From IMG/VR virus record IMGVR_UViG_3300006916_000044, positions 27,371 to 91,370 of that record: a stretch of 64,000 nucleotides of DNA. One strand, 5' to 3'. Of this stretch, positions 1 to 64,000 are shown piece after piece. How positions within the stretch are numbered: the first letter of the stretch is position 1; each line of letters begins with the position of its first letter. The position numbers were made by a program, and so were the translations under genes. The notes beneath the pieces were generated by a model. That model ran no database searches. It saw nothing but the letters and a program-made list of their open reading frames with translations, and was not told the DNA's origin. The stretch is from a virus.

Positions 1-1806
1 GAAAAAGAATTTTTGCAAGAAACAATAATTCCTTTATCTGAGTTTGTAGGAGAAACAAATACTCCAGCAAGTTTAAATAATCAAAATTATGATTTTTTTA
101 ATCCTAAGTTATTAACGGCAAGTAATGGAAAAGAGCTACCAACTTATCAAGAAGGAAATGGTGAAGATTCTTTTTCTTATGAAAGCACTGATGATTCTGG
201 TTATCCAATATCATTAAATCCTTATTTTAGAACATCCCCAACTAGAAGATATATAGATGGTCAAGATAATCCTAATTATGATGCAGAGTTTGAAAGTAAT
301 ATAGATAAAGGTATAGATGTTCATCAAAACTTTTATGATATTATGATGCAAGATAACTTTAAAGGAGTTAGAGATGCGTGGATAAAAGCATATAAAGATT
401 TAGATGATCCTAATAAAATAACAGGTAAATCAGATAAAGAGTTATATAAAGCATTTAACGATATGAATATATTGTTTAATGCAGCATTTACAGCTGGTGT
501 AGGTTTTAAAGATGCTGATATTAAAGAACAATTAAAAAGAAATGCAGAAAAATTAGGAATGGAAGTTCCTAGTGAAGAACAAATTAAAATGTATCAAGGT
601 ATGTATAATGCCTTAGCTACTGTAAAAGAAACTGGTACTGATGAGCAAAAGAATTTACTAAAACAAGTTAATGTAAATTATAGTGATAACACTGGTGGTG
701 CTTATGAAATTGTACCAGGTAGTGGTAAATTTGTTTCTAAAATTGATGGTAAAGTTGGTGATAACACAAGTCAACAATTTGTTTCTGTAACTGATGCTGA
801 AAGAGAAGAAACAACTGTAGTTGAATATGCTTGTGATGAAAAAACCAAAAAAGCAAAGATACAAGAGTGTATGGAAAAAGGTCTTCCTTTTGAAGAAGCA
901 ACTTGTGAATGCGGTAAAGAACCAGTCATAACACCAGCAGGAGAAATTCCACCATATTTAACGTTTCCAGGTGATGACATGAAAGTGGGTGCTTTAGCGG
1001 CACTTACAATGCAGAGAGATAAAAAATATGGAAGAATGCAAAACTATGATCCTCTTATGAGAGATCCTGGTTATGTAGATGATAGAGCTGCTGTAGCTGC
1101 TCAAACTGCTTTAGCTAATCAAGCTATGGCTGTTTCTAGAGATCCTTCTATGGTACAAGGTGCTGCGCAAGATCAAATAGATAAAATTCAAGCTAATAGA
1201 TATGCAACAAACACTAAAATATTTGACAACACTCAAGCTTATAATGTTGCAGAAATAAATAAAGCTAGGCAAATGAATGATCAATTTATGTCAGATTATA
1301 TGGATATGGTTAATACTGTAGATCAAGAATATGATAATGTAAAAGCACAAGATATGATGAATCTTGTTGATGCAGAAATAACTAGAATGGATAATGCTGA
1401 TAAATTGTATGAACTTAATTTAAGAAATCCAAATTATTATTTTGATCCTCAGCAACATAGAACTATATTTCAAAACCCTGAAGCACTAGAAGCATTTAGA
1501 GGTAATCCTAATATGCAACCTGTAACATTAGAAGACGCAATTGCATCTTGTAAAAAATCAGGAGTACCAGAAAATCAACTTGTAAACTGTGCTAAATTAA
1601 AAATGGAATCTGTAAATAATCCATCAAATGTTGATTATACAAGAGATGAATTAGCAAATAATAATATTGAAGATAATAATCAAAATGATGATAACACAAC
1701 AACTGGTAAATATGGAGGATCATTTAAATATGGAGGAGCAGTTAGAGAACAAGATTTAATAAACAGTAGAATTAAATTAAGAAATTGGATAATGGGTAAT
1801 AAATAA
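1..1806 (+). CDS. Virion cargo/ejection protein, 5'-truncated by the window edge
   Basis: Frame is open from base 1 (gaa aaa gaa ttt ttg), so the true start is upstream. First of four giant co-oriented genes ahead of the vRNAP. C-terminal KYGGSFKYGG. Confidence 0.6.
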   Translation, partial: EKEFLQETIIPLSEFVGETNTPASLNNQNYDFFNPKLLTASNGKELPTYQEGNGEDSFSYESTDDSGYPISLNPYFRTSPTRRYIDGQDNPNYDAEFESNIDKGIDVHQNFYDIMMQDNFKGVRDAWIKAYKDLDDPNKITGKSDKELYKAFNDMNILFNAAFTAGVGFKDADIKEQLKRNAEKLGMEVPSEEQIKMYQGMYNALATVKETGTDEQKNLLKQVNVNYSDNTGGAYEIVPGSGKFVSKIDGKVGDNTSQQFVSVTDAEREETTVVEYACDEKTKKAKIQECMEKGLPFEEATCECGKEPVITPAGEIPPYLTFPGDDMKVGALAALTMQRDKKYGRMQNYDPLMRDPGYVDDRAAVAAQTALANQAMAVSRDPSMVQGAAQDQIDKIQANRYATNTKIFDNTQAYNVAEINKARQMNDQFMSDYMDMVNTVDQEYDNVKAQDMMNLVDAEITRMDNADKLYELNLRNPNYYFDPQQHRTIFQNPEALEAFRGNPNMQPVTLEDAIASCKKSGVPENQLVNCAKLKMESVNNPSNVDYTRDELANNNIEDNNQNDDNTTTGKYGGSFKYGGAVREQDLINSRIKLRNWIMGNK

Positions 1807-1853
1807 ACTTTAAGAGTTTAATTTATTATACATTAAAACTTATAAAATTTTAG

Positions 1854-1861
1854 TATTTTTG
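1854..1861 (+). promoter_or_regulatory. Bacteroidota -7 promoter-like element TATTTTTG
   Basis: Matches TAnnTTTG in the intergenic gap, 4 nt before ATG 1866; could be chance in AT-rich DNA. Confidence 0.3.
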
Positions 1862-1865
1862 TAAT

Positions 1866-4800
1866 ATGGCAACATACCTACCAAACGTAAAAGATTATGT
1901 ACCTCAAATGAAGGCTTACACGCCTGATTTTAAGTTTTTATCAGATTCATTAGATTCTAGACAAGACAGGTATAATAAAACAACCAAACAATTAAATAAT
2001 TTGTATGGTGATGTTGTATATGCAGATCTTTCAAGATCAGATAATCAAGAAGTTAGAGATAATTATGCAAAAAGACTTGCACCTAAAATACAACAAATAT
2101 CAGGATTAGATTTTTCATTAGCACAAAATGTGCAAGCTGCAAAAGGATTGTTTAAACCATTTTATGAAGACGAACATATTGTAAGAGATATTGTATATAC
2201 AAAAACTTACAAAGATCAAATGGCTTTAGCTAATAGTTATAAAAAATCACCAGTTGATAAAGAACGTCAAAGATATTGGGAAGATGGTGTACAGTATATG
2301 AATTATATGATGGATGATTTTCAAAATAAATCTAGATCAGAATCAATGTCTGTACCTTTACCTGAGTATTATGAAAATCCTAATCTGTATGAAAAAGCTA
2401 TGGAAGTTTTAAATACAGGTGGTCCTGATGGAAAAGGTTTTAAATCAATTGAAACATATGTTGATCAAACAGGTCAATTTATTGTAACACAAGAAAACGG
2501 TGTAGCATTATTAAGTAAACCTACGGGAAGAACAATAGCTAATCCTAATTTTGATCCTAATCAAAAAGAATCTGCTTCTAATCCTAAAATGATTGAAGAA
2601 ACATACAATCCTGCCGCTAATCTTATAAATCAAAGTATAACTGATGATCCTACTGTAGTTCAAGGTTATCAAATAATGGCTTACAATGATGCAAGAAAGT
2701 TTTATGAAGAAGAAGCAAAAAAATCAGGCATACCTGTTGATCAACTTAAAAGACAATGGGTTAAAACACAAATAGCACAATTTGAAAAGGAAACTCAACA
2801 AACACTTGATAAAGAAAATACAGAATTAAATAAAACTAATCAAGAACTTGCAAGTTGGGATGCATATGTAAAAGAAGCACCACTTATTAAAGATTCAGAA
2901 GAATATCAAAAGTGGTTTATTGCAATGACAAAAGGTCAAACAATTCAACAAGGTATTGATAAATTAGAACAAAAAAGAAAAAATATTTTAAATAATCCTG
3001 ATGTAGAAGATTTAGATGCATATATGAATAGTGGTTATGCAGCGTTTATTTCAAACAGATTAGGTAAAGATATTTTTGCAGCAGCAAGAGATTATGCTGA
3101 TCTTACATCACAACATTCATTTGAAGAAAGTAAAATATACGTTGAAAAACTTAGAGCAAGAAATAATGAAAATCTTGCAAGACTTAAAAGATCATGGAAA
3201 CTTAATGATGAAATTCAAAAAGCAATAGCAGAACAAGATGCTGCTACTGTTTTTCCTACTCCTATTGGTGGAGATGCAAGAGAAAATATTGTTGATTATG
3301 GTAGCAGAACTGAAGCAAATGCAAACGGTGAACTAAAAGCTCATAAAGATATTAATAGAAGAATGATTCAAACCATTACTGCATTCTATATGGCTATGGG
3401 TGATGATTTAAATACTGAAACAAATTTAAATAATATGGCTAACTATACTGTTACGCCTACTAATAAAACTACTGGAGAAGTAAAAACATCAGGTATATTT
3501 ATTCCTAATTTAAATTCTAATAAGTTACAATTTTATAGATGGGAAGATGCAGGGCAAGTATTACTTGATAATCCTGATTTATTAGAATACCACTATAATA
3601 GAGTTGTTCAAATAACACAAGATCCAGATATGGCAGCTTCATATAAAAAGAGTGCCAATGAAGGTTTAAGAAATACTATAAGTGGGATGATTAGTGATGT
3701 TGATTTAAGAACTAGTAAATTAGGTCAAGTTAAAGACATGCAAGCTAGAGTATATAAAAATGTTATTGAAACTTTGGATTTAAGCAGAATACCAGTTGGT
3801 TTATTAGATCTTAATTTACAAGATTTAAAAATTGATTTCTTTGATGAAAATGGTTATTTTAAAACAGATACTGAAATATTTGATGGTGTATATACTGGTA
3901 TAGCTAAAGAATATTTAAAAGGTACTAATGCAAATATAGATAATGCAAGTGTTGCAAATTTAGCTAATCAATTAAAACAAGTTTTACCTTTAGAATTACC
4001 CTCTACTAAAGAACTTACTGATCAATTTTATGATAAGAAAAATAGAAATTGGATAACTAAAGAGCAAGATCCACGTTCACCTGCTACTACTGATATGTTA
4101 GTACAATTTTCAAATGGTAATGCTACTAATGTACAAGGTATTATGCAAGGATATTATGCTGGTTTACTTCAACCTGTGGCTGATGTATTAGGTATAAGAA
4201 ATGCAGGAGGCTTGTTGAGTCAATTTTATGGTGAGCCAGACAATGAAAATGAATCTATAAAATTAGCACCAGAGTTTCAAAAAGTAATTAATCTAATGAA
4301 AGCTGAGATGTCAAAAGTAATGGATAGTGAAACTGCTATTCCTTTTGAAACTACATTTGATTTTAATTCATTTTATTATGGTAATCCAACTGAAGGTGAT
4401 ATAGCTATAGCTCCTGTTATTCCTTTTAGATATGATGCAGGTACTAAAGATAGAATAGTAAACAAAGAATTAGATAAATTTTTTGGTGCTATTGATAACA
4501 TGCCAGATAATCAAGTATTTATGACTGAAGGTGATGCTGGTGCAGCATTTAGTATGGAGTATAGTGAAAATGATAGAAGAACTGCAGAACTTGTTTTAGA
4601 AGCTATTAGAGCTGATAGAAACTATAAACCAGGTGGTGGAGCTGAATCAAGCGGTACACCTGGTTATAGAATAGAATATAGTTCTGTTGGTGGTGGTGAA
4701 GAAGCAGGTGGAAAATATGCAATGTATAAATTTATATTAGATCCAGATTATGCAAAAAAAATTGCTAGTAATATAGATGTTAATTTTGGAGATGGTTCTA

Positions 4801-5231
4801 CAAAAATTAAAGATCAAACTATTACAGTTTTTCTTAATAAAGATTTATTTACTAATGTAGATTTTGATCCAGAAGCACAATATAGATCATATGTAAAAAC
4901 TTTAATTCTTGATCCAACAAATCAAGGTACAGCTTCATTATTAGTTCCTAATGGTGGCCAAGTTAATTTTGAAATGAATCAAGGTATTGTATATGCTAAA
5001 ACGGCAAGATATAGATATGATGTAAATACAGGTAATATGGTATTGGATGATTTTATTACAACACCTATGATTGATAATACTACGGGTGCTCCATATTCTG
5101 ATCAAGGTATTGATAAAGTATATAATCAACTACAAGAACAATTACAACAGTTTGCAACAGAAAACTTACAAGCACAAAAAAATCATAAACTAACTCAAGG
5201 TTCTGCTGATGAATCTGAAAATGAAGAATAA
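1866..5231 (+). CDS. Large virion cargo/ejection protein (1121 aa)
   Basis: Long ORF with coiled-coil character directly upstream of the vRNAP gene, as in crAss-like cargo clusters. Confidence 0.6.
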   Translation: MATYLPNVKDYVPQMKAYTPDFKFLSDSLDSRQDRYNKTTKQLNNLYGDVVYADLSRSDNQEVRDNYAKRLAPKIQQISGLDFSLAQNVQAAKGLFKPFYEDEHIVRDIVYTKTYKDQMALANSYKKSPVDKERQRYWEDGVQYMNYMMDDFQNKSRSESMSVPLPEYYENPNLYEKAMEVLNTGGPDGKGFKSIETYVDQTGQFIVTQENGVALLSKPTGRTIANPNFDPNQKESASNPKMIEETYNPAANLINQSITDDPTVVQGYQIMAYNDARKFYEEEAKKSGIPVDQLKRQWVKTQIAQFEKETQQTLDKENTELNKTNQELASWDAYVKEAPLIKDSEEYQKWFIAMTKGQTIQQGIDKLEQKRKNILNNPDVEDLDAYMNSGYAAFISNRLGKDIFAAARDYADLTSQHSFEESKIYVEKLRARNNENLARLKRSWKLNDEIQKAIAEQDAATVFPTPIGGDARENIVDYGSRTEANANGELKAHKDINRRMIQTITAFYMAMGDDLNTETNLNNMANYTVTPTNKTTGEVKTSGIFIPNLNSNKLQFYRWEDAGQVLLDNPDLLEYHYNRVVQITQDPDMAASYKKSANEGLRNTISGMISDVDLRTSKLGQVKDMQARVYKNVIETLDLSRIPVGLLDLNLQDLKIDFFDENGYFKTDTEIFDGVYTGIAKEYLKGTNANIDNASVANLANQLKQVLPLELPSTKELTDQFYDKKNRNWITKEQDPRSPATTDMLVQFSNGNATNVQGIMQGYYAGLLQPVADVLGIRNAGGLLSQFYGEPDNENESIKLAPEFQKVINLMKAEMSKVMDSETAIPFETTFDFNSFYYGNPTEGDIAIAPVIPFRYDAGTKDRIVNKELDKFFGAIDNMPDNQVFMTEGDAGAAFSMEYSENDRRTAELVLEAIRADRNYKPGGGAESSGTPGYRIEYSSVGGGEEAGGKYAMYKFILDPDYAKKIASNIDVNFGDGSTKIKDQTITVFLNKDLFTNVDFDPEAQYRSYVKTLILDPTNQGTASLLVPNGGQVNFEMNQGIVYAKTARYRYDVNTGNMVLDDFITTPMIDNTTGAPYSDQGIDKVYNQLQEQLQQFATENLQAQKNHKLTQGSADESENEE

Positions 5232-5233
5232 AG

Positions 5234-8200
5234 ATGGCTGAAGATATTTCAAATCTAAACATAAACTTTAATCCTCAAGTAAATAATCAACCAACTGAAC
5301 CAAAAACAGTTAGTACTGAAGATGTTAATGAGGGTATAATTGAAAGTCCTAATTTTTCAATAAAAACTCCAACAGGTAAATTTACTCCAACAGATATACC
5401 TGCTGTAGATGTAGATTTTAATGCTATTAGAAATGAGTTATTTATACCAAATTCAGGAGAACCTATTCGTACAAGTATTGATCCTACTGTTATTAAAAAT
5501 GCAGAAGTATTAGCAAATACATTAAATTACAATCCTGTTGTTATGGATTATCCATATAATATGGATCCAAACTCAGCATTATTTAAATTAGATAAACCGC
5601 AAGATGATAGTTTAGCAAATACTATATTAAATTTTGAAGATGTTACAACACCTTCTGTTGCTGACCCTGTTTCTTTACAACCATTAAAGTTTGATAAAAA
5701 AGCAACAAACTATGATAGATATAATGCTCCTGGCTTTAAACATTTATTTAATAAGATAGGTTTTCATCCATATGTAGATAATGAAACTGTATATAATGCA
5801 AACTCTACATGGTGGGATGAAAATGCTAGAATGAGAGGACAATGGGGTAGAATATTTAGTACTGGGTTTATGAGTACCTATGATGCTATAGGTGATGCAT
5901 TTGCTGGTAATTATTTAACAGGAGATCGTGATGGAGCTGAAGTATTTGAAGATGCTATGAGAATTGCTAACTCTTCTAAGAGTGGTATAGGTGCATTTAC
6001 AAATAATCTTATGCTTAATTCAGGATATACTTTTGGTATTCTTGCAAATATTGCTGTAGAAGAACTTGCGCTTGCAGGTCTTGAAGCTGTAACACTTGGA
6101 GGTGCTACTCCTATTGTTGCTTCTAGAACTGCTTATAATATAGTTAGATTAGGTAAAGCAGCAGATAATGTTTTAGATGTAGGAAAAAATACCGCTAATA
6201 CAGTTAAGTTACTTGATAAATTAAAAGACGCTAATTCAGCAAGAGATTATTGGAGAGCTGGTGGTAGATGGGCTTTAAATATATTTACACCTCAAACATA
6301 TAGAGCTATAAAAGATGTTTCAACTGCACGTGAAGGTGCAAAAGCTTTATCATTAATGGCTAAAACTGCTAAGACAGCAGGTGGTTTTTACAGAGATGCA
6401 AGATCAGTTAACTTAGCTATAGCAGAAAGTAAATTAGAAGGAGGTCTTGTACAAAATAAACTATATAATGATCTATATCATGATTATGTAGCTAAGTATG
6501 GAGAAAGACCTACTGGTACAGCATTAGAAGAAATAAATGATAAAGCTGCTGAAGCTGCATTTACTACATTAGCATGGAACTTTCCTGTTATTTTCTTTTC
6601 TAATCAATTTGTATTAGGTACTGCCTTTAGAGGATTTAGAGGAGTATCAAGCATTTTAAGTAAATCAGCTGGCTCATTAGGTAATAGAGTAATGAGAAAG
6701 TCTGCTAAAAGACTTGCAAAAGAAACAACAGAAGGTGCTGCAAAAGAACCATTTAAGTTATTAAGTAAAAATAGATTTAAAAGAATTTTTGAAAGAGGTA
6801 TATACGGTAATTTATCTCAAGCAGGTGCTAGCTTATTAAGATATTCTTCAGCGAATCTGGCTGAAGGTTTTCAAGAAATAGCTCAAGAAGCTATTGCTGT
6901 AGGTGCAGAAGATTACTATAAAAATCTTTATAATGATCCAGCAATGGGTGGTCTTGATGCACAAATGGCATCTATATATTCAGGTATAAGTTCACAAATG
7001 AGCGGTCAAGGATTTGAAGTATTTATGTCTGGATTTTTGATGGGTGGTTTAGTTCAAGGACCACAAAAATTAGTATTTAATGGATTACCTAATTTATATA
7101 CTAGATTTTCATCTCCTGAAGATTTTGCAAAACAAAAAGAAAATGAAGAAACCTATATAAAAGAAGCTGTAAATACATTAAATAAAATGTATGCAGATCC
7201 TATGATGTATTTTGATGCAAACAAAATGAATGCAATGTTTCAAAAAGAAGCAAGTCAAGATATGTTTGATTCTACATTTGATGGAGACATAAGATCATTT
7301 ATGGATAAAAAAGCTGCTTTAGTATTTAATCATTTATATACTGCTGCTGAATTAGGTAAACTTAATGATTTTGCATCATTATTTGAAGACATGCTTAAGT
7401 TAGATGATGCTATGTTAGCAGAAGCTATGCCTGATCAAACAGCAGAAGATATAAAATCAGGTAAAACAAGAGAAAGAATTCAAGATATGATTACTAAAGC
7501 TGATGATATGCGTAAAGCATATGATAAGCTTAATGAAGAAATTATTAATCCTTTTGACCCATCAACATTTAAAAAAGGCACAAGAGATTATAATGAAGAA
7601 GCAATTAAGTATGCAGCTTTTGATCATGCTAAAAAAATGGCAATGTTTGCCAGATCTCAATTTGAAAATGCTACAGTTAGAATTGCATCAATGTATTCTG
7701 AACTAAGTACAGATCCTATTATTAAAAAAATGGCAGCTAATGATATTGATGTGCTTACTGATTTACAAGCATTAATATCTGAAATTAATTTACTAAAAGA
7801 TGAAATAGAATTAGCTACTGCAGAAACAACAACTACTGAAGAAGTTGTAGATGAAAAAACAGGTGAAACAATTATAAAAGAAACTACTGCAAAACCTGAG
7901 TTAAGTGCAGATGAGCAAATTGCATTAGAACAAAAAACAAAAAAATTAATTGCATTACAAAATGTATTTAATGTATTAACTGATCCAGCTAATGTAAAAG
8001 AAAGAGAAGTTTTTTCAGATGCTGAATTAGAAAAAATAGAAGACTTAACTGAACGTGCAAAAGAAAAAACATCACGTGATAATAGATTAAAGTTAATTGA
8101 TAAACTAAGGGAAGATATTCTAAGTACAGGAGTTAGAGATAAATCTCAAGAAATAAAAGAAGTTATTGTTAATGCATTTTCTAACTCTAATTTAATGAAC

Positions 8201-11200
8201 TCACTTGGTGAATTTGATATAGCTAATCGTGATAAATTTAAAACTGTACTTGAAGAATATTTAAATGTTCTTGCTGAACAATTAGGTGACACAATACAAT
8301 CAGATAAAATTGATCAATATGTAGATGCAATTTTAGATTCAAAAAGTCTTACACAAAGACAACAAATTTTAAGTAGAGCAGTAAGAACAATTTTAGCTCC
8401 AGAAAATCTTGACAAACTTGCAGAAAGAATTGAGCCAAGATTTAAAAGAATGTTTCTTGATAACAAAAACAAAGTTGAAGCAAGATTAAGAAAATACCTT
8501 GATGTAACTAAAACCAATATTTGGTTAAATGAATTATCTGGTATGGGTGTTTATCCTGATCATACTGAATTAATTCAATATTTAGAAAACAACGGCCCTA
8601 TTCCTCAAACATATTATACAGAAGAAGGTTTATTAACAGAAGAATCAGCACAATGGGAAAAAGCTAATTATGTTATATCTGCTCAAGAAAATTTAACTAA
8701 AAAAGAAACACCACAAGAGACAGCTCAATCTGAAGATAGTGCTGATATAGAAGATAATATTGACTATGAAGAAAACTTTCTTCAAGAAGATACTGAAGAT
8801 GTAGAAGGAGTTGATGTAGAAATACCAAGTAATCAAGGTGATTTATATTTAAAAGGTAAATGGATTAAATATGTAGAAACACAATCAGCAAACAATAAAA
8901 AATATTTAGAGTTTTCTGATTGGGTTAAAAGTAAATTATCTAAACAAGATAGATTACAAGCTGCTGCTATTGAAGATATATATCAACAAGTATATTCTCC
9001 ATTACTTCTTAAAAATCCAAAACTAGGTTCTTTTTATACATGGTTAGGTACTCAAGTTGATAATGAAAAAATTCAAGATATTCTTACATTTAGAAATGTG
9101 TCTCTTTATAGTTTATTACCAGAGACTAAAAGTTCAACTATCAAAGTTGCAAATGAAGATGTAATTGATAAAGAAACAGGTAAAAAAGTAAAAGTATATT
9201 ATCATACTGATGAAAAAGGTAACCGTATAGATAATGAAGCATTTCTTACAAAAAAAGAAGCTGTTGAAACAAAAAAGAAAAAAGTTAATGAGAAGAAAAA
9301 GAAAAAACCAAATGAATTTACTTATGGAAAGTTTAATGGTGTAGATAATCCAAAATTAGCTAAAGGTACATTACTAATTAAAAATAATGTTTTGTATGTA
9401 GTAAAGTCTACTGATACTATGATTGCTGATAAAGGTAACTTATATATTAGAGAGCTATCAAAAGAATCTAGTAAAGATAATAATAACAATATATACTTAA
9501 CTGTTGAACAAGCAAATGATTATGAAATAGCATCAAACAAAGATATTAACTATGTAAAAAATACTTCTAAATTAAAAATAGAAGAAGCAACTAAAGTTAA
9601 TCCAACTTATGATAGATCAATTACTAACAGAGCAGAACAAATAGAAGCTGGTGTAAATAAACAACAAAATCTTCTTAGAAATCTTACTTCAGATGTAATA
9701 GGTGGTTTAAAGTTACGTATATCTTTAGGACCTAATCAATCAAACATAAATATACCATTTGAAGATAAAGAAGCTTTTCAATTTGGTACTCAAAATGAAA
9801 ATCCAAAAATAAAAAAGAATGCTCAACTGTTATCTGTAGAAATATATGATGCTAATGGTAGTTATGGTTATTTTCAAGGACCTGAAACTTTACTTTTGGC
9901 TGATGCTCAAGGTAACCCTATGTCTCCTTTTCAATTAACTGAAAATAATTTAGCTGAGTATTTTGATATTCCAAAAAATATGTCAACTGCTGATGCACTT
10001 AACTATGTTCAATTAAGTTATGCAGAAGCTTACAAAATTTATGATACATTTAAACCTTTATTATCTACTCAAAGTTTAGTAGAAGTTAATTTAAGTGATT
10101 TTCCTGAATTAATGGTAACACTTTCTGAAGGATCATTAACTAGAAGTAAATCAAATCCTTTAATTACATTTGATTCTCTTGATACAATGTTTGTTGGAGA
10201 TGATACTTCAGTTACTGTAGATGGTGAAAAGCCTTTCTTTATAATGGATTATAGTAGAAGGTATACCAGACCTAAGAACAAGAAAGAAAAAATGAAAGTT
10301 CAAGGTGTGCCTATTACTAATATTGATCAGTCATCAAAATTCTTTAATGCTATGATGGCCGAAGTTGATGCTATGGAAGAAAATTATGATGTTCTTAACA
10401 GAATGGGTAAGTATATTGCTTATGTAAAACTTCCTAATGGTAAAGGTGCTTTTGTAGGTTTAACAGCTCCAGTATATAGTCCAGAAAACTTTAATACATT
10501 ATTAACAGAAATTCAAGAAAAAGCTTCTGATCTTTTAGCTAATAATGTAAATGCAGATGGTACAGTTAAAAGTAAAACTGCAGCTAAAACTATAAATGAA
10601 AAAATACAAAATGAAATATATTTAGCTGCTGAACCAGGTATATATGTTGAATTAAGTCTTGCTAATGATGGATCATTACGTGTTAAATATACTAACATGA
10701 ATGAAACTAGAAATAGTAAGAAAAGAACAGCGCAAGGTTTTATCTCTAATGAAGAGTTAATGACATTTAAAGATGTTCAAGAAGTAATAAATAAATTAAA
10801 TGCTTTTATACAACCTATATATCCAAAAGGATTTAAACTAGATTCTATTAAAACATCTATACAAAAAGGTGAAACAGATATTGCTATCTTTGGCACATTA
10901 GAAACTCAGTTTACTCCAGAAATAAAAAATAATTTTAAATTACAACTAAGAGTAAATCCAAATGTTATTAGTATTGATCAAGTATTAAGAAATGCTTTTA
11001 ATACTAATATACCTGAGTCAACTGAAACAATAGATAATTCTACACCTGTAGTAGAACCAACTGCTGAAGAAAAAGAAGATATAATATTAAATGATTATGA
11101 AAATGTTGACGCTAACTACCTTTTAGAAATTGTAAGAAAATCACAGCAAGGTAAAGAGTTAACAGACTTTGAACAATCTGTTTTAGATAATACACCTGCA

Positions 11201-14200
11201 GAAATGATAGCTGGTTTATCAATACAGGTACAAAATGAAAGTACTACTGATATAAGTAATGCAGAAGTTCTTTTAGATCAAAACTATCAAGGAATTAGTT
11301 TTAAAGCTGAAGAAGATTTAAAAACATTTGTTGATAGATATTATGAATCAAGGTATCAACAAATAAAAACAAGTCAGCCTGAATTAACTGATTCAGATAT
11401 TATTGATATTGTAAATGCTGAAATGAAGGATATTGAAACAAATGCTAATAATCCTTTACATTCAGGTTATCTTACATTAAAAAGAATACAGGAAGATGCA
11501 GAAGGTAAAGCTTTTAAAATTACAGAAAATTTTGATGGCTATGATATTGAAGACATTAATACTTTTACTGATTGGGTTCGTGACAATATAAATACTGATG
11601 TCATAAGTTTATCAGTTGATAATCTTCAAAACAACATGATTAATGGTCAAATGATTGCAGGTCAATTTTTGATACATACTCATAATTTAGGTTTGTCTGG
11701 AGAAATTTCTGTAGGTACTAATAATCCTTTTAAATATCATGAAGCATTTCACGCTGTGTTTAGAATGTTCTTAACAGAAACAGAAATAAAAAGATATTTA
11801 AAATCTGCAAAGAAAGATGTTCTTGCAAAACTAAGACGTGAAGGTAAATCATTAACTGATGAATTAGCATCATTTAGAAAATCACATGGTATATATGCTA
11901 AACTATCTAGAAAAGAATTAGAAGAAAGATATTTAGAAGAGTTTATGGCAGATGAGTTTGAGGCATTTAAAATGAAACAAAAAACAAATGCAAGCTCTGA
12001 AACTAAAAGTTTATTCCAAAAGATTTTAGATTTTATTAAAGAGTTACTAGGTTTCCCAACATATAAACTAAACAGATTATACAGAGACATAAACAATGGT
12101 AAATACAAACGTGCAGGAGTACAGGAAAATAGATTTACTACTGCTGCATCTTCTACACCTTCTGTTGCATATAAGTCTCTTACTTTAGGTACTAAAAAAA
12201 TTAAAACAGTAACTAATACGGGTGAAAAATTTAAAACTATAATAAACTTTATGCCTAGTAATGATCAACATATTATTGTATCATCTGCTGCTAATTTGTT
12301 TATTATGAGAAAAAACAATGCAAAAGGTGATGTTAATACTGCTGAAATGTTAGATGGTGTTATAAATGATATTATTGAAAACTATAACTCAGAAAGACAG
12401 TTCTATAAGGACAAAGGTTTTATGTGGTATAAAGACAATATGTTAAAGATCCGTAATTATTATGACTCATTAACACGTCAAAAAAATGATTTAAAAGAAC
12501 TTGTTAGATTAAGATTAGATGAAGTAAGTAATGCTATTTTATTAAATCAAGAAGAATTAGATCAAGAAGAAGCAGATTTAGGAGATATTACAGTTGATCA
12601 GTGGGATAAAACTTCTGAAATGATTGGTGGTTTTGAAAGTGCACCAAAATTAATTAGAGAGTTATTTGCTACAGTTAGTATTGATAACCAAGATATGTTT
12701 GGTAACAAGATTATAGGAGAAAACAAAAATGAACCTATTAGAGTTGGTGTTAACTATAGTAAAGTATATGATTCAATTTTAAAAGCTGTTGCTAATGAAC
12801 CAAGTGCTAAAAAAAGAATGAAAAAACTTTGGGTATGGTCACAAGGTAGCAATGTAGAAACAAGAGCAGTTGTTGTAGAAATGTTTAAACAACTAGGATT
12901 ATTAAAAGCTGCTCAAGATGGAACATTATTTGATCCAGCTCAACCATTTCCAAGTTTAGAAAGTGAAACAGGTATAAGATCTACATTGTATAACATGATT
13001 AACAATCAGTTTGAAAATTATACCGTTCCTTATTTAATTCAATTAGTTGATAAAAATACAGGAGTTGTACAAATATTTGAAGCTAATAAAGCTGACGATG
13101 CTCATAATACTTTAGTTCAATGGGCAGAAAGCTTTAATAGAAAATATTCAGAAATAAGAATAGTTGGTAGTAAAGAAAATAAAGCTGCAAGAGATGCTAT
13201 AAATAGATTATCTGGATTTTTAAATATGCCATCTATTCCTGAAAAAATGGATATTATAAATGAATCAATGGTAATATCTGATTTAATTTTTGATACAACA
13301 GGTATGAAGTTTGATTCTAACTATATTTTGTTTAGTCTTTACAATAGATTAATTGATTTAAATATAGAAATTCCTGAGTCACAAAAATTACTATTTGATA
13401 TGAATCAATTTGCTGATCCTATTTCAGCAGAAGAATTATCTGAAATTGTACAAGCATTAAACTCAGGTGAAAATTTATTTTTAGATAATCAAGAATTAGA
13501 TACCGAAGATGTTGATGAAGCTACAGATGATACTCAACAATATTATGAAGGTGGTGTTAAAGGTAGATTAAGAAAAATATCTTTAAACAATGCTTATTTT
13601 GATGAAACAGTTGGTGCATCTACATTTATAAATGAAGAAGGCAATAGAATTTACGGACATCAAAGACCTACATTTCATCTTGTTGAATTAGCAAGAATGA
13701 CTACAGAAGAAAATTATGTAGAGAATAGAATTGCAGAAGATCCATTTTTAGAAGATAACTTTTTGTTAACTGATGAAAAGTTTAAATCAATGCAAGAAAA
13801 AGGCCAGATTAAAATTATGCGTATGTCTGGTCAAAAAGTTGGTGTAGCAAATTTAACAGCAGAAGGTATTGTAAAAGAAAATAAAGGTTATAATAAAGCA
13901 AATAGACAAGGTACAAAGTACGGTTCTTTTACACCTCAACAATTTATTGTAACATTAGTAAATAATTATACTGCTGGATATAATAGAGTAAATCCTGATA
14001 AATCACTTAAAGGTAGTTACATTGATCCAGTAACTAAAGAACCAGTTGATTTTGCTATTTCTCCTAATCTTATACGTGTTATTGAAGCTAGTAATACAGG
14101 TGACTTTGCTATGCTTCCTGTACATAAAATGATTGAGTTTGATGCAGATGGGACGGTTAATCTTACTGATCAAGGATATAAAGCATTTGAAAATATTATT

Positions 14201-17200
14201 AAAAGAGATGCTAAGGCTATTCAAAAAGAATTAGACCCAGAGACTGAAACACAAGATGATATTATTGGAGGTAATACAAACAGTAAGGGACAAAGAACTA
14301 ATTCTGGTAGATTATTTGAATTATCACATAATGGTAAAAAATTATTATCACCATTAAAAACTAGAATAAGAAATGTAAGGACATATAAAAATCCTGGATT
14401 AGGTGAAGATGTACAAAAAGCTTTACGTTCTGGTAAACAATCAGTACATTTATTACCTTTAGACAAAACAGATGATGTAGGTTTTACAGAAGGTGCTGAA
14501 GGTTTAATTGATGTAACAGTAGTAGAATCACAACCTATTTCATTGTTAATGAAAAATGAAGGGTTAATTAATATTGAAAATTTATCAAGTGATCAAGTAG
14601 AAAAATTAATTGATGACTTTGGTCCATATATAACTACAGAAAAACAAAATAAAAAACAACATGCATTTACTTTATTTCAAGGTACTGATGCAGAACAAGT
14701 TTATTATACTTATGGTTTTCAAGTTGCTGAATTCTTTAGAGGTAAAGTTTCTTTAGTAAAAATTAGTTTTACAGATCCTGTTTCAGAAAAATCAGATGTA
14801 AAAATTCAAACAGATAAAACAGGTCAAGAAACTATAGATATTCTTGAAGTTGATTCTACACCTGCTGAAATATTTGAACAATTAATAAATGATGGAGCAT
14901 CATTTGAAGAAGCATTTAAAGCTGTAGACGGTAAGCAAATTATAGAAAAAAGACTGTTTGATGAAGCAAACGAATTTATAGCATTGTTAAATGACTTTAA
15001 AGCTATAGGTAAAATATCACCTGATATTAGATCAGGGTTAGGTATAATTGAAGATAGTGGAAGTGGTACAATTGTTAATGATATAGATATAGAGTTAACA
15101 GAAGAAATGATGGAGTTGTATAATTTAGAATTTGATGATTTAAAATACAATCTTACTCAAATATTTTTAAATGATTATATAAATACTATTGCAGTTAATG
15201 ATGCATTATTAGGAGATCAACGTTTATCATTAAAAAATGCAATTGATGCTATTAAACGTGCAAAAATGCAAAATGCAGCTGGTTCTAATGTGTATTCTGA
15301 TATTATAGATCCAGCACTTGGTATAGAGCAAACTACTGAAGACATAGACATGCTTTTATATAAAGATAGTTTATATGAAAAAGAGTTTGAAAATATACGT
15401 AGTGAAGATAAGCAATTAGATTCAGATCCTGGTGAAAGAGGTGATGGTCAAATGTTAATTACACAAAAAGCAAATAGACATTTTTTACATGGTCTTGGAG
15501 AGTTAACACCACAAGTTGCAGCTGTGTTAGATAAAATTGAAGCAGGTAAAGAAGTAGAAATAAATGAAGAGTTTTTTGGAACATTAACAGCTGAATCATA
15601 TAAGCAAATGAATGCTATTATGAATTCACAAAAGCTTGTATATGGTGATGGTAAAGTTTATCTAAAAATGTCTGCATTTGTTTTAACACCATTACTTACT
15701 TCTAGAATGGATGAAAACGGAAACTTTACTATTCCTATTCCTGGAAGAGAAAGATTACATAATTTAAGAGTTAAGTTAGAAAAATGGGAACAAGATAATA
15801 ATGCTATTGCAATTGCAGTTCCTGCTTCTGCATCTAAGATGATGAAGTCTAACATGTTAGGTAACACTGAAACTTTTAATAATTCTAGTATTAGTGAAGA
15901 TAATATAACAAAGCTTAATGCTAAATACATGCGTAAGCAAATGGTTGTTCCTTCTAATAAAATAGAAATTGTTGATCCACGTCAAATAAAAAATCTAATT
16001 ACATCTGAACAAGATTTAAATGCTAAAGTAATTTGGGATGGTGTTGAGTTTTCAGTAGGTGATGTTGTTGATTTATACCATCAAGCTCAAAATAATAAAC
16101 TAGCAGTTAATTGGTTTGCAAAAAGAAATTTAGTATTTAATTTTGATGAAATATTAAATGATTACTTAAATCCACAAACAGCACAAAAAATAAATATTAA
16201 CTTAAATGCATTTTTAAAATTTGCTATAGCTGGATTAACATCTTCACAAGCTAAAAGTGATATGTTATCATACTTTGAAATGAATGAAGATGGTACAGGT
16301 GAACCTAAATTTAACTTAAACAACCAACTAACAAGAAAAAAATTCCAACAATTGTTCTTTACATTCTTAGGAAAAGGAACTATTTCTGCTAGACAACCTG
16401 GTATAAGTGCTGCTCTTGTTTCTGATGATGGTATGTTATTTCCAAAAAAAGTCAAAAGAGTAGATGAAAACGGTGTACCATTAGAATGGGAAGTAATAAG
16501 ACAAGCAAAATGGGAACAATTAGAAACACAAGGTGTAGCAGCAAAGTTATCTAATATTGGTTCTTTAAGTGGTTTACCTGAAGGGCTGCAAGTTGGAGAT
16601 TACTTTTTTGATAGACTTAGATCTGATGTTATGATGTATAATGAAGATGGTACTGAGTCAGGAGTAGTTTATACTGAATCTGTCATGCCTCCTCATTTTA
16701 AATCTATATTAGAAAATTTACCTGCAGATGCGGTTATTCCTGATGTATTAGCAATGGCGTATGGTATTAGAATTCCATCTCAAGATAAACACTCTGCTGT
16801 AAATATAAAATTTGTAGATTTCTTACCTGTATACTACGGATCATCTGCAATGTTTGCTAGAGAGTTAGTTGAATTATCTGGAGCTGACTTTGATATTGAT
16901 AAAATTTATATGCAAATAAAATCTTTCTTTGTTGACAAAGGAAAGTTTGTAGAATTTGGTAAAGCAAAAACAGAAAAAGAAAAATACAATCATTATTTAA
17001 CATGGGCTCTTAATCAAGCTAAACAAAAAGGTACACCAATTAGAGAATCTATTGATATATATTTAACTTCTAATCCTGATTTAGAATTTAATTTAAATGA
17101 GTGGTCTAATATGACACCAGAAGAAATAAATATATTAAATGAATCTGAAATTATTGCTAGAATAGGTATGGAAAACATTGGTTTACCAGTTAGTGAAGAG

Positions 17201-20200
17201 CAGTATAATGCATATAAAGAAAAATATAAAGAAAGAGAGCCTTATTCTGATGCTAATGATAATAAAATATTAGATTATAAATTTATTTTACAAGGTAATC
17301 CTGGTATGATTAAACCAAGAAATGGTAGAGAACTAGGTGTAGCTCAAGAACCTGCAAACTTAAAACCATTAACTGATTCAAATGCTGCAGAAGTCTTAGG
17401 AGCTGAAAATGCTGGTGTATGGGATTATATAAAAGCTAATTTACCACAACTAGCTGAAATTGTATCTGAAGAAGATATTGATATAGATAATCTTAGAGGA
17501 AAGCTTTTAGCATTTAAAGCTAATAAAGAAGGTGCTAAAAATATTGGTTCGTCAGTATCACCAAATTTAGTTATTAATATAGCTAAAGAATTTGGAGTAT
17601 CTGTAAGAACACTAAAAGATAAAAACGGAAGAGATATAATTCCTGCTTTAACTATTGATGGTATTCAGTACAGAGATTTTGTTGATTATACAATTGATCC
17701 TGAAACAGGCAAACAAGACAATCAAGCTTATAGAACTCAATATGTTATTTCTGCTTTAATTACTGCAATGACAGATAATGCTAAAGAAAGATTAGCTGAT
17801 AAACTTGGTTTAAATAAAACTGCTCTTGCAATGGTAACTATGATGACTGGTATGGGAGTTGATATTAAAACTTCTATTTTACTAATGAATCAACCGGTCA
17901 TTAGAGAAAATTTCTTTAAAGCTATAAATAAAGAAGATCCTACAGATCCAGGTATTAGAAAGTTGTTAGAAAGAAAAGCTATAGGTATTATTGAATTTAT
18001 GAAAAACAATAATATTAAAACACCTAAAGTAGCAATAACAAGAGCTTTATTAGAAGAAAAAGCAAATAATCCATATGAAGTATATGATTTATCTACATTA
18101 GATGTAGAAGATATAAATGAAGAAGTTAGATTTGCTTTAGCTGAAGAATTACTTACTATTAAAGAATTTTTAGTTGTATATGATCAACAAGAAACGTTAA
18201 GAGATGTTACTACTTTGTTAAATTTACAAAAAACATTTGGTGAAGATTTAATTGATGCAGAGAGAACGCAACAAGCAGCTGAAAATTTAGGTTTTTTAAT
18301 GAGTGATAAAGAATGGGCTAGTAGTGCAAAAAATCCTAATACTATTCCTTTTGACTTTAGACCTGTATTTATGTCTAAATATAATACTAAACCTTCTTTA
18401 CATGTAGACTATTATACAATATTTAGAGAATCATATGATTATTTATTCCCTAAATTATTCTTAGAAGCTTCACAAGATTTTAAATATTTAAAAACTCTTA
18501 TGTTAGACAATATGGTTAACATGATGGAGAAAAAAGATCAAGAGGAGTTAACTAATAATATAACTACATATTTAAATACATTAGCATATATGAATTCATA
18601 TGTTAATGTTTCTGAAAATGAGCAAGAAGGTTCAGGTAAACAAACTACACAAGATACTTTAAATAATGCCCTTATATATAATGGTGATCATTACGGTAAT
18701 CCTGATAACCAAAATCTTCATATAACTGAAGTATTTAAAAGATTAATAGCAAATAAAAAATCATACAACTATTTCTTAGATGATTTTTTACATTTAAGAA
18801 CTGCATTAAATGAAGATAATTATACTGGTATAGATAAAATTGTAGCAAATAATTTTACAAAATTAAGTGATTCAGATGTACAAAACATACAAAATTCATT
18901 TTTAGATTTGTATAGTGATCCTAATACACATATAGATTCTGTTTCTCTAATTCATTATTTATTAGTTAAAGATGGTTTTAATAAAAATAACCGTGGAACT
19001 TTTATTGATTTAATTCCTGTAGAACTTAAAAAACAAATATTAAATTCAATAGATGCAGTACAAACTTTATTTAATTCTAATAAGCAAACAGATGCAGCAT
19101 TTAATAGAGTATTTGGATTAACTAAACAAGAGTTAGCTAATTATTTAGTTTTTAATTACCTTCAGTCAACATCAGCTCAATACCATGTTTTAAATGTAGA
19201 TGTAGACAAAAAAGGTAAATTAGGAAATACTCCTGTTACTGAAATTAAAACAGAAGAAATTATAGACGTAGAAATTAGACCTAATGTAATCACAATATTA
19301 GGATATGAACCTAAAGGATCTACAATAGTTGATAATGATACTGAGTCATCAGCTTTATCAATGACAGCACCTAAACAATTTAAATATAAAAATAAAACAT
19401 ACTTTAGTGTTGATCATGCATATCAGGTTAATAAAACAGGTACATTTAATCAAGCTGCTGATAAAGATTATAGAAAAAAAGCTAAACAAGATAAAATTGG
19501 TGGATATACTAGAAAAACAAAAGGAAGAGAAAATTTAAATTTATTAACTTTACTTGTTAAATATGCTTTTCAAACTAATTTAAATAAAAATATAGGTGGA
19601 AATTCATTAGCAAGTTATGGTGATATTTTAACAGATGCTACAGATTTTGTTACAGTAGATATGAAAGAAGATTTATCAGTTGCATATATAAAAGGATTAA
19701 AGCAAGCACAATCTCAAATTGTAAAAGTTAAAAATAACAAAGGAGAAGAAATATATAAAAATAAAACAAACATTCAACTTGATAAAAAGAAACAAGTTGA
19801 TGCAGCTAAAGAACCATTTGTAATTGATTTAGATAAAGGTGTTGCAACTATAAAAATGTATGCAGGATTACCAACTTTCTTTAATGATAAAGTTAAAACA
19901 GTAAAAGGACAATTTAGCAAAAATCAAAATAGTGATGATGTTAAATCTATTCTTAGAGATAATCTAAAAACATTAGGAAGAAAAGGTATTAGATCTCAAT
20001 ATGTTAACATTAGATATGGTAATCAACCTAATCAATTTGTTAAAAAGACTCAGTTATATTTACCTTTAGTAATGAGAAAAACATTATCAGACGGAAAAAC
20101 TGTACTTTTACTTTTAAATAAATATCAGCAAGATGGTAAATATCAATCAACTTCTGATTTAAATCAATTATTAGAGGAAGGACAAACTCAAGTTGTAGGT

Positions 20201-20680
20201 AATTATGCTGAATACACAATCATAGAAGAAGGTCCTCAAGGGTCTAAAGATCAAAATCCTAATGGATTTTTATTTGGTGATAGACCATCTGAACAACAAA
20301 TAAATAAATTTGAGGAAGATAAAAGAGATGCTTTTGCTATTGATATGGAAGGTGCAGAGTTATTAGATGATATTGATGTAGAAGAACCAGTGGATGACGT
20401 AGAGGATATTGATTATGGTGATCCAGAAGATGTTGATATTGAAACTGATGACGATGTTAACCCAGCAGATGTTTTAATGGCTTTACAATCTACACAAGAT
20501 GATATTGTAAATGAATTAAAGTTAAGTAATGATGCATTAGTTGAATCATTTTATGATAGCTTAACACCAGAAGAGCAAGAAAAACTTGGATCTAAAGATG
20601 AAGTAATGAAACCTTATTTATCATATCCAATAGATCCTAATGAATATATAGAAAACCTTAAAAAATGTTATCTTAAATAA
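5234..20680 (+). CDS. Giant virion-packaged RNA polymerase polyprotein (crAss-like two-barrel RNAP) with zincin protease and NADAR-like domain, 5148 aa
   Basis: YGIRIPSQ...SGADFDIDKIY (DFDID at 16886-16900); DGQ and RQIKNLI motifs upstream; HEAFH zincin (11738-11752) with downstream EEFMADEF; Gly/Ala-rich hydrophobic N-terminal region. Confidence 0.9.
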   Translation: MAEDISNLNINFNPQVNNQPTEPKTVSTEDVNEGIIESPNFSIKTPTGKFTPTDIPAVDVDFNAIRNELFIPNSGEPIRTSIDPTVIKNAEVLANTLNYNPVVMDYPYNMDPNSALFKLDKPQDDSLANTILNFEDVTTPSVADPVSLQPLKFDKKATNYDRYNAPGFKHLFNKIGFHPYVDNETVYNANSTWWDENARMRGQWGRIFSTGFMSTYDAIGDAFAGNYLTGDRDGAEVFEDAMRIANSSKSGIGAFTNNLMLNSGYTFGILANIAVEELALAGLEAVTLGGATPIVASRTAYNIVRLGKAADNVLDVGKNTANTVKLLDKLKDANSARDYWRAGGRWALNIFTPQTYRAIKDVSTAREGAKALSLMAKTAKTAGGFYRDARSVNLAIAESKLEGGLVQNKLYNDLYHDYVAKYGERPTGTALEEINDKAAEAAFTTLAWNFPVIFFSNQFVLGTAFRGFRGVSSILSKSAGSLGNRVMRKSAKRLAKETTEGAAKEPFKLLSKNRFKRIFERGIYGNLSQAGASLLRYSSANLAEGFQEIAQEAIAVGAEDYYKNLYNDPAMGGLDAQMASIYSGISSQMSGQGFEVFMSGFLMGGLVQGPQKLVFNGLPNLYTRFSSPEDFAKQKENEETYIKEAVNTLNKMYADPMMYFDANKMNAMFQKEASQDMFDSTFDGDIRSFMDKKAALVFNHLYTAAELGKLNDFASLFEDMLKLDDAMLAEAMPDQTAEDIKSGKTRERIQDMITKADDMRKAYDKLNEEIINPFDPSTFKKGTRDYNEEAIKYAAFDHAKKMAMFARSQFENATVRIASMYSELSTDPIIKKMAANDIDVLTDLQALISEINLLKDEIELATAETTTTEEVVDEKTGETIIKETTAKPELSADEQIALEQKTKKLIALQNVFNVLTDPANVKEREVFSDAELEKIEDLTERAKEKTSRDNRLKLIDKLREDILSTGVRDKSQEIKEVIVNAFSNSNLMNSLGEFDIANRDKFKTVLEEYLNVLAEQLGDTIQSDKIDQYVDAILDSKSLTQRQQILSRAVRTILAPENLDKLAERIEPRFKRMFLDNKNKVEARLRKYLDVTKTNIWLNELSGMGVYPDHTELIQYLENNGPIPQTYYTEEGLLTEESAQWEKANYVISAQENLTKKETPQETAQSEDSADIEDNIDYEENFLQEDTEDVEGVDVEIPSNQGDLYLKGKWIKYVETQSANNKKYLEFSDWVKSKLSKQDRLQAAAIEDIYQQVYSPLLLKNPKLGSFYTWLGTQVDNEKIQDILTFRNVSLYSLLPETKSSTIKVANEDVIDKETGKKVKVYYHTDEKGNRIDNEAFLTKKEAVETKKKKVNEKKKKKPNEFTYGKFNGVDNPKLAKGTLLIKNNVLYVVKSTDTMIADKGNLYIRELSKESSKDNNNNIYLTVEQANDYEIASNKDINYVKNTSKLKIEEATKVNPTYDRSITNRAEQIEAGVNKQQNLLRNLTSDVIGGLKLRISLGPNQSNINIPFEDKEAFQFGTQNENPKIKKNAQLLSVEIYDANGSYGYFQGPETLLLADAQGNPMSPFQLTENNLAEYFDIPKNMSTADALNYVQLSYAEAYKIYDTFKPLLSTQSLVEVNLSDFPELMVTLSEGSLTRSKSNPLITFDSLDTMFVGDDTSVTVDGEKPFFIMDYSRRYTRPKNKKEKMKVQGVPITNIDQSSKFFNAMMAEVDAMEENYDVLNRMGKYIAYVKLPNGKGAFVGLTAPVYSPENFNTLLTEIQEKASDLLANNVNADGTVKSKTAAKTINEKIQNEIYLAAEPGIYVELSLANDGSLRVKYTNMNETRNSKKRTAQGFISNEELMTFKDVQEVINKLNAFIQPIYPKGFKLDSIKTSIQKGETDIAIFGTLETQFTPEIKNNFKLQLRVNPNVISIDQVLRNAFNTNIPESTETIDNSTPVVEPTAEEKEDIILNDYENVDANYLLEIVRKSQQGKELTDFEQSVLDNTPAEMIAGLSIQVQNESTTDISNAEVLLDQNYQGISFKAEEDLKTFVDRYYESRYQQIKTSQPELTDSDIIDIVNAEMKDIETNANNPLHSGYLTLKRIQEDAEGKAFKITENFDGYDIEDINTFTDWVRDNINTDVISLSVDNLQNNMINGQMIAGQFLIHTHNLGLSGEISVGTNNPFKYHEAFHAVFRMFLTETEIKRYLKSAKKDVLAKLRREGKSLTDELASFRKSHGIYAKLSRKELEERYLEEFMADEFEAFKMKQKTNASSETKSLFQKILDFIKELLGFPTYKLNRLYRDINNGKYKRAGVQENRFTTAASSTPSVAYKSLTLGTKKIKTVTNTGEKFKTIINFMPSNDQHIIVSSAANLFIMRKNNAKGDVNTAEMLDGVINDIIENYNSERQFYKDKGFMWYKDNMLKIRNYYDSLTRQKNDLKELVRLRLDEVSNAILLNQEELDQEEADLGDITVDQWDKTSEMIGGFESAPKLIRELFATVSIDNQDMFGNKIIGENKNEPIRVGVNYSKVYDSILKAVANEPSAKKRMKKLWVWSQGSNVETRAVVVEMFKQLGLLKAAQDGTLFDPAQPFPSLESETGIRSTLYNMINNQFENYTVPYLIQLVDKNTGVVQIFEANKADDAHNTLVQWAESFNRKYSEIRIVGSKENKAARDAINRLSGFLNMPSIPEKMDIINESMVISDLIFDTTGMKFDSNYILFSLYNRLIDLNIEIPESQKLLFDMNQFADPISAEELSEIVQALNSGENLFLDNQELDTEDVDEATDDTQQYYEGGVKGRLRKISLNNAYFDETVGASTFINEEGNRIYGHQRPTFHLVELARMTTEENYVENRIAEDPFLEDNFLLTDEKFKSMQEKGQIKIMRMSGQKVGVANLTAEGIVKENKGYNKANRQGTKYGSFTPQQFIVTLVNNYTAGYNRVNPDKSLKGSYIDPVTKEPVDFAISPNLIRVIEASNTGDFAMLPVHKMIEFDADGTVNLTDQGYKAFENIIKRDAKAIQKELDPETETQDDIIGGNTNSKGQRTNSGRLFELSHNGKKLLSPLKTRIRNVRTYKNPGLGEDVQKALRSGKQSVHLLPLDKTDDVGFTEGAEGLIDVTVVESQPISLLMKNEGLINIENLSSDQVEKLIDDFGPYITTEKQNKKQHAFTLFQGTDAEQVYYTYGFQVAEFFRGKVSLVKISFTDPVSEKSDVKIQTDKTGQETIDILEVDSTPAEIFEQLINDGASFEEAFKAVDGKQIIEKRLFDEANEFIALLNDFKAIGKISPDIRSGLGIIEDSGSGTIVNDIDIELTEEMMELYNLEFDDLKYNLTQIFLNDYINTIAVNDALLGDQRLSLKNAIDAIKRAKMQNAAGSNVYSDIIDPALGIEQTTEDIDMLLYKDSLYEKEFENIRSEDKQLDSDPGERGDGQMLITQKANRHFLHGLGELTPQVAAVLDKIEAGKEVEINEEFFGTLTAESYKQMNAIMNSQKLVYGDGKVYLKMSAFVLTPLLTSRMDENGNFTIPIPGRERLHNLRVKLEKWEQDNNAIAIAVPASASKMMKSNMLGNTETFNNSSISEDNITKLNAKYMRKQMVVPSNKIEIVDPRQIKNLITSEQDLNAKVIWDGVEFSVGDVVDLYHQAQNNKLAVNWFAKRNLVFNFDEILNDYLNPQTAQKININLNAFLKFAIAGLTSSQAKSDMLSYFEMNEDGTGEPKFNLNNQLTRKKFQQLFFTFLGKGTISARQPGISAALVSDDGMLFPKKVKRVDENGVPLEWEVIRQAKWEQLETQGVAAKLSNIGSLSGLPEGLQVGDYFFDRLRSDVMMYNEDGTESGVVYTESVMPPHFKSILENLPADAVIPDVLAMAYGIRIPSQDKHSAVNIKFVDFLPVYYGSSAMFARELVELSGADFDIDKIYMQIKSFFVDKGKFVEFGKAKTEKEKYNHYLTWALNQAKQKGTPIRESIDIYLTSNPDLEFNLNEWSNMTPEEINILNESEIIARIGMENIGLPVSEEQYNAYKEKYKEREPYSDANDNKILDYKFILQGNPGMIKPRNGRELGVAQEPANLKPLTDSNAAEVLGAENAGVWDYIKANLPQLAEIVSEEDIDIDNLRGKLLAFKANKEGAKNIGSSVSPNLVINIAKEFGVSVRTLKDKNGRDIIPALTIDGIQYRDFVDYTIDPETGKQDNQAYRTQYVISALITAMTDNAKERLADKLGLNKTALAMVTMMTGMGVDIKTSILLMNQPVIRENFFKAINKEDPTDPGIRKLLERKAIGIIEFMKNNNIKTPKVAITRALLEEKANNPYEVYDLSTLDVEDINEEVRFALAEELLTIKEFLVVYDQQETLRDVTTLLNLQKTFGEDLIDAERTQQAAENLGFLMSDKEWASSAKNPNTIPFDFRPVFMSKYNTKPSLHVDYYTIFRESYDYLFPKLFLEASQDFKYLKTLMLDNMVNMMEKKDQEELTNNITTYLNTLAYMNSYVNVSENEQEGSGKQTTQDTLNNALIYNGDHYGNPDNQNLHITEVFKRLIANKKSYNYFLDDFLHLRTALNEDNYTGIDKIVANNFTKLSDSDVQNIQNSFLDLYSDPNTHIDSVSLIHYLLVKDGFNKNNRGTFIDLIPVELKKQILNSIDAVQTLFNSNKQTDAAFNRVFGLTKQELANYLVFNYLQSTSAQYHVLNVDVDKKGKLGNTPVTEIKTEEIIDVEIRPNVITILGYEPKGSTIVDNDTESSALSMTAPKQFKYKNKTYFSVDHAYQVNKTGTFNQAADKDYRKKAKQDKIGGYTRKTKGRENLNLLTLLVKYAFQTNLNKNIGGNSLASYGDILTDATDFVTVDMKEDLSVAYIKGLKQAQSQIVKVKNNKGEEIYKNKTNIQLDKKKQVDAAKEPFVIDLDKGVATIKMYAGLPTFFNDKVKTVKGQFSKNQNSDDVKSILRDNLKTLGRKGIRSQYVNIRYGNQPNQFVKKTQLYLPLVMRKTLSDGKTVLLLLNKYQQDGKYQSTSDLNQLLEEGQTQVVGNYAEYTIIEEGPQGSKDQNPNGFLFGDRPSEQQINKFEEDKRDAFAIDMEGAELLDDIDVEEPVDDVEDIDYGDPEDVDIETDDDVNPADVLMALQSTQDDIVNELKLSNDALVESFYDSLTPEEQEKLGSKDEVMKPYLSYPIDPNEYIENLKKCYLK

Positions 20681-20688
20681 AAAGACCT

Positions 20689-23600
20689 ATGGCTACTTGT
20701 TACAATAAAAATACAACTGAATACAAAGCATTGCTTGGAGAGTATGTTAGTTCATATACTGTAGATTCTATTATATCTGATTATCAAAAAATAGAAAAAA
20801 CAGATGCTATTCCTAGTGTTATAGATGCTAAAAATATGATCAAAGCACAAGCTTTGTTAACAAAAGCTAAAGCTAAAAATGAAGGTAAAGTATTATTAAG
20901 AAATTTACAGTCAAAAGGTTTTATTAAAAAAATAGGTAATGATTATTTTATTATAGAAACTAATAAAAGTTTAGTAAGAGATACACATAAACGTATTAGA
21001 GATTACTTAACGTTTAACGGTTTTAAACAAAATTCAATAATATTTAAAGGAACAAAAAAAGCACATATGTTTAGAGCTGTTGTAAATGATACAGTTTTTA
21101 ATGGCAACACATATATATCAAAAGATTCTGCTAAGTCTTTACCAGTGTTAGAGCATTTAACTAAAATGTTTCCGCAAGTAAAATATACTGTACTAGAGGC
21201 ATCTCAAGCAAAAACAATATATGATGCTATTCCTTATTACAGAAAAAGAAATGTGCCTTGGAATAAAGTTAATTCATTCTTTTATAATGGTACAGCTGTT
21301 TTAATAAAAGGTAGAGTTACTAATGCAACAGCTATTGAAGAAATGTTACATCCTTTTGTAGATGCATTATATCTAGATAACAGAGCATTATTTGATAATT
21401 TACTAGTAGAAGGATTAGAGTTAGATAGTGAGTTAGCAGAAGAAATAGCTGGTGTATATGATCCTGCATTAGGCTTTCAATCAAAAGATACAGCATTAGA
21501 ATTTGTAACACAGCTTTTATCAAAACATTTTAATAAAGAAAGTGGCAAACCTAAAATAGGATTTTTACGTGCTGTTAGAGAATTTTTAAATTGGTTTGCA
21601 GATGTTGTAAAATCTTTATATAGCGCATTAACAGGTAAAAAACTTACAGTTAAAGATTTAAATTCTAACATGACTCTTACTGATGTAGTTAAAATGTTAA
21701 ATACAGAAAGTTTGTCATTTGAATTAAATCCTACAGCATTAGAAGAATTAAGATATTCATTAGCACCAGAACAAAAAACTATATTAGATACAATAAAAAA
21801 TCAAGCTGCTACAACTGTACAAACACAAATTGTTGATCAACTTTTTCATCAAGCATATAGTTCAAAAACTGAAATAGATCAACTTGCTACATCTAGAGTA
21901 AAAAAAGAAGATGGTCAATTTATTAATGTTGATACAGCAGAAGTATTACCAAATATAGAAAATTCTATTCTTGGTGTAGAAAATCATCCTTTAGAAAGTT
22001 TAATTTTTGATGAAAGTACAACTGCCATTTTTAATGGTTTATCAATAGGCGCTCCTTTTGATTCTGAAAAAATAGATTCACAATTTGAAGAAGTATATAA
22101 AATGATGTTAGCAAGAATGGAAGGTATGAGAGATGACCGTTCTGTATTTCTTCCTAATGTTATTGTATCAGATCCTGCAACAGGTTTGACTCAAAGAATA
22201 GATTTGTTAAGAGTAGATCCTTTTGGAAATATGCAAATTATAAATTTTGCTAATACAGGATCAATTTCAAAAAATGAATATAATACCACAAATTTTGATT
22301 TAGGAGCTAATAGTATACTAGTTAAGAAAAATATTCAAACCACCGTAACAGCAAAAATGTTTACAGGTTTGCAAATGGCTTTAACCAAAAGAATATTAGA
22401 AAATCTTGGGTTTATGGTTGATGAAGGAACTATGACTATAAACTTAGATAGAACAAAAGATGGATTTTTAGATGGTACAATATTACATGCAGCTTCAGAA
22501 AATCAATACATAGTTGATCAAATTATTCCTTTAGATATAGCTGAAGAAAATAAAATGGTAGTTGATCAAATTATGGATCAAATGAGGAATCCAGAAGCAG
22601 TAGAAGATTGGGATTCTGATGAATATGCAGAAGATGTGCTAGACTTTGCATCAGAAGAAAATAGACCTTTATACGATTCATTATTTAAAGCTTTAAAAAA
22701 CTATAGAGAAGGCTTAATTACAAAAGAACAAGCAATAAAAAATGCTAGAAGTGTAATATCAATGGATAAAGGTAGAGCTGCAATATTACGTTCTATTAGT
22801 ATGTCTAGATCTATGATTGAAAATAGTTTTTTAAATCCAGAAACTATTGATAAAGTATATATTGATTTAGTTAGAGAAAGTATTGATCAAATAGATGAGT
22901 TTTTAGATTATGTAGCTGATCCAGATAATTTTAGTAAACCTGATTACATAAAGAAAGTTTTAGCTTGGCAAAAATTTGTTGAATCATATAGAGGATTAAC
23001 AAATATTACAGTTAGTGATGGTTTAACAAAGAACCAACTTATTTATATTAATAAACTAAAAGATAAATTAAATCAGATTGTTGGTATTGTAAGTCCAGAT
23101 GGTACAACAGTACAAAGAGGATCAATTGATCTTGCAATAGAAAATTATGTTAGACAACTAGTGATTGATCAGTCTAGTAGAGATTTTACTCCAGCTGAAT
23201 TAGATGAACTATTAACAACAGCTAGAGATATAGGTTATGTAGAATATCAAACGGGTGATATGGCTACATCAAGAGATACTCTTCTTGCATTAATGGACAA
23301 AATATTTAAAAGAGATAGACAAAGAGTATTAGATAAAATACAAGCAAGAGCTCCTAGAATTAAAAGAGCTGCAATGAAACTTGCAAAATTAACTGGCTCA
23401 GAAAGAATTGATTATTCATTTATGATTGAGTATGATGAAGATGGTGTACCTACTGGTAGATATGTAAAGAAAACTTCTAGTGCTTTCTATGCTGAGTTAA
23501 ATAGATTAAAGCAACCTCTTATAAATGAAGATGGTAGTTGGAAAGAATTTATTGATATTGATAATATTGAAGAAGCAACACAAGAGCAAATAAACTACAA

Positions 23601-26229
23601 TAGAAAATTAATGGCAGACCGTGATGCTTATTTTGCTTTTAAAAGAGCAGAAAACAGAGGAGATGACGGTTACTCAGATGGAGATAATTTTAAATATACT
23701 GATGAGTTTAAAAGAGCTAGAAGCAGATTTGAAATATTTGTAATAAATGCAAATGGTGGTGGTTTTTGGACTAAAAAATCTACTGTAAGTAATAAAGCAT
23801 ATTTAAGATATTTAGCTAAGTATTACAATACGTTTGGAGAAGAAGCTAAAATAGCAAAACCAATAACAGATATAAACGGAAACTTTACTGGTCAAGTTTA
23901 TTATGTAAAAAATGCATCTTATGTTAAACCAGAATACAAAGAAATAAATTATAGTAATCCTAACTGGGTTAATGATAAATGGTCAAAGTTACAAAATCCT
24001 ACTACTGAATTAGAAAAGGCACAGAGTGAATACTATAACATGTACATTGATGTTTTTGAAAATGAGTTAGTAAACTTACTACCAGAAAATATTAGTATGG
24101 TTGGTAAACTACCAACTATAGAAGGTAGACCAACTAGCAAACTTAAAGATAAACCAGATTCAGTAGGTTCTATATTTTCTAAAATGTCTACAAAGGTTAG
24201 AAATTATTTTTCTCCTAGTACTGTAATTAAAAGAGCTGTTAGAGATGAGCATGGTAATATTATAACAGATTCATTACCATTATACTATGTTGGCAGTGTT
24301 GTTCAAGAAAAAGATATTCAAGAAGCATATAACGCCTTAGATCAAATAACAATTTTATATAATAAAGCTACAACAGCTAAAGAAAAAGATAAGTATAGAA
24401 AACAACTTTCTGCTCAAAGAGGAAAAATAAAATCTCTTGAGTCAAAACCAACAGCAAGAACTTTAAATTTAGATTTGACTGAATCTTTAATTAAATTTTC
24501 AGCAATGGCTGAGAATTATGAAGTAATGAGTCAATCAGAAGATACTTTTCATGCTATGATTAAAGTTATTGAAAATAGACAGTATACTAATTCAAAAGGT
24601 GATGTTATTATTCAAGATGAAGAAGGTAAAGAGGTTGGAAAAAAAGGAAAAGTTAAAGGTAACTTAGAAGCTAACATGACTAAGCGTGCTAAGAAGTGGA
24701 TGAAGATGGTTTATTATGATAATGATAATGACACAAAAACATTTTTTGATAAAGTATCTAAAGGTTTAATATCTGCAACATCTCTTGCATATGTAGGATT
24801 TAACATTTTTGGTAACCTAAACAACTATGTTTTTGGTAGAGTATCAAATGCAATTGAAACAGCTGGTGGTAGATTTTTCTCAACAAAAGCTATGATGAAA
24901 ACTACAGCTAGATTTCAACGTGCTATGTTTGATAATCTTGCTGGAGCAACAAAAGCTGCTACACAAAAATATAGACGATATGAAGATGACCAACAAAAAG
25001 GTAAGTGGAATGCAACTGTAATGTATTTTAGAATGCTAGACAGTAAACAAGACATGCGTGAAAGTCAATATAAAAGTGAAAACACAAGTGTTAGATCAGC
25101 TGCTAAAGATATGTTTACTGAAGGAGGATCAGATAATGTAATTAGATTTGCAAGATCAGCTTGGGATAAATTTCATGAATTTGGTTATATCATACAGGAT
25201 GCGGGTGAATATAATGTACAAACTAAAATAGGTAATGCAATTCTTGAGTCTACTACTATGAAGAATAGTAAGACAGGAGAAACAATGTCATTGTGGGATG
25301 CTTTAAGCTGGGATAACAAAGCTTTAACTATGAAGGTTAAAGAAGGTTTTGATAAGGTTATATTTTATAATCAAACTAAAGAAAGAAATTGGGATGATAA
25401 TGCCCGTTATGATTTAAGAAACTACATAAGAGAGGTAAATAAACAAGTACATGGTAACTATGCCTATGAAGATAGAATGGTAATGCAGTCTACAGCGGTA
25501 GGGCAGCTAGCAGCACAGTTCCATAAATGGGTTGCTCCTGCAATTAAAGCTAGATTTAGACCAGAATACTTTGATGAAAATCTAGGATGGATGGAAGGAA
25601 GGTATTTAACTTTTTGGAATTTCTTAGGGTATGCGTATAAAAATCTTGGAGACATAGGTAAGATAGCTAATAACTACAAAGAGTTTAATGGTGAGAAAGG
25701 CCAAATGAAACTACAGAATGTTTATAGAACAATGGGTGAGATTGGTATTATTATGACAACTGTATTGCTTAAGATGTTATTGTCAGAGATGTTGGGAGAT
25801 GATGATGATGAAGAAAGAGGTGGTAGTACAAGACGGAATGTTGATGATAGTGATTCAGTTTTAAGAAAAAGGTTGCGTAATGTATTTTTATATCAGTTAG
25901 ATAGAACACATAAAGATTTAGTAACTTTTATGCCTATACCTGGAACAGGTGGTCTAACTCAATTATACCAACTGTTTAAGTCTCCAATAGCTTCTACAAG
26001 AACTTTAGGAGAACTTGGAGAAGCATTAGAGTATACAGTAGGTACTAGTTTAGCATATGTCTTTATGGATGATGAAAGTTTTATGGAGTCTAAATGGGTA
26101 TATCAAAGACCTAAAGCTAGAAAAGGTGTGTTAAAACTTGGTAAACAATGGGGTGATGCTCTACCTATTCTATATACAATTAATAGATGGAAGTCTTATG
26201 ATAATGTAACTGACTTCTTTATCAAGTAA
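20689..26229 (+). CDS. Large virion cargo protein (1846 aa) with degenerate zincin and PD-(D/E)XK-like domains
   Basis: TAIEEMLHPF (HExxH-like), RIDLLRVD...QIINF nuclease-like remnant; follows the vRNAP gene. Confidence 0.7.
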   Translation: MATCYNKNTTEYKALLGEYVSSYTVDSIISDYQKIEKTDAIPSVIDAKNMIKAQALLTKAKAKNEGKVLLRNLQSKGFIKKIGNDYFIIETNKSLVRDTHKRIRDYLTFNGFKQNSIIFKGTKKAHMFRAVVNDTVFNGNTYISKDSAKSLPVLEHLTKMFPQVKYTVLEASQAKTIYDAIPYYRKRNVPWNKVNSFFYNGTAVLIKGRVTNATAIEEMLHPFVDALYLDNRALFDNLLVEGLELDSELAEEIAGVYDPALGFQSKDTALEFVTQLLSKHFNKESGKPKIGFLRAVREFLNWFADVVKSLYSALTGKKLTVKDLNSNMTLTDVVKMLNTESLSFELNPTALEELRYSLAPEQKTILDTIKNQAATTVQTQIVDQLFHQAYSSKTEIDQLATSRVKKEDGQFINVDTAEVLPNIENSILGVENHPLESLIFDESTTAIFNGLSIGAPFDSEKIDSQFEEVYKMMLARMEGMRDDRSVFLPNVIVSDPATGLTQRIDLLRVDPFGNMQIINFANTGSISKNEYNTTNFDLGANSILVKKNIQTTVTAKMFTGLQMALTKRILENLGFMVDEGTMTINLDRTKDGFLDGTILHAASENQYIVDQIIPLDIAEENKMVVDQIMDQMRNPEAVEDWDSDEYAEDVLDFASEENRPLYDSLFKALKNYREGLITKEQAIKNARSVISMDKGRAAILRSISMSRSMIENSFLNPETIDKVYIDLVRESIDQIDEFLDYVADPDNFSKPDYIKKVLAWQKFVESYRGLTNITVSDGLTKNQLIYINKLKDKLNQIVGIVSPDGTTVQRGSIDLAIENYVRQLVIDQSSRDFTPAELDELLTTARDIGYVEYQTGDMATSRDTLLALMDKIFKRDRQRVLDKIQARAPRIKRAAMKLAKLTGSERIDYSFMIEYDEDGVPTGRYVKKTSSAFYAELNRLKQPLINEDGSWKEFIDIDNIEEATQEQINYNRKLMADRDAYFAFKRAENRGDDGYSDGDNFKYTDEFKRARSRFEIFVINANGGGFWTKKSTVSNKAYLRYLAKYYNTFGEEAKIAKPITDINGNFTGQVYYVKNASYVKPEYKEINYSNPNWVNDKWSKLQNPTTELEKAQSEYYNMYIDVFENELVNLLPENISMVGKLPTIEGRPTSKLKDKPDSVGSIFSKMSTKVRNYFSPSTVIKRAVRDEHGNIITDSLPLYYVGSVVQEKDIQEAYNALDQITILYNKATTAKEKDKYRKQLSAQRGKIKSLESKPTARTLNLDLTESLIKFSAMAENYEVMSQSEDTFHAMIKVIENRQYTNSKGDVIIQDEEGKEVGKKGKVKGNLEANMTKRAKKWMKMVYYDNDNDTKTFFDKVSKGLISATSLAYVGFNIFGNLNNYVFGRVSNAIETAGGRFFSTKAMMKTTARFQRAMFDNLAGATKAATQKYRRYEDDQQKGKWNATVMYFRMLDSKQDMRESQYKSENTSVRSAAKDMFTEGGSDNVIRFARSAWDKFHEFGYIIQDAGEYNVQTKIGNAILESTTMKNSKTGETMSLWDALSWDNKALTMKVKEGFDKVIFYNQTKERNWDDNARYDLRNYIREVNKQVHGNYAYEDRMVMQSTAVGQLAAQFHKWVAPAIKARFRPEYFDENLGWMEGRYLTFWNFLGYAYKNLGDIGKIANNYKEFNGEKGQMKLQNVYRTMGEIGIIMTTVLLKMLLSEMLGDDDDEERGGSTRRNVDDSDSVLRKRLRNVFLYQLDRTHKDLVTFMPIPGTGGLTQLYQLFKSPIASTRTLGELGEALEYTVGTSLAYVFMDDESFMESKWVYQRPKARKGVLKLGKQWGDALPILYTINRWKSYDNVTDFFIK

Positions 26230-26355
26230 TTATTTAGAAGTTTTAAGTATTAGTGCTTTTAGTTTTTCTTTAAGCCATTCATGATCTGGATGCTTAACTG
26301 TAGCTAAAAGTTTAAATGATATTTCTTTTGCTGTTTTATTTATTATTTTTTCCAT
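26230..26355 (-). CDS. Small hypothetical protein (41 aa, MEKIINKTAKEISFK...)
   Basis: ATG-TAA ORF exactly filling the gap between the thioesterase and the convergent cargo gene; not in the ORF track. Confidence 0.5.
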   Translation of the reverse strand: MEKIINKTAKEISFKLLATVKHPDHEWLKEKLKALILKTSK

Positions 26356-26734
26356 TGTATTTATCTTTTACTTTATGACTAATTGGTATTGGCTCTCCTT
26401 GCTCATCTATTCTAACAAATGTCATGTTAGTTGATAGAACAACAGCTTGTCTACCGTTATATACATTATGTGATCTAGCTTCTAAACCAAGTTTAATACT
26501 TGTTTCTCCTACTTTATGTACTTTACCGTATATTTTAATAAGCTGACCTTCTTTTGTTGGTCTTTTAAATATACATTTATCTATAGAGACAGTCACCATT
26601 CTAGGTGTGTCACAACATTGAGCTGCAAAAGCAGCAGCGCTTGCATCTAACCAAGCTAATAATTTTCCTCCAAAAAGATTTCCGTGAAATCCTAAATCTG
26701 ATTTTTTTACTGGATGTGTATTTAATAAATCCAT
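26336..26734 (-). CDS. Hotdog-fold acyl-CoA thioesterase (YciA-like)
   Basis: DLGFHGNLFGGKLLAWLD, MVTVSID, VGETSI, TFVRIDEQGEPIPI motifs. Confidence 0.9.
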   Translation of the reverse strand: MDLLNTHPVKKSDLGFHGNLFGGKLLAWLDASAAAFAAQCCDTPRMVTVSIDKCIFKRPTKEGQLIKIYGKVHKVGETSIKLGLEARSHNVYNGRQAVVLSTNMTFVRIDEQGEPIPISHKVKDKYNGKNNK

Positions 26735-26750
26735 TCTTAATGTTTAGTTA

Positions 26751-26820
26751 ACATAAACTGAGGTTACATTACGTATCTTATTTATATGAAACGTATAGAT
26801 GTAACCCCAGTTGTTTATGT
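26751..26820. repeat. Long imperfect inverted repeat/hairpin
   Basis: ACATAAAC-TG-AGGTTACAT-TACGT ... ACGTA-TAG-ATGTAACC-CCAG-TT-GTTTATGT. Confidence 0.7.
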
Positions 26821-26860
26821 ATTGATTATGATTATTGTTTTTGCATTAGGTACTATGTGA
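26786..26860 (+). CDS. Putative 24-aa hydrophobic peptide MKRIDVTPVVYVLIMIIVFALGTM
   Basis: ATG in the hairpin loop, single TM-like helix, antisense to the nrdJ-thioesterase unit. Confidence 0.35.
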   Translation: MKRIDVTPVVYVLIMIIVFALGTM

Positions 26861-28712
26861 TTTCACATGCGCCACCAGCACAAGCAAGTTCACCTTTTAG
26901 ATCAGTATTATCATCAAGTTCTACAACTTTTGTAAGATCAACAGAAGTTACTGAGCTTATTAGCTCATTGTATTCTTTTTCTGTTATATCTTCAAATGGA
27001 GCTTGAGTATAAGTACCTCCATCATATGGTAATACAGATAAACCATTGTAATGGTCTCTGTTTTCCCACATCCATTCACCAGCTTGTTCCCATTCATCTT
27101 CTTTAAGAGACACTGTAGCAGAAACATTATGAGTATTAGATCCTTTTCTATGACCAGGTTTAACCCATTCTGTAGCTATTTTCTTTATTCTCTCTAGTAG
27201 ATCAAATGGTGATTCAGTTCTAAGTGTTGATCCTTCTGGTGCTTTTTGAGGAATACTAATGATTGCAGTATCATGACCACGGAATACACAGTCTTCAATA
27301 AGCTCAGGATGATGTACAGAAAGATATGTGTATATAGCTTCATTCTTACCAACTCTTATTCTTCTTAAATAGTAATCATTATGCCAAGCATGAATACCAG
27401 AAGAAGTTCCAAGAGTTAAAGATGTAGTACCCGCAGGTTTTACAGTAGTGCATCTTGCTGAAGAGTTAATACCTAATAGTCTAGCAATAAATTCATTTTC
27501 TTTTTTTACTATTTTTGCTGCCTCAGTAAGATTTAGAGAAGACACTTTACCACTTGCTATTCCTGTCATAGATACACCAATAAGAGCATCTTTTTCAGTT
27601 GTTTCTTTCCATATCTGTCTAAGATAGTGGAAGTTAGTATAGCTAGCTTGAAGTGTTCCAATAAATGCTGCAGCTTTAACTCTTTCATTTAAATCTTCTT
27701 GAGACTCAACGTTTGATACATTTACTTCACATAAATTGCAAAATTGAAAAGGACGTAGTGCTATCTCACAACATGGGTTTGTACCCCAATCTTTATCATT
27801 ATTAAAGTATATACCAGGTTCACCAGCACCAGACAATTCAACACGTTTCCATAAATCCATAAAGAAAGATTTAGTAATCTTATGTCTCATTAATACAGCT
27901 GAGTTGTTAGCTCTACCACGTTGTGGATTTAGTTCCCACCATGGTCCAGACTTACAACCAATCATTTGATCATCATCTGCACTAAATAAACTAATAAGAG
28001 CAGCACGTCTAATACCACCAGCAAGAACAGCATCAGCTATATAACAAATCATATCATGTACTTCAAGTGTAGATAGTTTATCACCATCTTCTTTAGCGCT
28101 TAGTAAACCTTCTAACTTTAATAAACATTCTTTAAGTGGTTGAGGACCAGGAGCTTTACCACCAGATGTAACTAGTCTAGCACCTTTAGGTCTAATGTCT
28201 GAAAAGTCAAATTCTATTTTAGATGATCTTGTTCCAAAATAAGATTTAACTAAAACTTTAATAGAATCAGCCCAACCTTCAATAGAGTCACCAATTAAGT
28301 ATCTTTTTGATCTTTTTTTAAACGGTTTATTTATAGAAGGAAGCTTGTCTACATGATGTTTCTGTACTGAATAACCAACGCCTGTACCACCTAAAAGTAA
28401 AAACATTGTTTCATTAAAAGCATCTAATGCATTAATAGGTAAATAAGCACAGTTATATACACGGTTAGGACTAACCTCAATTGGCTTACCGCCAAATTGC
28501 ATAGATCTCATAGAAGGTAAAATCTTCTTATCATATACAAATTTATATACATCCTCTATTTCACCTTTAAGGCCAGGATATTTTTTTATATGCATGTTTT
28601 TGTTACGAGTGACTAGTTCTTCCCAAGTCTCTCTTCTATTGTGTTCAGGTAAGTATTTTGCATACTTCATATGAACAGTAATTTCACTTAAAATTTTGTT
28701 ACTTAGATTCAT
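26853..28712 (-). CDS. nrdJ: Class II (adenosylcobalamin-dependent) ribonucleotide reductase, monomeric RTPR-type
   Basis: YNCAY, GTGVG, TNPCCEI, CNLCEVN, TTVKPAGT, C-terminal CAGGAC; no NrdB partner in the window. Confidence 0.92.
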   Translation of the reverse strand: MNLSNKILSEITVHMKYAKYLPEHNRRETWEELVTRNKNMHIKKYPGLKGEIEDVYKFVYDKKILPSMRSMQFGGKPIEVSPNRVYNCAYLPINALDAFNETMFLLLGGTGVGYSVQKHHVDKLPSINKPFKKRSKRYLIGDSIEGWADSIKVLVKSYFGTRSSKIEFDFSDIRPKGARLVTSGGKAPGPQPLKECLLKLEGLLSAKEDGDKLSTLEVHDMICYIADAVLAGGIRRAALISLFSADDDQMIGCKSGPWWELNPQRGRANNSAVLMRHKITKSFFMDLWKRVELSGAGEPGIYFNNDKDWGTNPCCEIALRPFQFCNLCEVNVSNVESQEDLNERVKAAAFIGTLQASYTNFHYLRQIWKETTEKDALIGVSMTGIASGKVSSLNLTEAAKIVKKENEFIARLLGINSSARCTTVKPAGTTSLTLGTSSGIHAWHNDYYLRRIRVGKNEAIYTYLSVHHPELIEDCVFRGHDTAIISIPQKAPEGSTLRTESPFDLLERIKKIATEWVKPGHRKGSNTHNVSATVSLKEDEWEQAGEWMWENRDHYNGLSVLPYDGGTYTQAPFEDITEKEYNELISSVTSVDLTKVVELDDNTDLKGELACAGGACEIT

Positions 28713-28837
28713 TTTTTTTTAATTTTTACTTACGTTAATATTAGGTGGGATAAATAAGATAAGAAAATACAATTTACTTTCTTAGTTTTTTTATATAAAA
28801 TTGATGCAATCATGATTTTTTTATTTTGTTTTTTTTC

Positions 28838-28854
28838 AGTATATTATATATGTA
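28838..28854 (+). promoter_or_regulatory. Putative phage late-promoter motif AGTATATTATA..TGTA
   Basis: The same 11-mer recurs at 38495-38505; both copies are T-run-preceded and upstream of + strand genes. Confidence 0.4.
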
Positions 28855-28879
28855 ACTGATAATTTAAGAGTGCAAAAGT

Positions 28880-29188
28880 ATGGATTCTCAACAAGATATA
28901 ATAGTAATGGGGCTAAGAATTGATAATATGGAAAAAAAATTAGATGAAATTGATAAAAAATTAGATTCTTTAACTATCAAATTATTAGATCCAGATAATG
29001 GTTTTGTTACCAGGGTAAATAAGAATACATCCTTTAGAGATAAAATGGGTGAGTTTTTACCGTATTATGAGGATACTATTTCAGAAATGGAATCTTTAAA
29101 GAAATGGAAAAACAATGTTACTAAAGCACTTTGGGTAATTTTTACTGCAGTTATTGGTTGCATAGTTAAACTAATGTTCTTTGCATAA
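28880..29188 (+). CDS. Coiled-coil protein with C-terminal TM helix (holin/XhlA-like architecture)
   Basis: IDNMEKKLDEIDKKLD coiled coil; ALWVIFTAVIGCIVKLMF TM. Confidence 0.55.
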   Translation: MDSQQDIIVMGLRIDNMEKKLDEIDKKLDSLTIKLLDPDNGFVTRVNKNTSFRDKMGEFLPYYEDTISEMESLKKWKNNVTKALWVIFTAVIGCIVKLMFFA

Positions 29189-29760
29189 TGGCACGTTCTA
29201 ACACAGGAAATAAAGGATTTAATCAACAGTTAGTTACTGTTACACCAAACACGTGGACAGATTTATTACCACGTGATACTAATGAAAGACGTATAAACCA
29301 AAACTTAAGAGGACTTACAATAAACAAATTAATAATTCAAAATACAGGTACAGATGATATAACTGTATCAGTTAAATTTATATCTAGAGATCCACAAAGC
29401 CCGCATGATGAATATGAAGGAGAAGTAATTTCTGACAAAATTATATCAGGTTCACATAGAAGAGGTAGCAACGGTACTACTACAGCAAATAATTTAATAA
29501 ATTTTAGTAAGCCTATGGGCCGTGGTGTAGAAGGTTATGGTTTTGGTGGTCATGATGCAAACACAATTGCTGATTGGAATGGTTTAACATATACAGGAGT
29601 ATTAGAAATGGATTTTGTAAATTATCAATTGCAATTTCCAAACATGCAGTCTGTTCAATTTAAAGCTAATGTAGGAAGTGGTTTTATTGCAACTTTAATT
29701 ATGAATGACAACCAAATAAAAATGAAACAAACAGTAGGTGGTAATGGTATAAAAATGTAA
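29188..29760 (+). CDS. Hypothetical beta-rich protein, probably structural
   Basis: TAATG-coupled ORF; LIIQNTGTDDITV jelly-roll-like pattern. Confidence 0.5.
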   Translation: MARSNTGNKGFNQQLVTVTPNTWTDLLPRDTNERRINQNLRGLTINKLIIQNTGTDDITVSVKFISRDPQSPHDEYEGEVISDKIISGSHRRGSNGTTTANNLINFSKPMGRGVEGYGFGGHDANTIADWNGLTYTGVLEMDFVNYQLQFPNMQSVQFKANVGSGFIATLIMNDNQIKMKQTVGGNGIKM

Positions 29761-29764
29761 TAAA

Positions 29765-30046
29765 ATGGCAAAAGAATTAAATGAAGATACTAGTTTTAAA
29801 ATAAGTCTAAAAACATTAGGAGGAATAGCGGTTTTAATTTTTACTCTTGTTGGTATGTGGTTTACTTTACAAGCTGATATTGCTGAAGCAAAAGAGTTAC
29901 CAGCTCCACCAGATCCAGAAGTTACACGTATGGAATTTGACATGAAAGATCAAATGATACGTAGCACAATTATGACTACACAAGAAGATGTTAAAGAAAT
30001 AAAAGAGTCTCTTGAAAAAATAGAAGATAAATTATATAATAGATAA
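29765..30046 (+). CDS. Single-TM membrane protein with Pro linker and coiled coil
   Basis: LGGIAVLIFTLVGMWFTL TM, PAPPDP, EDVKEIKESLEKIEDKL. Confidence 0.6.
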   Translation: MAKELNEDTSFKISLKTLGGIAVLIFTLVGMWFTLQADIAEAKELPAPPDPEVTRMEFDMKDQMIRSTIMTTQEDVKEIKESLEKIEDKLYNR

Positions 30047-30047
30047 A

Positions 30048-30173
30048 ATGAGAAAGAAACCAACAATACAATTTAAAGGTAACAAACGAACCAAAAGACC
30101 TGGGGTACACAGCAAAAATGCTAGTAAAGGTCAAAATGGTTATAAAAACAAATACCGTGGGCAAGGTAGATAA
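30048..30173 (+). CDS. Small basic protein (41 aa, ...RPGVHSK...KYRGQGR)
   Basis: ATG 1 nt after the upstream stop; K/R-rich; not in the ORF track. Confidence 0.6.
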   Translation: MRKKPTIQFKGNKRTKRPGVHSKNASKGQNGYKNKYRGQGR

Positions 30174-30525
30174 TAATATAAATACTGTATGGAAAATTTT
30201 TCTAACATACTTACTGTTGTTATTTTGCTTGCTTGTCTCATCGGATGCTTATTCTCAGATAACAGTGAAACATTTTAATGCAGGATGGAATAGTGCTAAT
30301 GATGTAGAATGGTTCTCCAAATTAAAAGAGTGTGATAAAAGTTCTCTTTTAATAGATAAAGATGACAATCAAAAAAAATATCAAATAGCTGTTGTACCAA
30401 CTATTATAATATTTAAAGATGATGAAGAGGTAAAACGTTTTCAAGCAGATCTAAGTTTTAAAATGGTTGCCACTAGAAAAGAAATACAGGATTTTATAGA
30501 TGAATTAATAATGAGTGATTTTTAA
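30118..30525 (+). CDS. Exported thioredoxin-fold protein lacking CxxC (start uncertain)
   Basis: Signal peptide ...SDAYS|Q; HFNAGWNSAND where Trx has F.A.WCxxC; KYQIAVVPTIIIFKDDEEVKRF cis-Pro region. Confidence 0.7.
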   Translation: MLVKVKMVIKTNTVGKVDNNINTVWKIFLTYLLLLFCLLVSSDAYSQITVKHFNAGWNSANDVEWFSKLKECDKSSLLIDKDDNQKKYQIAVVPTIIIFKDDEEVKRFQADLSFKMVATRKEIQDFIDELIMSDF

Positions 30526-30526
30526 A

Positions 30527-32989
30527 ATGAAAAAATTTTTATTTATAGTATTTGCAATGATTGCACAAATAGCTGTGTCTCAAAACTCATATGTAGTTAT
30601 AGAAGCACAGTATGATTCATGGGGACCTGCAGAATCTCAATTTTATATTACAGATGCTCAAGGTGATACCGTATATCATCATCAACCTACAGTGCAAAGT
30701 GAATATTTATTAGATACTTTATTTATAAATGCACAACCTCTTACTGCTATTCTTTTAGATCAATATGGAGACGGATGGCAAGATACAGGCATGCAAGGTT
30801 ATTTTAGAACATGGAATAACTGTCAAGATACAATAGTAGAATTTATATCTTCACCTACAAATTACTTTGCTACAGAAATAATAAACTTTAATTTGGGTCC
30901 ATGTCAACCAAACGGACCTCCACCTCCACCATGTTTACCTGCAGTAGTTATAATTAATTTAGATCAGTATCAATCAGAAACGTCTTGGGAGATTACTGAT
31001 ACTTTAGGTTTTGTAGTAGCATCAGGTAGTGGTTATGGTTCACAACCAGATTATGGAACTGTTGTTGTTCCTGTATGTTTACCACAAACGGTATTAAATT
31101 TTACAATATTTGATTCTTATGGGGACGGTTTAAATGGTTCACTTTGGCAAGGTCAAGATGGATCTTATTTTGTTAAACAATGTGGTGATACATTAGTATA
31201 TGGTACAGATCCAGCTTTTGGAACAGATAGTACACACGTATTTGCTATTGATACATGTCCTCCTATATATGGATGTACGGATGATGATTATGTAGAGTGG
31301 AACCCGTTTGCAGATACTGATGATGGTAGCTGTCAAACATTAAAAGTTTTTGGATGTATTGACTCAACAGCATTTAACTATGATTCTACTGCAAATACAA
31401 TGGACCTTGTTCCACAATGTGAATTTACGTTAGTGTTGCATGATCTTATGGGTAATGGTTGGGTAGGATCACACTTATCTTTAGAATTACCTGACACTTC
31501 TTTCTCTTTTACGCATACTGGAGGTTTTAATGATGAATATCAATTTACTATAGATGCACCAGATCCTGCCGTGTTTAGATTTCATATATCTCCACAGGCA
31601 ACACTAACTACTATAGAATGTGGGTTTACGCTTATGAATCCAGAAGGTGATACATTAGTTAGTGTTCAACCTCCATTTATACAACCTTTGTTTCCATATT
31701 CTTTTATTACTAATTGTGGTAATACATGTATAGAAAAAGTTTTTGGTTGTACGGATAGTCTTGCTTTAAATTATTATGATGAAGCTAATACAGATGACAG
31801 TTCTTGTTATTATGTGGCAGGGTGTATGAATCCGCTGTATTTAGAATATGATACAACTGCTGATTTTGATGATGGATCATGTGTAACTTTAGTTGTTGCA
31901 GGATGTATGGATTCAACAGCACTTAATTATGATCCGTTAGCAAACGTAGAAATACCAGGGTCATGTATAGCAATAGTAGAAGGATGTATGAATCCTTTAG
32001 CATTTAATTATAATCCTAATGCTAACGTTGATGACTCAACATGTATACCTGTTATAGATGGTTGTACAAATCCTATAGCACTTAATTATGATTCAACCGC
32101 TAATACAGACGATGGCTCTTGTGTATTACCAATACCAGGGTGTACAGATCCTAATGCACTTAACTATAATCCACAAGCAAATGTAGATGACTCAAGTTGT
32201 ATAGATATAGTTTATGGTTGTACAGATGCATCAATGTTTAACTTTGATCCTTTAGCCAATGTAGATAATGGATCATGTATACCTTTTGTTTTTGGTTGTA
32301 CAGATTCTACTATGTTTAATTTTAACCCATTAGCAAATACAGATGACAATAATTGCATTCCTTTTATTTATGGTTGTACTGATCCAGTTGCGCTCAACTA
32401 CAATCCGTCAGCTAACACAGAAGATTTTAGCTGTATTGATTATATTTACGGTTGTACTGATAGCACTGCCATTAACTATGATCCGTTGGCTAATACTGAC
32501 AATGGTTCTTGCATTGAAGCAATCCCAGGTTGCATGGATCAGACGGCATGGAATTACGAGTCTTACTATAATGTTAATGATTCTCTTTCTTGCCTGTACG
32601 ATGCTGGTTGTATCACTGGCCCTGGAAATCCTTATTGGTTAAATGATGGATGTTATGCTTGGGTAATTGATGTAGATGATTATTGTTGTGAGAATGCATG
32701 GGACGCATCATGTCAAACAATGTATGATTATTGTGAGTTAGGATGGCCAACAAATTTAAATGATATGTCAGTTATAGGAATTGTAGTTTATCCAAATCCA
32801 ACATCCGGTATATTAAGAATTGAAACTAGATTAAATATAGAAGTTCTAGTAATTGATATGCAAGGTAAAATAATTATAGAAGAAGAAAACATAAATACAA
32901 TAGATCTATCAACTTATTCAAAAGGAATTTATAACTTAAAGATAACAACTGATGGAAAATCATTTATTAATAAAATTATAAAACATTAA
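30527..32989 (+). CDS. Secreted Cys/Asp-repeat protein with T9SS C-terminal sorting domain
   Basis: Sec signal MKKFLF...AVS|Q; three D.(Y/M)G(D/N)G(W/L) domains; 13 GCxD...NY...AN.DD.SC repeats; C-terminal VYPNP...IDLSTYSKGIYNLKI...KIIK. Confidence 0.85.
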   Translation: MKKFLFIVFAMIAQIAVSQNSYVVIEAQYDSWGPAESQFYITDAQGDTVYHHQPTVQSEYLLDTLFINAQPLTAILLDQYGDGWQDTGMQGYFRTWNNCQDTIVEFISSPTNYFATEIINFNLGPCQPNGPPPPPCLPAVVIINLDQYQSETSWEITDTLGFVVASGSGYGSQPDYGTVVVPVCLPQTVLNFTIFDSYGDGLNGSLWQGQDGSYFVKQCGDTLVYGTDPAFGTDSTHVFAIDTCPPIYGCTDDDYVEWNPFADTDDGSCQTLKVFGCIDSTAFNYDSTANTMDLVPQCEFTLVLHDLMGNGWVGSHLSLELPDTSFSFTHTGGFNDEYQFTIDAPDPAVFRFHISPQATLTTIECGFTLMNPEGDTLVSVQPPFIQPLFPYSFITNCGNTCIEKVFGCTDSLALNYYDEANTDDSSCYYVAGCMNPLYLEYDTTADFDDGSCVTLVVAGCMDSTALNYDPLANVEIPGSCIAIVEGCMNPLAFNYNPNANVDDSTCIPVIDGCTNPIALNYDSTANTDDGSCVLPIPGCTDPNALNYNPQANVDDSSCIDIVYGCTDASMFNFDPLANVDNGSCIPFVFGCTDSTMFNFNPLANTDDNNCIPFIYGCTDPVALNYNPSANTEDFSCIDYIYGCTDSTAINYDPLANTDNGSCIEAIPGCMDQTAWNYESYYNVNDSLSCLYDAGCITGPGNPYWLNDGCYAWVIDVDDYCCENAWDASCQTMYDYCELGWPTNLNDMSVIGIVVYPNPTSGILRIETRLNIEVLVIDMQGKIIIEEENINTIDLSTYSKGIYNLKITTDGKSFINKIIKH
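31745..32593 (+). repeat. Tandem array of 11 ~26-aa (~78-nt) GCTDxxAxNYxxxANxDDxSC repeats
   Basis: Counted directly in the translation; two more copies near 31270-31400. Confidence 0.9.
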
Positions 32990-32992
32990 ATT

Positions 32993-33352
32993 ATGAAGAC
33001 TAACAACGGAAGAGATAACATCTTAAACGATATTAACTCTGCAACAACAGAAGCTATATCACCAAGTGGTACTGTATATATAGGAGCAACAGGAGAAAAA
33101 TATGAAGCTATTAATGGAACTTTTTTTGCATTTACAGCTCTTGAAAATGCTACAATAGATGCAAGCAGGTCTACAACAAACATACTTACTAAAGGTGCTA
33201 GTACAGGAGATCCTCTTATTAAAAATGTTACAGCTGACATGACTATACCTGCTGGTGTAACAATATATGGAAACTTTTTAAGTATTGAATTAACTGCTGG
33301 TAAAGGTATAGCTTATTATAAAGATATGACAACAGCTAAAGCAAGTTTCTAA
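32993..33352 (+). CDS. Hypothetical beta-rich protein, probably virion structural
   Basis: TIPAGVTIYGNFLSIELTAGKGIAY pattern; Thr/Gly-rich. Confidence 0.5.
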   Translation: MKTNNGRDNILNDINSATTEAISPSGTVYIGATGEKYEAINGTFFAFTALENATIDASRSTTNILTKGASTGDPLIKNVTADMTIPAGVTIYGNFLSIELTAGKGIAYYKDMTTAKASF

Positions 33353-33353
33353 A

Positions 33354-34148
33354 ATGAATATTCTAGGTTTAGGTTTAGGTATACACAAAGGTTCTACTGG
33401 TACTGCTAGTAGCGTATTAACTCCTGCAGAAATTGCAGGTGGTGCTGATATTTGGTTTGATGCTACTCAAAGAGAAAATGTTACAGAAAATGGTGGTAGA
33501 GTTACTAGTGTAAGAAATTCTGGAAATCAAAGCAGCCAACCTAATCCTGGTGTAGTAGATTGGGTTTTAAACTATATAGGTACAGAAGCAGCTTATGAGC
33601 AGACTGGTGGACAAAACAATTTACCATTTTTAAAATTTACTGGTAGTGAGTCTTTTCAAATAGAACAGACTGATAATCTTGGCACTGCTGCAAATGTGAA
33701 TTATGGTACAGAATATACAATTATGATAATTCAAGATGTTGGAGGAACAGGAACAACAAGAGGAGTAACAGGTGCAAGAAACCCTAATGGATTTGTGTGT
33801 AGGTTTAATAATTCTGATGTTTTAATACAGTCAGTATATAATAGTTCTTCATTAGCAAGTGATTCAATTCTTCCAACAGGAGGTCAAGGTTTTGGTATTA
33901 TTACATGTAATACAAGTGATACAAATAATACAAATAGTGTTAGGTTTAATGCACAGTCTAATGCTCCTGCTACTGTAAGTGGAACTCCTGTAAGTACAAG
34001 TAATATTTTTGTAGGTAAAGGAAATAATACTACTCAATTTTATGAAGGTAATATATATGAGTGGGCATTATTTAAGTCATCTTTATCTAGTGCTGATTTA
34101 GATTTATTAGATGCTTATGTTCAAGACAAATATAATTTTACATATTAA
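33354..34148 (+). CDS. LamG/concanavalin-like tail or spike protein
   Basis: N-terminal LGLGLGI, IWFDA, FYEGNIYEWALFKSSLS...YVQDKY. Confidence 0.65.
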   Translation: MNILGLGLGIHKGSTGTASSVLTPAEIAGGADIWFDATQRENVTENGGRVTSVRNSGNQSSQPNPGVVDWVLNYIGTEAAYEQTGGQNNLPFLKFTGSESFQIEQTDNLGTAANVNYGTEYTIMIIQDVGGTGTTRGVTGARNPNGFVCRFNNSDVLIQSVYNSSSLASDSILPTGGQGFGIITCNTSDTNNTNSVRFNAQSNAPATVSGTPVSTSNIFVGKGNNTTQFYEGNIYEWALFKSSLSSADLDLLDAYVQDKYNFTY

Positions 34149-34149
34149 G

Positions 34150-35199
34150 ATGAAATATTTATTATTCATATTAGCTTTTTTTAGTTGCATGTCAGCAAAC
34201 GGTCAGGTATTTAAAGATTTTTTTAAGTACTCTACTTTATATTCATCAGTTAACGGTGGTAATTCAATATCAGACCAGACAGTATACGATGTTGCTACAG
34301 GTACTTTATTAAATGATGTTATAGAAACACCATACAATTATACGTTAACGTTTGGGATTAGAAAGATTCAGAGATTTCAATACGAACCACAGTTACCATT
34401 TAAAGATGGTACAGAGACATCATTTAACGATGCAGCTACTATAGGGAGAGTTAAGAAAGGTTTTGAGTATTTATTTGAGGTTGATTATGCGAGGCAACAG
34501 GGAATAGAGTTTATAAATCAAAATCACTTTTTACGATACAACACAACAAGATGGTTAGCACGTGTAGAATATTTACAAGACGGTTTTGCAGATATAAAAT
34601 ATTTTCAAGGTTCACAAAGATTAAGGATTAATTCAAAGGGTAAACTCTCTTTTAACGTGGGGGCATGTCAGAGAATTTCAGAGCCCTATGGATTCAATCC
34701 GCTTGAACAATGGATGCTACCTAATGGATCATTACACTATACACAATTGGCCCTAGATCAAGGTTACAATGTAATCTTTGACGGAGAAGGCGGTACAGAA
34801 TATACTGATCCATCAGGCGCTACCGTTGCAACAAGTAAAGAAGTGTGGGAAGCAGTAGTGGTTCCAGAAATGCTAGTTGACTATGTTGCTGCTGAGAGAA
34901 ACAAATTACCTGCTCAATGGGTTCATTCTCTTATTATAGGTTTTGATTATTATAAGTATACTAAAGATATATGGATTCATGCTTGGGGTAATGTACTACC
35001 TTATCACTATAATGACGGAGGCACATATTCATATCATAACTTTAATGATGGAGAACAATGGTATGACTATTCTGGCGGTATGATTTTTGGTTATAAAGTA
35101 ACAAGAAATCTTGGTGCGTTTGTAGAAGGTAAGTATAATAAATACTGGGACAGAGAATGGTATGATTTCAAATTTGGTATTAACTATAAAGTGTTTTAA
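34150..35199 (+). CDS. Putative outer-membrane beta-barrel protein
   Basis: Signal peptide ...SANG|Q; alternating aromatic beta strands; C-terminal FKFGINYKVF BAM-type beta signal. Confidence 0.75.
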   Translation: MKYLLFILAFFSCMSANGQVFKDFFKYSTLYSSVNGGNSISDQTVYDVATGTLLNDVIETPYNYTLTFGIRKIQRFQYEPQLPFKDGTETSFNDAATIGRVKKGFEYLFEVDYARQQGIEFINQNHFLRYNTTRWLARVEYLQDGFADIKYFQGSQRLRINSKGKLSFNVGACQRISEPYGFNPLEQWMLPNGSLHYTQLALDQGYNVIFDGEGGTEYTDPSGATVATSKEVWEAVVVPEMLVDYVAAERNKLPAQWVHSLIIGFDYYKYTKDIWIHAWGNVLPYHYNDGGTYSYHNFNDGEQWYDYSGGMIFGYKVTRNLGAFVEGKYNKYWDREWYDFKFGINYKVF

Positions 35200-35201
35200 T
35201 T

Positions 35202-35339
35202 ATGGCTAAGAAGAAAAAAACAAAGAGTAAAAAAGATGCATGTTATCACAAAGCTAAAGCTAAGTACAGAGTATTTCCTAGTGCTTATGCTAGCGGATAT
35301 ATTGCTAAATGTAGAAAACGTAGAGGTAAGATAAAGTAA
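35202..35339 (+). CDS. Small basic protein (45 aa, KDACYHKAK..Y.VFPSAYASG..KCRK)
   Basis: TAATG-coupled to the next gene; motif recalled from aquatic phage small proteins; not in the ORF track. Confidence 0.7.
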   Translation: MAKKKKTKSKKDACYHKAKAKYRVFPSAYASGYIAKCRKRRGKIK

Positions 35340-35611
35340 TGGCAGTTAGAAAAACAAAAGCAGGAGCTAATCTTAAACGTTGGTTTAAAGAGAAGTGGAA
35401 AGACGAAAAGGGTAATCCTTGTGGTTCTTCTAAAAATAAGAAGACTAAAAAGTGTAGACCTACTAAACGTGTTAGTAAGGAAACACCTAGAACATGGGGC
35501 TCTTTATCTAAATCACAAAAAGCTAAAGCTGTTGCTGAGAAAAAGAAAGTGGGGATGGGCCGTAGAACTAGTTCTATCAGAAAAGGTAAGAAAAAATCTA
35601 AAAAGAAGTAA
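35339..35611 (+). CDS. Small basic protein (LKRWFKEKW...CRPTKRVS; DUF5872-like)
   Basis: Very K/R-rich; family name from recall. Confidence 0.65.
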   Translation: MAVRKTKAGANLKRWFKEKWKDEKGNPCGSSKNKKTKKCRPTKRVSKETPRTWGSLSKSQKAKAVAEKKKVGMGRRTSSIRKGKKKSKKK

Positions 35612-35613
35612 TT

Positions 35614-35877
35614 ATGGCAAGTAAAAAGAAAGGTGCAATGAAAGGCTGTTCTATTAAGAATGGTTGCAAAAGTAAAAAAGGTGGACTTACTGCTAAGGGC
35701 CGTAGAATGATTAATAAAAAAACTGGCTCTAAACTTAAAGCTCCACAACCAGGAGGAGGTAAACGTAAGAAATCATACTGCGCTAGATCAGCCGGTCAGA
35801 TGAAAATGCATAACGTTAACTGTAGTAAGACTCCAGATAAAAGAATTTGTAAAGCAAGAAGACGTTGGAAATGTTAA
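35614..35877 (+). CDS. Small basic protein (GGLTAKGR...KSYCAR...RRWKC; DUF6321-like)
   Basis: K/R-rich with conserved-looking Cys; family name from recall. Confidence 0.65.
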   Translation: MASKKKGAMKGCSIKNGCKSKKGGLTAKGRRMINKKTGSKLKAPQPGGGKRKKSYCARSAGQMKMHNVNCSKTPDKRICKARRRWKC

Positions 35878-35878
35878 G

Positions 35879-36064
35879 ATGGCAAAGAAAAAATTAGACA
35901 TAAAAAAAGCTATAAAAAAGCCTGGCTCACTAACAGCTGCAGCCAAGCGTAAAGGTATGACTATAGCACAATACTGTAAGAACCCGCCTAGTAAAAAGGC
36001 CGGTTATAGATGTAGATTTGCTAAGACACTTAAAAAGATTAGTAAAAAACGTAAAAAGAAATAA
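35879..36064 (+). CDS. Small basic protein (AIKKPGSL...FAKTLKK)
   Basis: Very K-rich; tightly packed in the operon. Confidence 0.65.
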   Translation: MAKKKLDIKKAIKKPGSLTAAAKRKGMTIAQYCKNPPSKKAGYRCRFAKTLKKISKKRKKK

Positions 36065-36066
36065 TA

Positions 36067-36516
36067 ATGCCTGTAACAACAAACCCTGTATATGCTTTTA
36101 GTACTAGATTAAGTACAACTAGAACATGGCTCCCTATTGATGGGATTGGTGCGTCCGGAACTCCAACAACTGGAGAGGATAGTGCAAAGTTTGCTACTCT
36201 TACTGTTACTAACTCAGGCTATTTAGCTAATGATAGAGCTACTCCAATAATCTTTCATATTGCAATCTGGAAGAGATCTTTGCTTGCAGCTAATAATACT
36301 ACTTTAATGGGGGCAGCAAATCAAATGGTATTTATTAGAACTAAAGTAAGTCTAACAGGTAATAATGATGTGTTTGAATTAAAAGACTTATATATAGATA
36401 AGTTTGTTCCTAATGATTCAACACCTGAAGATGAACCTTTAGTTTGTATTTGGATAGAAGCTACATCAGGATCTGGTGAAGCAAACGCATCATTAGATGT
36501 ATGTTTAACAAGATAG
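36067..36516 (+). CDS. Hypothetical beta-rich protein, possibly structural
   Basis: 149-aa ORF in the operon. Confidence 0.5.
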   Translation: MPVTTNPVYAFSTRLSTTRTWLPIDGIGASGTPTTGEDSAKFATLTVTNSGYLANDRATPIIFHIAIWKRSLLAANNTTLMGAANQMVFIRTKVSLTGNNDVFELKDLYIDKFVPNDSTPEDEPLVCIWIEATSGSGEANASLDVCLTR

Positions 36517-36518
36517 TT

Positions 36519-36734
36519 ATGTGGAAATTATTTAAAGATGAAAATGATATAAATGAAAAAGCCATAGTTGGCTTTGCTTCTTTTGTGCTAATGGTAATAT
36601 TTGCAATATGTGATTTAATTACTGGATGGTGCGGAATGGAACTTGTAATAAATGAAGTTATATATAATAGCTTTGTAATAGTAACTCTAGGGAGTTTTGG
36701 AATTAGCTCACTGGAAAAAATTAAAAAATCTTAA
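36519..36734 (+). CDS. Small two-TM membrane protein (holin-like)
   Basis: Two hydrophobic helices, LGSFGISSLEKIKK tail; ATG 36519 preferred. Confidence 0.6.
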   Translation: MWKLFKDENDINEKAIVGFASFVLMVIFAICDLITGWCGMELVINEVIYNSFVIVTLGSFGISSLEKIKKS

Positions 36735-36738
36735 GGTT

Positions 36739-36831
36739 ATGAAAAAATTTATTTGTATTTTATTATGTAAGATAACGTTTAACAAAGTATGTTTAGGCTG
36801 GTGTGAATCAGGCTGCTGCTTAAAAAAATAA
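36739..36831 (+). CDS. Cys-rich microprotein MKKFICILLCKITFNKVCLGWCESGCCLKK
   Basis: 30-aa ORF fitting the operon with 4-nt gaps; 6 Cys. Confidence 0.5.
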   Translation: MKKFICILLCKITFNKVCLGWCESGCCLKK

Positions 36832-36835
36832 TATT

Positions 36836-36997
36836 ATGCCAGGATATAAACATAGATATAAAAGTGGTGGCAGTAATAAAAGAGGAAACATATTACCTCA
36901 AGCTAGAAAAGGTGGACAACAAAGTTTGTTAAGTAAATTAACAACAAGAGCTCCTAAAAAAACTACAAAGGGATGTGGATGTGGTGGTCAAGTATAG
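36836..36997 (+). CDS. Small basic protein with YKSGG/ARKGG motifs and a GCGCGG end (53 aa)
   Basis: ATG-TAG ORF filling the gap; not in the ORF track. Confidence 0.55.
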   Translation: MPGYKHRYKSGGSNKRGNILPQARKGGQQSLLSKLTTRAPKKTTKGCGCGGQV

Positions 36998-37011
36998 TAA
37001 AAAAATTTAGT

Positions 37012-37488
37012 ATGAAACCAAGTAGAAAGCCTAATAAGGCAAGAAGAAGAAGAGCAGAAAAATGGTTTGCTGCTCATGGAATTAATCCTAACAGTCCAGA
37101 TAGTAATGGTAATGCAAATGTATTAGATGTAAGACCAACACTAACTTGGAAAGAAGATATGGATGGTGTAACTAGTTATCCATGTGAAATTAATGTAGAA
37201 GGATTTTTATTTTATGCACACGTAACAGTGTCCTTTACAGATAGTAAAGGTAACACACATGAATACGAAGGTGGCTCAGGTGGAATTGGAGTAGGAGATC
37301 TTACATGCGCTGGAGTAATTTACTTTGGTGATGAAGATGTGCTACTAAAAGCAACAACGTTTGGTGTAGCATTTGGTGCTGAAGACGGTGGTGTTTGTCA
37401 AGTAACTTGGGGGACCAGTGGAAACGCAACTGCAGCTGGGATTGGTGAAGGCTTAGGTGCCTTTGGTGGCAGCGGTAGTTGGAAATAA
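37012..37488 (+). CDS. VapA/VapB (Rhodococcus equi virulence-associated protein)-like beta-barrel protein
   Basis: Y....V...LFY..V.V, EYEGGSGGIGVG, GVIYFGD...L, GIGEGLGAFGGSGSWK run colinear with the Vap core ending GVGGGSGSW. Confidence 0.65.
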   Translation: MKPSRKPNKARRRRAEKWFAAHGINPNSPDSNGNANVLDVRPTLTWKEDMDGVTSYPCEINVEGFLFYAHVTVSFTDSKGNTHEYEGGSGGIGVGDLTCAGVIYFGDEDVLLKATTFGVAFGAEDGGVCQVTWGTSGNATAAGIGEGLGAFGGSGSWK

Positions 37489-37495
37489 TTATAAT

Positions 37496-37888
37496 ATGAG
37501 TATACTAGGAACTATATTTAGTGGAGGAGCTAAAGAACTTGTTGAAGGTGTAGGTGGTGTTATTGATGGACTACATACATCTGAAGAAGAAAAGCTAGCC
37601 GCTAAACAAAAAATGAAAGAACTTGTAGCTAATTATGAGGTCCAAATGGAAAAAGAAATAACTTCCAGATGGCAAGCAGATATGAAGTCTGACTCATGGC
37701 TATCTAAAAATATTAGACCATTAGTATTAGCATTCTTAGTTATAAGCACTGTGCTATTGATATTTATTGATGCAGGTGTTATTAACTTTGTTGTTGAAGC
37801 TAAATGGACTGATCTATTACAATTAGTATTAATCACAGTGATTGGTGCCTACTTTGGTGGCCGTTCACTAGAAAAAACAAAGAAATAA
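37496..37888 (+). CDS. 3TM-type holin (GTA_holin_3TM-like)
   Basis: TSEEEK, DMKSDSWLSKNIRP, GAYFGGRSLEK. Confidence 0.85.
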   Translation: MSILGTIFSGGAKELVEGVGGVIDGLHTSEEEKLAAKQKMKELVANYEVQMEKEITSRWQADMKSDSWLSKNIRPLVLAFLVISTVLLIFIDAGVINFVVEAKWTDLLQLVLITVIGAYFGGRSLEKTKK

Positions 37889-37965
37889 TGTCAAAATGTA
37901 CTTGCGGTTTAACTAAAGCAGAAGATGGGTCTTGTGATAAGTCTCATGAATCTTGCAAAGAGTAA
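37888..37965 (+). CDS. CDGSH-like Fe-S/metal-binding microprotein MSKCTCGLTKAEDGSCDKSHESCKE
   Basis: CxCxxT......CDxSH; TAATG overlaps at both ends. Confidence 0.6.
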   Translation: MSKCTCGLTKAEDGSCDKSHESCKE

Positions 37966-38336
37966 TGTATAATTATCAGATTGAGCTAATTAGGGTCATT
38001 GATGGAGATACTATTGATGCTTATATAGATCTTGGCTTTAGTGTTAAAGTTAAGAAACGTATAAGACTTGCTGGTATTAATACTCCTGAGTCAAGGACAA
38101 GAGATCTTGAAGAAAAGAAAAAAGGTCTTGCGGCTAAAGATAGACTTAAGAACCTATTAGAAGGATGTGATAAAATACTTTTAGATTCACAAGGTGTAGG
38201 TAAGTTTGGAAGATGTCTAGGTAAATTATCAATTGATAAAGTAGATGGATCTGATAAACTTACCATGATCTGTGTGAATGATTTATTAATCTCTGAAGGT
38301 CATGCTGTAGCATACCATGGAGGAAAAAGAAAATAG
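37965..38336 (+). CDS. Staphylococcal nuclease (thermonuclease)-family protein
   Basis: VIDGDTI, RIRLAGINTPE, GKFGRCLG, LLISEGHA. Confidence 0.88.
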   Translation: MYNYQIELIRVIDGDTIDAYIDLGFSVKVKKRIRLAGINTPESRTRDLEEKKKGLAAKDRLKNLLEGCDKILLDSQGVGKFGRCLGKLSIDKVDGSDKLTMICVNDLLISEGHAVAYHGGKRK

Positions 38337-38337
38337 A

Positions 38338-38496
38338 ATGAACATAAATTGGATAAATAGTTATAAATCTAATAATAAAAGTGAGATTTATAAAATAGAA
38401 CTTAGAATTGGAACCTTTTCAGCATTAGAAATTTTAATTAATGCAGCAAGGGTTAGGTTTATGCTTTTTAATCTAGGATTTGAAATAGAATTTTAG
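38338..38496 (+). CDS. Small hypothetical protein (52 aa, MNINWINSY...FNLGFEIEF)
   Basis: ORF starting 1 nt after the nuclease stop. Confidence 0.55.
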   Translation: MNINWINSYKSNNKSEIYKIELRIGTFSALEILINAARVRFMLFNLGFEIEF

Positions 38497-38512
38497 TATA
38501 TTATAATGTATT

Positions 38513-38791
38513 ATGCCTGCAAAAAGAGACTATAAAAAAGAATATAAGAAATTTCAGTCCTCTACTAAATCAAAAAAAGATAGAGCGGCTAGAAATAAAG
38601 CACGTAGAGAAGGTCTTAAAGTAGGTAAAGTACGTAAAGGTGATGGTAAAGATCTTCATCATCCTAATGGACCACGTTCACAGAAGACTGTAGCAATGTC
38701 AGCATCTAAAAACCGTGGTAAAAAAGAAAAGAGCAGAGTAAAAGGTAGTAAAAGAAACTACCCTAAAACAAGAAAAAAAAGAAGTAAATAA
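38513..38791 (+). CDS. Small basic HNH-like protein
   Basis: RDYKKEY...RAARNKARR...GDGKDLHH...SKNR. Confidence 0.65.
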   Translation: MPAKRDYKKEYKKFQSSTKSKKDRAARNKARREGLKVGKVRKGDGKDLHHPNGPRSQKTVAMSASKNRGKKEKSRVKGSKRNYPKTRKKRSK

Positions 38792-38808
38792 TTTTAAATA
38801 ATAAAAAA

Positions 38809-39225
38809 ATGGCAACAATTACAGGTAGATTATCATTAACAGGCACTGGTACAACTAGTGACGTTTTAAATATTGTTAAAGAAAAAGTTTTAACAGTTAC
38901 AAGCCCAGCTGTACAAGTTGGTACAACAGGATTAACAACATCATTTGCAACAACATTAGATGATTTAAATGGTACTAAGAATACTACAGATACGTATTTA
39001 TATATCATGAATACATCTGCTGGTACTGAAACAGTACATGCACAGACTGTAGCAACAGCTACATGTACTGAGTCAGGTGTACCTACAGTAACACAATCTC
39101 CATTAGCTAAGTTAGCTAAAGGTGAATTTGCATTAATTCCTCTTGAAGCATCAGCTCATTTACAATTTAAAGGATCTGCTACTACTGCAGTTATGGAATA
39201 CGGATTCTGGACTAAAAGTTCTTAA
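38809..39225 (+). CDS. Thr-rich probable structural protein
   Basis: YLYIMNT, LAKGEFALIP, MEYGFW beta-sandwich pattern. Confidence 0.55.
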   Translation: MATITGRLSLTGTGTTSDVLNIVKEKVLTVTSPAVQVGTTGLTTSFATTLDDLNGTKNTTDTYLYIMNTSAGTETVHAQTVATATCTESGVPTVTQSPLAKLAKGEFALIPLEASAHLQFKGSATTAVMEYGFWTKSS

Positions 39226-39422
39226 TCTATATCTAATAAAGGTTCTAAGTAGTTGATTGCCCAATTATATGCAGCAGCCGGGTAGGTAAATAGTTTTCTT
39301 TTTCTTTTTACCCACCTGGCTGACTTGCGTTCATATATTACCATTTCCCATTTTTTTCCTACTGGATAACAACACGGCCAATACCCCTTCTTGGTAAGGA
39401 ATTTAATTTCTTCTTTATACAT
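39222..39422 (-). CDS. Hypothetical protein
   Basis: 66-aa ORF coupled to the SPL-like gene; convergent with the + arm. Confidence 0.5.
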   Translation of the reverse strand: MYKEEIKFLTKKGYWPCCYPVGKKWEMVIYERKSARWVKRKRKLFTYPAAAYNWAINYLEPLLDID

Positions 39423-40258
39423 CAGAATATATATCTTATTGTTGCTATGTCAAAATAGTTTGCATAGATTTGTTTAAACATCTCTAGAAGCTTATGCTTC
39501 TTTGCTATTGGATAGCGCATCACTCCTGTCCCATTTTTAACTTCATCAGAATATTTCATAATCTCACGGGCCTCATCACTAGCTTTAATCATTTGATTAA
39601 CATGATTAGTCAATGCAATAACTTCACATTTATTTTCACCTGCTACCTCTTTAACACGTTTAAACAACTGGTCATAATGCTTAGACCACCCCGGCATAAA
39701 TATAAGTGGAGAAAAATTTAAATGTACTTCCCATCCTAAATCTTTAAGTCTATTAATGTCTTGTATTCTAGATTCAATTTTTTGCATCTTAGGTTCTAAT
39801 ACATCTGAATAAGCTTGAGGCATGAGACTTACCCTTACTCTAGGTGGTTTATTAAAATGATTAACATTAAGTTTAAGAAGACCCGGATACTTAGTAGCCA
39901 TAGTACTATTAAGTTGTGGGTGATCATCAAAGCGCTTAAGGTAATCATGTAGTGGTTCAGGCATATGCTTTTGCATTAGAACTAAATCTGAGTTGCATGC
40001 AATGTCTACCATTGTATATACTGGATCTTGCTGGTTAGGAACTTTAGTGTAGCCCGCTTCCCAAGCAAGAACAGAGTTAAATATATCATTAACATTAGTA
40101 TTAACAAATACTCTATGTCCATTAAATCTAGACATATAACAATATGTGTCTACACAGCCACCAAAACATCCATAGATTATATTTGGAGCTATGCAGTCAC
40201 TACTATTGTTATTTGTTTTTGTTACTAATGTTTTTGTTACTTGTTTTTTGATGGCCAT
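39422..40258 (-). CDS. splB: Spore photoproduct lyase-like radical SAM enzyme
   Basis: GCFGGCVDTYCYM Fe-S motif, DIACNSD (cf. SPL ..CTSD H-donor Cys), ATK, RVSLMP, LNFSPLI, RY near the C-terminus. Confidence 0.8.
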   Translation of the reverse strand: MAIKKQVTKTLVTKTNNNSSDCIAPNIIYGCFGGCVDTYCYMSRFNGHRVFVNTNVNDIFNSVLAWEAGYTKVPNQQDPVYTMVDIACNSDLVLMQKHMPEPLHDYLKRFDDHPQLNSTMATKYPGLLKLNVNHFNKPPRVRVSLMPQAYSDVLEPKMQKIESRIQDINRLKDLGWEVHLNFSPLIFMPGWSKHYDQLFKRVKEVAGENKCEVIALTNHVNQMIKASDEAREIMKYSDEVKNGTGVMRYPIAKKHKLLEMFKQIYANYFDIATIRYIF

Positions 40259-40279
40259 ATAACTACTATATTTTCATCT

Positions 40280-40495
40280 TTATTCCCAGTAACAGAATAC
40301 AAATTCATTTCCATTTCCATTATCTTTTTCTTTAGTTTTTAAAAACGGTATACCCGTTCTATCATTGATAACAATCTCTTTGTCAGAAGGTAAATCTATT
40401 TCTTTATAACCTTCTTGGAGTTCTTTTCTAAATATACGCATTGGTACATTTGTTTCAGACATCTTTTCTTGTAATATATATCCTTTATATGTCAT
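40280..40495 (-). CDS. Hypothetical protein
   Basis: ATG at 40495 (MTYKGY...) preferred over the track start. Confidence 0.5.
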   Translation of the reverse strand: MTYKGYILQEKMSETNVPMRIFRKELQEGYKEIDLPSDKEIVINDRTGIPFLKTKEKDNGNGNEFVFCYWE

Positions 40496-40565
40496 TGCTT
40501 TTTTTAAATTTTGTAAAGATAATCCAATATACAGCAACTAATATGGCAAAACCAAAGGTGCTCAA

Positions 40566-40661
40566 CTATATATATTTATGTATAATAACTAAAAGGGTTG
40601 TGATCAAGAGACCACAAAACCCTATAAATGCTCCTATGTAACTACTTTTTGAGTTTTTCAT
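40566..40661 (-). CDS. Membrane microprotein (31 aa)
   Basis: MKNSKSSYIGAFIGFCGLLITTLLVIIHKYI. Confidence 0.4.
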   Translation of the reverse strand: MKNSKSSYIGAFIGFCGLLITTLLVIIHKYI

Positions 40662-40734
40662 CAAACTGTGTAACTGCATAGGCACCGGTAGCTAAACCAG
40701 CAAAGTAAATCATAATAGCCCAAAATAATTCCAT
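40642..40734 (-). CDS. Membrane microprotein (30 aa)
   Basis: MELFWAIMIYFAGLATGAYAVTQFDEKLKK; A-rich leader. Confidence 0.5.
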   Translation of the reverse strand: MELFWAIMIYFAGLATGAYAVTQFDEKLKK

Positions 40735-40756
40735 AATTAATAGTTTTGATTAATAG

Positions 40757-40830
40757 TACACCCAGAAGGACTTGAACCTTCAACCTACAGCTTAGAAGGC
40801 TGTTGCTCTATCCAATTGAGCTATGGGTGT
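40757..40830 (-). tRNA. tRNA-Arg(UCU)
   Basis: ACACCCA/TGGGTGT acceptor stem, TAGCTCAATTGGATAGAGC D-arm, ACAGC-CTTCTAA-GCTGT anticodon arm, GGTTCAAGTCC T-arm; CCA not encoded. Confidence 0.95.
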
Positions 40831-40834
40831 AGTA

Positions 40835-40867
40835 AGCAGGAGGGTAAACAAATAAAGACCTCCTGCT
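40835..40867 (-). other. Hairpin immediately 5' of the tRNA
   Basis: AGCAGGAGG...CCTCCTGCT perfect 9-bp inverted repeat. Confidence 0.55.
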
Positions 40868-40876
40868 AAACAGACC

Positions 40877-41299
40877 TTAGTCTGCTTTTCTATCTAGTGC
40901 CATTAATAATAATAACAGATAACCAACAAGATCTCTTGCAGTATCTTCTGTATTATCATTCAAACCTACATGTGCAATTCTAGATAATTTATCATCAATA
41001 CGTGCTTTTATTGCTTCAACAGAATCAAGTTTACTAAATATATTAACAGGCTCTAATGCTGTATTCCCATATGCAGCATTTTTTTCTTTTAATAAATTAG
41101 TTATACTTTCTGCTACTGCATCTAATTGATCAGCAAATTCAGCATTTTTCCATTTACTTGATGCTTCATCTAAAGTATATGGTTTATTATACTCTAATCC
41201 TGGAGGACAATTCATTTTAACATCATAATTAAATGGATAATTACGTCCTATATCATAATAGTATTTATTATATTTTTCTTCTTTCTTTTTTTTACTCAT
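40877..41299 (-). CDS. DUF1599/Nmad1-like (nucleotide-modification-associated) protein
   Basis: KNAAYGN, RIDDKLSRI, DTARDLVGY. Confidence 0.75.
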   Translation of the reverse strand: MSKKKKEEKYNKYYYDIGRNYPFNYDVKMNCPPGLEYNKPYTLDEASSKWKNAEFADQLDAVAESITNLLKEKNAAYGNTALEPVNIFSKLDSVEAIKARIDDKLSRIAHVGLNDNTEDTARDLVGYLLLLLMALDRKAD

Positions 41300-42150
41300 A
41301 GTGTAAACACATTATTTGAAGAATTATAATCATCATTTTCTGGTAAGTCTATTAGATGTTCTTCAGGCATTTGAATATCATCTTCCGGATTAGTATATGT
41401 ATCTAAAGTATTATTTTTAGTTTTACTTAAACACTCAGCTGTCATAAACTCATGAAACTTAGCTTGATTTTTCATCCAGTTTCTTGGATGTGTTAACTTT
41501 AACGCATGTGTAACATGATTATAAAATGACCAAGCAGAATCAGAACTTACTCCATAATTGTATGATGCTTTATCCATTTCATTTTTTACACATGTCATTT
41601 GTTGTGAGTCAAGAAGTTTTTCTTCAATAAACAATCTACCTAAGAATTCAGCTTGATTCTTATTAGATAAAGTTATTGTTTTCATATCATTCTTGTCTTG
41701 AACAAGCTGATTGAAATTTTGTGAAGCTACACTTATTTGTTGTGCAATTGATACTGCAATGTCTGCATTAGCAGTTCCTGTGTGTTTACGACCATAGTTG
41801 GCCATATCACCATGGATCATTCCATTATTACATACTATTACATAAGCTCCAACTCCACATTGAAATCTTGTGCTCTTATCATATGAGTTTGTCCAAGCAA
41901 ACATCATACTAATTTCATTGTCTGATACAGAATTAGCTCCAGAGATATTGTATATCCCTTGAGCTACTCTAGCATTCATACTTGCTTTAAACAGTTGGTT
42001 ATTGATTTTAAAACCATTAACTTTTAATAGTTTTTGTGTGTGATCCATCACTTCTTTATGTGATACCACTGTATACGTCTTACCATGTGATGGTAAGGGT
42101 GCGTTTTCTAAATAAACTTTGGTTGTTGTAACCGCTTTTTTGTGTCCCAT
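41296..42150 (-). CDS. DUF932/DUF945-like protein
   Basis: YTVVSH, NSYDKS, VCNNGM, RKHT, WSFYNHVT. Confidence 0.75.
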   Translation of the reverse strand: MGHKKAVTTTKVYLENAPLPSHGKTYTVVSHKEVMDHTQKLLKVNGFKINNQLFKASMNARVAQGIYNISGANSVSDNEISMMFAWTNSYDKSTRFQCGVGAYVIVCNNGMIHGDMANYGRKHTGTANADIAVSIAQQISVASQNFNQLVQDKNDMKTITLSNKNQAEFLGRLFIEEKLLDSQQMTCVKNEMDKASYNYGVSSDSAWSFYNHVTHALKLTHPRNWMKNQAKFHEFMTAECLSKTKNNTLDTYTNPEDDIQMPEEHLIDLPENDDYNSSNNVFTL

Positions 42151-42161
42151 AATTGTCAAAT

Positions 42162-44159
42162 TTAATCAAATAAATTCAATTGATTACTAGTAAAACCTAA
42201 AATATTATTGACTTCTTTTTCAATAGCTTGCTGGTAATATTTATAGTTAATATCATAGTCTGCAAACTTTTCAGATAAAGTCATTTTATTAAACATAGTT
42301 GTCATCCAAGGTCCTGCTTCTAACTGTATGATACGTCCATCATTCTTGTTAACTTTAACAAGCTTAGATCCGCTGTTGCTTACATAATATCTATTAATCT
42401 TTTGTTGATCATCAGATTTTGCAACACCATTATCTACATATTCAGCTTTAACTTGCCAACCGCTATTAGTTTTACTACCAATACAATAGTCTAGTATATT
42501 AGTATTTTCCTTAAGATAATCTTCAGGTAGTTTGTTATTTACAAAGTATTCATAGATACCTTTAGGAATAACTAATTTAGATTTGTTTTTATGCAATGCT
42601 AAACCTGTAAATTCAAACCTACCCTTGCATTTAACAGGAGCATAATAAAATTTATCCTTTTCTACTTTAAATAAATAGTGTGGATTTTTTTGCTTTATTG
42701 TTCTCCATGTAGTTAAGTCTGTCTCAACAAATTTAAAAATACCAATATAATTATTGACATCTCCAAAGATAAGTTTCTGATACTCATCATGTTCCAGATT
42801 TAGTTGCGTTAGCCTTTCCCATTGTTCACATACTTTAAAATACTCCTCCTTTGCTGACTCAGGAATAATAGTCTCAATACCATCAGTATTTTGCATAATT
42901 GCACGTGCTTCTGGTATTGCTTCCATAATCATTTCATAGAGCATCATTAGGGTCAATTGACCGTTGATTGTAATACGCATTGTAAACTCTGGATCATATA
43001 AAAAAGAATTCTTATCATTAGAGAGACCATATGTACTGTTAAGTATAATTTTATATACATAGTTCATAGGATTACTCTTAGGAATCTTTTTTCTTTCTGT
43101 AAAAAACCATTCATATAGCTCACAAAACTGTGACTTTGGTAAATGCGCTGGAGACCAACTGTTTTTAATTGCTAGATTAGGATAGAAAGATGTAACATCT
43201 GAAGACATAATAATTTCACCATCTTTAGGTTCATATATCCCCGGTTTATTTGCACCGTGAACACCACCTAAACCAAAATCTGTTTTTACTCCTTTGTATT
43301 TAACACTGTACTTAAAGGCCCCTTTTATATTAAGAGGATTTAATTCTACAGTTTTAAATCTATCAAGAAGCAATTGAAACTCTGGTGTCTTAAACGTTAC
43401 ATAAGGCAGTATAATGTCTTCTAGTTTTATTACACGCCTAAATGTTCTCATCTTTTTTAACTCATACTTAGGAATATCTAATTCTTTACTTAAATAGAAT
43501 GCAAACAGCTCCTTAGATATTCTAGGTTCTGATGCATTAAACAAGTTAATATTATATTCTTTAGATAAGTTTATTCTTAATCCTATAAGCTCTTTAGATC
43601 TATTATAGATTTCTTGAGTTGCATTAACATCATTAATACAATAATCAATAACCATATCAATCTCTTCATCAGTTGTTATCTCTGACTCATGATCAATAGG
43701 CATATCAAGAATGTTATTCCAATCCATAGTATATTCAATCCACTTGAGGCTAGACCGCTTGGCCATATTGTCCCAGTGATTAAGTTTGTATACATCTATT
43801 TGAGGAATGGTCATTTTCCATTCTGGATATTTAGAGAATTCTTTATTATTAGATCTTTGGATTGTTGCTTGTGCTTCATCATAGATGTGACGAACTAAGT
43901 CTTCTATATCTGCTTTTAACACTGCTTGTTTTTTATCAAGAAACCAATGTGTTATTTGTGCATCAAATCCTAAACCATTAAATGATATATGATATTCTCT
44001 ATTCTTTTTGTTTTCTTCAAGAAATTCTATAAATGCTTTTCTGTCATCTCTTTTAGAATGTATTACAAATACTTTATATTCTTCTTTTTTGTAATGTTTA
44101 AATACACCACAAAAGAAGTTACTCAGTGTTTCATAATCCATTATCCAATGGCTCTTCAT
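42162..44159 (-). CDS. Family B DNA polymerase with 3'-5' exonuclease (crAss-like)
   Basis: ExoI DYET, ExoII FNGLGFD, ExoIII YCINDV; DVTSFYPN, KIILNSTYG, NTDG. Confidence 0.92.
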   Translation of the reverse strand: MKSHWIMDYETLSNFFCGVFKHYKKEEYKVFVIHSKRDDRKAFIEFLEENKKNREYHISFNGLGFDAQITHWFLDKKQAVLKADIEDLVRHIYDEAQATIQRSNNKEFSKYPEWKMTIPQIDVYKLNHWDNMAKRSSLKWIEYTMDWNNILDMPIDHESEITTDEEIDMVIDYCINDVNATQEIYNRSKELIGLRINLSKEYNINLFNASEPRISKELFAFYLSKELDIPKYELKKMRTFRRVIKLEDIILPYVTFKTPEFQLLLDRFKTVELNPLNIKGAFKYSVKYKGVKTDFGLGGVHGANKPGIYEPKDGEIIMSSDVTSFYPNLAIKNSWSPAHLPKSQFCELYEWFFTERKKIPKSNPMNYVYKIILNSTYGLSNDKNSFLYDPEFTMRITINGQLTLMMLYEMIMEAIPEARAIMQNTDGIETIIPESAKEEYFKVCEQWERLTQLNLEHDEYQKLIFGDVNNYIGIFKFVETDLTTWRTIKQKNPHYLFKVEKDKFYYAPVKCKGRFEFTGLALHKNKSKLVIPKGIYEYFVNNKLPEDYLKENTNILDYCIGSKTNSGWQVKAEYVDNGVAKSDDQQKINRYYVSNSGSKLVKVNKNDGRIIQLEAGPWMTTMFNKMTLSEKFADYDINYKYYQQAIEKEVNNILGFTSNQLNLFD

Positions 44160-44338
44160 ATTTTATGTTTACCCCATTTAGAATCTTGTGCATCCATATC
44201 AGCTTTATGGTTTTCTTCCCATTTAGTCATATTCTCAATTAATTTTTTTTGTTCTTCTATTCTTCTACCTTGATGAAGAGCATGTTTTGCTAACCTAAAC
44301 ATGATATATATACTTATTAATATTGCTAATCCTGTCAT
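44156..44338 (-). CDS. Small protein with N-terminal TM anchor
   Basis: GLAILISIYIMF; ATGA overlap with the polymerase start. Confidence 0.55.
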   Translation of the reverse strand: MTGLAILISIYIMFRLAKHALHQGRRIEEQKKLIENMTKWEENHKADMDAQDSKWGKHKI

Positions 44339-44356
44339 AATTGTAAATTTAGACCC

Positions 44357-44380
44357 AAAAAAAGGGACCGAAGTCCCTTC
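44357..44380 (-). terminator. Rho-independent terminator
   Basis: Minus strand AAGGGAC-TTCG-GTCCCTT followed by a T run; UUCG tetraloop. Confidence 0.85.
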
Positions 44381-44406
44381 CCATGGATTGGTTAATAAAG
44401 AAAACT

Positions 44407-44859
44407 CTAAACAAGGTTTAGATTAGTTGCTTTGTCAGAAGATAAAGCTCTTTTCATTTGCTCAACATCATTATCAATAATGCTAGCATAGTCATATGAA
44501 TCAGCATTAACTGCAAATTTATTAATAAAGTCTTTGATTTCTTGATCATCAACAATATAATACTCTGCATGCGTTTGCATCATAACTCTTTGTTCTTTTA
44601 CTTCTTTACCATTAGGTCTCTTACCAACTTTAAGTTTTACTTCATCTCCGTTGTCATCAATCTTTGGTACAAAGTGATATGAACTTTTATTAATTTTAGA
44701 AATAACAGCAAGTATTTTACTACTTGGGTCAAATATAATCTCCACATAAGGGCAATCCTCAGTGATAGGCATTAATTTAAATGTTTTGTATGGGCCCCAG
44801 TTTGATGTTGTAATCAACATGTTTTGTCCATACGTTGGTTTTTTGTTTTCTTTACTCAT
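44407..44859 (-). CDS. Hypothetical protein
   Basis: 150-aa ORF with a TATCTTTG promoter upstream and a terminator downstream. Confidence 0.6.
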   Translation of the reverse strand: MSKENKKPTYGQNMLITTSNWGPYKTFKLMPITEDCPYVEIIFDPSSKILAVISKINKSSYHFVPKIDDNGDEVKLKVGKRPNGKEVKEQRVMMQTHAEYYIVDDQEIKDFINKFAVNADSYDYASIIDNDVEQMKRALSSDKATNLNLV

Positions 44860-45446
44860 GTTAAAATATATTTTGAATTAGAATACAAAGATAAAAACTT
44901 TTTTTGAAAAATAGCTTTAGTGTCTGGTTTTTTGAATATTAAATTTTCTTTTTTCATATCCGGTTTATCACATAGCTCATATACATTTACTAGTGACTCA
45001 ACACTAACTCCTAACTCTTGAGCATAATCAGCATGATAATACTCTGGATAAAGAAACTCTTCCACATATTGTGCAATAGCTCCTTTTTCTCCAAAGAAAT
45101 TCATAATAGCTTCTTTATTAAGTTCTGTAATTTCAGAATACTTACCACGTGCTACTTTATTGTAATCATTACCTATATCACTAAAGTCATATACATATAA
45201 GTGTACATCTTCATCTAACAATATATAATCATAAAAGTATATATTTGATAATAAATATTTAGCTTCAAAAGTTTTCCATTCATCTGTTTCTTTTTGCTCA
45301 TACAAACACATGAATTTTTTATCTTTTACTTCATAGTTATCCTCCCAGGTTAAAAATGTTTCTACAGGTACAAAATCTACCCCTCTCTTTATATTTAATA
45401 AAGGGTAGAGGAAGATCTTGCTTTTTTGAAAGTATTTTTTATACAT
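44856..45446 (-). CDS. Hypothetical protein
   Basis: 196-aa ORF with overlapping start/stop coupling on both sides. Confidence 0.6.
   Translation of the reverse strand: MYKKYFQKSKIFLYPLLNIKRGVDFVPVETFLTWEDNYEVKDKKFMCLYEQKETDEWKTFEAKYLLSNIYFYDYILLDEDVHLYVYDFSDIGNDYNKVARGKYSEITELNKEAIMNFFGEKGAIAQYVEEFLYPEYYHADYAQELGVSVESLVNVYELCDKPDMKKENLIFKKPDTKAIFQKKFLSLYSNSKYILT
44886..44893 (-). promoter_or_regulatory. Bacteroidota -7 promoter element TATCTTTG
   Basis: Exact TAnnTTTG, 26 nt upstream of ATG 44859. Confidence 0.55.
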
Positions 45447-46444
45447 TATAGTACAACTTTGTTATTAATAAACTCATACGGTAAATCAAAATTCATTTCT
45501 TCTAAGTGATACTTACATGCTTTAATTACTTCCATGAGTTGACTACCCCATGTTTGCATAGTTTGTTCACTTACTTCAAAATTATATACTTGATTATACG
45601 TATCTACTACTATAAAGTTAAAGTTTATTTTATAACCTTGTATACCATCTGGTATATTTTTTAATACTAACATAGTGTAAATAGAAGCTTGCATCCAATA
45701 ATTGTAGTAATCAACAGTGTCTACAAAATTGACAATGGACTTGCCAGAAGTCTTGATGTCAATGATAGTGATTGACCTTTTCTTATGGTCTATTATGTAC
45801 TTGTCTACATAACCCTTAAGACCAAACTTAAGATCTCTTAAATCACATTCTAGATATGATTCTGCAAACGTTTCAGTTTCATCTAACTCAAAGTCTGTTA
45901 TAACTGGATCAAGTAAATCCATTATATCTTTCTTTGACTTGACAATCTCTACACGTTCTAATGTTCTATCATACATATCTTGATCAATGATGTCTTTGCC
46001 TTTTGATTCAAGTAGAAATTTAAAATACTCTTTGTTGTCATCCGTAAGTATTTTTGCTAATCTCTTTGAGTCATCTTTAATAGACTGATATAAGTTCTGA
46101 TGTTTTAAAGCAGTTATAATCTCAGGTTCATGATCTTCAAGATCTGGTACTACATTTAAATGTGCAGTCTCTTTAACTTCATTAAGAACTCTACGTACAG
46201 CTTCTGATGGTATTTTACCCGGTAACAATGCAAACTCTAATGCAAAGTTATCAGGTTGCAATAATAATAGATGTAGTAATCTACCTTCTACTAAATGCTT
46301 ATCTAATCTAGGCTCTCTATCTTTAAGGATATAATCCTTGTAGAAAAGCTTAGGGGAGAACCTAAGTCTATTCATACTTGAATATGAAAACTTAAATTCT
46401 CCTCTGTCATATTTGTCTTTAAATATCTGTTCTTTATCTGTCAT
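45446..46444 (-). CDS. PD-(D/E)XK exonuclease (RecE/Cas4-like)
   Basis: SYSSM, GRLLH, KGYVD...IIDIKT, YWMQASIY. Confidence 0.85.
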   Translation of the reverse strand: MTDKEQIFKDKYDRGEFKFSYSSMNRLRFSPKLFYKDYILKDREPRLDKHLVEGRLLHLLLLQPDNFALEFALLPGKIPSEAVRRVLNEVKETAHLNVVPDLEDHEPEIITALKHQNLYQSIKDDSKRLAKILTDDNKEYFKFLLESKGKDIIDQDMYDRTLERVEIVKSKKDIMDLLDPVITDFELDETETFAESYLECDLRDLKFGLKGYVDKYIIDHKKRSITIIDIKTSGKSIVNFVDTVDYYNYWMQASIYTMLVLKNIPDGIQGYKINFNFIVVDTYNQVYNFEVSEQTMQTWGSQLMEVIKACKYHLEEMNFDLPYEFINNKVVL

Positions 46445-46446
46445 AA

Positions 46447-47634
46447 TTAAAATGGTAAATCTACTTGAGAATCTGTTAATGCTGAAGCCAAAGATTTCTT
46501 TTTAACTCTAGCAGCAAATTCTGGTGTTAATGATATTGAACTTCTTTCTAACTTAAATGCTTTTGAAGCACTAAGACCTGTTGCTTTCTTAACAACATCT
46601 TCAAATAATAAATCTAACACATGTTCCATTGCTGGTACAGTTAATGCATCATCTTCAATCAACATACTAATTAGTTTTTCATATCTTGATGAATGCTGAT
46701 AACTGTATGAGGTGTTATCATAATATTTTTGAAAACCTTTTCTTAATGCTTTAAAGCCAACTGTGTTCCAAGGTTTAGTTCCTTTCATATTATCACCAAA
46801 GTGAAAGAACAGCATAGCCAAATAAGTCTTAGAAGATTCTATATCACAATTAGACATTAAGTTCATTGCAACAGCTTTATCATCTGCGCCTCCTGATTTC
46901 AACATATCTTTGATTTGAATAAAGCTTTGATCATCTAATGCTACTGAGTCAGCAGACATAAGTTTATTACAATTTTCATCTAAGATCCATTTAAATGTAG
47001 GATTTAAAAGTTCATTAAACATATCAATAGCATCAGGCCCAACAGTCCAATGAGCAGTCATAGTTCTAGAACTTTTAAACTGATCTAACATTGGACCTAA
47101 AGTATTATTCCAATTGTCAGCATAATAATATCTACGAACTAATGAATCTATATCTATTACATCAGCTTTATCTATTTGATTAAGTTGATCTATACAAGAT
47201 AATTGATCTTCTTTACTTGCAAACGCATTAGCATGTTGATTAACTATATCTATAGCTTTAGTTACACTTATGCAACTTTTTGACCAATGATAAGTCATTA
47301 GCTTTTCTATAGCTTTATAAGATATAATTCTTACATCAGCTATATTTTTATTTCTAATTACTTTTATATCATTGTCTTTACAAAAGAAAGCAACTCTATC
47401 TCTAGATAAACTAAGATTAGGATACCTATATAATGTAGATACATTATCTAATGATTTAACTTCATTAGGTCCCAATGCTTCAAGTATATGATTTGAAATT
47501 TGATCAGTTCTATTTGAATCTGGTATGTCAATCACATAAGCACCTTCAGATATTATATCTACTTTTTCTGATTTAATTTTTGATTCATCATCATTAATAT
47601 TAAATATTAATCTATGTAATTTAATTATTTTCAT
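46447..47634 (-). CDS. Hypothetical protein, paralogous to 47638-48699 (BRCT-like segment)
   Basis: YPNLSLSRDRV..FCKDNDIKVIRNKNIADVRII aligns with the neighbour. Confidence 0.6.
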   Translation of the reverse strand: MKIIKLHRLIFNINDDESKIKSEKVDIISEGAYVIDIPDSNRTDQISNHILEALGPNEVKSLDNVSTLYRYPNLSLSRDRVAFFCKDNDIKVIRNKNIADVRIISYKAIEKLMTYHWSKSCISVTKAIDIVNQHANAFASKEDQLSCIDQLNQIDKADVIDIDSLVRRYYYADNWNNTLGPMLDQFKSSRTMTAHWTVGPDAIDMFNELLNPTFKWILDENCNKLMSADSVALDDQSFIQIKDMLKSGGADDKAVAMNLMSNCDIESSKTYLAMLFFHFGDNMKGTKPWNTVGFKALRKGFQKYYDNTSYSYQHSSRYEKLISMLIEDDALTVPAMEHVLDLLFEDVVKKATGLSASKAFKLERSSISLTPEFAARVKKKSLASALTDSQVDLPF

Positions 47635-47637
47635 CTC

Positions 47638-48699
47638 TTACTTTTTTTTTAAATATTTTTGTTCATACTCTGGTTTAATTCTTACTGTGAATACATACAA
47701 CTCTCTGTTATAGATTTGGATTTCTTTTCTTATGATAGGCTCCATATATTTAAAACCTTCAGAGGTAAGTGTACCTTCTTCATCATGTTTTGTTACAAAA
47801 TCTTCAGCAGACATTCTTCCATACCAAGTGTGTTGTGATTTATTAAACCAATACTTTAAATCTTTATTACGTGAGCTAAAATTATATTCTTGAATATTAC
47901 CGTGTAGCTTCCATAATAAATGATGATTAACATCAGTACGTATTGTAGGTAAAATCTTTTCTAACATTGCTCTATCATCACCACCTGCATCATACATTTG
48001 TAAACATGTATCAAGTAAACTTTGAGTTAGTATTTGCTGATTAGGAGACTCATCTATAACTCTATTACCAGCAATAGTTTCACAACCATCATTAATAATA
48101 CGATCTAAAATCTTTAAAGCCATCCCTGTATATACATATGTATCATAAGGAAGAGAATCATATTCACAACTACCAAGATAAGTATTCAAAGCTTCAGAAC
48201 GTCTGTTATCCCATATTACATGTTCTATGCTTTCATCAGTCATCCAATTATTAATAATATCACATTTTCTTTCACCTTGTTCAAACTCAGTTATAGAATA
48301 ACCATTATTAATATTAAACATAATAGCACGCAATGGTATATTATGATCATGAACTATTTGACTTGACATAACATTAGTAATAAATACATCTGCTTGATCT
48401 ATATCACTAGTAATTTTAATATCATGCTCTTTTAATTCCATTTTTAATTTATCAGCAGTTATGTTTGAGCCAGGAATAATAAAAGCTTTTTTCTTTTTAT
48501 AATTTATAATGGGAGTTTCATTATCTCCTTCTAATATTTCTTGATGTTTTGTATATGATGTTTCATCTTCACTAACTAATACTGTTGTATAGGTTAAGGC
48601 ATCACCACTACAGATCATCCCATTGATGTCTGTAGAGGCAATACCTAAACTTGAAACAATACTATTCATGGATCTTACATCTTCATGAATTCTTGCCAT
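47638..48699 (-). CDS. Hypothetical protein, paralogous to 46447-47634
   Basis: IPGSNITADKL..ELKEHDIKITSDIDQADVFIT. Confidence 0.6.
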   Translation of the reverse strand: MARIHEDVRSMNSIVSSLGIASTDINGMICSGDALTYTTVLVSEDETSYTKHQEILEGDNETPIINYKKKKAFIIPGSNITADKLKMELKEHDIKITSDIDQADVFITNVMSSQIVHDHNIPLRAIMFNINNGYSITEFEQGERKCDIINNWMTDESIEHVIWDNRRSEALNTYLGSCEYDSLPYDTYVYTGMALKILDRIINDGCETIAGNRVIDESPNQQILTQSLLDTCLQMYDAGGDDRAMLEKILPTIRTDVNHHLLWKLHGNIQEYNFSSRNKDLKYWFNKSQHTWYGRMSAEDFVTKHDEEGTLTSEGFKYMEPIIRKEIQIYNRELYVFTVRIKPEYEQKYLKKK

Positions 48700-49963
48700 T
48701 ACTTTAATGTCATTTTAATTATTTCAGGGTTCATCATAAACTTGTTGAACTTCTGCTTGTTACCATTAAAGATAGTTCTAACAATTAGATACTTAAGATC
48801 ATTAGAGAAATACTCTTTAGTACATAGTGTTAGCAACCTATCAGTAATCTTTTGGTTAACTGTATTCTCTTTAGAGTATACAACAGCATAGTTACCAAGT
48901 CTTGTTGCAAGTGTAGACGCAATGTCTGCACGGTATGAATCATCTTTACCAACACATGATCCAAGCTCACCTAAAATATATTGCTCATTGTCATGAGTCA
49001 ATAAGTCTTTAGGAGTTACCAGCTTGTCTAACTTGTTATTAATAAAGATTGTAAACATAGATGCAAACTCTTCACCACACTACCTTCACCAATCATTTGG
49101 ATTAGTGGTAGATTCTCATCAAATTTCTCAAAGCTAGATATAGCATTGAAGAATGTAGAAATAGATCTTGCATTAGTTTCTTGTGTTACAAGTTCAGGAT
49201 GCATTAACAAAAAGTTAATACATCTTGAGTCAATACCTTCTGCTTCTGCCCATCTTGCCCACACATCTACATCAAACTTTAAGTTTGCAGTAATGTAACG
49301 AGTCTTTTGTGCTGAGTCAACAGAGTTAACCATATAGTCACCGTTATCAGGATTTGCAGTTAATATAATATGCCAATCCTCTGGTAGTGTCCATGAGATG
49401 TATGTCTGACGGTCTACCAATTCCATAACAGCCTGGATGAATCTTATATCTGCACGGTTCCAGTCATCAAGAAGTAGGATACCACCTTTCTTCTTACCTG
49501 CAATCCACTCAGGTGCACAGTATGACATACGGTTTTGACCCGTCATCTTCCATCCACTCTTAAGATATTCTGCTACAGCTAACTCATCAACCCACTGACC
49601 AACTTTTTTAGTAGTAGTTTTGTTTGCTAGCTTTAGTAGATCATCAGCTGCAGCGCCCGTTCTACTATAGTTTACATCATCACCTTTAACAGGTACTTGC
49701 TTTTCTTTATACATTTGAAATTGTCTAACTGGAAAACCTACAAGGTCACCCAACTCCTCAATCTGTGCAAGATTAAGTTTAACAAAATCTAGATCATGAT
49801 CTCTTGCCATGTCCATAATAGATGTAGTCTTACCAATACCAGACTCACCAACAACTTCAATTGCTACTGGTTTTTTACCTTGTTTCTGTAGGAATCTATT
49901 GTTGTTAACTACGTGATTAACAAAATCCTTTAACTCATCAATGTTTAAATTTACTTGTGCCAT
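48699..49963 (-). CDS. MoxR-like AAA+ ATPase, split by a one-base frameshift near 49075
   Basis: GESGIGKT, LLLDDWNRA, TANP. AGT GTG GTG AAG plus one base gives ...GEGSVGEEFASMFTIF..., joining the two track ORFs. Confidence 0.85.
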
Positions 49964-49971
49964 TTTCTTTA

Positions 49972-51171
49972 TTATTTATTAATTTGAATTTTTAGTCCTG
50001 GTAACTCTTGATTTATATTACAACGAGAACTGTGTACCCAAAGAGCATTCTTTGGACAATTCTCTGGAGCATAAGCTTCACCATCTGTTAAATATATAAG
50101 GGCCGTGTAGTGACCCTTCTCATTATAATGATCTATTACAGGTTGAAAGTCTGTACCACCTCTACCTTTGATTTCCCAATCCTTTTTTGGATTGAATTCT
50201 TCTATACTGTTTATACTAGTATCACATTGTACTATAGTAATTTTGTGACCAGTCTTGTGCATATGTGTAAGCTCATTCATAAACTCTACTAACTCTGAGT
50301 TAGATACAGATCCACTTGTGTCAACACCAACACAGATATGATTCTTAAACTTTATCTTAAGACCTGGATTTGCTGAATATCTTTTATTATACTTACGTCT
50401 CAACTTTTTAGTATAACTAATACTAGAATTACCAACAAACCTTCTTAGATATGCTTTCCAATTAAATACTGGTGGTTCTATAGTTCTAAGTCTATTAATT
50501 AACTCTTTAAATTCACCAGGTACATGACCTTGTCTTTTTTCTGTTAACTCTGCAGTTTCTTTTAACTGATGTTCAATTTGTTTTTGTACTAGCTTCTTAT
50601 CAGCTTCTGATAACTCATCAAATTCATCCCACGTATTGTGACAATACTGACTAGCTCCATTCATTTGATTTAATAAGTTGTCTAATGTTGGACACGATCC
50701 ATCTTGTTGAGCTTGCTTAAGTAAATCATAGTATACTTTAGTCCCTGCTTTATTAGGAAGATTTAACTCAGGAAATGTATCCAATGTTAAACCACCTTCA
50801 GGTAAACAATCAGTTGCTATATACTGATTAATTTCTAGATCAGCTGCTATATTAAATAGTTTTTGATCATCATACTTATCTCTTATAAGTAAATGTCCAA
50901 AGCCTACATGTAATATCTCATGTTTTAGCAAACCCATTTGTTGTTTTTCAGTAAGACCATCAAAGAATGCAGGATTAATTGCTAGCTGCACACCCATTCC
51001 GTTTTTACTTACACCTGCTGTAGGCAGATCATCTCTATATTTTTTATTGATTCCTATAAGAAAGAGACCATAAAATGGTTCTTTAAACATAAGAGTCTTA
51101 CAAGCTTTAGATACTTTATCTACTACTTTCTGTATGTTAATAGCTGTTGTATTCATCATATAATCTATCAA
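49972..51171 (-). CDS. DUF2201-type metallopeptidase plus vWA-domain protein
   Basis: HEILH, NIAADLEINQ, VDTSGSV MIDAS, GRGGTDF, YLTDG. Confidence 0.88.
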   Translation of the reverse strand: MIDYMMNTTAINIQKVVDKVSKACKTLMFKEPFYGLFLIGINKKYRDDLPTAGVSKNGMGVQLAINPAFFDGLTEKQQMGLLKHEILHVGFGHLLIRDKYDDQKLFNIAADLEINQYIATDCLPEGGLTLDTFPELNLPNKAGTKVYYDLLKQAQQDGSCPTLDNLLNQMNGASQYCHNTWDEFDELSEADKKLVQKQIEHQLKETAELTEKRQGHVPGEFKELINRLRTIEPPVFNWKAYLRRFVGNSSISYTKKLRRKYNKRYSANPGLKIKFKNHICVGVDTSGSVSNSELVEFMNELTHMHKTGHKITIVQCDTSINSIEEFNPKKDWEIKGRGGTDFQPVIDHYNEKGHYTALIYLTDGEAYAPENCPKNALWVHSSRCNINQELPGLKIQINK

Positions 51172-51460
51172 ATATTAATTGTTCATCTCCTTTTAAATAT
51201 CTTTTACGTTTCTCTTTAAGTGCGCCCATTGACATAGTTTCATAACGCCATAAGATACGTCCATCCATATTTAATTCTTTTTCTACTTTATATCTTTTGT
51301 TTCCTCCAAAAGATTTATACATAAGTATATCAGACCATTGTGATCTTTCATGGTTCTTGTATATTTCTAATCCCATAAAAAAATCCTCCATATTGGAGGA
51401 TCTCATCATTTCTATTAGTCTATCATAAACCTTTAATGTTAACTTAGGTTTCTCACTCAT
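51137..51460 (-). CDS. Hypothetical protein sharing a helical motif with the 46.4-48.7 kb pair
   Basis: LTLKVYDRLIEMMRSSNMED. Confidence 0.55.
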   Translation of the reverse strand: MSEKPKLTLKVYDRLIEMMRSSNMEDFFMGLEIYKNHERSQWSDILMYKSFGGNKRYKVEKELNMDGRILWRYETMSMGALKEKRKRYLKGDEQLIFDRLYDEYNSY

Positions 51461-51842
51461 CTTTTAATTTATTTAATTCTGGTTTAATTTCAATCCAGAC
51501 ACCTGGATATTCTTTATCATATTCATAAGGTTCAAATATTGGTATGATGAATTCACAATTATCATCTTCAATCCATCCATACTTTACCATATCATCCTGT
51601 ACAGTTTGACATGGGTTTATATAATCAAACTTGTGTTTAGTTCCTCTTACAAATGTAAATGTAATAGTAAGTGGTAACTCATACTTAGCTGCTTCAAACT
51701 TAAATTGAGGAGCCATTCTTTCATACTCCGCTCTTGTAGCTTTTCTATATTTAGTAACTGTTTTACTAACTACAAAATATTTACCCGTCCATTGACGGCT
51801 GTTCTTTGAACTAGGTACATTACCTTTTACCCACCATTTCAT
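51453..51842 (-). CDS. RusA-like Holliday junction resolvase
   Basis: VPSSKN, FDYIN...VQDDMVKYGWIEDDN. Confidence 0.7.
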   Translation of the reverse strand: MKWWVKGNVPSSKNSRQWTGKYFVVSKTVTKYRKATRAEYERMAPQFKFEAAKYELPLTITFTFVRGTKHKFDYINPCQTVQDDMVKYGWIEDDNCEFIIPIFEPYEYDKEYPGVWIEIKPELNKLKDE

Positions 51843-52813
51843 ATACTTGATTTTATTAGGTTAAACAATTTTGGCTTGACTGCATCAGCTCCATATTTTT
51901 TTACTGCATCTGATATATCTTTTTCAGACTTGATGTATACACCATGTATATCATATACATTTTTATATGTCTCCATTGCAGTGTGACCTGCTTCATCATT
52001 ATCAAACAAAGATAATACTTTTTTATACTTCTGTTTTAAACTGTGTATTATATGTGGTTTGATTATTGTGTTCTCACTATGAGGAGCAATGAACTCCAAG
52101 TTAAAACCAAATGAATCAATACACATACCATCTTTGAGTGATGATGTTATTATAAGATAATCCTTCTCATATGTTAGTTGTTCAAGTCCCTGCAGATGCT
52201 CATGCACTTTAGTAAACTTGTTTTTCTTACTATGAGGCTGATAGATCTTATAACATTTACTTTCTTTATTAAAGTATCCATAAATACCTGAAGATTGTAT
52301 CTTAATTTTTTCAATACTATCTCCTGTATCTTTTACCATAGTAAAATAATCTAATGGTAATACCATGTACTTAGATAACATACTACTACCTATATTAAAC
52401 TGTAACCAAAACTCAGCATCTTGATCAGTCCAATCTCTTGTTATAGTTGCATCTAATTTAAACTTTGGTGCAGGTACAAACTCTTCAGAATCAAATATAC
52501 CACCATCCATTACCCATTTGTTATAGTCTTCTACTATTCTAAATAAAGCTTTGGAATAATTCAGGTCAAATAATTCTTGTACTAAGTCAACTTTACTTCC
52601 TTGTTTACCAGTAGAAAAATCTTTAAACTTATATTCATTTTTATATGGACATAAATAGATACACATACTAGGTGTACGTTCATTAGGATTAAACACAGAC
52701 TTAATCTTTAGATCCTGACCGGCTAGCCTTTCAGGTAAAGTAAGATAGTATTCAAATACCCATGCACTATTTACATCATTTTTATTATCAGCAAATCCTT
52801 TTGTAGTAAACAT
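51839..52813 (-). CDS. DNA primase (crAss-like, TOPRIM)
   Basis: ERTPS...FKDFSTG, KIYQP, ITSSLKD, LFDNDEAG, KDISD. Confidence 0.8.
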   Translation of the reverse strand: MFTTKGFADNKNDVNSAWVFEYYLTLPERLAGQDLKIKSVFNPNERTPSMCIYLCPYKNEYKFKDFSTGKQGSKVDLVQELFDLNYSKALFRIVEDYNKWVMDGGIFDSEEFVPAPKFKLDATITRDWTDQDAEFWLQFNIGSSMLSKYMVLPLDYFTMVKDTGDSIEKIKIQSSGIYGYFNKESKCYKIYQPHSKKNKFTKVHEHLQGLEQLTYEKDYLIITSSLKDGMCIDSFGFNLEFIAPHSENTIIKPHIIHSLKQKYKKVLSLFDNDEAGHTAMETYKNVYDIHGVYIKSEKDISDAVKKYGADAVKPKLFNLIKSSI

Positions 52814-52825
52814 AGTATTAGATTT

Positions 52826-52924
52826 AAAAGTATGGGGCTGAGGGTTGGTAACGCAACCGTTTTCTCCTCAATTAAGTTAGTATTGCCACGTCTGGTCTTA
52901 CACCATTCAACACCCACTACTTTT
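52826..52924 (-). ncRNA. Candidate structured RNA/cis-element upstream of the primase
   Basis: GC-richer intergenic tract closed by AAAAGTA.TGGG / CCCA.TACTTTT, with internal hairpins. Confidence 0.35.
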
Positions 52925-52932
52925 ATTATTTA

Positions 52933-53610
52933 TTAAAGATCAAAGTCAGATCCTGCAGAACCATTCATTGCAGGCTCAAAGCTTGCAGTAGATGTAGTTG
53001 ACTCAGCTTTCTTTTGTACTTTTCTTACATGAGTTGCCTCATTGAAAGACAATAGTCTTGAGTTTTCTTTATCTAATTGTTCAGCAGGTACACCGTCTTT
53101 AGATAACTTAGGAAGATACAAATCATTATTGATATATCCTTCTTTGTTTTCCCACTCACGTGAACCTAAACATACATTAAAGTATGTACCACTTAATAAT
53201 TTACTAGCAGAAGATATAAAGTCTTCAATAGTATTAGCTTCAATTGTATCTAACTCAACTCTCTTGTTCATTACTTCACTTAAGAATATCATAGACTTAA
53301 GAACTTCTTGATCTCTATCAATCTCTCTACCACTTGGTAAAGTTGTAGTCTTGTAAGGATATGGTGTCATTCTAACTCTACCAATCTGTCCTTCATATCT
53401 ACCTGCAGACTCATTATCTTTATTTTTAAAGAATCCTTCAAAGTCTCCACCAACTGGTTTAGTTTCTACATGTAGCATTACATTGTATGCTTCAGAATCA
53501 AATGGTGTTTGATCAAAAGTTATAGAATTAATTTTTACTACGTTGTTACCTGGGCCAATCAAAGGTCTAACTTTACCGGCTCCTACTTGCATGTCTTTTG
53601 TATTTAACAT
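52933..53610 (-). CDS. Putative single-stranded DNA-binding protein
   Basis: Between the Sak4-like ATPase and the primase; low-complexity tail ending SDFDL. Confidence 0.55.
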   Translation of the reverse strand: MLNTKDMQVGAGKVRPLIGPGNNVVKINSITFDQTPFDSEAYNVMLHVETKPVGGDFEGFFKNKDNESAGRYEGQIGRVRMTPYPYKTTTLPSGREIDRDQEVLKSMIFLSEVMNKRVELDTIEANTIEDFISSASKLLSGTYFNVCLGSREWENKEGYINNDLYLPKLSKDGVPAEQLDKENSRLLSFNEATHVRKVQKKAESTTSTASFEPAMNGSAGSDFDL

Positions 53611-53636
53611 TTTTCTTTTTTTAATTAATTAATAAA

Positions 53637-54320
53637 TTAGTTCTCATACTCTGCAATACAGTCTTTAACTAATTGCAAATCATTATCTATAAAGGAATCT
53701 TCAAACATTCCCATTGGAGATTTACATGTGTTCTCTCCGTTATTTACAGTATCAAATCCATAGTGTAATTGTCCGTCTTCATCTTTCTTTACATGACCAA
53801 ACAAAACTATAGAAAATAATCCTTCTAATGTTAAAGTATTATCAATCATTTTACCAATTGTTTTAGCTTTAACTTTACGATGTCCATTAATATCAGTTGA
53901 ATCTTCTGAATGAGTTAAGAAAAAGATAGTTAAGTCTTCTCTCATATCTTTAGGCATCTTAGCAACTTGTGCTAGGTTAGCTGCAATCTGAGTAAATTTA
54001 TCATAACCTTTCTCATTAGCTCTATCAAAGTATTCAAAACTAGACATATATTGCCAATCATCTACAACTAATGTCTTGATGTGTGGCATGTTATCATTAA
54101 CATGTTTCATTGCTTTAATAATACCGGCAGCTGATGAAGCTGAAGTCATATTACCTTTAGGATTTTCTTTACTGATGTTAGTATAATCTTTCTTCCATCC
54201 TTTGAATGGTAAAGGTTTATTTGCAATGTTAATTATAAAGGTCTCCTTTGCAGGAAGATTCCTCATACTAGTTGATTTACCTGACCCTGAGTCAGCAATA
54301 ATTAATACGCTTTGTGCCAT
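53637..54320 (-). CDS. Sak4/AAA_24-like P-loop ATPase (recombinase)
   Basis: ADSGSGKST, LVVDDWQY, FLTH, KTIGKM, CKSPMGMF. Confidence 0.8.
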   Translation of the reverse strand: MAQSVLIIADSGSGKSTSMRNLPAKETFIINIANKPLPFKGWKKDYTNISKENPKGNMTSASSAAGIIKAMKHVNDNMPHIKTLVVDDWQYMSSFEYFDRANEKGYDKFTQIAANLAQVAKMPKDMREDLTIFFLTHSEDSTDINGHRKVKAKTIGKMIDNTLTLEGLFSIVLFGHVKKDEDGQLHYGFDTVNNGENTCKSPMGMFEDSFIDNDLQLVKDCIAEYEN

Positions 54321-54322
54321 AC

Positions 54323-54859
54323 TTATTGATTTAATTGATTTCTATTAATGTTCTTCAATAGGTTTTGAATACCTATTAACGCTTTCTCTATACCTTTAGC
54401 TACATCTAACATAGTTCTTTCTGTCTCAGGATTACTAATATTTATATCCTGTGTAGTTAACTTAGTTACTGCATCTGCAAGGCTAGCTACCTGCGCATTA
54501 GTTCTAGAGTTTATATCATTGATTACTTTTAGTTCACCAATAGGAATGATATGTCTTTCATGTCCTGATTTTGATGTAACTAATTCATACTCTTCAGCCC
54601 AATGAGGGTTATGCTTTAGAAAGTATAACGTTCTCTTTGGATCTTCTGAATCATATTCAATACTTACAAACTCTGTGTATATATCTTCTCCCTTTTGTAA
54701 TTCACTTGGGAAAAAAGATATATGCTTTTCATCCTTACCAGGTGGTCTATACGCCATCTTAGGAATGTATAATGGATGTTTAATGTTATTAGAAGTAAAG
54801 TACTCTTCATGCTCACTAAACAACTCCTTAACTTTTTTCTTTCTTTCTGCTGGTGTCAT
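54323..54859 (-). CDS. Hypothetical protein
   Basis: 178-aa ORF in the replication operon. Confidence 0.6.
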   Translation of the reverse strand: MTPAERKKKVKELFSEHEEYFTSNNIKHPLYIPKMAYRPPGKDEKHISFFPSELQKGEDIYTEFVSIEYDSEDPKRTLYFLKHNPHWAEEYELVTSKSGHERHIIPIGELKVINDINSRTNAQVASLADAVTKLTTQDINISNPETERTMLDVAKGIEKALIGIQNLLKNINRNQLNQ

Positions 54860-54871
54860 ATTATTTATTTA

Positions 54872-55828
54872 TTAAACTTGTCTACGTGGAGCTTGAGCTG
54901 GTGTATTCATCTCAAGTATTTCCATTCTCTCAAAGGCTGCTTTAAAGAATGACATACGTGCATCACCATTCCTTGCTTTAAGGAAGTGTAATACTAAAGT
55001 CTTGTCATCATCTATTACATATCTATCAGGGCCATAGTATTTAATCTTTTGTTTAGCAGGACGGTTGATACCAATTAAAGTATCAGCATGTTGTAACATT
55101 GCATCTGAACCAAATATGTCTGACTCAAGAATATAGTTACCATACTTACCATCAACAGCTCTATCCGGATTATCTATGTTCCTGTTTAGCTGTGATAATG
55201 CAATGAACAAACAAGGATACTCACGTTTAACTTGTGTAAAGAACTCACCTAACTCAAACAACATATCTAATCTATTGTTTTGATAAGGTGCTCTCTTAAC
55301 TAGTATAGTGTGATCCAAAGTTATAATAGTCTTTTGACCTTTATGCTCATTCATATACATATCAATTTGTTCACGCATTTGATTAACAGTCATAGGTGTA
55401 GATATTATATCAACAGGAAACTTTACTCTATCTTTTGCATACAGATGACATTTATTAAATACATCTGAACTTAGTGTTGATCCAGCACTACATAATTCTT
55501 TATATGTCTTACCAGTAATAGAACTAAACTCTCTTATTGCTGAGGTTCTACCTACCATCTCAAACTGAAACTCTAATACTCTGAACTCATCTTCAGGATT
55601 CAAGACAAATGATTCTCTAATTATCTGATCCTTTATTAATGTTTTACCTGACCCCGGTCTACCACCAATAACAGTAAGAGTATTCCACTCTAATCCATCT
55701 GTTATAGCATCATTAAACTTGGGCCACGGTGTATATATAGATTTTTCCTTGCCTGATTGTCTATCAAGCATATACCTAAGCGCTTCTTGAAACGCATTAT
55801 GTTGACCTTTCCATGCTTGTTTACTCAT
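54872..55828 (-). CDS. dnaB: DnaB-like replicative helicase (C-terminal ATPase domain only)
   Basis: GGRPGSGKT, FEM, ITLDH, LSQLNR, LKARNG. Confidence 0.88.
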   Translation of the reverse strand: MSKQAWKGQHNAFQEALRYMLDRQSGKEKSIYTPWPKFNDAITDGLEWNTLTVIGGRPGSGKTLIKDQIIRESFVLNPEDEFRVLEFQFEMVGRTSAIREFSSITGKTYKELCSAGSTLSSDVFNKCHLYAKDRVKFPVDIISTPMTVNQMREQIDMYMNEHKGQKTIITLDHTILVKRAPYQNNRLDMLFELGEFFTQVKREYPCLFIALSQLNRNIDNPDRAVDGKYGNYILESDIFGSDAMLQHADTLIGINRPAKQKIKYYGPDRYVIDDDKTLVLHFLKARNGDARMSFFKAAFERMEILEMNTPAQAPRRQV

Positions 55829-56424
55829 ACAACATTCTCACTAAAATGATTATTATCTTCTTCTTCTACTCCATCTCTAATCATGTCACAATAGTCAGCA
55901 AGTTGTGATTGCTTAACCTTGGACTGATCAGCTTTGGATATAAAGTATTGACTAGTCTGCATGTACAGATAATCTTTTTGTGCATATTCATTTACATAAC
56001 GTTTAGTTGCATCAATAACTTCATCCCATGTATAGTCATAGTTCTCAAAGAACCATCTAAAATTATTTATTAATGTTTTTACATTAACTCTGGCTGGCTT
56101 ACCGTGTGGTAATTTACCCGCAGGAAATAACTCTCTATACTCTTCTACTTTATCTACATATTCTTTACCCATCAAATGGATATTAGTTTTCTTTTTAGCT
56201 TTAGTAAAATAAGCATTGTATTTAGTTATTATCTCTCTACCTTTATTAGTTATTTTGACATTCTTACCGGGCTCATAGTCTACATATTTTTCAATAACCA
56301 ATCCTTTTATTTCTAAATGAGGATTAATTGTATCAATACTAGTACTATTATCAATTGCATAAAGCAACAAGAGCTGATTCGGAGTAAGTTTGTCTATCAG
56401 GATTTCCTGCATTAGTTCCCACAT
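55825..56424 (-). CDS. Hypothetical replication protein with an N-terminal winged-helix-like region
   Basis: ATGA-coupled to DnaB; ITNKG wing pattern. Confidence 0.5.
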   Translation of the reverse strand: MWELMQEILIDKLTPNQLLLLYAIDNSTSIDTINPHLEIKGLVIEKYVDYEPGKNVKITNKGREIITKYNAYFTKAKKKTNIHLMGKEYVDKVEEYRELFPAGKLPHGKPARVNVKTLINNFRWFFENYDYTWDEVIDATKRYVNEYAQKDYLYMQTSQYFISKADQSKVKQSQLADYCDMIRDGVEEEDNNHFSENVV

Positions 56425-56869
56425 ATTCTTGAATGTATTTTTTTAAGTGTTCATAAATAGCAACATACTCTACATCATTATAACTTCTATAATTTTCTAT
56501 AGTTTTTATACTATGTATAACTGTTGCGTGATTCTTACCTAAGAATCTAGCAATACAACTTTTATTATATCCATACCTCCATGCTAGATAAGAATATAAT
56601 TGTGCCCATATAAGCACATCTCTTTTTCTTGTCTTAAGGTTACGGAGACTTGGATATATTTTAAGATCCTCATCAAACGTATGCATAGCATTTGTTATAA
56701 GAGAAACTATATCTGTTTGATTTAATCTTTCAGGGTTATCAGCTATTGCAATTGTACTTTGAATGCCACCAATCTCTATATTGACTGGGTACTTGTGTTT
56801 ACTTTCAAAAGTTTCAATAAAATGACTGACATCCTGTGCCATTTCAGGTGTTAAAATACTTGGTTTCAT
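56351..56869 (-). CDS. DnaA C-terminal (domain IV) HTH-like protein
   Basis: TRKRDV...IARFLGKNHATVIHSIK; ATG 56869 preferred because the promoter overlaps the TTG start. Confidence 0.75.
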   Translation of the reverse strand: MKPSILTPEMAQDVSHFIETFESKHKYPVNIEIGGIQSTIAIADNPERLNQTDIVSLITNAMHTFDEDLKIYPSLRNLKTRKRDVLIWAQLYSYLAWRYGYNKSCIARFLGKNHATVIHSIKTIENYRSYNDVEYVAIYEHLKKYIQEYVGTNAGNPDRQTYSESALVALCN

Positions 56870-56887
56870 ACTTGATTTATTAGTTAA

Positions 56888-56895
56888 CAAAGATA
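56888..56895 (-). promoter_or_regulatory. Bacteroidota -7 promoter element TATCTTTG (drives the replication operon)
   Basis: Exact TAnnTTTG in the divergent intergenic region. Confidence 0.65.
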
Positions 56896-56916
56896 CAAAA
56901 TTAAACCGTGTTAACC

Positions 56917-56948
56917 TTGTATATATTTAAATTTTATTCCTATCTTTG
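56917..56948 (+). promoter_or_regulatory. Bacteroidota promoter TTG-N21-TATCTTTG
   Basis: TTG 56917-56919 and TATCTTTG 56941-56948, upstream of ATG 56969. Confidence 0.7.
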
Positions 56949-56968
56949 TATCATAAAATAATATTATT

Positions 56969-57457
56969 ATGTCAGAAGAAATAGATAAACAAGCAATCAA
57001 AGAAATGATTGAATTGTCAGAACAATTACCTAATGATACATTTGCTGCAGTACCTGATGAAGATACTGTAGACATAAAAGTTTCAGGTGCATTCAGTAGA
57101 TCAATACAAAAAACATTAGAATATGTTGTTAATAGTGTTGACCCGGATGAAGCAACTAGAGCTTTGGAATATGTTAAAATGGATTATAAAGGAGATGATT
57201 TTGATAAAGAAAAAGTTTGTGACTTAGATGTAGCAGTATGGACACTCATGATGTTAGTCAATGAGTTTAATGCACAAGCAGGACTACAAAAGAAAACTAA
57301 AATCTATGATAGAAAACATTTTCTTGAAGCACTAATGGGCAATGCTGATCCAGCTGTACCATTAGATGATGATGCAATTGCATTAAGAATCAAAGTAGCT
57401 AATGAAGAGTCACAAAAATTATTGAAGGAAGAAAAAAAGAAGGGCAAGAAGAAATGA
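56969..57457 (+). CDS. Hypothetical protein, lone + strand gene in the early arm
   Basis: 162-aa ORF with its own promoter; acidic body, Lys-rich tail. Confidence 0.7.
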   Translation: MSEEIDKQAIKEMIELSEQLPNDTFAAVPDEDTVDIKVSGAFSRSIQKTLEYVVNSVDPDEATRALEYVKMDYKGDDFDKEKVCDLDVAVWTLMMLVNEFNAQAGLQKKTKIYDRKHFLEALMGNADPAVPLDDDAIALRIKVANEESQKLLKEEKKKGKKK

Positions 57458-57472
57458 TATTCATGATAGTGA

Positions 57473-57844
57473 TTAACGTACATTACAACCTACGAAATCA
57501 CCAATAGCAATACATGACTGTATAGCTGCATTTAAATCATCTGTATCACAATCAGCAAATGATTTACATTCACCGTCAATACAAAGTCCTGCTCTTTCTT
57601 TAACTTCATTCTTTAAAGGTTCAAAGTCCATGCCAGTGTCATTAGATATTTGTCTAATCATGGCATGGATTCTTTTTTTCTGTGCATATGTTGCATCTTT
57701 ACTTTGTACCTCTATAGTTATGCTAACCTTAGCACCGTCAGGTAATTCAGCTAACATATCATTATATTCTTTTTCTTTAACAGACAACTGATGTTTCCAT
57801 TCACCATTTGTTTTTATTAATATACTATTGAATAATCCTTTCAT
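57473..57844 (-). CDS. NinB/Orf-like hypothetical protein
   Basis: TYAQKKRIHAMIRQIS..TG....LK..VK...KSFADC pattern. Confidence 0.5.
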   Translation of the reverse strand: MKGLFNSILIKTNGEWKHQLSVKEKEYNDMLAELPDGAKVSITIEVQSKDATYAQKKRIHAMIRQISNDTGMDFEPLKNEVKERAGLCIDGECKSFADCDTDDLNAAIQSCIAIGDFVGCNVR

Positions 57845-57912
57845 TTTAATTTAATTATATGTGTACCAGGTTGTTCATCACCCGGATCACTTATTATTAT
57901 TTTAATAGTCAT
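57841..57912 (-). CDS. Microprotein MTIKIIISDPGDEQPGTHIIKLK
   Basis: Fills the gap; ATGA overlap with the downstream gene. Confidence 0.45.
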   Translation of the reverse strand: MTIKIIISDPGDEQPGTHIIKLK

Positions 57913-58162
57913 CAGGATCTGGTTCATCATTTTTTATTTCTTCTATAATAGTTTCTATAATTAATTCATAATCAAATCCTTGATCTAATATATCCATTAC
58001 ATCTACTGTAACAGTGTTACCATTCTTGTCTTCAAGTGTAGCCCATACTTTCTGTATATCTACAGATAAACTTGAACCAGGATGATCATAAGTTTCTTTC
58101 TCGCCTGGTTCATATGTACACTCAAATTCTAGGTCTTCTATATATGATGTCCATTTATGCAT
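57902..58162 (-). CDS. Acidic hypothetical protein
   Basis: YEPGEKETYDHPG motif; 86 aa. Confidence 0.6.
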   Translation of the reverse strand: MHKWTSYIEDLEFECTYEPGEKETYDHPGSSLSVDIQKVWATLEDKNGNTVTVDVMDILDQGFDYELIIETIIEEIKNDEPDPDDY

Positions 58163-58379
58163 ATCTTACTGTATTTGCATTTACTAATACAAATTTTTGT
58201 CCACATCCCTGTGATAAACAATTTATATCAGTAGTTGATTTATATAATAAAGTTTTATTAAAACAATTAGGGCAAGGTATGTGCAATATAGGCTCAGTTG
58301 TTATACCAGCGTGTATTATTTCTAGTTTTTTTAACTCACGTTCTCTCTCTTCCATAAAGAGTTCTTTCATTCTACCCAT
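58155..58379 (-). CDS. Zn-ribbon protein
   Basis: CPNC...C....CG. Confidence 0.6.
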   Translation of the reverse strand: MGRMKELFMEERERELKKLEIIHAGITTEPILHIPCPNCFNKTLLYKSTTDINCLSQGCGQKFVLVNANTVRYA

Positions 58380-59475
58380 TTAATTGTTGTTTAGTTGGTT
58401 CAAAATATTTAATTTTATCATTAGAAAAATCAGCTAATGCTTTCTTAACCCACTGTTGATCAATGGTATCCTTATAACATAAGATATGACACATTGCTGT
58501 CTCATCAGGATTAAGTCTTAGTAGTCTACCTATTCTTTGTGCTGATTTCCTTTCGTTACCATATGCATGCATAATGATACCACTACGTAAACCAGGAATA
58601 GAAACCCCTTCACTAAGCTGTAAAACACAAGAAAGCTTATCAATTGTCCCATTGCTAAATAATTCTAAATTGTTATCACTATTCTTATTCTTTGAATGAT
58701 AGCTGTGATCACACATTTTATCTGCTTGTTTCTGTGTGTTTGCAAAAATAATACATTTATCTTTTATGATACTCATAAGTTGTTTTGTATATTTTTCTTT
58801 AGACACATAAGTTTGCAGTGCTTTCATTCTCATAATAGATGCTAGTTGTTTAGCTCTCATAGTTGGAGCGTCATCAACATTACCCGTATGATATTCATAG
58901 TCTTTTACTTCTGATGTATACCACATACCACCATCTCTTTTCTTTTTAGGTATGTTTCTATTATTATCAAGAGGTAACATATGTACTATAATTCTATAAT
59001 CATTAAGTATATTATTACTAGTAGCATCATCAACCTTAAAGTTATATACTATAGGGCAGAATTCATTTACTAATAATTCTTTTTCACCATACACTGGTGG
59101 TGTACCTGTTAATCCAAGTATCTTACCAGCATATCTATCAAGAAAATCCTTATGACTATACAAGAGACTATGACATTCATCTAAATATACTATATCAAAC
59201 TCATTAGGATTTTGTTTGTGTAAAGATAAATAAGTTGTAAACTTAATGTGATCTAATAAATGTGTTGCATTCATTTTTTCACATTCATCTTTCCAAGCTT
59301 TCATAATAGTTTTCTTTGGTGCTACAACTAGATAAGAACTAAACTGATTAAAGTTTTCCATCATATGTTGTAATGCTATACGTGTTTTACCAACACCCAT
59401 AGATATAGCCAGGCCACATCTATGGTGTTGATTAACTATGTCTAATGCTTCAGATTGTACTTCACTTCTTCCCAT
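58372..59475 (-). CDS. Superfamily 2 (DExH) helicase
   Basis: GVGKT, DECH, LTGT, LSEGV, QRIGRLLR. Confidence 0.9.
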   Translation of the reverse strand: MGRSEVQSEALDIVNQHHRCGLAISMGVGKTRIALQHMMENFNQFSSYLVVAPKKTIMKAWKDECEKMNATHLLDHIKFTTYLSLHKQNPNEFDIVYLDECHSLLYSHKDFLDRYAGKILGLTGTPPVYGEKELLVNEFCPIVYNFKVDDATSNNILNDYRIIVHMLPLDNNRNIPKKKRDGGMWYTSEVKDYEYHTGNVDDAPTMRAKQLASIMRMKALQTYVSKEKYTKQLMSIIKDKCIIFANTQKQADKMCDHSYHSKNKNSDNNLELFSNGTIDKLSCVLQLSEGVSIPGLRSGIIMHAYGNERKSAQRIGRLLRLNPDETAMCHILCYKDTIDQQWVKKALADFSNDKIKYFEPTKQQLNG

Positions 59476-59674
59476 TCCAAAAATTTAAAGCTACAGTTAT
59501 TAAATCTGTTTTAGTTAGTTTATGTAATAAAGTATACATCTCTTCTGTATCATATTTATCTAAAGGTTTGTGATCCTTTAGTTTCATATCTGGATTTATT
59601 AATTGATGTGTTACTTTTTTACTTAGTATAAGTTCTTCTGATATTTTATCTATTTCATTATTTAAGCTGCTCAT
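59462..59674 (-). CDS. Hypothetical protein
   Basis: 70-aa ORF overlapping its neighbours. Confidence 0.5.
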   Translation of the reverse strand: MSSLNNEIDKISEELILSKKVTHQLINPDMKLKDHKPLDKYDTEEMYTLLHKLTKTDLITVALNFWNGKK

Positions 59675-59852
59675 ATGTGATATTATTTTTTTTCATTATT
59701 GATTCTAACTTCTTTTCTAACGTTGATTTGTTAGGCTTTGTTGGTTCCCAAGGATTATTCTTATGTAAAGAACTATCTCCTGTTGTATGCACACCCTTGA
59801 TCTTATCTATTGTATGCTTCAGGTTTTTACAAACCTCTATAACTTTATTCAT
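59658..59852 (-). CDS. Hypothetical protein
   Basis: 64-aa ORF. Confidence 0.5.
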   Translation of the reverse strand: MNKVIEVCKNLKHTIDKIKGVHTTGDSSLHKNNPWEPTKPNKSTLEKKLESIMKKNNITYEQLK

Positions 59853-60279
59853 TTGATTTTGATTTTTTATTACTAAATCCTAATTGCTCTGACTCAGTAG
59901 GATTCTCTTCTATCCAATTGTGACATGTCCTACATACTGATAACCAAGTAGTTGGGTCATTTAAATATTTACCACGTCCTTTCATATGATGGACATCAGT
60001 AGATTGTAAACTACAACCAGGTAATGATGCTTGACAGAGTGGATACTTCTCTAAGAATGTTCTTCTTAACTTGTTGTAGATAGTAAGTTGAGCAGACATC
60101 TTAGAAGAAACTTTCTTTATTGGTTTTGTATTCTTTTTCAACACCGGTTTAGGTTTGATTGAGTTTACTTTACCCTTTATTCTATGCCAACATGACTTAC
60201 AATAACGGTTACCTGATTGATTCTTCCAGATGTACTGCTCAGACTTACAGCCTACACACAGTTTCTTTTTGGCCTGCAT
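59845..60279 (-). CDS. Zn-finger HNH endonuclease
   Basis: CVGC...CKSC, CQASLPGC, DVHH, CRTCH. Confidence 0.75.
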   Translation of the reverse strand: MQAKKKLCVGCKSEQYIWKNQSGNRYCKSCWHRIKGKVNSIKPKPVLKKNTKPIKKVSSKMSAQLTIYNKLRRTFLEKYPLCQASLPGCSLQSTDVHHMKGRGKYLNDPTTWLSVCRTCHNWIEENPTESEQLGFSNKKSKSNE

Positions 60280-60773
60280 TATCTATTTATTAAATAGTTT
60301 TTAGGTAGCAAACCTTCAGACATAAACTTGATAACTAAATCTTCATATGTTATGTCTAAATCTTTTAGAGTCATTTTGTTTATGAACTTTGGGTCAACGT
60401 TATTGACATCTTCATTTACAAAATGTTTAGCTAATGGACTGTGGTGAAACAGTTTGAATACTTCATTAGCTTGCTTGTTACATATAACTTGTTTCCAAGT
60501 ATTGATAACAGATTGAGCACGTCTCCATACTCTTTTGATTCTTCTCTTTTTATCCCAGTGCATTTTTTCTAATTCTTCATGTGTGTAAACATTGAGACCG
60601 TGTAACACTCTTTTAAAAAGGAAGTGTTGTCTTTGTGACAATTGGCTGTATACTATTTGTTGTGTAAGATCTTTGGTTAATGTTTGATATTCACTAAGTA
60701 TACCTAGGTAGTTTAACTTATTTTCAAATCTTGTTTGTGCCAGCTTTGCTAGCTGCTCTTTTTTAATGTGCAT
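60279..60773 (-). CDS. Hypothetical protein
   Basis: 164-aa ORF. Confidence 0.6.
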   Translation of the reverse strand: MHIKKEQLAKLAQTRFENKLNYLGILSEYQTLTKDLTQQIVYSQLSQRQHFLFKRVLHGLNVYTHEELEKMHWDKKRRIKRVWRRAQSVINTWKQVICNKQANEVFKLFHHSPLAKHFVNEDVNNVDPKFINKMTLKDLDITYEDLVIKFMSEGLLPKNYLINR

Positions 60774-60810
60774 TTGTTTAATTATTTTTTATTAATACTT
60801 TACTAGATAT

Positions 60811-60849
60811 AAAATAAAAGAGAGCAACTAGAATTAACTAGTTACTCTC
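60811..60849 (-). terminator. Rho-independent terminator
   Basis: Minus strand GAGAGTAACTAG-TTAATT-CTAGTTGCTCTC-TTTTATTTT. Confidence 0.7.
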
Positions 60850-60881
60850 AATCATTAGCAATGTTATAGGTTCGCTACTCC

Positions 60882-61529
60882 TTATAGTGTGAATACATTT
60901 TCTTCTACTTCAACTTCTTCTTCAACAGTATCCTCAACAGTTAACTCATCATGCTCATCTTCATCTGGATCAGCAGGAGTTTCTAATGCTTCAGCTTCTA
61001 CTTCAGCAATAGCATCTTCTAAATCTACTTGATTCTCATCAATAGGATCTTCTGATTCTTCTGTGTCAGAAACTTTTGCAGCCATTAAGTCTTCCATTGA
61101 TGCTGCATTAGCTTCACGGATAGACTCACCGTTGTTATGTGCAATTAGTTCATCTTCTTGTGTACCTGTTGCATCATACTTAGTAGTTCTATAGATTGGT
61201 TGACCATCTATACAACATACTATACCAGTATTACCTGCCATTTTCAAATCTCTATCAGGATTATTCTTATTAAAAGGTGTTAATGATTCTTTAATAACAA
61301 TATTACCAGGTAACTTCTTAAACTTTTTAATACCTGAAGCAATTAACTCTTCAGTCTTACCATGTATAAGTGCTGTAACTTGTTTTGTTTGCAACCATCC
61401 GTTGCTGTTGATCATTGTTCTTTCTTGAGATAGTCTAATGTGAGCATATTCTGCGTTATTTTTAGACACTCTGATTGCGTTGTTCATGTCATCTTTGACA
61501 ATCACAACTGATTGGTTTTTAAAATTCAT
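60882..61529 (-). CDS. Hypothetical protein with a long acidic C-terminal tail
   Basis: Beta-rich N-terminus; last ~70 aa D/E-rich, ending VFTL. Confidence 0.65.
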   Translation of the reverse strand: MNFKNQSVVIVKDDMNNAIRVSKNNAEYAHIRLSQERTMINSNGWLQTKQVTALIHGKTEELIASGIKKFKKLPGNIVIKESLTPFNKNNPDRDLKMAGNTGIVCCIDGQPIYRTTKYDATGTQEDELIAHNNGESIREANAASMEDLMAAKVSDTEESEDPIDENQVDLEDAIAEVEAEALETPADPDEDEHDELTVEDTVEEEVEVEENVFTL

Positions 61530-61562
61530 TTGTTTAATTTTATTTAAATACTCAGATTAATA

Positions 61563-61820
61563 TTATATGTCTTCTTTCTCATGGTCATAATAATCTTCTA
61601 ACTTTTCTTCATCAGTAACATTATATAATGCATGTGGATCTTCTACCACACGTTCTTCTTTAGTTGCTTTACTGGAGAATGGTTTATAAAAAGGATTATT
61701 TATTTCCATTAGTTGTGAAGGACTAAGACATTCAAGGTCCCTCAATTGTTCATCAGTCATATCAAGATATGCTTCTGTTGATATTTCTATAGTGTGTCCG
61801 TTGGCTAGTTGTAATAACAT
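61563..61820 (-). CDS. Acidic hypothetical protein
   Basis: 85-aa ORF; TATTTTTG element at 61841-61848 upstream. Confidence 0.6.
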   Translation of the reverse strand: MLLQLANGHTIEISTEAYLDMTDEQLRDLECLSPSQLMEINNPFYKPFSSKATKEERVVEDPHALYNVTDEEKLEDYYDHEKEDI

Positions 61821-61918
61821 CTTATTAATATTTTTACTTACAAAAATATCAATAGTATATGAGAACTCTATTACCTTTGACTCACTAATTTTAAAATATA
61901 TTGTAGTATTATAGCTAT

Positions 61919-62416
61919 CTAAGAATTTAATTCATATAGATTCTCTAAAGTATTAGCTAATTTACTTGATTTTATTATTGAAACCGGATACATATGTATA
62001 ATATTAACAGTATTTTCTGTTGATTTAATCATTAAATCATCATTAATACCATAAGATGTGATCCTAAAATCAGATGCATACGGATTAAAATCTCCATATG
62101 ATCCGCTGCTTTTAACTTGGCCTAAGTATAACAGTTGACCATTATAATTATATACTAAACCTTTATCTAGAAGACAAGAGTAATCACCTAGTTCTTTTAG
62201 TTTATAACTTTTATGTATTTCATATAGAACATAGTCTCCTTCTTTAAATATATATATTTTAGGTTTATGCAATGCGTAATGTAATAACATATTTATATGT
62301 GACTCACCCCAAATAAGCATGCTTTTAGCTAAAAACATTTTAACTTCTTGAGGTAAGTCATCATTTAATACATTATCTGCAACTAATTTTGCTGATAAAT
62401 TATTATCTAATTCCAT
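61919..62416 (-). CDS. Hypothetical protein
   Basis: 165-aa ORF. Confidence 0.55.
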   Translation of the reverse strand: MELDNNLSAKLVADNVLNDDLPQEVKMFLAKSMLIWGESHINMLLHYALHKPKIYIFKEGDYVLYEIHKSYKLKELGDYSCLLDKGLVYNYNGQLLYLGQVKSSGSYGDFNPYASDFRITSYGINDDLMIKSTENTVNIIHMYPVSIIKSSKLANTLENLYELNS

Positions 62417-62742
62417 TATACAAAAACTGTTTTATGAATATCATCTACTCTTGCAATAATTTTATTTTGCGTTGATGTAGGTATATCCTTATCAAAGACT
62501 AACTCTTTTAACAATTGAATACAACCAACAAGCTTTGAGTTTGATACTTGAAGTTGTCCTTCTACTTCTACTATAGCTTCTATTTGTCTTTGTATTCTTT
62601 TTTGTACTGAATTAATAAGTTTAGGAACTTGTAATTCTTTATCTTCATTGTAACCTTTGACTAACTTATCATGTAACTCAGTCATAGGTTTTATTGTCTC
62701 TGGCACATCTGGCCCATTTATATACTGAAAATCTTCTACCAT
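62416..62742 (-). CDS. Hypothetical coiled-coil protein
   Basis: 108-aa ORF, TAATG-coupled. Confidence 0.55.
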   Translation of the reverse strand: MVEDFQYINGPDVPETIKPMTELHDKLVKGYNEDKELQVPKLINSVQKRIQRQIEAIVEVEGQLQVSNSKLVGCIQLLKELVFDKDIPTSTQNKIIARVDDIHKTVFV

Positions 62743-63347
62743 ATTCTTTTATTTTTTAAGTTTATTGTTAAATGATTATCTAATCTATCTTTCTCTGCCA
62801 TATGTAATAATACTACAAAGTTATCTCTAACCTTGTTTATTATTTCTTTTTGCTCTGTTTTCATATCTCTAATCATATTTATCTGATCATAATTATCTAT
62901 GAAACTCATTCCTTCTTTATTAGGACATTGAATAAAGTATTCAATAGCACCCCAACTAAATACTCTCATAGTTAGTTTACCAAAGTTACTATAAATACCT
63001 TCTATTTCTAGTGTGTCAGCGGTTGCATGATTATCTTTAAATAAATCTCTGATCCACTTTCTATTAAAATAGTTGTTAAGGTTAAACTCATATCTTGTTA
63101 TACCTTTTTTAATATCATATATCTGACCAACATAAGTACTATACATTTGATTGTACCACCAAAAGTTATTCTTGTCATGCTGTATATTAGTTATGTTACC
63201 TTTAAATAATGATTTCTTAGCTACCAAAGAAGTCGGTCTCTCCATATCCATCATCAATTCTTCCTCTATCTTTGTATCTATTGTACTTTTTTTTAGGTTT
63301 CCCTTCAGTATGTTTTTTATACTTTCTATTAATTTTCTTGTTTTCAT
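62736..63347 (-). CDS. Hypothetical protein (start uncertain)
   Basis: 203-aa ORF; its 5' part overlaps an alternative 52-aa ORF at 63217-63375. Confidence 0.5.
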   Translation of the reverse strand: MKTRKLIESIKNILKGNLKKSTIDTKIEEELMMDMERPTSLVAKKSLFKGNITNIQHDKNNFWWYNQMYSTYVGQIYDIKKGITRYEFNLNNYFNRKWIRDLFKDNHATADTLEIEGIYSNFGKLTMRVFSWGAIEYFIQCPNKEGMSFIDNYDQINMIRDMKTEQKEIINKVRDNFVVLLHMAEKDRLDNHLTINLKNKRIW

Positions 63348-63371
63348 TTTTCTTTTTTTTAAATTTATTTT

Positions 63372-63482
63372 TCATTTTAGTGCGGTTATCATTAACATAA
63401 TAATACCAAGAAAGTATATTCCTACTATAAGTAAGAACATAACTCTCCTGTATTTGTGAACCAAAAACATTAGTTTTTTCAT
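63372..63482 (-). CDS. Membrane microprotein (36 aa)
   Basis: MKKLMFLVHKYRRVMFLLIVGIYFLGIIMLMITALK; ATGA overlap with the upstream gene. Confidence 0.5.
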   Translation of the reverse strand: MKKLMFLVHKYRRVMFLLIVGIYFLGIIMLMITALK

Positions 63483-63889
63483 TGCTTTATAAGTTTTGAT
63501 ATTTTTACGAGTAACTTTTCTAGTTCTTCAACTGATAAGTAACAATACGGATCTGTCCATTCATGAAGTATTCCTTCATCATCTACTATATTACCATCTT
63601 CATTAAGAACAGCACATTCATATTGACCTGGTTCAGCAAATGCATTATTACCACTAATAATAGATGCTTGAAAACCATTGTCAAAACATACATGTGATCT
63701 AACCATTGCGCTTATAACTTTATTGCTTGGACCCATATAAGCATAATCTTTTATCCATGTTAGGTATCTAAACTCTGTAGTGTTGTCAGGATGTGTGTAC
63801 TTATATACACCATCTTCTGTTACTTCACCAATAACATTTAGTGTCTCATGGTGATCTATGTGTTTTAATTTTCCTCTGTATTGTTTCAT
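63479..63889 (-). CDS. Hypothetical phage protein (FDNGFQASII...YECAVL family)
   Basis: 136-aa ORF; motif common in phage early genes. Confidence 0.6.
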   Translation of the reverse strand: MKQYRGKLKHIDHHETLNVIGEVTEDGVYKYTHPDNTTEFRYLTWIKDYAYMGPSNKVISAMVRSHVCFDNGFQASIISGNNAFAEPGQYECAVLNEDGNIVDDEGILHEWTDPYCYLSVEELEKLLVKISKLIKQ

Positions 63890-64000
63890 AATTATATTTT
63901 TTGCGTGTAAGTTGGGTTACTAGTATTAATCTATATAGAGAGAAGATACACCTTCTCACTATATTGACAGCTCTCAGAGTAACTAGTATACTGTCTTTCT

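What the first reader, a model, noticed from the sequence alone, without database searches (positions are those of the whole stretch)
29765..35199. Phage-encoded Bacteroidota cell-envelope module: IM anchor, periplasmic Trx fold, T9SS cargo and OM beta-barrel
Seen: within one + strand phage operon are a single-TM coiled-coil protein (29765), a signal-peptide thioredoxin fold (30118), a T9SS-CTD repeat protein (30527) and a protein with a BAM-type C-terminus (34150). All three exported proteins have a predicted cleavage directly before Gln (AYS|Q, AVS|Q, ANG|Q). Established: Gln at +1 is the Bacteroidota 'Q-rule', and CTDs route cargo through T9SS to the cell surface. Inference: these are not virion parts. 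They could form one component per envelope compartment, remodelling the infected cell surface (superinfection exclusion, adhesion/aggregation, nutrient or metal uptake, grazer defence). This is my best candidate for an undescribed system.
Basis: partly seen in the sequence, partly recalled or inferred. Interest (0 to 1): 0.88.

Follow-up and report, generated by a model that had tools for sequence, protein, structure and literature searches.

The report
Phage envelope trio beside lysis genes
An uncultured marine phage of flavobacteria-like hosts encodes an outer-membrane barrel, an inner-membrane coiled-coil protein and a catalytically dead periplasmic thioredoxin that travel together in hundreds of phage genomes next to the lysis genes, so the trio may be an undescribed way of breaching the host outer membrane; the secreted (T9SS) protein beside it is only a clade-specific neighbour.

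Summary
All four genes exist as described. The T9SS C-terminal domain passes Pfam and TIGRFAM cut-offs. The thioredoxin fold lacks CxxC. The 349-aa protein models as a 12-stranded outer-membrane barrel. All three signal peptides end before Gln, and this holds in relatives.

The conserved unit has three genes, not four. Barrel, TM coiled-coil protein and Cys-less thioredoxin stay contiguous in three divergent phage clades (about 200 viral contigs, genomes of 44-167 kb). Gene order is permuted between clades.

The T9SS cargo accompanies the trio only in the window's clade and in 1 of 10 complete genomes elsewhere.

The trio's constant neighbours are lysis genes:
- a holin within 1 kb in 58 of 61 loci of one clade
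- a small 2-TM protein within 1 kb in 46 of 48 loci of another
- Amidase_2, DUF5675 or endolysin-like genes next to it in some lineages

The barrel family is phage-only, unnamed and absent from GenBank phage records.

Best reading (about 0.45): a trans-envelope, spanin-like lysis device with an OMP in place of the lipoprotein. Surface remodelling or superinfection exclusion remains open.

This scan reached a similar reading before on other DNA (e1-5911284).

The parts
28880..29188 (+). XhlA-like small protein (N-terminal coiled coil, C-terminal TM). First gene of the + strand block.
   Evidence: PHROG phrog_1193 'hemolysin' at E 2.8e-5 and a weak Pfam XhlA hit. XhlA belongs to lysis cassettes of Bacillus prophages (own knowledge).
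29765..30046 (+). TMcc: 93-aa bitopic inner-membrane protein. It has an N-terminal TM, the conserved juxtamembrane motif GMWFxLQADIxEAKELP, and a periplasmic heptad helix. Member 1 of the trio.
   Evidence: It keeps 54-56% identity across clades in which the barrel keeps only 32-37%. It is always adjacent to the thioredoxin-like gene.
30118..30525 (+). Exported thioredoxin-fold protein without CxxC (FNAGWNSAN). The cis-Pro loop VPT is kept and the protein ends in a C-terminal Phe. Member 2 of the trio.
   Evidence: The profile matches PDB thioredoxins at E 5.9e-6 with CGPC gapped. Weak Pfam and TIGR thioredoxin hits.
30527..32989 (+). T9SS type-A cargo. It has a signal peptide, three small beta-sandwich domains, 13 Cys repeats (GCxDxxAxNY..DDGSC), a Cys-rich knot and a Por_Secre_tail CTD. 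It is a clade-specific neighbour of the trio.
   Evidence: CTD. (N-terminal model, generic CBM/C2/Ig matches only, Z below 7). 2943 homologues, about half with a precomputed PF18962 hit.
32993..34148 (+). Two genes without signal peptides (119 aa and 264 aa). The second has a weak hit to a virion structural PHROG. They lie between cargo and barrel and are probably not part of the system.
   Evidence: Homologues sit elsewhere relative to the trio in other lineages.
34150..35199 (+). Outer-membrane beta-barrel (349 aa, about 12 strands). It has a long, highly conserved predicted periplasmic turn (residues 73-103) and a 78-residue external insertion. Member 3 of the trio.
   Evidence: AF2 model and fold searches. 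13 of 31 residues in the 73-103 turn are invariant. 14 of 42 homologues carry a lipobox-like N-terminus. The family is phage-only.
36501..36734 (+). 77-aa 2-TM membrane protein. Candidate holin or antiholin that tracks the trio.
   Evidence: Homologues lie within 1 kb of the trio in 46 of 48 loci of the P0146 clade (median 4 nt). In L009 the homologue sits inside the trio. No family hit.
37457..37888 (+). Holin
   Evidence: PHROG phrog_3427 holin at E 5.6e-32. Weak Pfam GTA_holin_3TM hit at E 3.7e-4.

Best explanation
The core feature is a conserved three-gene envelope cassette belonging to the lysis module of phages that infect Bacteroidota. It encodes a bitopic inner-membrane coiled-coil protein, a redox-dead periplasmic thioredoxin-fold protein and an outer-membrane beta-barrel.

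Proposed mechanism (inferred):
- The three proteins are made late and build a link from inner to outer membrane.
- The barrel plays the part that the lipoprotein o-spanin plays in lambda.
- The TM coiled-coil protein plays the i-spanin part.
- The thioredoxin fold acts as a periplasmic adaptor or latch. Its former active-site groove and cis-Pro loop could hold the invariant ELPxP segment of the TM protein or the conserved periplasmic turn of the barrel.
- Once holin and lysin have removed the peptidoglycan, the complex disrupts or fuses the outer membrane and releases virions.

Shown: gene conservation, predicted localisation, linkage to lysis genes and restriction of the family to phages.

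Inferred: complex formation and outer-membrane disruption.

The neighbouring T9SS cargo is a separate, clade-specific, non-enzymatic adhesin-like protein exported through the host T9SS.
For: 1. The trio is contiguous in three divergent clades with permuted order: 33 of 40, 77 of 80 and 68 of 80 loci. Most loci that lack a member lie at contig ends.

2. Linkage to lysis genes:
- P0159 clade: holin (Pfam GTA_holin_3TM, 51.7 bits) within 1 kb in 58 of 61 loci.
- P0146 clade: 2-TM protein within 1 kb in 46 of 48 loci. DUF5675, a C82-like candidate lysin (preprint 10.64898/2026.04.11.717860), lies 13 nt away in 6 loci. In L067 an endolysin-like gene (phrog_33083) starts 340 nt after the thioredoxin-like gene.
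- Window clade: in the L035 lineage Amidase_2 is the next ORF after the thioredoxin-like gene. DUF5675 and the holin lie 1-3 genes downstream elsewhere.

3. In the 91-kb record, every predicted membrane or exported ORF lies in window 28880-37888, a block that ends at the holin.

4. TMcc has i-spanin-like architecture. The barrel is an OMP, with lipobox variants in 14 of 42 homologues.

5. The trio behaves as core genes. There are 3449 barrel homologues, all unnamed. The only hits in cellular genome collections are three contigs in MAGs assigned to unrelated taxa, read here as mis-binned phage contigs.

6. Kongari et al. list Bacteroides and Croceibacter phages among spanin-less phages and note that 'an OMP could act as an o-spanin' (PMC6139136).
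Against: - No experiment and no expression data bear on function.
- Known o-spanins are small lipoproteins, not BAM-dependent barrels.
- The periplasmic part of TMcc is only about 57 residues and has no Cys. Intermolecular disulfides are proposed as near-universal in two-component spanins.
- TMcc is unusually conserved (54-56% across clades), whereas spanins are extremely diverse. This suggests a conserved host target instead.
- In the window itself the trio is split: TMcc and the thioredoxin-like gene lie 4.1 kb from the barrel, which lies 2.3 kb from the holin.
- No endolysin was recognised in this clade's complete genomes with four Pfam families.
- Genes next to lysis cassettes can be unrelated morons, as with lambda bor (own knowledge).
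Confidence: 0.45

Rival explanations
1. Envelope remodelling or superinfection exclusion. The barrel masks or replaces a surface receptor, the thioredoxin fold neutralises a periplasmic step of incoming phages, and the TM protein blocks DNA passage through the inner membrane. The T9SS cargo coats the surface.
For: - There is one component per envelope compartment.
- The cargo shares its Cys repeat with a 1467-aa ORF without a signal peptide, probably a virion fibre, in the same genome. It also shares it with a cyanophage 'virion structural protein'. It could therefore compete for the same ligand.
- High TMcc conservation fits a conserved host target.
- Precedents from own knowledge: T4 Imm and Sp, HK97 gp15, T5 Llp.
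Against: - Exclusion genes are usually accessory, variable and expressed early. The trio is core in three clades of very different phages (44-167 kb) and sits with late and lysis genes.
- Predicted external loops of the barrel are not hypervariable.
- The cargo is missing from most trio-bearing genomes.
- No PADLOC hit.
Confidence: 0.25
2. A helper set for the T9SS cargo. The barrel is a dedicated outer-membrane anchor or shuttle, analogous to PorP/SprF or PorV, for the phage's CTD protein. The thioredoxin fold chaperones the Cys-rich cargo.
For: - In the window clade the cargo lies within 1 kb of the trio in 23 of 29 loci, and often starts at the stop codon of the thioredoxin-like gene.
- PorP/SprF proteins have a similar size (329-351 aa).
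Against: - 9 of 10 complete genomes of the other clades have the trio but no Por_Secre_tail protein.
- hhalign of the barrel profile against six PorP/SprF proteins gives probability 10.7%.
- No Pfam barrel family hit at E below 0.1.
- PorV is only a mid-list structural match (Z 8.9, against 12.6 for CymA).
Confidence: 0.1
3. An auxiliary uptake channel. The barrel is a substrate-specific porin that raises nutrient import during infection.
For: The best structural matches are monomeric specific channels: CymA, OmpG, KdgM, NanC and Tsx. Phage OMPs next to transport genes are reported in huge phages (preprint 10.64898/2026.10.24.761521).
Against: - No transporter genes are nearby.
- The obligatory pairing with TMcc and the dead thioredoxin is left unexplained.
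- The context is lysis genes.
- The fold matches are generic for barrels.
Confidence: 0.07
4. Virion components, such as fibres or decoration proteins.
For: The Cys repeat occurs in proteins annotated as virion structural. Neighbouring genes without signal peptides look structural.
Against: All three exported proteins carry cleavable Sec signals obeying the Bacteroidota Q-rule. One is an integral OM barrel and one an IM protein. Tailed virions assemble in the cytoplasm.
Confidence: 0.03

Closest known systems
Two-component spanins (lambda Rz/Rz1 type; Kongari et al. 2018, PMC6139136)
   Same: An inner-membrane protein with an N-terminal TM and a helical periplasmic domain is encoded next to an outer-membrane partner, inside or beside the holin/lysin cassette. 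A trans-envelope topology is predicted.
   Different: - The OM partner is a 330-residue beta-barrel, lipidated only in some variants, not a small lipoprotein.
- A third, periplasmic thioredoxin-fold subunit is obligatory.
- The i-spanin-like part has no Cys.
- The periplasmic domain is short.
- Sequence conservation is far higher than in spanins.
Phage-encoded T9SS cargo ('Cryophage', Bellas et al. 2020, PMC7468147)
   Same: A phage gene with a Sec signal and a type-A Por_Secre_tail CTD, presumed to use the host T9SS.
   Different: The Cryophage cargos are enzymes (endoglucanase, GH39) or a PA14-domain protein, and they are variable genes. This cargo has no recognisable catalytic domain (beta-sandwiches plus Cys repeats). 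It belongs to a family of about 2900 proteins.
Phage-encoded outer-membrane proteins (lambda Lom; Pfam Phage_OMP PF24653; OMPs of huge phages, preprint 10.64898/2026.10.24.761521)
   Same: A beta-barrel OMP encoded by a phage and assembled in the host outer membrane.
   Different: - Those OMPs usually have host homologues and occur singly or with transporters.
- This family has no cellular homologue detected, does not match PF24653, occurs in 44-167 kb phages, and is locked to two partner genes.
PorP/SprF-type B CTD cargo pairs of the T9SS (own knowledge; Pfam PF11751)
   Same: An OM barrel of about 340 aa is encoded next to a T9SS substrate.
   Different: No sequence or profile relation. The cargo here has a type-A CTD. 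The barrel occurs mostly without any cargo.
Cys-less thioredoxin-fold periplasmic subunits such as F-plasmid TraF (own knowledge, not tested)
   Same: A periplasmic thioredoxin fold lacking CxxC serves a structural role in an envelope-spanning machine.
   Different: No sequence relation was examined. The genetic context differs (conjugation rather than phage lysis).

Membership tests
T9SS type-A cargo (Por_Secre_tail / TIGR04183) | C-terminal sorting domain scoring above the curated HMM cut-off | tested here: met
   Pfam 51.3 bits (cut-off 27) and TIGR04183 47.1 bits (cut-off 23), at residues 758-824
T9SS type-A cargo (Por_Secre_tail / TIGR04183) | N-terminal Sec signal peptide | tested here: met
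   The MKKFLF... h-region is followed by AVS|Q. The feature is conserved in homologues of all lineages. This rests on heuristics, not SignalP.
T9SS type-A cargo (Por_Secre_tail / TIGR04183) | Host possesses a T9SS and secretes the protein | not testable with these tools
   The host is unknown. A Bacteroidota host is inferred from the Q-rule and the CTD.
Thioredoxin superfamily | Thioredoxin fold recognisable by profile, with the cis-Pro loop | tested here: met
   Profile A2 matches PDB thioredoxins at E 5.9e-6. VPT is invariant.
Thioredoxin superfamily | Redox-active CxxC motif | tested here: not met
   The CGPC position is gapped or replaced by WNxxN in all 23 aligned homologues, and in the four thioredoxin-like sequences from the other clades printed.
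Two-component spanin | i-spanin: type II IM protein with an N-terminal TMD and a helical periplasmic domain | tested here: met
   TMcc has one TM at residues 17-37, and heptad hydrophobics at 56-90. The N-in topology is inferred from flanking charge.
Two-component spanin | o-spanin: small outer-membrane lipoprotein with a lipobox | tested here: not met
   The OM partner is a 349-aa barrel with an SPase I-type signal. Only 14 of 42 homologues have a lipobox-like ...SC..PKKCCSQ N-terminus.
Two-component spanin | Genes adjacent to each other and in the lysis cassette | tested here: met
   This holds in relatives. In the window itself the trio is split, and the barrel lies 2.3 kb from the holin.
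Two-component spanin | Periplasmic Cys for intermolecular disulfides | tested here: not met
   None of the 22 aligned TMcc sequences contains Cys.
Two-component spanin | Physical IM-OM complex that disrupts the outer membrane | not testable with these tools
   This needs biochemistry and genetics.
PorP/SprF (PF11751) | Match to the family HMM or profile | tested here: not met
   No Pfam hit at E below 0.1. hhalign against six PorP/SprF proteins gives probability 10.7%.
Cyanophage Phage_OMP (PF24653) | Match to the family HMM | tested here: not met
   No match at E up to 10 in five related genomes.
Outer-membrane beta-barrel protein (generic) | Signal peptide, C-terminal aromatic beta-signal, closed antiparallel barrel | tested here: met
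   The protein ends in ...NYKVF. The AF2 model has 12 strands. Z is 10-12.6 to CymA, OmpG, TamA, KdgM and NanC.

The most novel reading that the evidence does not exclude
The trio is a new class of outer-membrane-disrupting lysis machinery specific to phages of Bacteroidota. It would be a three-component 'OMP-spanin' in which a beta-barrel replaces the lipoprotein and a dead thioredoxin acts as periplasmic adaptor or latch. This would explain why spanins have not been found in these phages.
Probability: 0.35. Interest if true: 0.8.

Novelty: new variant of a known kind. Interest (0 to 1): 0.72.

Why it matters
How phages without recognisable spanins breach the outer membrane has been open since at least 2018. 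Bacteroides and Croceibacter phages are on the published spanin-less list (PMC6139136).

This is a concrete, highly conserved and very abundant candidate. The barrel family has 3449 homologues and the cargo family 2943. The trio occurs in three phage clades, and none of the proteins is named.

If the reading holds, it would:
- give marine and possibly gut Bacteroidota phages a lysis-cassette marker
- add an OMP-based solution to the spanin problem
- provide a case of a thioredoxin fold recruited as a structural envelope subunit

Even if the lysis reading is wrong, a phage-only trio targeted to all three envelope layers is a defined and testable unknown.

Tried and rejected
- Complex prediction on barrel + TMcc + thioredoxin-like protein returned 'no answer'. 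It is not used either way.
- P0254 gave no viral locus.
- No RNA holder was listed among the sequencing runs, so nothing can be said on expression.
- GenBank phage records gave no match for:
  - the block as DNA, near or distant mode
  - the barrel
  - TMcc
  - the P0146-type barrel
- Endolysin hunt: Amidase_2, Phage_lysozyme, Peptidase_M15_4 and DUF5675 were all absent from G000-G003. The window clade's lysin stays unidentified.
- Profiles of TMcc and barrel have no PDB sequence relatives.
- PADLOC gave nothing.
- The cargo N-terminal model gave only generic beta-sandwich matches (Z up to 6.9).
- ESM Atlas neighbours of the barrel are unnamed viral clusters. The named ones (autotransporter, OmpG, Phage_OMP) were leads only.
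- Promoter and terminator scans were no better than shuffles.
- My first CTD HMM was too narrow: it missed the cohesin-CTD protein of L067. Pfam searches on whole genomes were used for the cargo tally instead.
Full report
**Context**

The window is part of a 91,370-bp IMG/VR virus record that is 79% complete. G+C is about 30%. It carries these phage genes:
- ribonucleotide reductase
- family A DNA polymerase
- holin
- nuclease

Giant + strand ORFs of up to 5148 aa fill the region upstream. Other ORFs upstream of the window match PHROG 'virion structural protein' families.

Relatives encode the Pfam CrAss_Ring_2 tail ring protein. The nearest cultured phages are only distant structural matches: Cellulophaga phi4:1 and phi17:2, and F. 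psychrophilum FpV4, at 25-31% identity. This is an uncultured crAss-like phage, presumably of marine Flavobacteriia-like hosts.

**The observation**

All four genes are present as described.

- The cargo carries a real type-A T9SS sorting domain (Pfam 51.3 bits, TIGR04183 47.1 bits).
- The 135-aa protein is a thioredoxin fold. A 23-sequence profile hits PDB thioredoxins at E 5.9e-6. The CGPC position is gapped, and the conserved motif FNAxWNxxN takes its place.
- The 349-aa protein has no Pfam, PHROG or NCBIfam hit. It models (pLDDT 70) as a 12-stranded barrel with generic OMP matches: CymA Z 12.6, OmpG 11.8, TamA barrel 11.6, NanC at Foldseek E 3.8e-6.
- Gln follows each predicted signal peptide. 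It is invariant or nearly so in homologues, including six distant barrel representatives. The Q-rule has already been noted for phage proteins (PMC10367356).
- The block is not chimeric. Four independent runs hold near-identical contigs at even depth, and these bridge cargo to barrel.

**Co-occurrence**

A search with the barrel found 42 viral loci. HMM and tblastn mapping shows that barrel, TMcc and the thioredoxin-like gene occur together wherever enough flank is present. The usual order is barrel-TMcc-Trx. In the window's sub-lineage the order is TMcc-Trx...barrel.

A profile search of 1.84 billion representatives gave 389 family members. Two divergent sub-families were traced to 160 more viral loci. 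All three genes are present in 145 of those 160.

| Clade | Genome sizes | Gene order | Loci with the full trio |
|---|---|---|---|
| P0146 | 101-167 kb | barrel-TMcc-Trx | 77 of 80 |
| P0159 | 44-72 kb (complete) | TMcc-Trx-barrel | 68 of 80 |

TMcc keeps 54-56% identity across clades. The barrel keeps 32-37% and the thioredoxin fold 31-39%.

The only hits in prokaryote genome collections are three contigs in MAGs assigned to unrelated taxa. I read these as mis-binned phage contigs. GenBank phage records have no homologue.

**The cargo is not part of the core**

Por_Secre_tail is over its cut-off in the window record and in three of five relatives, weak in one and absent in one. In ten complete or near-complete genomes of the other two clades it occurs once, as a cohesin-CTD protein in L067.

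The cargo N-terminus folds into three small beta-sandwiches with only generic matches. No catalytic domain was recognised.

Its Cys repeat also occurs six times in a 1467-aa ORF without a signal peptide, upstream of the window. It also occurs in a cyanophage protein annotated 'virion structural protein'.

**What travels with the trio**

- P0159 clade: a holin (GTA_holin_3TM, 51.7 bits) lies within 1 kb in 58 of 61 loci.
- P0146 clade: a conserved 70-85-aa 2-TM protein, homologous to window 36501-36734, lies within 1 kb in 46 of 48 loci (median 4 nt). DUF5675 lies 13 nt away in six loci. In L067 an endolysin-like gene follows the thioredoxin-like gene.
- Window clade: in the L035 lineage the order is cargo-barrel-TMcc-Trx-Amidase_2. 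In the L009, L019, L011, L027 and L042 lineages, DUF5675 and the holin lie 1-3 genes after the cargo.

DUF5675 is reported as a C82-like candidate lysin (preprint 10.64898/2026.04.11.717860).

In the window's own record, every predicted membrane or exported ORF lies between 28880 and 37888. These are the XhlA-like protein, TMcc, the thioredoxin-like protein, the cargo, the barrel, the 2-TM protein and the holin.

**Reading**

The best-supported explanation is that the trio belongs to the lysis machinery and forms a spanin-like trans-envelope device. An OMP would serve as the outer-membrane member and the dead thioredoxin as a periplasmic adaptor.

Kongari et al. list Bacteroides and Croceibacter phages as spanin-less and explicitly allow that an OMP could act as an o-spanin.

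The model places a long turn (residues 73-103) on the periplasmic side. It has low pLDDT yet 13 of 31 invariant residues, which makes it a candidate docking site.

Points against:
- There is no lipoprotein partner in most members.
- TMcc has no Cys.
- The periplasmic domain of TMcc is short.
- TMcc conservation is untypical of spanins.
- The arrangement in the window is split.
- No lysin was found in this clade.

I put this reading at 0.45. Superinfection exclusion or remodelling gets 0.25, a cargo helper 0.10, a porin 0.07 and a virion part 0.03.

**Comparison with the known**

Phage T9SS cargo has been reported (Cryophage). Phage OMPs have been reported. Q-rule phage proteins have been reported. 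I found no report of the locked trio or of its link to lysis.

It does not meet the o-spanin lipoprotein criterion. It is not PorP/SprF and not Phage_OMP.

The scan's earlier notes were read only after my analysis. They describe the same trio on other genomes, and one follow-up (e1-5911284) reached a similar reading. That agreement is not independent evidence.

Noticed in passing
G000:126-4529 (upstream of the window; L047:126-4529): A 1467-aa ORF without a signal peptide carries six copies of the same GCxDxxAxNY..DDGSC repeat as the T9SS cargo. It also has a weak Hoc-like PHROG hit. It may be a virion fibre sharing a ligand-binding module with the secreted protein.
   Followed up: partly
window 35202-36064: Four back-to-back, very basic, Cys-containing microproteins. 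Two match Pfam DUF5872 (54 bits) and DUF6321 (62 bits). Homologues follow the barrel directly in other clades, for example L165 and L040.
   Followed up: partly
window 36501-36734: A conserved 2-TM, 77-aa protein with no family hit. It tracks the trio closely in another clade and sits inside the trio in L009. Candidate holin or antiholin.
   Followed up: partly
L002, L006, L014, L020, L027 and other loci (barrel N-termini): About a third of the barrel homologues (14 of 42) have a lipobox-like N-terminus...(L/I)SC(A/V)xPK(K/E)CC(S)Q, inserted before the conserved Gln. This implies lipidated and non-lipidated variants of the same barrel.
   Followed up: no
G000-G003 whole records: No Amidase_2, Phage_lysozyme, Peptidase_M15_4 or DUF5675 was found in the window's record (79% complete) or in the three complete 115-123 kb relatives. 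The endolysin of this clade is unrecognised.
   Followed up: partly
L040:667-1344: In one relative, a 225-aa ORF lies between the thioredoxin-like gene and the cargo. By eye it resembles a glycosyltransferase. This was not tested with HMMs.
   Followed up: no
L067:4504-7972 and 11140-11571: In a 167-kb phage the trio sits in a larger island of exported proteins. These are a cohesin + T9SS CTD protein, three more proteins with signal peptides followed by Gln, and a 143-aa protein with an N-terminal signal and a C-terminal TM, a topology like that of unimolecular spanins.
   Followed up: partly
window 29763-30083 and 35541-35861: In metagenome contigs laid on the block, depth spikes up to 16-fold over TMcc and one basic microprotein in run X1. 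This fits recruitment of contigs from co-occurring related phages by these highly conserved genes.
   Followed up: no
window 39422-40258 (- strand): A spore photoproduct lyase-like radical SAM protein (Pfam SPL, 64 bits) in a phage.
   Followed up: no
window 5234-20680: A single 5148-aa ORF, flanked by ORFs of 1121 and 1846 aa. None of the flanking ORFs has a PHROG hit. Other giant ORFs lie upstream in the record.
   Followed up: no

Follow-up and report, generated by a model that had tools for sequence, protein, structure and literature searches.

A divergent, leaderless homologue of the Rhodococcus equi Vap beta-barrel proteins in marine phages

The Vap fold is known almost wholly from one animal pathogen, Rhodococcus equi, for which it is the key factor in surviving macrophages, and its biochemical mechanism is debated. 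VapA attaches to phosphatidic-acid liposomes when the pH is acidic but not when it is neutral; it also makes membranes permeable and neutralises phagolysosomes. The activity of VapN is weaker than that of VapA, and VapB is nearly inactive despite being 78% identical to VapA (PMC10100859). VapD lacks an internal cavity and was found with octyl-glucoside bound at a glycine 'bald spot', and its fold has been likened to those of the lysozyme inhibitor PliC and the avidins (PMC4118825). Soil amoebae have been discussed as a niche of R. equi. Beyond this species, Whittingham et al. described in 2014 leaderless Vap-like genes in E. coli, Clostridium, Halomonas, Lacinutrix and Xenorhabdus (PMC4118825, section 3.9). 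Here we describe a Vap-like gene carried by a phage, its relatives in other phages and in a flavobacterium, and the functions that may be considered for its product.

A Vap-like gene in the window and its neighbours

The stretch of DNA that was analysed, hereafter the window, comprises the final 64 kb of a 91-kb linear virus record, IMG/VR IMGVR_UViG_3300006916_000044, which is estimated to be 79% complete and has a GC content of about 30%. The record contains an ORF of 5,148 codons, an 824-aa protein with a C-terminal type IX secretion sorting domain, and a DNA polymerase with about 34% identity to the enzyme of Cellulophaga phage phi14:2; together, as far as can be judged from sequence, the GC content, giant ORF, sorting domain and polymerase would suit a marine phage of the crAss-like kind with a host in the Bacteroidota.

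The gene for the Vap-fold protein occupies positions 37012..37488 on the plus strand and consists of 158 codons followed by a TAA stop; the translation, homologues, family profiles, an AlphaFold2 (AF2) model and dN/dS values all bear on its assignment. An in-frame ATG at 36973 gives a longer version, but because that version overlaps the preceding ORF, and because the homologues start near 37012, the latter position was taken as the start. All three strings which the first-pass annotation had quoted from the C-terminal region of the protein are present in the translation.

Two parts can be distinguished in the protein. The N-terminal arm (residues 1-50; 37012..37161, plus strand) has a basic leader and a predicted helix (residues 9-21) as well as the conserved motif A-x-x-(Y/W)-F-x-x-x-G-I-(N/D)-P and a linker that is variable; it is hydrophilic and basic, with a net charge of +6, and a scan of the N-terminus for a hydrophobic, signal-peptide-like segment found none. 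The remainder (residues 51-158; 37162..37485, plus strand) is predicted, from AF2 secondary structure, from structural alignment with VIA-align and from its charge, to be an eight-stranded Vap-type beta-barrel with one short helix. This C-terminal domain of 108 aa is acidic (net charge -10, pI 4.1) and glycine-rich, and ends in G-G-S-G-S-W-K. A homodimer prediction for the protein, run with controls not included, scored 0.02 and is given no weight in either direction. The gene occurs once in the 91-kb record and once in each related locus, in a phage context and with no cluster of paralogues.

The Vap-like gene lies in a tightly packed string of genes on the same strand. The string opens with a 77-aa single-pass membrane protein (36501..36734; cluster c24), which is followed by a 53-aa Lys/Arg-rich ORF with no Pfam family (36836..36997), directly upstream of the Vap-like gene and separated from it by 14 nt. 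Beginning 7 nt past the Vap-like stop is a 130-aa holin (37496..37888; phrog_3427, E 4.1e-32), which also matched the Pfam family GTA_holin_3TM at E 2.8e-4, below the cut-off, and whose homologues in Vibrio and Nonlabens phages are annotated as holins beside an endolysin. Next after the holin comes an SNase-type nuclease (37953..38336; Pfam SNase, E 5e-9; phrog_452 endonuclease, E 1.9e-35). Promoter and terminator scans around the Vap-like gene returned background levels, with no terminator-like site before the holin. Among the 20 window ORFs scanned for an endolysin none was recognised, so that a classical lysis cassette is not demonstrated in the window.

Matches to the 77-aa membrane protein were obtained by tblastn in six of the related loci, at 1.9-4.4 kb from the Vap-like gene; apart from Lys-rich ORFs, it is the only neighbour in the window that recurs near Vap-like genes elsewhere.

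Sequence and structural homology to Vap proteins

Pfam searched with the window protein gave a sole match, to the unrelated Clospo_01618-like family at an E value of 0.11, below threshold; a scan of PHROGs, structural families included, gave no match, and phmmer with the single window sequence against the PDB yielded a lone match that was a spurious linker. The first-pass annotation had called the gene a homologue of the VapA family and had proposed a search with the Pfam R_equi_Vir model (PF05526); this model matched neither the window protein nor anything in the six frames of the whole 91-kb record.

At E<=0.01, 52 homologues of the window protein were found in a set of 5.8 billion proteins, and 33 representatives at 50% clustering; they came mostly from marine metagenomes, and their habitat is marine and aquatic. 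A profile built from a 42-member family, when compared with all PDB chain sequences, matched only VapD (E 0.0015), VapG and VapB, colinearly over the whole barrel, and a more diverse 16-member profile matched VapD at E 5e-8 and VapB at E 1.1e-4, with no other significant match. Ten of the 42 relatives matched PF05526 at E values of up to 1. The best of these, P0044 (E 1.9e-5), scored 25.0 bits and is the only one to attain the curated gathering cut-off of 25 bits, lying exactly at it; the other matching relatives scored 13.7-22.9 bits. In the ESM Atlas, the clusters closest to the window protein bear PF05526, and some relatives are already tagged with this family in IMG-type precomputed annotation.

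A template-free AF2 model, computed from a 42-row alignment, had a mean pLDDT of 87, with values above 90 throughout the barrel. Its elements are strands at residues 54-65, 68-76, 82-105, 116-124, 127-132 and 138-157 and a helix at 108-113, and together they form a closed barrel of eight antiparallel strands, in which one short helix follows strand 4 and precedes strand 5. When the model was searched against the PDB with Foldseek, ranks 1 to 5 were all Vap chains (E 1e-5 to 1e-3, target TM 0.63-0.75), followed by unrelated entries with TM below 0.25; the structural check proposed in the first-pass annotation thus placed Vap structures in the top five positions and returned a predicted Vap-type eight-stranded barrel. 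In VIA-align, residues 51-158 of the model superposed on residues 22-134 of VapD with a Z score of 17.7 and an rmsd of 1.5 A, 105 of 113 residues being aligned; VapB (Z 15.1 and 13.9) and VapG (13.9) also scored highly, the next entry being OmpW at 5.4. A search of the BFVD viral structure library gave no phage match.

The homology of the window protein is therefore apparent through family profiles and fold, without a direct match to the Pfam R_equi_Vir model, and the colinearity of motifs with the VapA family that had been claimed from the sequence was borne out by both the profile alignments to Vap chains and the predicted structure. Given the profile matches and the superposition of the AF2 model onto Vap structures, we are close to certain that the protein is a genuine, if divergent, homologue of the Vap beta-barrel proteins, its own structure being predicted. 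That the resemblance arose by chance, or that the ORF is a non-coding artefact, might be argued from the failure of R_equi_Vir to match the window protein itself; this explanation is refuted by the 52 homologues, the 61 viral loci and dN/dS of about 0.1 described below, the profile E value of 5e-8 and the Z score of 17.7 to VapD, and we give it virtually no weight.

Residues of VapD named in the structural study (PMC4118825) were mapped onto the window protein through a HMMER profile alignment, that is, by alignment rather than in three dimensions. Both glycines of the 'bald spot' have counterparts, Gly62 in G90 (invariant) and Gly128 in G152 (at least 90% conserved). Tyr39 of VapD corresponds to Y68, which is likewise at least 90% conserved, and its terminal Trp corresponds to W157. 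G153, G155 and W157 are invariant among the 42 sequences, which thus share with Vap proteins a glycine-rich last strand and a Trp. Ser90 and the amide cluster formed in Vap proteins by Gln92, Asn94, Asn101 and Asn103 aligned to G118, A120, G122, Q130 and T132, respectively; Ser90 and three of the four amide-cluster residues are substituted in the window protein, and a single amide (Q130) is retained.

The arm carries the other conserved feature of the family. F19 and G23 are invariant among the 42 sequences and I24 and P26 nearly so, and this motif is retained by the remotest members as well as by the few that bear a signal peptide or a hydrophobic N-terminal segment. A signal peptide was recognised in P0077, and hydrophobic N-termini in P0047 and P0039. 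The claim that a basic leader (RKPNKARRRR) replaces the signal peptide stood insofar as the window protein has no signal peptide and an arm of net charge +6, but the basic charge is only loosely kept across the family, in which the arm averages +2.7 and is neutral or acidic in certain members; the barrel ranges from -5 to -13. An amphipathic, membrane-binding N-terminal helix was considered and ruled out, as the hydrophobic moment is 0.2-0.5 and the hydrophobicity very low. Compared with the PDB, the N-terminal 50 residues showed just a non-significant resemblance to the ankyrin-repeat helix-loop consensus. Longer or fused forms of the family were sought and none was found, which is weak evidence.

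Distribution, gene order and selection

A scan of IMG/VR identified 61 phage loci encoding relatives of 41-86% identity. The ORFs of all loci were clustered and the immediate neighbours of the Vap-like gene compared, upon which the loci fell into 21 distinct immediate-neighbour classes. The gene was found between a 172-aa protein and GroES with the large terminase (L012), between GroEL and GroES (L034), after RecA and an HNH endonuclease (L015), directly after the portal gene (L046), before an AhpC/thioredoxin-like gene (L032), and 0.9 kb upstream of an endolysin with PG_binding_1 and Amidase_2 domains (L058); in some loci the distance between the Vap-like gene and an endolysin is 0.9-3.5 kb. 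Even a single syntenic backbone (L012, L058 and L037) has the gene in three or more different places.

No partner gene was consistently linked to the Vap-like gene across the 21 classes. Small membrane proteins occurred within two genes of it in 12 of the 21 classes, compared with 10.8 expected from the loci's own content, and are thus not enriched. Lys/Arg-rich small ORFs were immediate neighbours in 8 of the 21 classes compared with 4.4 expected, a weak excess among classes that are not independent. A homologue of the window's holin was sought in the 61 loci and found in none of them, and almost no other neighbour is held in common with the window. The holin highlighted by the first-pass annotation as adjoining the Vap-like gene is accordingly real in the window (phrog_3427, 7-nt gap) but is not a trait of the family, and a conserved partnership with the holin was rejected on the same count of 0 of 61 and on the expected frequency of small transmembrane neighbours.

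The sequence of the gene is under tight constraint. Relative to homologues at dS of about 1, dN/dS was 0.08-0.17. The relative in locus L002 is 87% identical over 141 compared codons; since dS is about 1, this identity reflects purifying selection, and recent horizontal transfer was rejected as its cause on the same grounds. The Vap-like gene is thus a real gene under strong purifying selection.

In tblastn searches, neither a set of 50,697 phage genomes, cultured and deposited, nor one of 72,556 plasmids gave a match. A first profile search of genome contigs returned no relative, and a second returned a single copy from Aquimarina, on an uncultured Flavobacteriaceae contig. The Aquimarina protein (153 aa) has the same N-terminal motif and is 45-54% identical to family members; its gene adjoins a histidine kinase and a LytTR regulator and lies 0.6 kb from the contig end. 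These data define a conserved, single-copy family that marine phages carry at many different genome positions and that at least one marine flavobacterium also has.

Candidate functions and comparison with known systems

The reading that we favour, while granting it somewhat less than an even chance, is that the Vap-like protein is a non-enzymatic barrel which acts on a lipid or glycolipid surface, is made late, and works at the host envelope; it draws on the fold and on one operon. The barrel, like that of VapA, would bind and perturb a lipid or glycolipid surface without enzymatic activity. In the phage of the window its production would come late, along with that of the holin, whose gene belongs to the same close-set string. 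As the holin triggers, or afterwards, the barrel would act on the host envelope, reaching it either from the cytoplasmic face or by escaping through holin lesions. We favour a lipid-surface barrel because the phage family retains the glycine pair and the acidic barrel, and place its action at or after holin triggering because the two proteins would be co-produced from one gene string, with gaps of 14 nt upstream and 7 nt to the holin and no terminator-like site in between. The membrane activity of VapA (PMC10100859) and the binding of octyl-glucoside by VapD (PMC4118825) point in the same direction, as does the possible envelope location of P0077, with its signal peptide, and of P0047 and P0039, with their hydrophobic N-termini. 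Several observations weigh against such a membrane-acting barrel: the holin adjacency is peculiar to the window (0 of 61 loci) and the 21 neighbourhoods differ, small membrane proteins are not enriched (12 of 21 classes, 10.8 expected), and no endolysin was recognised among the 20 window ORFs scanned. At neutral pH, moreover, a barrel charge of -5 to -13 should disfavour binding to the anionic membranes of bacteria, the N-terminal helix is non-amphipathic, Ser90 and three of the four amide-cluster residues are replaced, and even within R. equi the fold is no guarantee of activity, VapB being weak (PMC10100859).

The main rival, which we consider rather unlikely though deserving of attention, is a cytoplasmic accessory whose role has nothing to do with membranes and which would bind or inhibit a protein or ligand of the host within the infected cell, gripping it by the N-terminal helix and motif; the gene would be one that phage and host have in common, like the Aquimarina copy, and its adjacency to the holin would be incidental. 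Most members lack a signal peptide, as do the bacterial Vap-like genes of 2014 (PMC4118825); the Aquimarina copy sits among ordinary chromosomal genes, and the neighbourhoods are highly variable, often with genes for replication, recombination or chaperonins. This explanation accommodates both that variability and the Aquimarina copy at least as well as the membrane-acting barrel does, and the strongly conserved, non-amphipathic N-terminal motif suggests a protein partner. The resemblance of the VapD fold to PliC and avidins would agree with a gripping role, but VapD has no internal cavity (PMC4118825); no partner gene is consistently linked to the Vap-like gene, the few members with a signal peptide or hydrophobic N-terminus point to the envelope, and the conserved glycine 'bald spot' is in VapD a lipid- or detergent-binding face. 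Alternatively, the protein might be packaged in the virion, held with the DNA in the head by its basic arm, and ejected with the DNA to perturb the recipient envelope at entry. Positions directly beside the portal gene, or beside GroES and large-terminase genes, in other phages would fit such a role, as would the Lys/Arg-rich small ORFs flanking the gene in 8 of 21 classes (4.4 expected), although this excess is weak and the classes are non-independent. One frequent neighbour on the downstream side, phrog_7595, has a weak match (E 7e-6) to a family named 'minor head protein and DNA pilot', and in the window the Vap-like gene comes after the virion cargo and structural block. The protein itself, however, resembles no PHROG structural family and has no phage match in BFVD, and the conservation of up to 87% identity across backbones in which the neighbouring genes lack detectable similarity to those of the window would be unusual for a part fitted to a capsid; on balance we regard packaging as improbable.

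Less probable again is the role in protist vacuoles raised in the first-pass annotation, namely that the protein, released at lysis or present in ingested cells, becomes membrane-active only at low pH, neutralises food vacuoles and so protects virions or infected cells. True homology to VapA, an acid-requiring membrane binder that neutralises phagolysosomes, speaks for it, as do the marine and aquatic habitat of the family, the discussion of soil amoebae as an R. equi niche, and the barrel's pI of about 4.1, by which it ranks within the most acidic 7-14% of proteins encoded in these loci; in a vacuole, the low pH would protonate the barrel and so strip it of its charge. Acidity is nonetheless common in these phage proteomes, close Vap relatives can be inactive, as VapB shows, and selection would be indirect if it had to work through what follows lysis or ingestion. 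In its fullest form, which we hold to be very improbable, marine Flavobacteriia phages would carry an acid-activated, VapA-like permeabiliser that neutralises the vacuoles in which grazing protists digest their prey, enabling infected cells or newly released virions to withstand ingestion. If true, this would be a viral anti-digestion factor, and the macrophage-survival factor of R. equi might descend from an old, environmental, phage-associated anti-grazing fold.

Whichever function applies, the leaderless subfamily of marine phages and flavobacteria offers a second, non-pathogenic and experimentally tractable setting for the Vap fold, and it draws attention to a conserved N-terminal motif that is absent from the R. 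equi proteins. Should the phage protein be membrane-active, as in the reading we prefer, it would represent a new kind of non-enzymatic envelope effector in phages and would inform how Vap barrels disturb membranes; should it not be, the Vap fold would have a different ancestral job.

Spanins (lambda Rz/Rz1) and disruptin-type peptides are outer-membrane disruptors of phages, and the likeness to them is one of functional analogy alone: they too are small, late, non-enzymatic, membrane-acting proteins whose genes lie next to a holin, as is proposed here for the Vap-like protein. There is no relation in sequence or fold; the Vap-like protein has no lipobox, no transmembrane anchor and no cationic amphipathic peptide, and its family, unlike spanins and disruptins, lacks a conserved adjacency to lysis genes.

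The R. equi proteins VapA, VapB, VapD and VapG (PF05526; PDB 4csb, 4cv7, 7b1z and 5aeo) are eight-stranded barrels with a helix after strand 4, as is the predicted model of the window protein, which compares with them at Z scores of 14-18, rmsd values of 1.5-2.2 A and 21-24% identity over about 100 residues. Common to both are the G-S-G-S-W end, the glycine pair, the tyrosine, an acidic barrel and an N-terminus that lies outside the barrel. This N-terminus differs in kind, however: the R. equi proteins have a Sec signal peptide and a variable, disordered tail, whereas the window protein has neither and carries instead the conserved helix and G-I-(N/D)-P. The window protein, unlike the R. equi proteins, also falls below the Pfam cut-off, with Ser90 and three of the four amide-cluster residues changed. 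The R. equi genes form a paralogue cluster on a virulence plasmid, in contrast to a single-copy gene on phage genomes, and the hosts are a mycolic-acid actinomycete on the one hand and, for the phage of the window, a marine Gram-negative bacterium (Bacteroidota) on the other.

The Vap-like genes of 2014 are alike by description: they are single genes encoding about 150-200 aa, with no signal peptide and with a glycine-rich stretch followed by a Trp. One of their carriers, Lacinutrix, is a marine flavobacterium, as is the Aquimarina that holds the cellular copy. Those genes were described as bacterial and chromosomal, phage carriage being unmentioned, and they are compared with the window family here by description only; within the library that could be searched, no paper on PF05526 or Vap-like proteins of phages came to light. 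The Vap fold and its leaderless bacterial relatives were thus already known, and the homology reported here extends the observation of 2014 without introducing a new principle. What is added to it is a distinct phage and flavobacterial subfamily, with an N-terminal motif of its own, under strong constraint and at a position that varies from one phage genome to another.

Neighbours of the Vap-like gene

In the window, the gene after the holin, which itself lies 7 nt downstream of the Vap-like gene, encodes an SNase-type nuclease and not an endolysin (window 37496-38336), and no muralytic enzyme was recognised by Pfam or PHROGs among the 20 window ORFs scanned. Small ORFs very rich in Lys and Arg, 45-92 aa in length, form an array at window positions 35202-36064, 36836-36997 and 38513-38791; two such ORFs match Pfam families, DUF5872 (E 3e-14) and DUF6321 (E 7e-17). 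In other phages, K-rich small ORFs of this kind, phrog_7595 among them, stand beside the Vap-like gene in 8 of the 21 neighbourhood classes, the distinct arrangements of its immediate neighbours.

Further settings were found among the IMG/VR phage loci carrying relatives of the gene. It is directly upstream of phage GroES and the large terminase in L034:1250-3726, in L012:5511-8500 and in about 20 similar loci; in L034 it is flanked by GroEL (Cpn60, E 1e-49) and GroES. At L015:5569-5982, an HNH or homing-endonuclease-like ORF follows a RecA/UvsX gene and immediately precedes the Vap-like gene, an order also present in L016, L017, L023 and L035; this ORF is a possible vehicle for shifting the position of the Vap-like gene.

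Other window genes and occurrence of the region

A 4HBT-type thioesterase (E 2e-15) adjoins a class II (B12-dependent) ribonucleotide reductase-like gene on the minus strand (window 26336-28712), and the pair has the structural block on one side and envelope and late genes on the other. A spore-photoproduct-lyase-like radical SAM gene (window 39422-40258, minus strand; Pfam SPL, E 1.5e-17) and a tRNA-Arg(TCT) (window 40756-40830, minus strand) lie where gene orientation changes from the plus to the minus strand.

DNA near-identical to window 36000-39300 (at least half of the sampled words) was present in 11 sequencing runs from several studies, none of them an RNA run; among their labels, which are labels only and assign no habitat, are freshwater and marine metagenomes as well as coded host organisms. 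The share of sampled words from this region was 0.42 in a hydrothermal-vent metagenome run.

A cellular relative and structural look-alikes

A chromosomal copy of the Vap-like family was found in a marine flavobacterium, on a contig of an uncultured Aquimarina sp. (L063:605-2363), with the contig end 0.6 kb from the gene; there, two ORFs without a Pfam family, 130 and 200 aa long, come after the Vap-like gene, and beyond them lie genes for a TPR histidine kinase and a LytTR response regulator.

In the phage protein, the conserved helix near the N-terminus and the G-I-N-P-N turn (residues 15-35, window 37054-37116) resemble the ankyrin-repeat helix-loop consensus (..LL..GADPN..D..G), with non-significant E-values (0.016 against designed ankyrins), and the likeness is probably just that of a common helix-capping turn. 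In BFVD, the sole viral predicted structure resembling the AlphaFold2 model is Q677V4, an uncharacterised 121-aa iridovirus protein of lymphocystis disease virus-China, matched at a Foldseek E of 4.5e-3, a target TM of 0.59 and 12% identity.

Follow-up and report, generated by a model that had tools for sequence, protein, structure and literature searches.

Within a 64,000-nucleotide stretch of viral DNA (the window), we have found a gene that encodes a short-form member of the spore photoproduct lyase (SPL) family of radical SAM enzymes, and we consider it about an even chance that its product is a working, minimal lyase of the spore photoproduct (SP) type that repairs thymine dimers in phage DNA in the dark. 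The reading is the most economical one because the site for cluster and SAM, the pocket for the two thymines, and the cysteine donor with its tyrosine relay are all kept under selection, and it draws support from the company of the gene, which travels with replication and repair genes. The gene lies at 39422-40258 on the minus strand and specifies 278 amino acids; it was delimited as an open reading frame (ORF) and assigned by its match to PF20903, an AlphaFold (AF2) model and structural overlay with VIA-align.

The original prediction of an SPL-like enzyme at this location is borne out. The protein scores 64 bits against PF20903, the Pfam SPL family, where the cut-off is 27, and a phmmer search of all PDB chains returned the SPL of Geobacillus thermodenitrificans as the sole match (E 1e-8). 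A profile of 58 diverse relatives (profile A1) matches the PDB SPL with E 1.8e-38 over its native residues 63-340. The AF2 model built on the alignment of the same relatives has a mean pLDDT of 96.5, and a Foldseek search with this model places six SPL entries on top (E 6e-14, TM 0.78 to 4fhe), and the radical SAM fold that ranks after them has E 2e-4. When the model was superposed on SPL with VIA-align, residues 1-278 were laid over SPL residues 61-341 with a Z score of 26.5 and an rmsd of 2.4 A across 265 residues, while RlmN, viperin and PFL-AE gave Z scores of approximately 13-14, the best non-SPL fold reaching 13.9. By its predicted structure, the protein is an SPL-family radical SAM protein with the partial TIM-barrel fold specific to SPL. 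Among the curated models the highest score is that of TIGR03886 ("spore photoproduct lyase family protein"), whose positions 62-346 are matched through to the C-terminal end and whose positions 1-61 have no counterpart in the phage protein. The score of 142.7 bits stays below the equivalog cut-off of 437.55, and the 60.9 bits obtained with TIGR04070, the NCBIfam model of true SplB, compare with a cut-off of 400 bits; the phage protein is nearer to TIGR03886 than to true SplB. The PHROGs collection holds no family for the protein, and BFVD holds no close viral structure, the top match there being a 469-aa protein (E 3e-8). The label "spore photoproduct lyase" has already been given to members of this family by automatic pipelines.

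We compared the protein with SPL residue by residue, taking the roles of the SPL residues from the literature (PMC3467042) and the correspondences from phmmer and profile alignments. Conservation was counted over the 58 diverse relatives, and 121 near homologs were used for the cysteine count in the near clade. In SPL, C140 is the hydrogen-atom donor, Y98 relays the radical and Y96 belongs to the radical relay region (PMC3467042). The phage counterpart of the donor is C88, which by sequence alignment corresponds to C140 in Geobacillus and C141 in Bacillus and lies in the segment DIAC88NSD (residues 85-91; 39986-40006, minus strand). The register at C88 and at Y41, the counterpart of Y98, is fixed by deposited mutant chains, as the residue opposite C88 is the one that differs in the C140A and C140S chains (4fhe, 4fhg), and the residue opposite Y41 is the one that differs in the Y98F chain (4k9r). 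A cysteine at the hydrogen-donor position of SPL had been proposed for this gene, and the alignment of the two C140 mutant chains agrees with its being C88. When this donor is changed to alanine in SplB (C140A), a thymine-sulfinate adduct results. Among the diverse relatives the position holds cysteine in 38 of 58 and is replaced in the remaining 20 (glutamate in 9, asparagine in 5), so the chemistry of the family may not be uniform.

The residues that hold SAM and the lesion bases are kept more strictly. K174 and S195 of SPL bind the SAM carboxylate (PMC3467042), and their counterparts K123 and S144, retained in 56/58 and 53/58 relatives, lie in the stretch from K123 to R142-V-S144 (39827-39892, minus strand), which phmmer and the profile align without gaps. 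R142, kept in 55/58, takes the place of R193, which in SPL contacts O4 of the 5'-dihydrothymine (PMC3467042). Profile alignment pairs E212 (53/58; 39608-39625, minus strand, a segment that also includes T217) with E268, another contact to the 5'-dihydrothymine base of the lesion, and Y276 (54/58; 39431-39433, minus strand) with Y339, which hydrogen-bonds to O4 and N3 of the same base (PMC3467042). These five residues with SAM or lesion-base contacts (K123, S144, R142, E212 and Y276) are 91-97% conserved among the 58 relatives, and for the counterparts of C140, Y96, Y98, K174, S195, R193, E268 and Y339 as a whole the range is 66-98%. The SPL loop S76-S79, whose backbone holds the 3'-thymine, lies opposite a conserved N-x-x-S19-x-D21.

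The cluster motif, C31-x3-C35-x4-C40 (CFGGCVDTYC; 40139-40168, minus strand), was located by phmmer and profile alignment and is followed directly by Y41, so that residues 31-41 read C-FGG-C-VDTY-C-Y. C31, C35 and C40 correspond to C90, C94 and C97 of Geobacillus SPL and are invariant across the 58 relatives; Y39, the aromatic directly before the third cysteine, corresponds to Y96 and is kept in 57/58, and Y41 is kept in 51/58. The spacing is CX3CX4C and not the canonical CX3CX2C. It had been described as a two-residue expansion of the canonical motif, which is correct: phmmer opens a two-residue gap in the lyase after the second cysteine, and CX3CX4C together with the C88-equivalent cysteine is present in 121/121 near homologs. 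The gene is under purifying selection, with a dN/dS against its relatives of 0.06-0.18. Given this selection, the 121/121 count and the invariance of the three cysteines, the combination of motif and donor cysteine is, as judged from the aligned sequences, not a chance pattern.

Scanning 1.8 billion cluster representatives with HMMER recovered only 197 clusters at E<=0.001, mostly of about 280 aa, and these include both CX3CX2C forms and stereotyped C-x-G-G-C-x-x-[S/T]-Y-C-Y forms. The CX3CX4C state has a scattered distribution on the maximum-likelihood tree built from 74 representatives; at least 5 changes of spacing are forced by well-supported branches, parsimony gives 9-11, and the two spacings alternate among close relatives that have the same pocket residues. 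This scatter indicates that the two spacings interconvert without loss of the pocket residues, and we argue from the repeated interconversion that the stretched loop would still bind a working cluster. The best explanation of the two-residue insert would be a tolerated variant of the cluster loop and not a loss of function, with SAM cleavage at CX3CX4C being putative. A full-text literature search for the CX3CX4C spacing found no radical SAM paper.

Several parts of SPL are changed or missing in the phage protein. The binders of the intra-lesion phosphate in SPL, R273 and K309, are not retained: T217 stands at the position of R273 (threonine in 54/58 relatives) and V246 at that of K309. The family-conserved R248 could serve as a stand-in for these phosphate contacts. 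The beta-hairpin region (39500-39544, minus strand; EVKNGTGVMRYPIAK) was located by profile alignment and the AF2 model, in which the hairpin is of the same length as that of SPL, with strands at 239-240 and 246-248 and K241/N242 at the tip. These two residues lie opposite R304/Y305 of SPL, the tip to which lesion flipping is attributed; the position equivalent to 305 is tyrosine in only 18/58 relatives. After the hairpin comes a family-specific R248-Y249 pair (R248 in 49/58, Y249 in 55/58). SPL's alpha/beta domain at the N terminus, with its four-stranded sheet and three helices, is mostly absent, amounting to about 60 residues, and SPL residue 61-63 is where the phage protein begins to align. 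Its gene begins 21 nt past the previous ORF, of 85 aa. This ORF was considered as a split-off N-terminal domain and ruled out (hhalign probability 0.2%); among the relatives, just the 3 nearest have kept it, and just 9 have kept the downstream ORF of 66 aa.

If the protein is an SP-type lyase, we infer that it would work in the following way. The enzyme would be made together with the phage replication genes, and a [4Fe-4S] cluster on C31, C35 and C40 would cleave SAM. The 5'-deoxyadenosyl radical would take a hydrogen atom from a flipped-out, methylene-bridged thymine dimer, either 5-thyminyl-5,6-dihydrothymine or a close analogue, gripped by R142, E212 and Y276 together with the conserved loop near the N terminus. 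The methylene bridge would then break, C88 would give back a hydrogen atom, and Y41 and Y39 would relay the radical back. The outcome would be a light-independent, direct reversal of UV damage in an AT-rich phage genome. The genome has a GC content of 30%, and at about one quarter of its dinucleotide steps one of the two strands reads TT. Holding this reading back are the changed phosphate and hairpin-tip contacts, the missing N-terminal domain and the literature on the lesion: the DNA in which SP has been described is dry, frozen, A-form or SASP-bound, and our literature search found nothing showing SP in hydrated virions. We also counted against it the scores far below the cut-offs of TIGR04070 and TIGR03886 and the CX3CX4C spacing. 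An SPL-family protein is UV-induced in Curtobacterium, a non-spore-forming actinobacterium (PMC12029717), which shows that enzymes of this family can take part in UV responses outside spores. The phage might even follow a spore-like strategy against UV, in which basic proteins hold the virion DNA in a dehydrated, A-like state, UV then produces SP instead of cyclobutane dimers, and the phage lyase erases SP in the dark after injection. Arrays of very basic small proteins near 35.2-36.1 kb and 38.5 kb in the window are named in this proposal, which we regard as doubtful; if it were true, SP would matter ecologically as a lesion beyond endospores.

The protein is encoded on at least 183 viral contigs, of which the best 80 are 73-97% identical to it. 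More distant short forms occur at about 50 further viral loci, which have the DnaB, DUF932 and polymerase genes in common. A tblastn search for the 278-aa protein gave no homolog in 50,697 deposited phage genomes, and a scan with P0172 gave no viral relative. The source virus record in IMG/VR has 91 kb and an estimated completeness of 79%; complete relatives have 110-120 kb. The source is consistent with an uncultured marine crAss-like phage, to judge by a 5148-aa ORF and a B-family polymerase near that of Cellulophaga phage phi14:2; the nearest deposited relatives of the polymerase, phi14:2 among them, are approximately 34% identical. The giant ORF (5234-20680, plus strand) is a single frame, and an ORF of 1846 aa follows it. 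Near-identical phage DNA is present at high depth in one marine metagenome run. Three contigs of about 150 nt from an oligo-dT marine RNA run, 88-95% like parts of the gene and with a depth of 2-4, were discarded as evidence of transcription because DNA carry-over is possible. An attempt to find the host from metagenome-assembled genomes (MAGs) was likewise rejected, as the five matches were spread over the bins of as many unrelated taxa (Pseudomonadales, Flavobacteriales, Sphingomonadaceae, Campylobacteraceae and Clostridium). Among the binned contigs is a whole phage genome of 114,697 nt, and the phage contigs in these bins are likely binning errors and not host evidence. The CX3CX4C motif characterizes a phage lineage and not this window in particular.

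The SPL-like gene closes a leftward replication module and converges on structural genes. This module contains a primase-like Toprim protein, DnaB, AAA_24, a SNF2-type helicase, RusA, a PD-(D/E)XK exonuclease, PolB and DUF932, and comparison with a complete relative indicates that the window holds almost the whole non-structural module. Its place in the replication module is constant among the carriers. For the distant homologs we took the genomic context from loci on viral contigs. No 2OG oxygenase turned up among 10 ORFs upstream of the gene in relatives. The neighbors that recur across relatives are DnaB, uracil-DNA glycosylase (UDG), DUF932, helicases, AAA_24, PhoH and dNMP kinase. A DUF932 gene is directly upstream of the SPL-like gene in 13 loci; here it lies at 41296-42159 (minus strand), and it is the most constant upstream neighbor in three divergent phage groups, with a median gap to the SPL-like gene of 64 nt in loci other than this window. 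The pairing may be more than synteny. A UDG-superfamily glycosylase is found near the SPL-like gene in 15 distant loci; UDG is present in 14 of the 31 carrier records searched, and 8 of these 14 have it at no more than 3 kb from the SPL-like gene; it is directly upstream in several carrier records. There is no UDG within this window. A promoter scan around the SPL-like gene gave counts no better than those of shuffled sequence.

Other features of the window were recorded along the way. Its only tRNA, a tRNA-Arg with anticodon TCT (40756-40830, minus strand), sits between a 140-aa ORF and the SPL-like gene and reads the codon AGA, which should be frequent at 30% GC. An ATPase (phrog_1297) adjoins a protein of the DUF2201 putative metallopeptidase plus VWA-like type in the replication module (49028-51171, minus strand), and this ATPase and DUF2201 pair has no obvious role in replication. 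The converging structural module includes very Lys/Arg-rich small ORFs at 35879-36064, 36836-36997 and 38513-38791 (plus strand).

In the main rival to an SP-type lyase, an SPL-family radical SAM enzyme works on DNA but recognizes a different thymine or uracil lesion or cross-link, for example another pyrimidine adduct, methylene-bridged or radical-derived, of hydrated or packaged B-form DNA. We treat this related but different lesion as a tentative and somewhat unlikely explanation. The base-contact and relay residues are kept while there are differences in the R273/K309 contacts, at the hairpin tip and in the N-terminal domain, the protein is nearer to TIGR03886 (142.7 bits) than to SplB (60.9 bits), and the formation of SP in hydrated virions is undocumented, all of which speak for it; yet the pocket residues that read O4 and N3 and the loop that holds the 3'-thymine are the most conserved ones, and none of the SPL relatives has a known alternative substrate. 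That the protein works on something other than DNA (RNA, a nucleotide or a protein), or binds a cluster without cleaving SAM, appears improbable to us given the strong purifying selection, the retention of K123, S144 and the aromatic before the third cysteine, the alternation of both spacings among close relatives with the same pocket residues, and a fit of the whole chain to SPL that far exceeds the fits to RlmN, PFL-AE and viperin, although the unusual CX3CX4C spacing and the loss of the N-terminal domain and of several DNA-contact residues of SPL would suit such a protein.

Base modification had also been put forward in the original prediction, together with a nearby gene described as Nmad1-like (that is, DUF1599). 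Pseudomonas phage M6 gp53 is an SPL-like radical SAM N-alpha-glycinylthymine isomerase that acts on DNA (PMC8989533), and a DNA base hypermodification enzyme of this type would rearrange a group appended to thymine, possibly with the DUF1599-like neighbor. The precedent of gp53, SPL-like and active on modified thymine in DNA (PMC8989533), counts in favor of this role, as does a language-model search that linked the 140-aa neighbor to a DUF1599 cluster (score 0.90, rank 23). This last lead is the only one for the Nmad1-like gene, and we could not uphold that assignment: the 140-aa ORF (40877-41299, minus strand) has no Pfam match even at E<=5, a DUF1599 search of this genome found nothing, and the family that the ORF does match, phrog_1485, is one of unknown function. 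The role itself fares little better. Matching of gp53 to the family profile covers the radical SAM core only (hhalign probability 91%, 164 columns), and gp53 has a gap at the C140 segment and no Pfam SPL match. A thymidylate-synthase-like hydroxymethylase supplies 5-hmdU, and a thymidylate-synthase-like gene is missing from this genome and from 30 of the 31 carrier relatives, so that PF00303 (thymidylate synthase) occurs in 1/32 carrier genomes and the hmdU pathway is absent. The one record with a thymidylate synthase family gene has it at G016:C1:76773-77702 (E 1e-88), and its SPL-like gene lies about 4 kb away. Neither kinases of the hypermodification type nor PLP or transferase genes are among the recurrent neighbors listed above, and the gene context of 5-HMUDK, aGPT-Pplase, PLP enzyme and dUMP hydroxymethylase was not found around the SPL-like gene. 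A search for PF12851 (Tet_JBP) in 26 carrier records was silent, as were its own controls, so its silence carries no weight. We judge hypermodification to be very improbable.

Sunlight is a major cause of the decay of marine viruses, and the repair of their DNA is usually credited to host photolyases and excision repair. If the SP-type lyase reading is true, a widespread phage enzyme would add radical, light-independent reversal of thymine dimers to marine virus repair, and SP-type lesions would occur outside spores. Phages may possess a dark UV-repair route so far undescribed; apart from M6 gp53, our literature search yielded no publication on relatives of SPL in phages, crAss-like or other. 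To radical SAM enzymology, the family offers a natural minimal SPL of 278 aa without the N-terminal domain and a natural experiment in which CX3CX2C and CX3CX4C loops interconvert around the same active-site residues.

Comparison with known systems places the phage protein as follows. Phage T4 encodes DenV (endonuclease V), which repairs UV pyrimidine dimers in the infecting genome independently of light, and it is a precedent for a phage having its own enzyme for light-independent repair of UV dimers. The fold of DenV is unrelated, and it acts as a glycosylase/AP lyase on cyclobutane dimers and not by direct radical reversal. M6 gp53 resembles the protein described here in being a phage-encoded, SPL-like radical SAM enzyme concerned with thymine derivatives in DNA (PMC8989533); it differs in its 480 aa, its canonical CX3CX2C, its gap at the C140 segment, the absence of a Pfam SPL match and its location in a cluster of kinase, transferase, PLP and thymidylate-synthase genes, a cluster that is absent here. 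The SPL-family protein of Curtobacterium (PMC12029717) is, like the phage protein, from a source that does not form spores. With Geobacillus SplB (4FHC/4FHD) the phage protein shares the partial TIM-barrel, the cluster cysteines, a modelled beta-hairpin at the same place and the counterparts of Y96/Y98, C140, K174/S195 and R193/E268/Y339, at approximately 20% identity. It differs from SplB in having CX3CX4C where SplB has CX3CX2C, in being without about 60 N-terminal residues, and in the replacement of R273 by T, of K309 by V and of R304/Y305 by K/N; and unlike SplB it is encoded by a phage, in a virus of non-spore-forming aquatic hosts.
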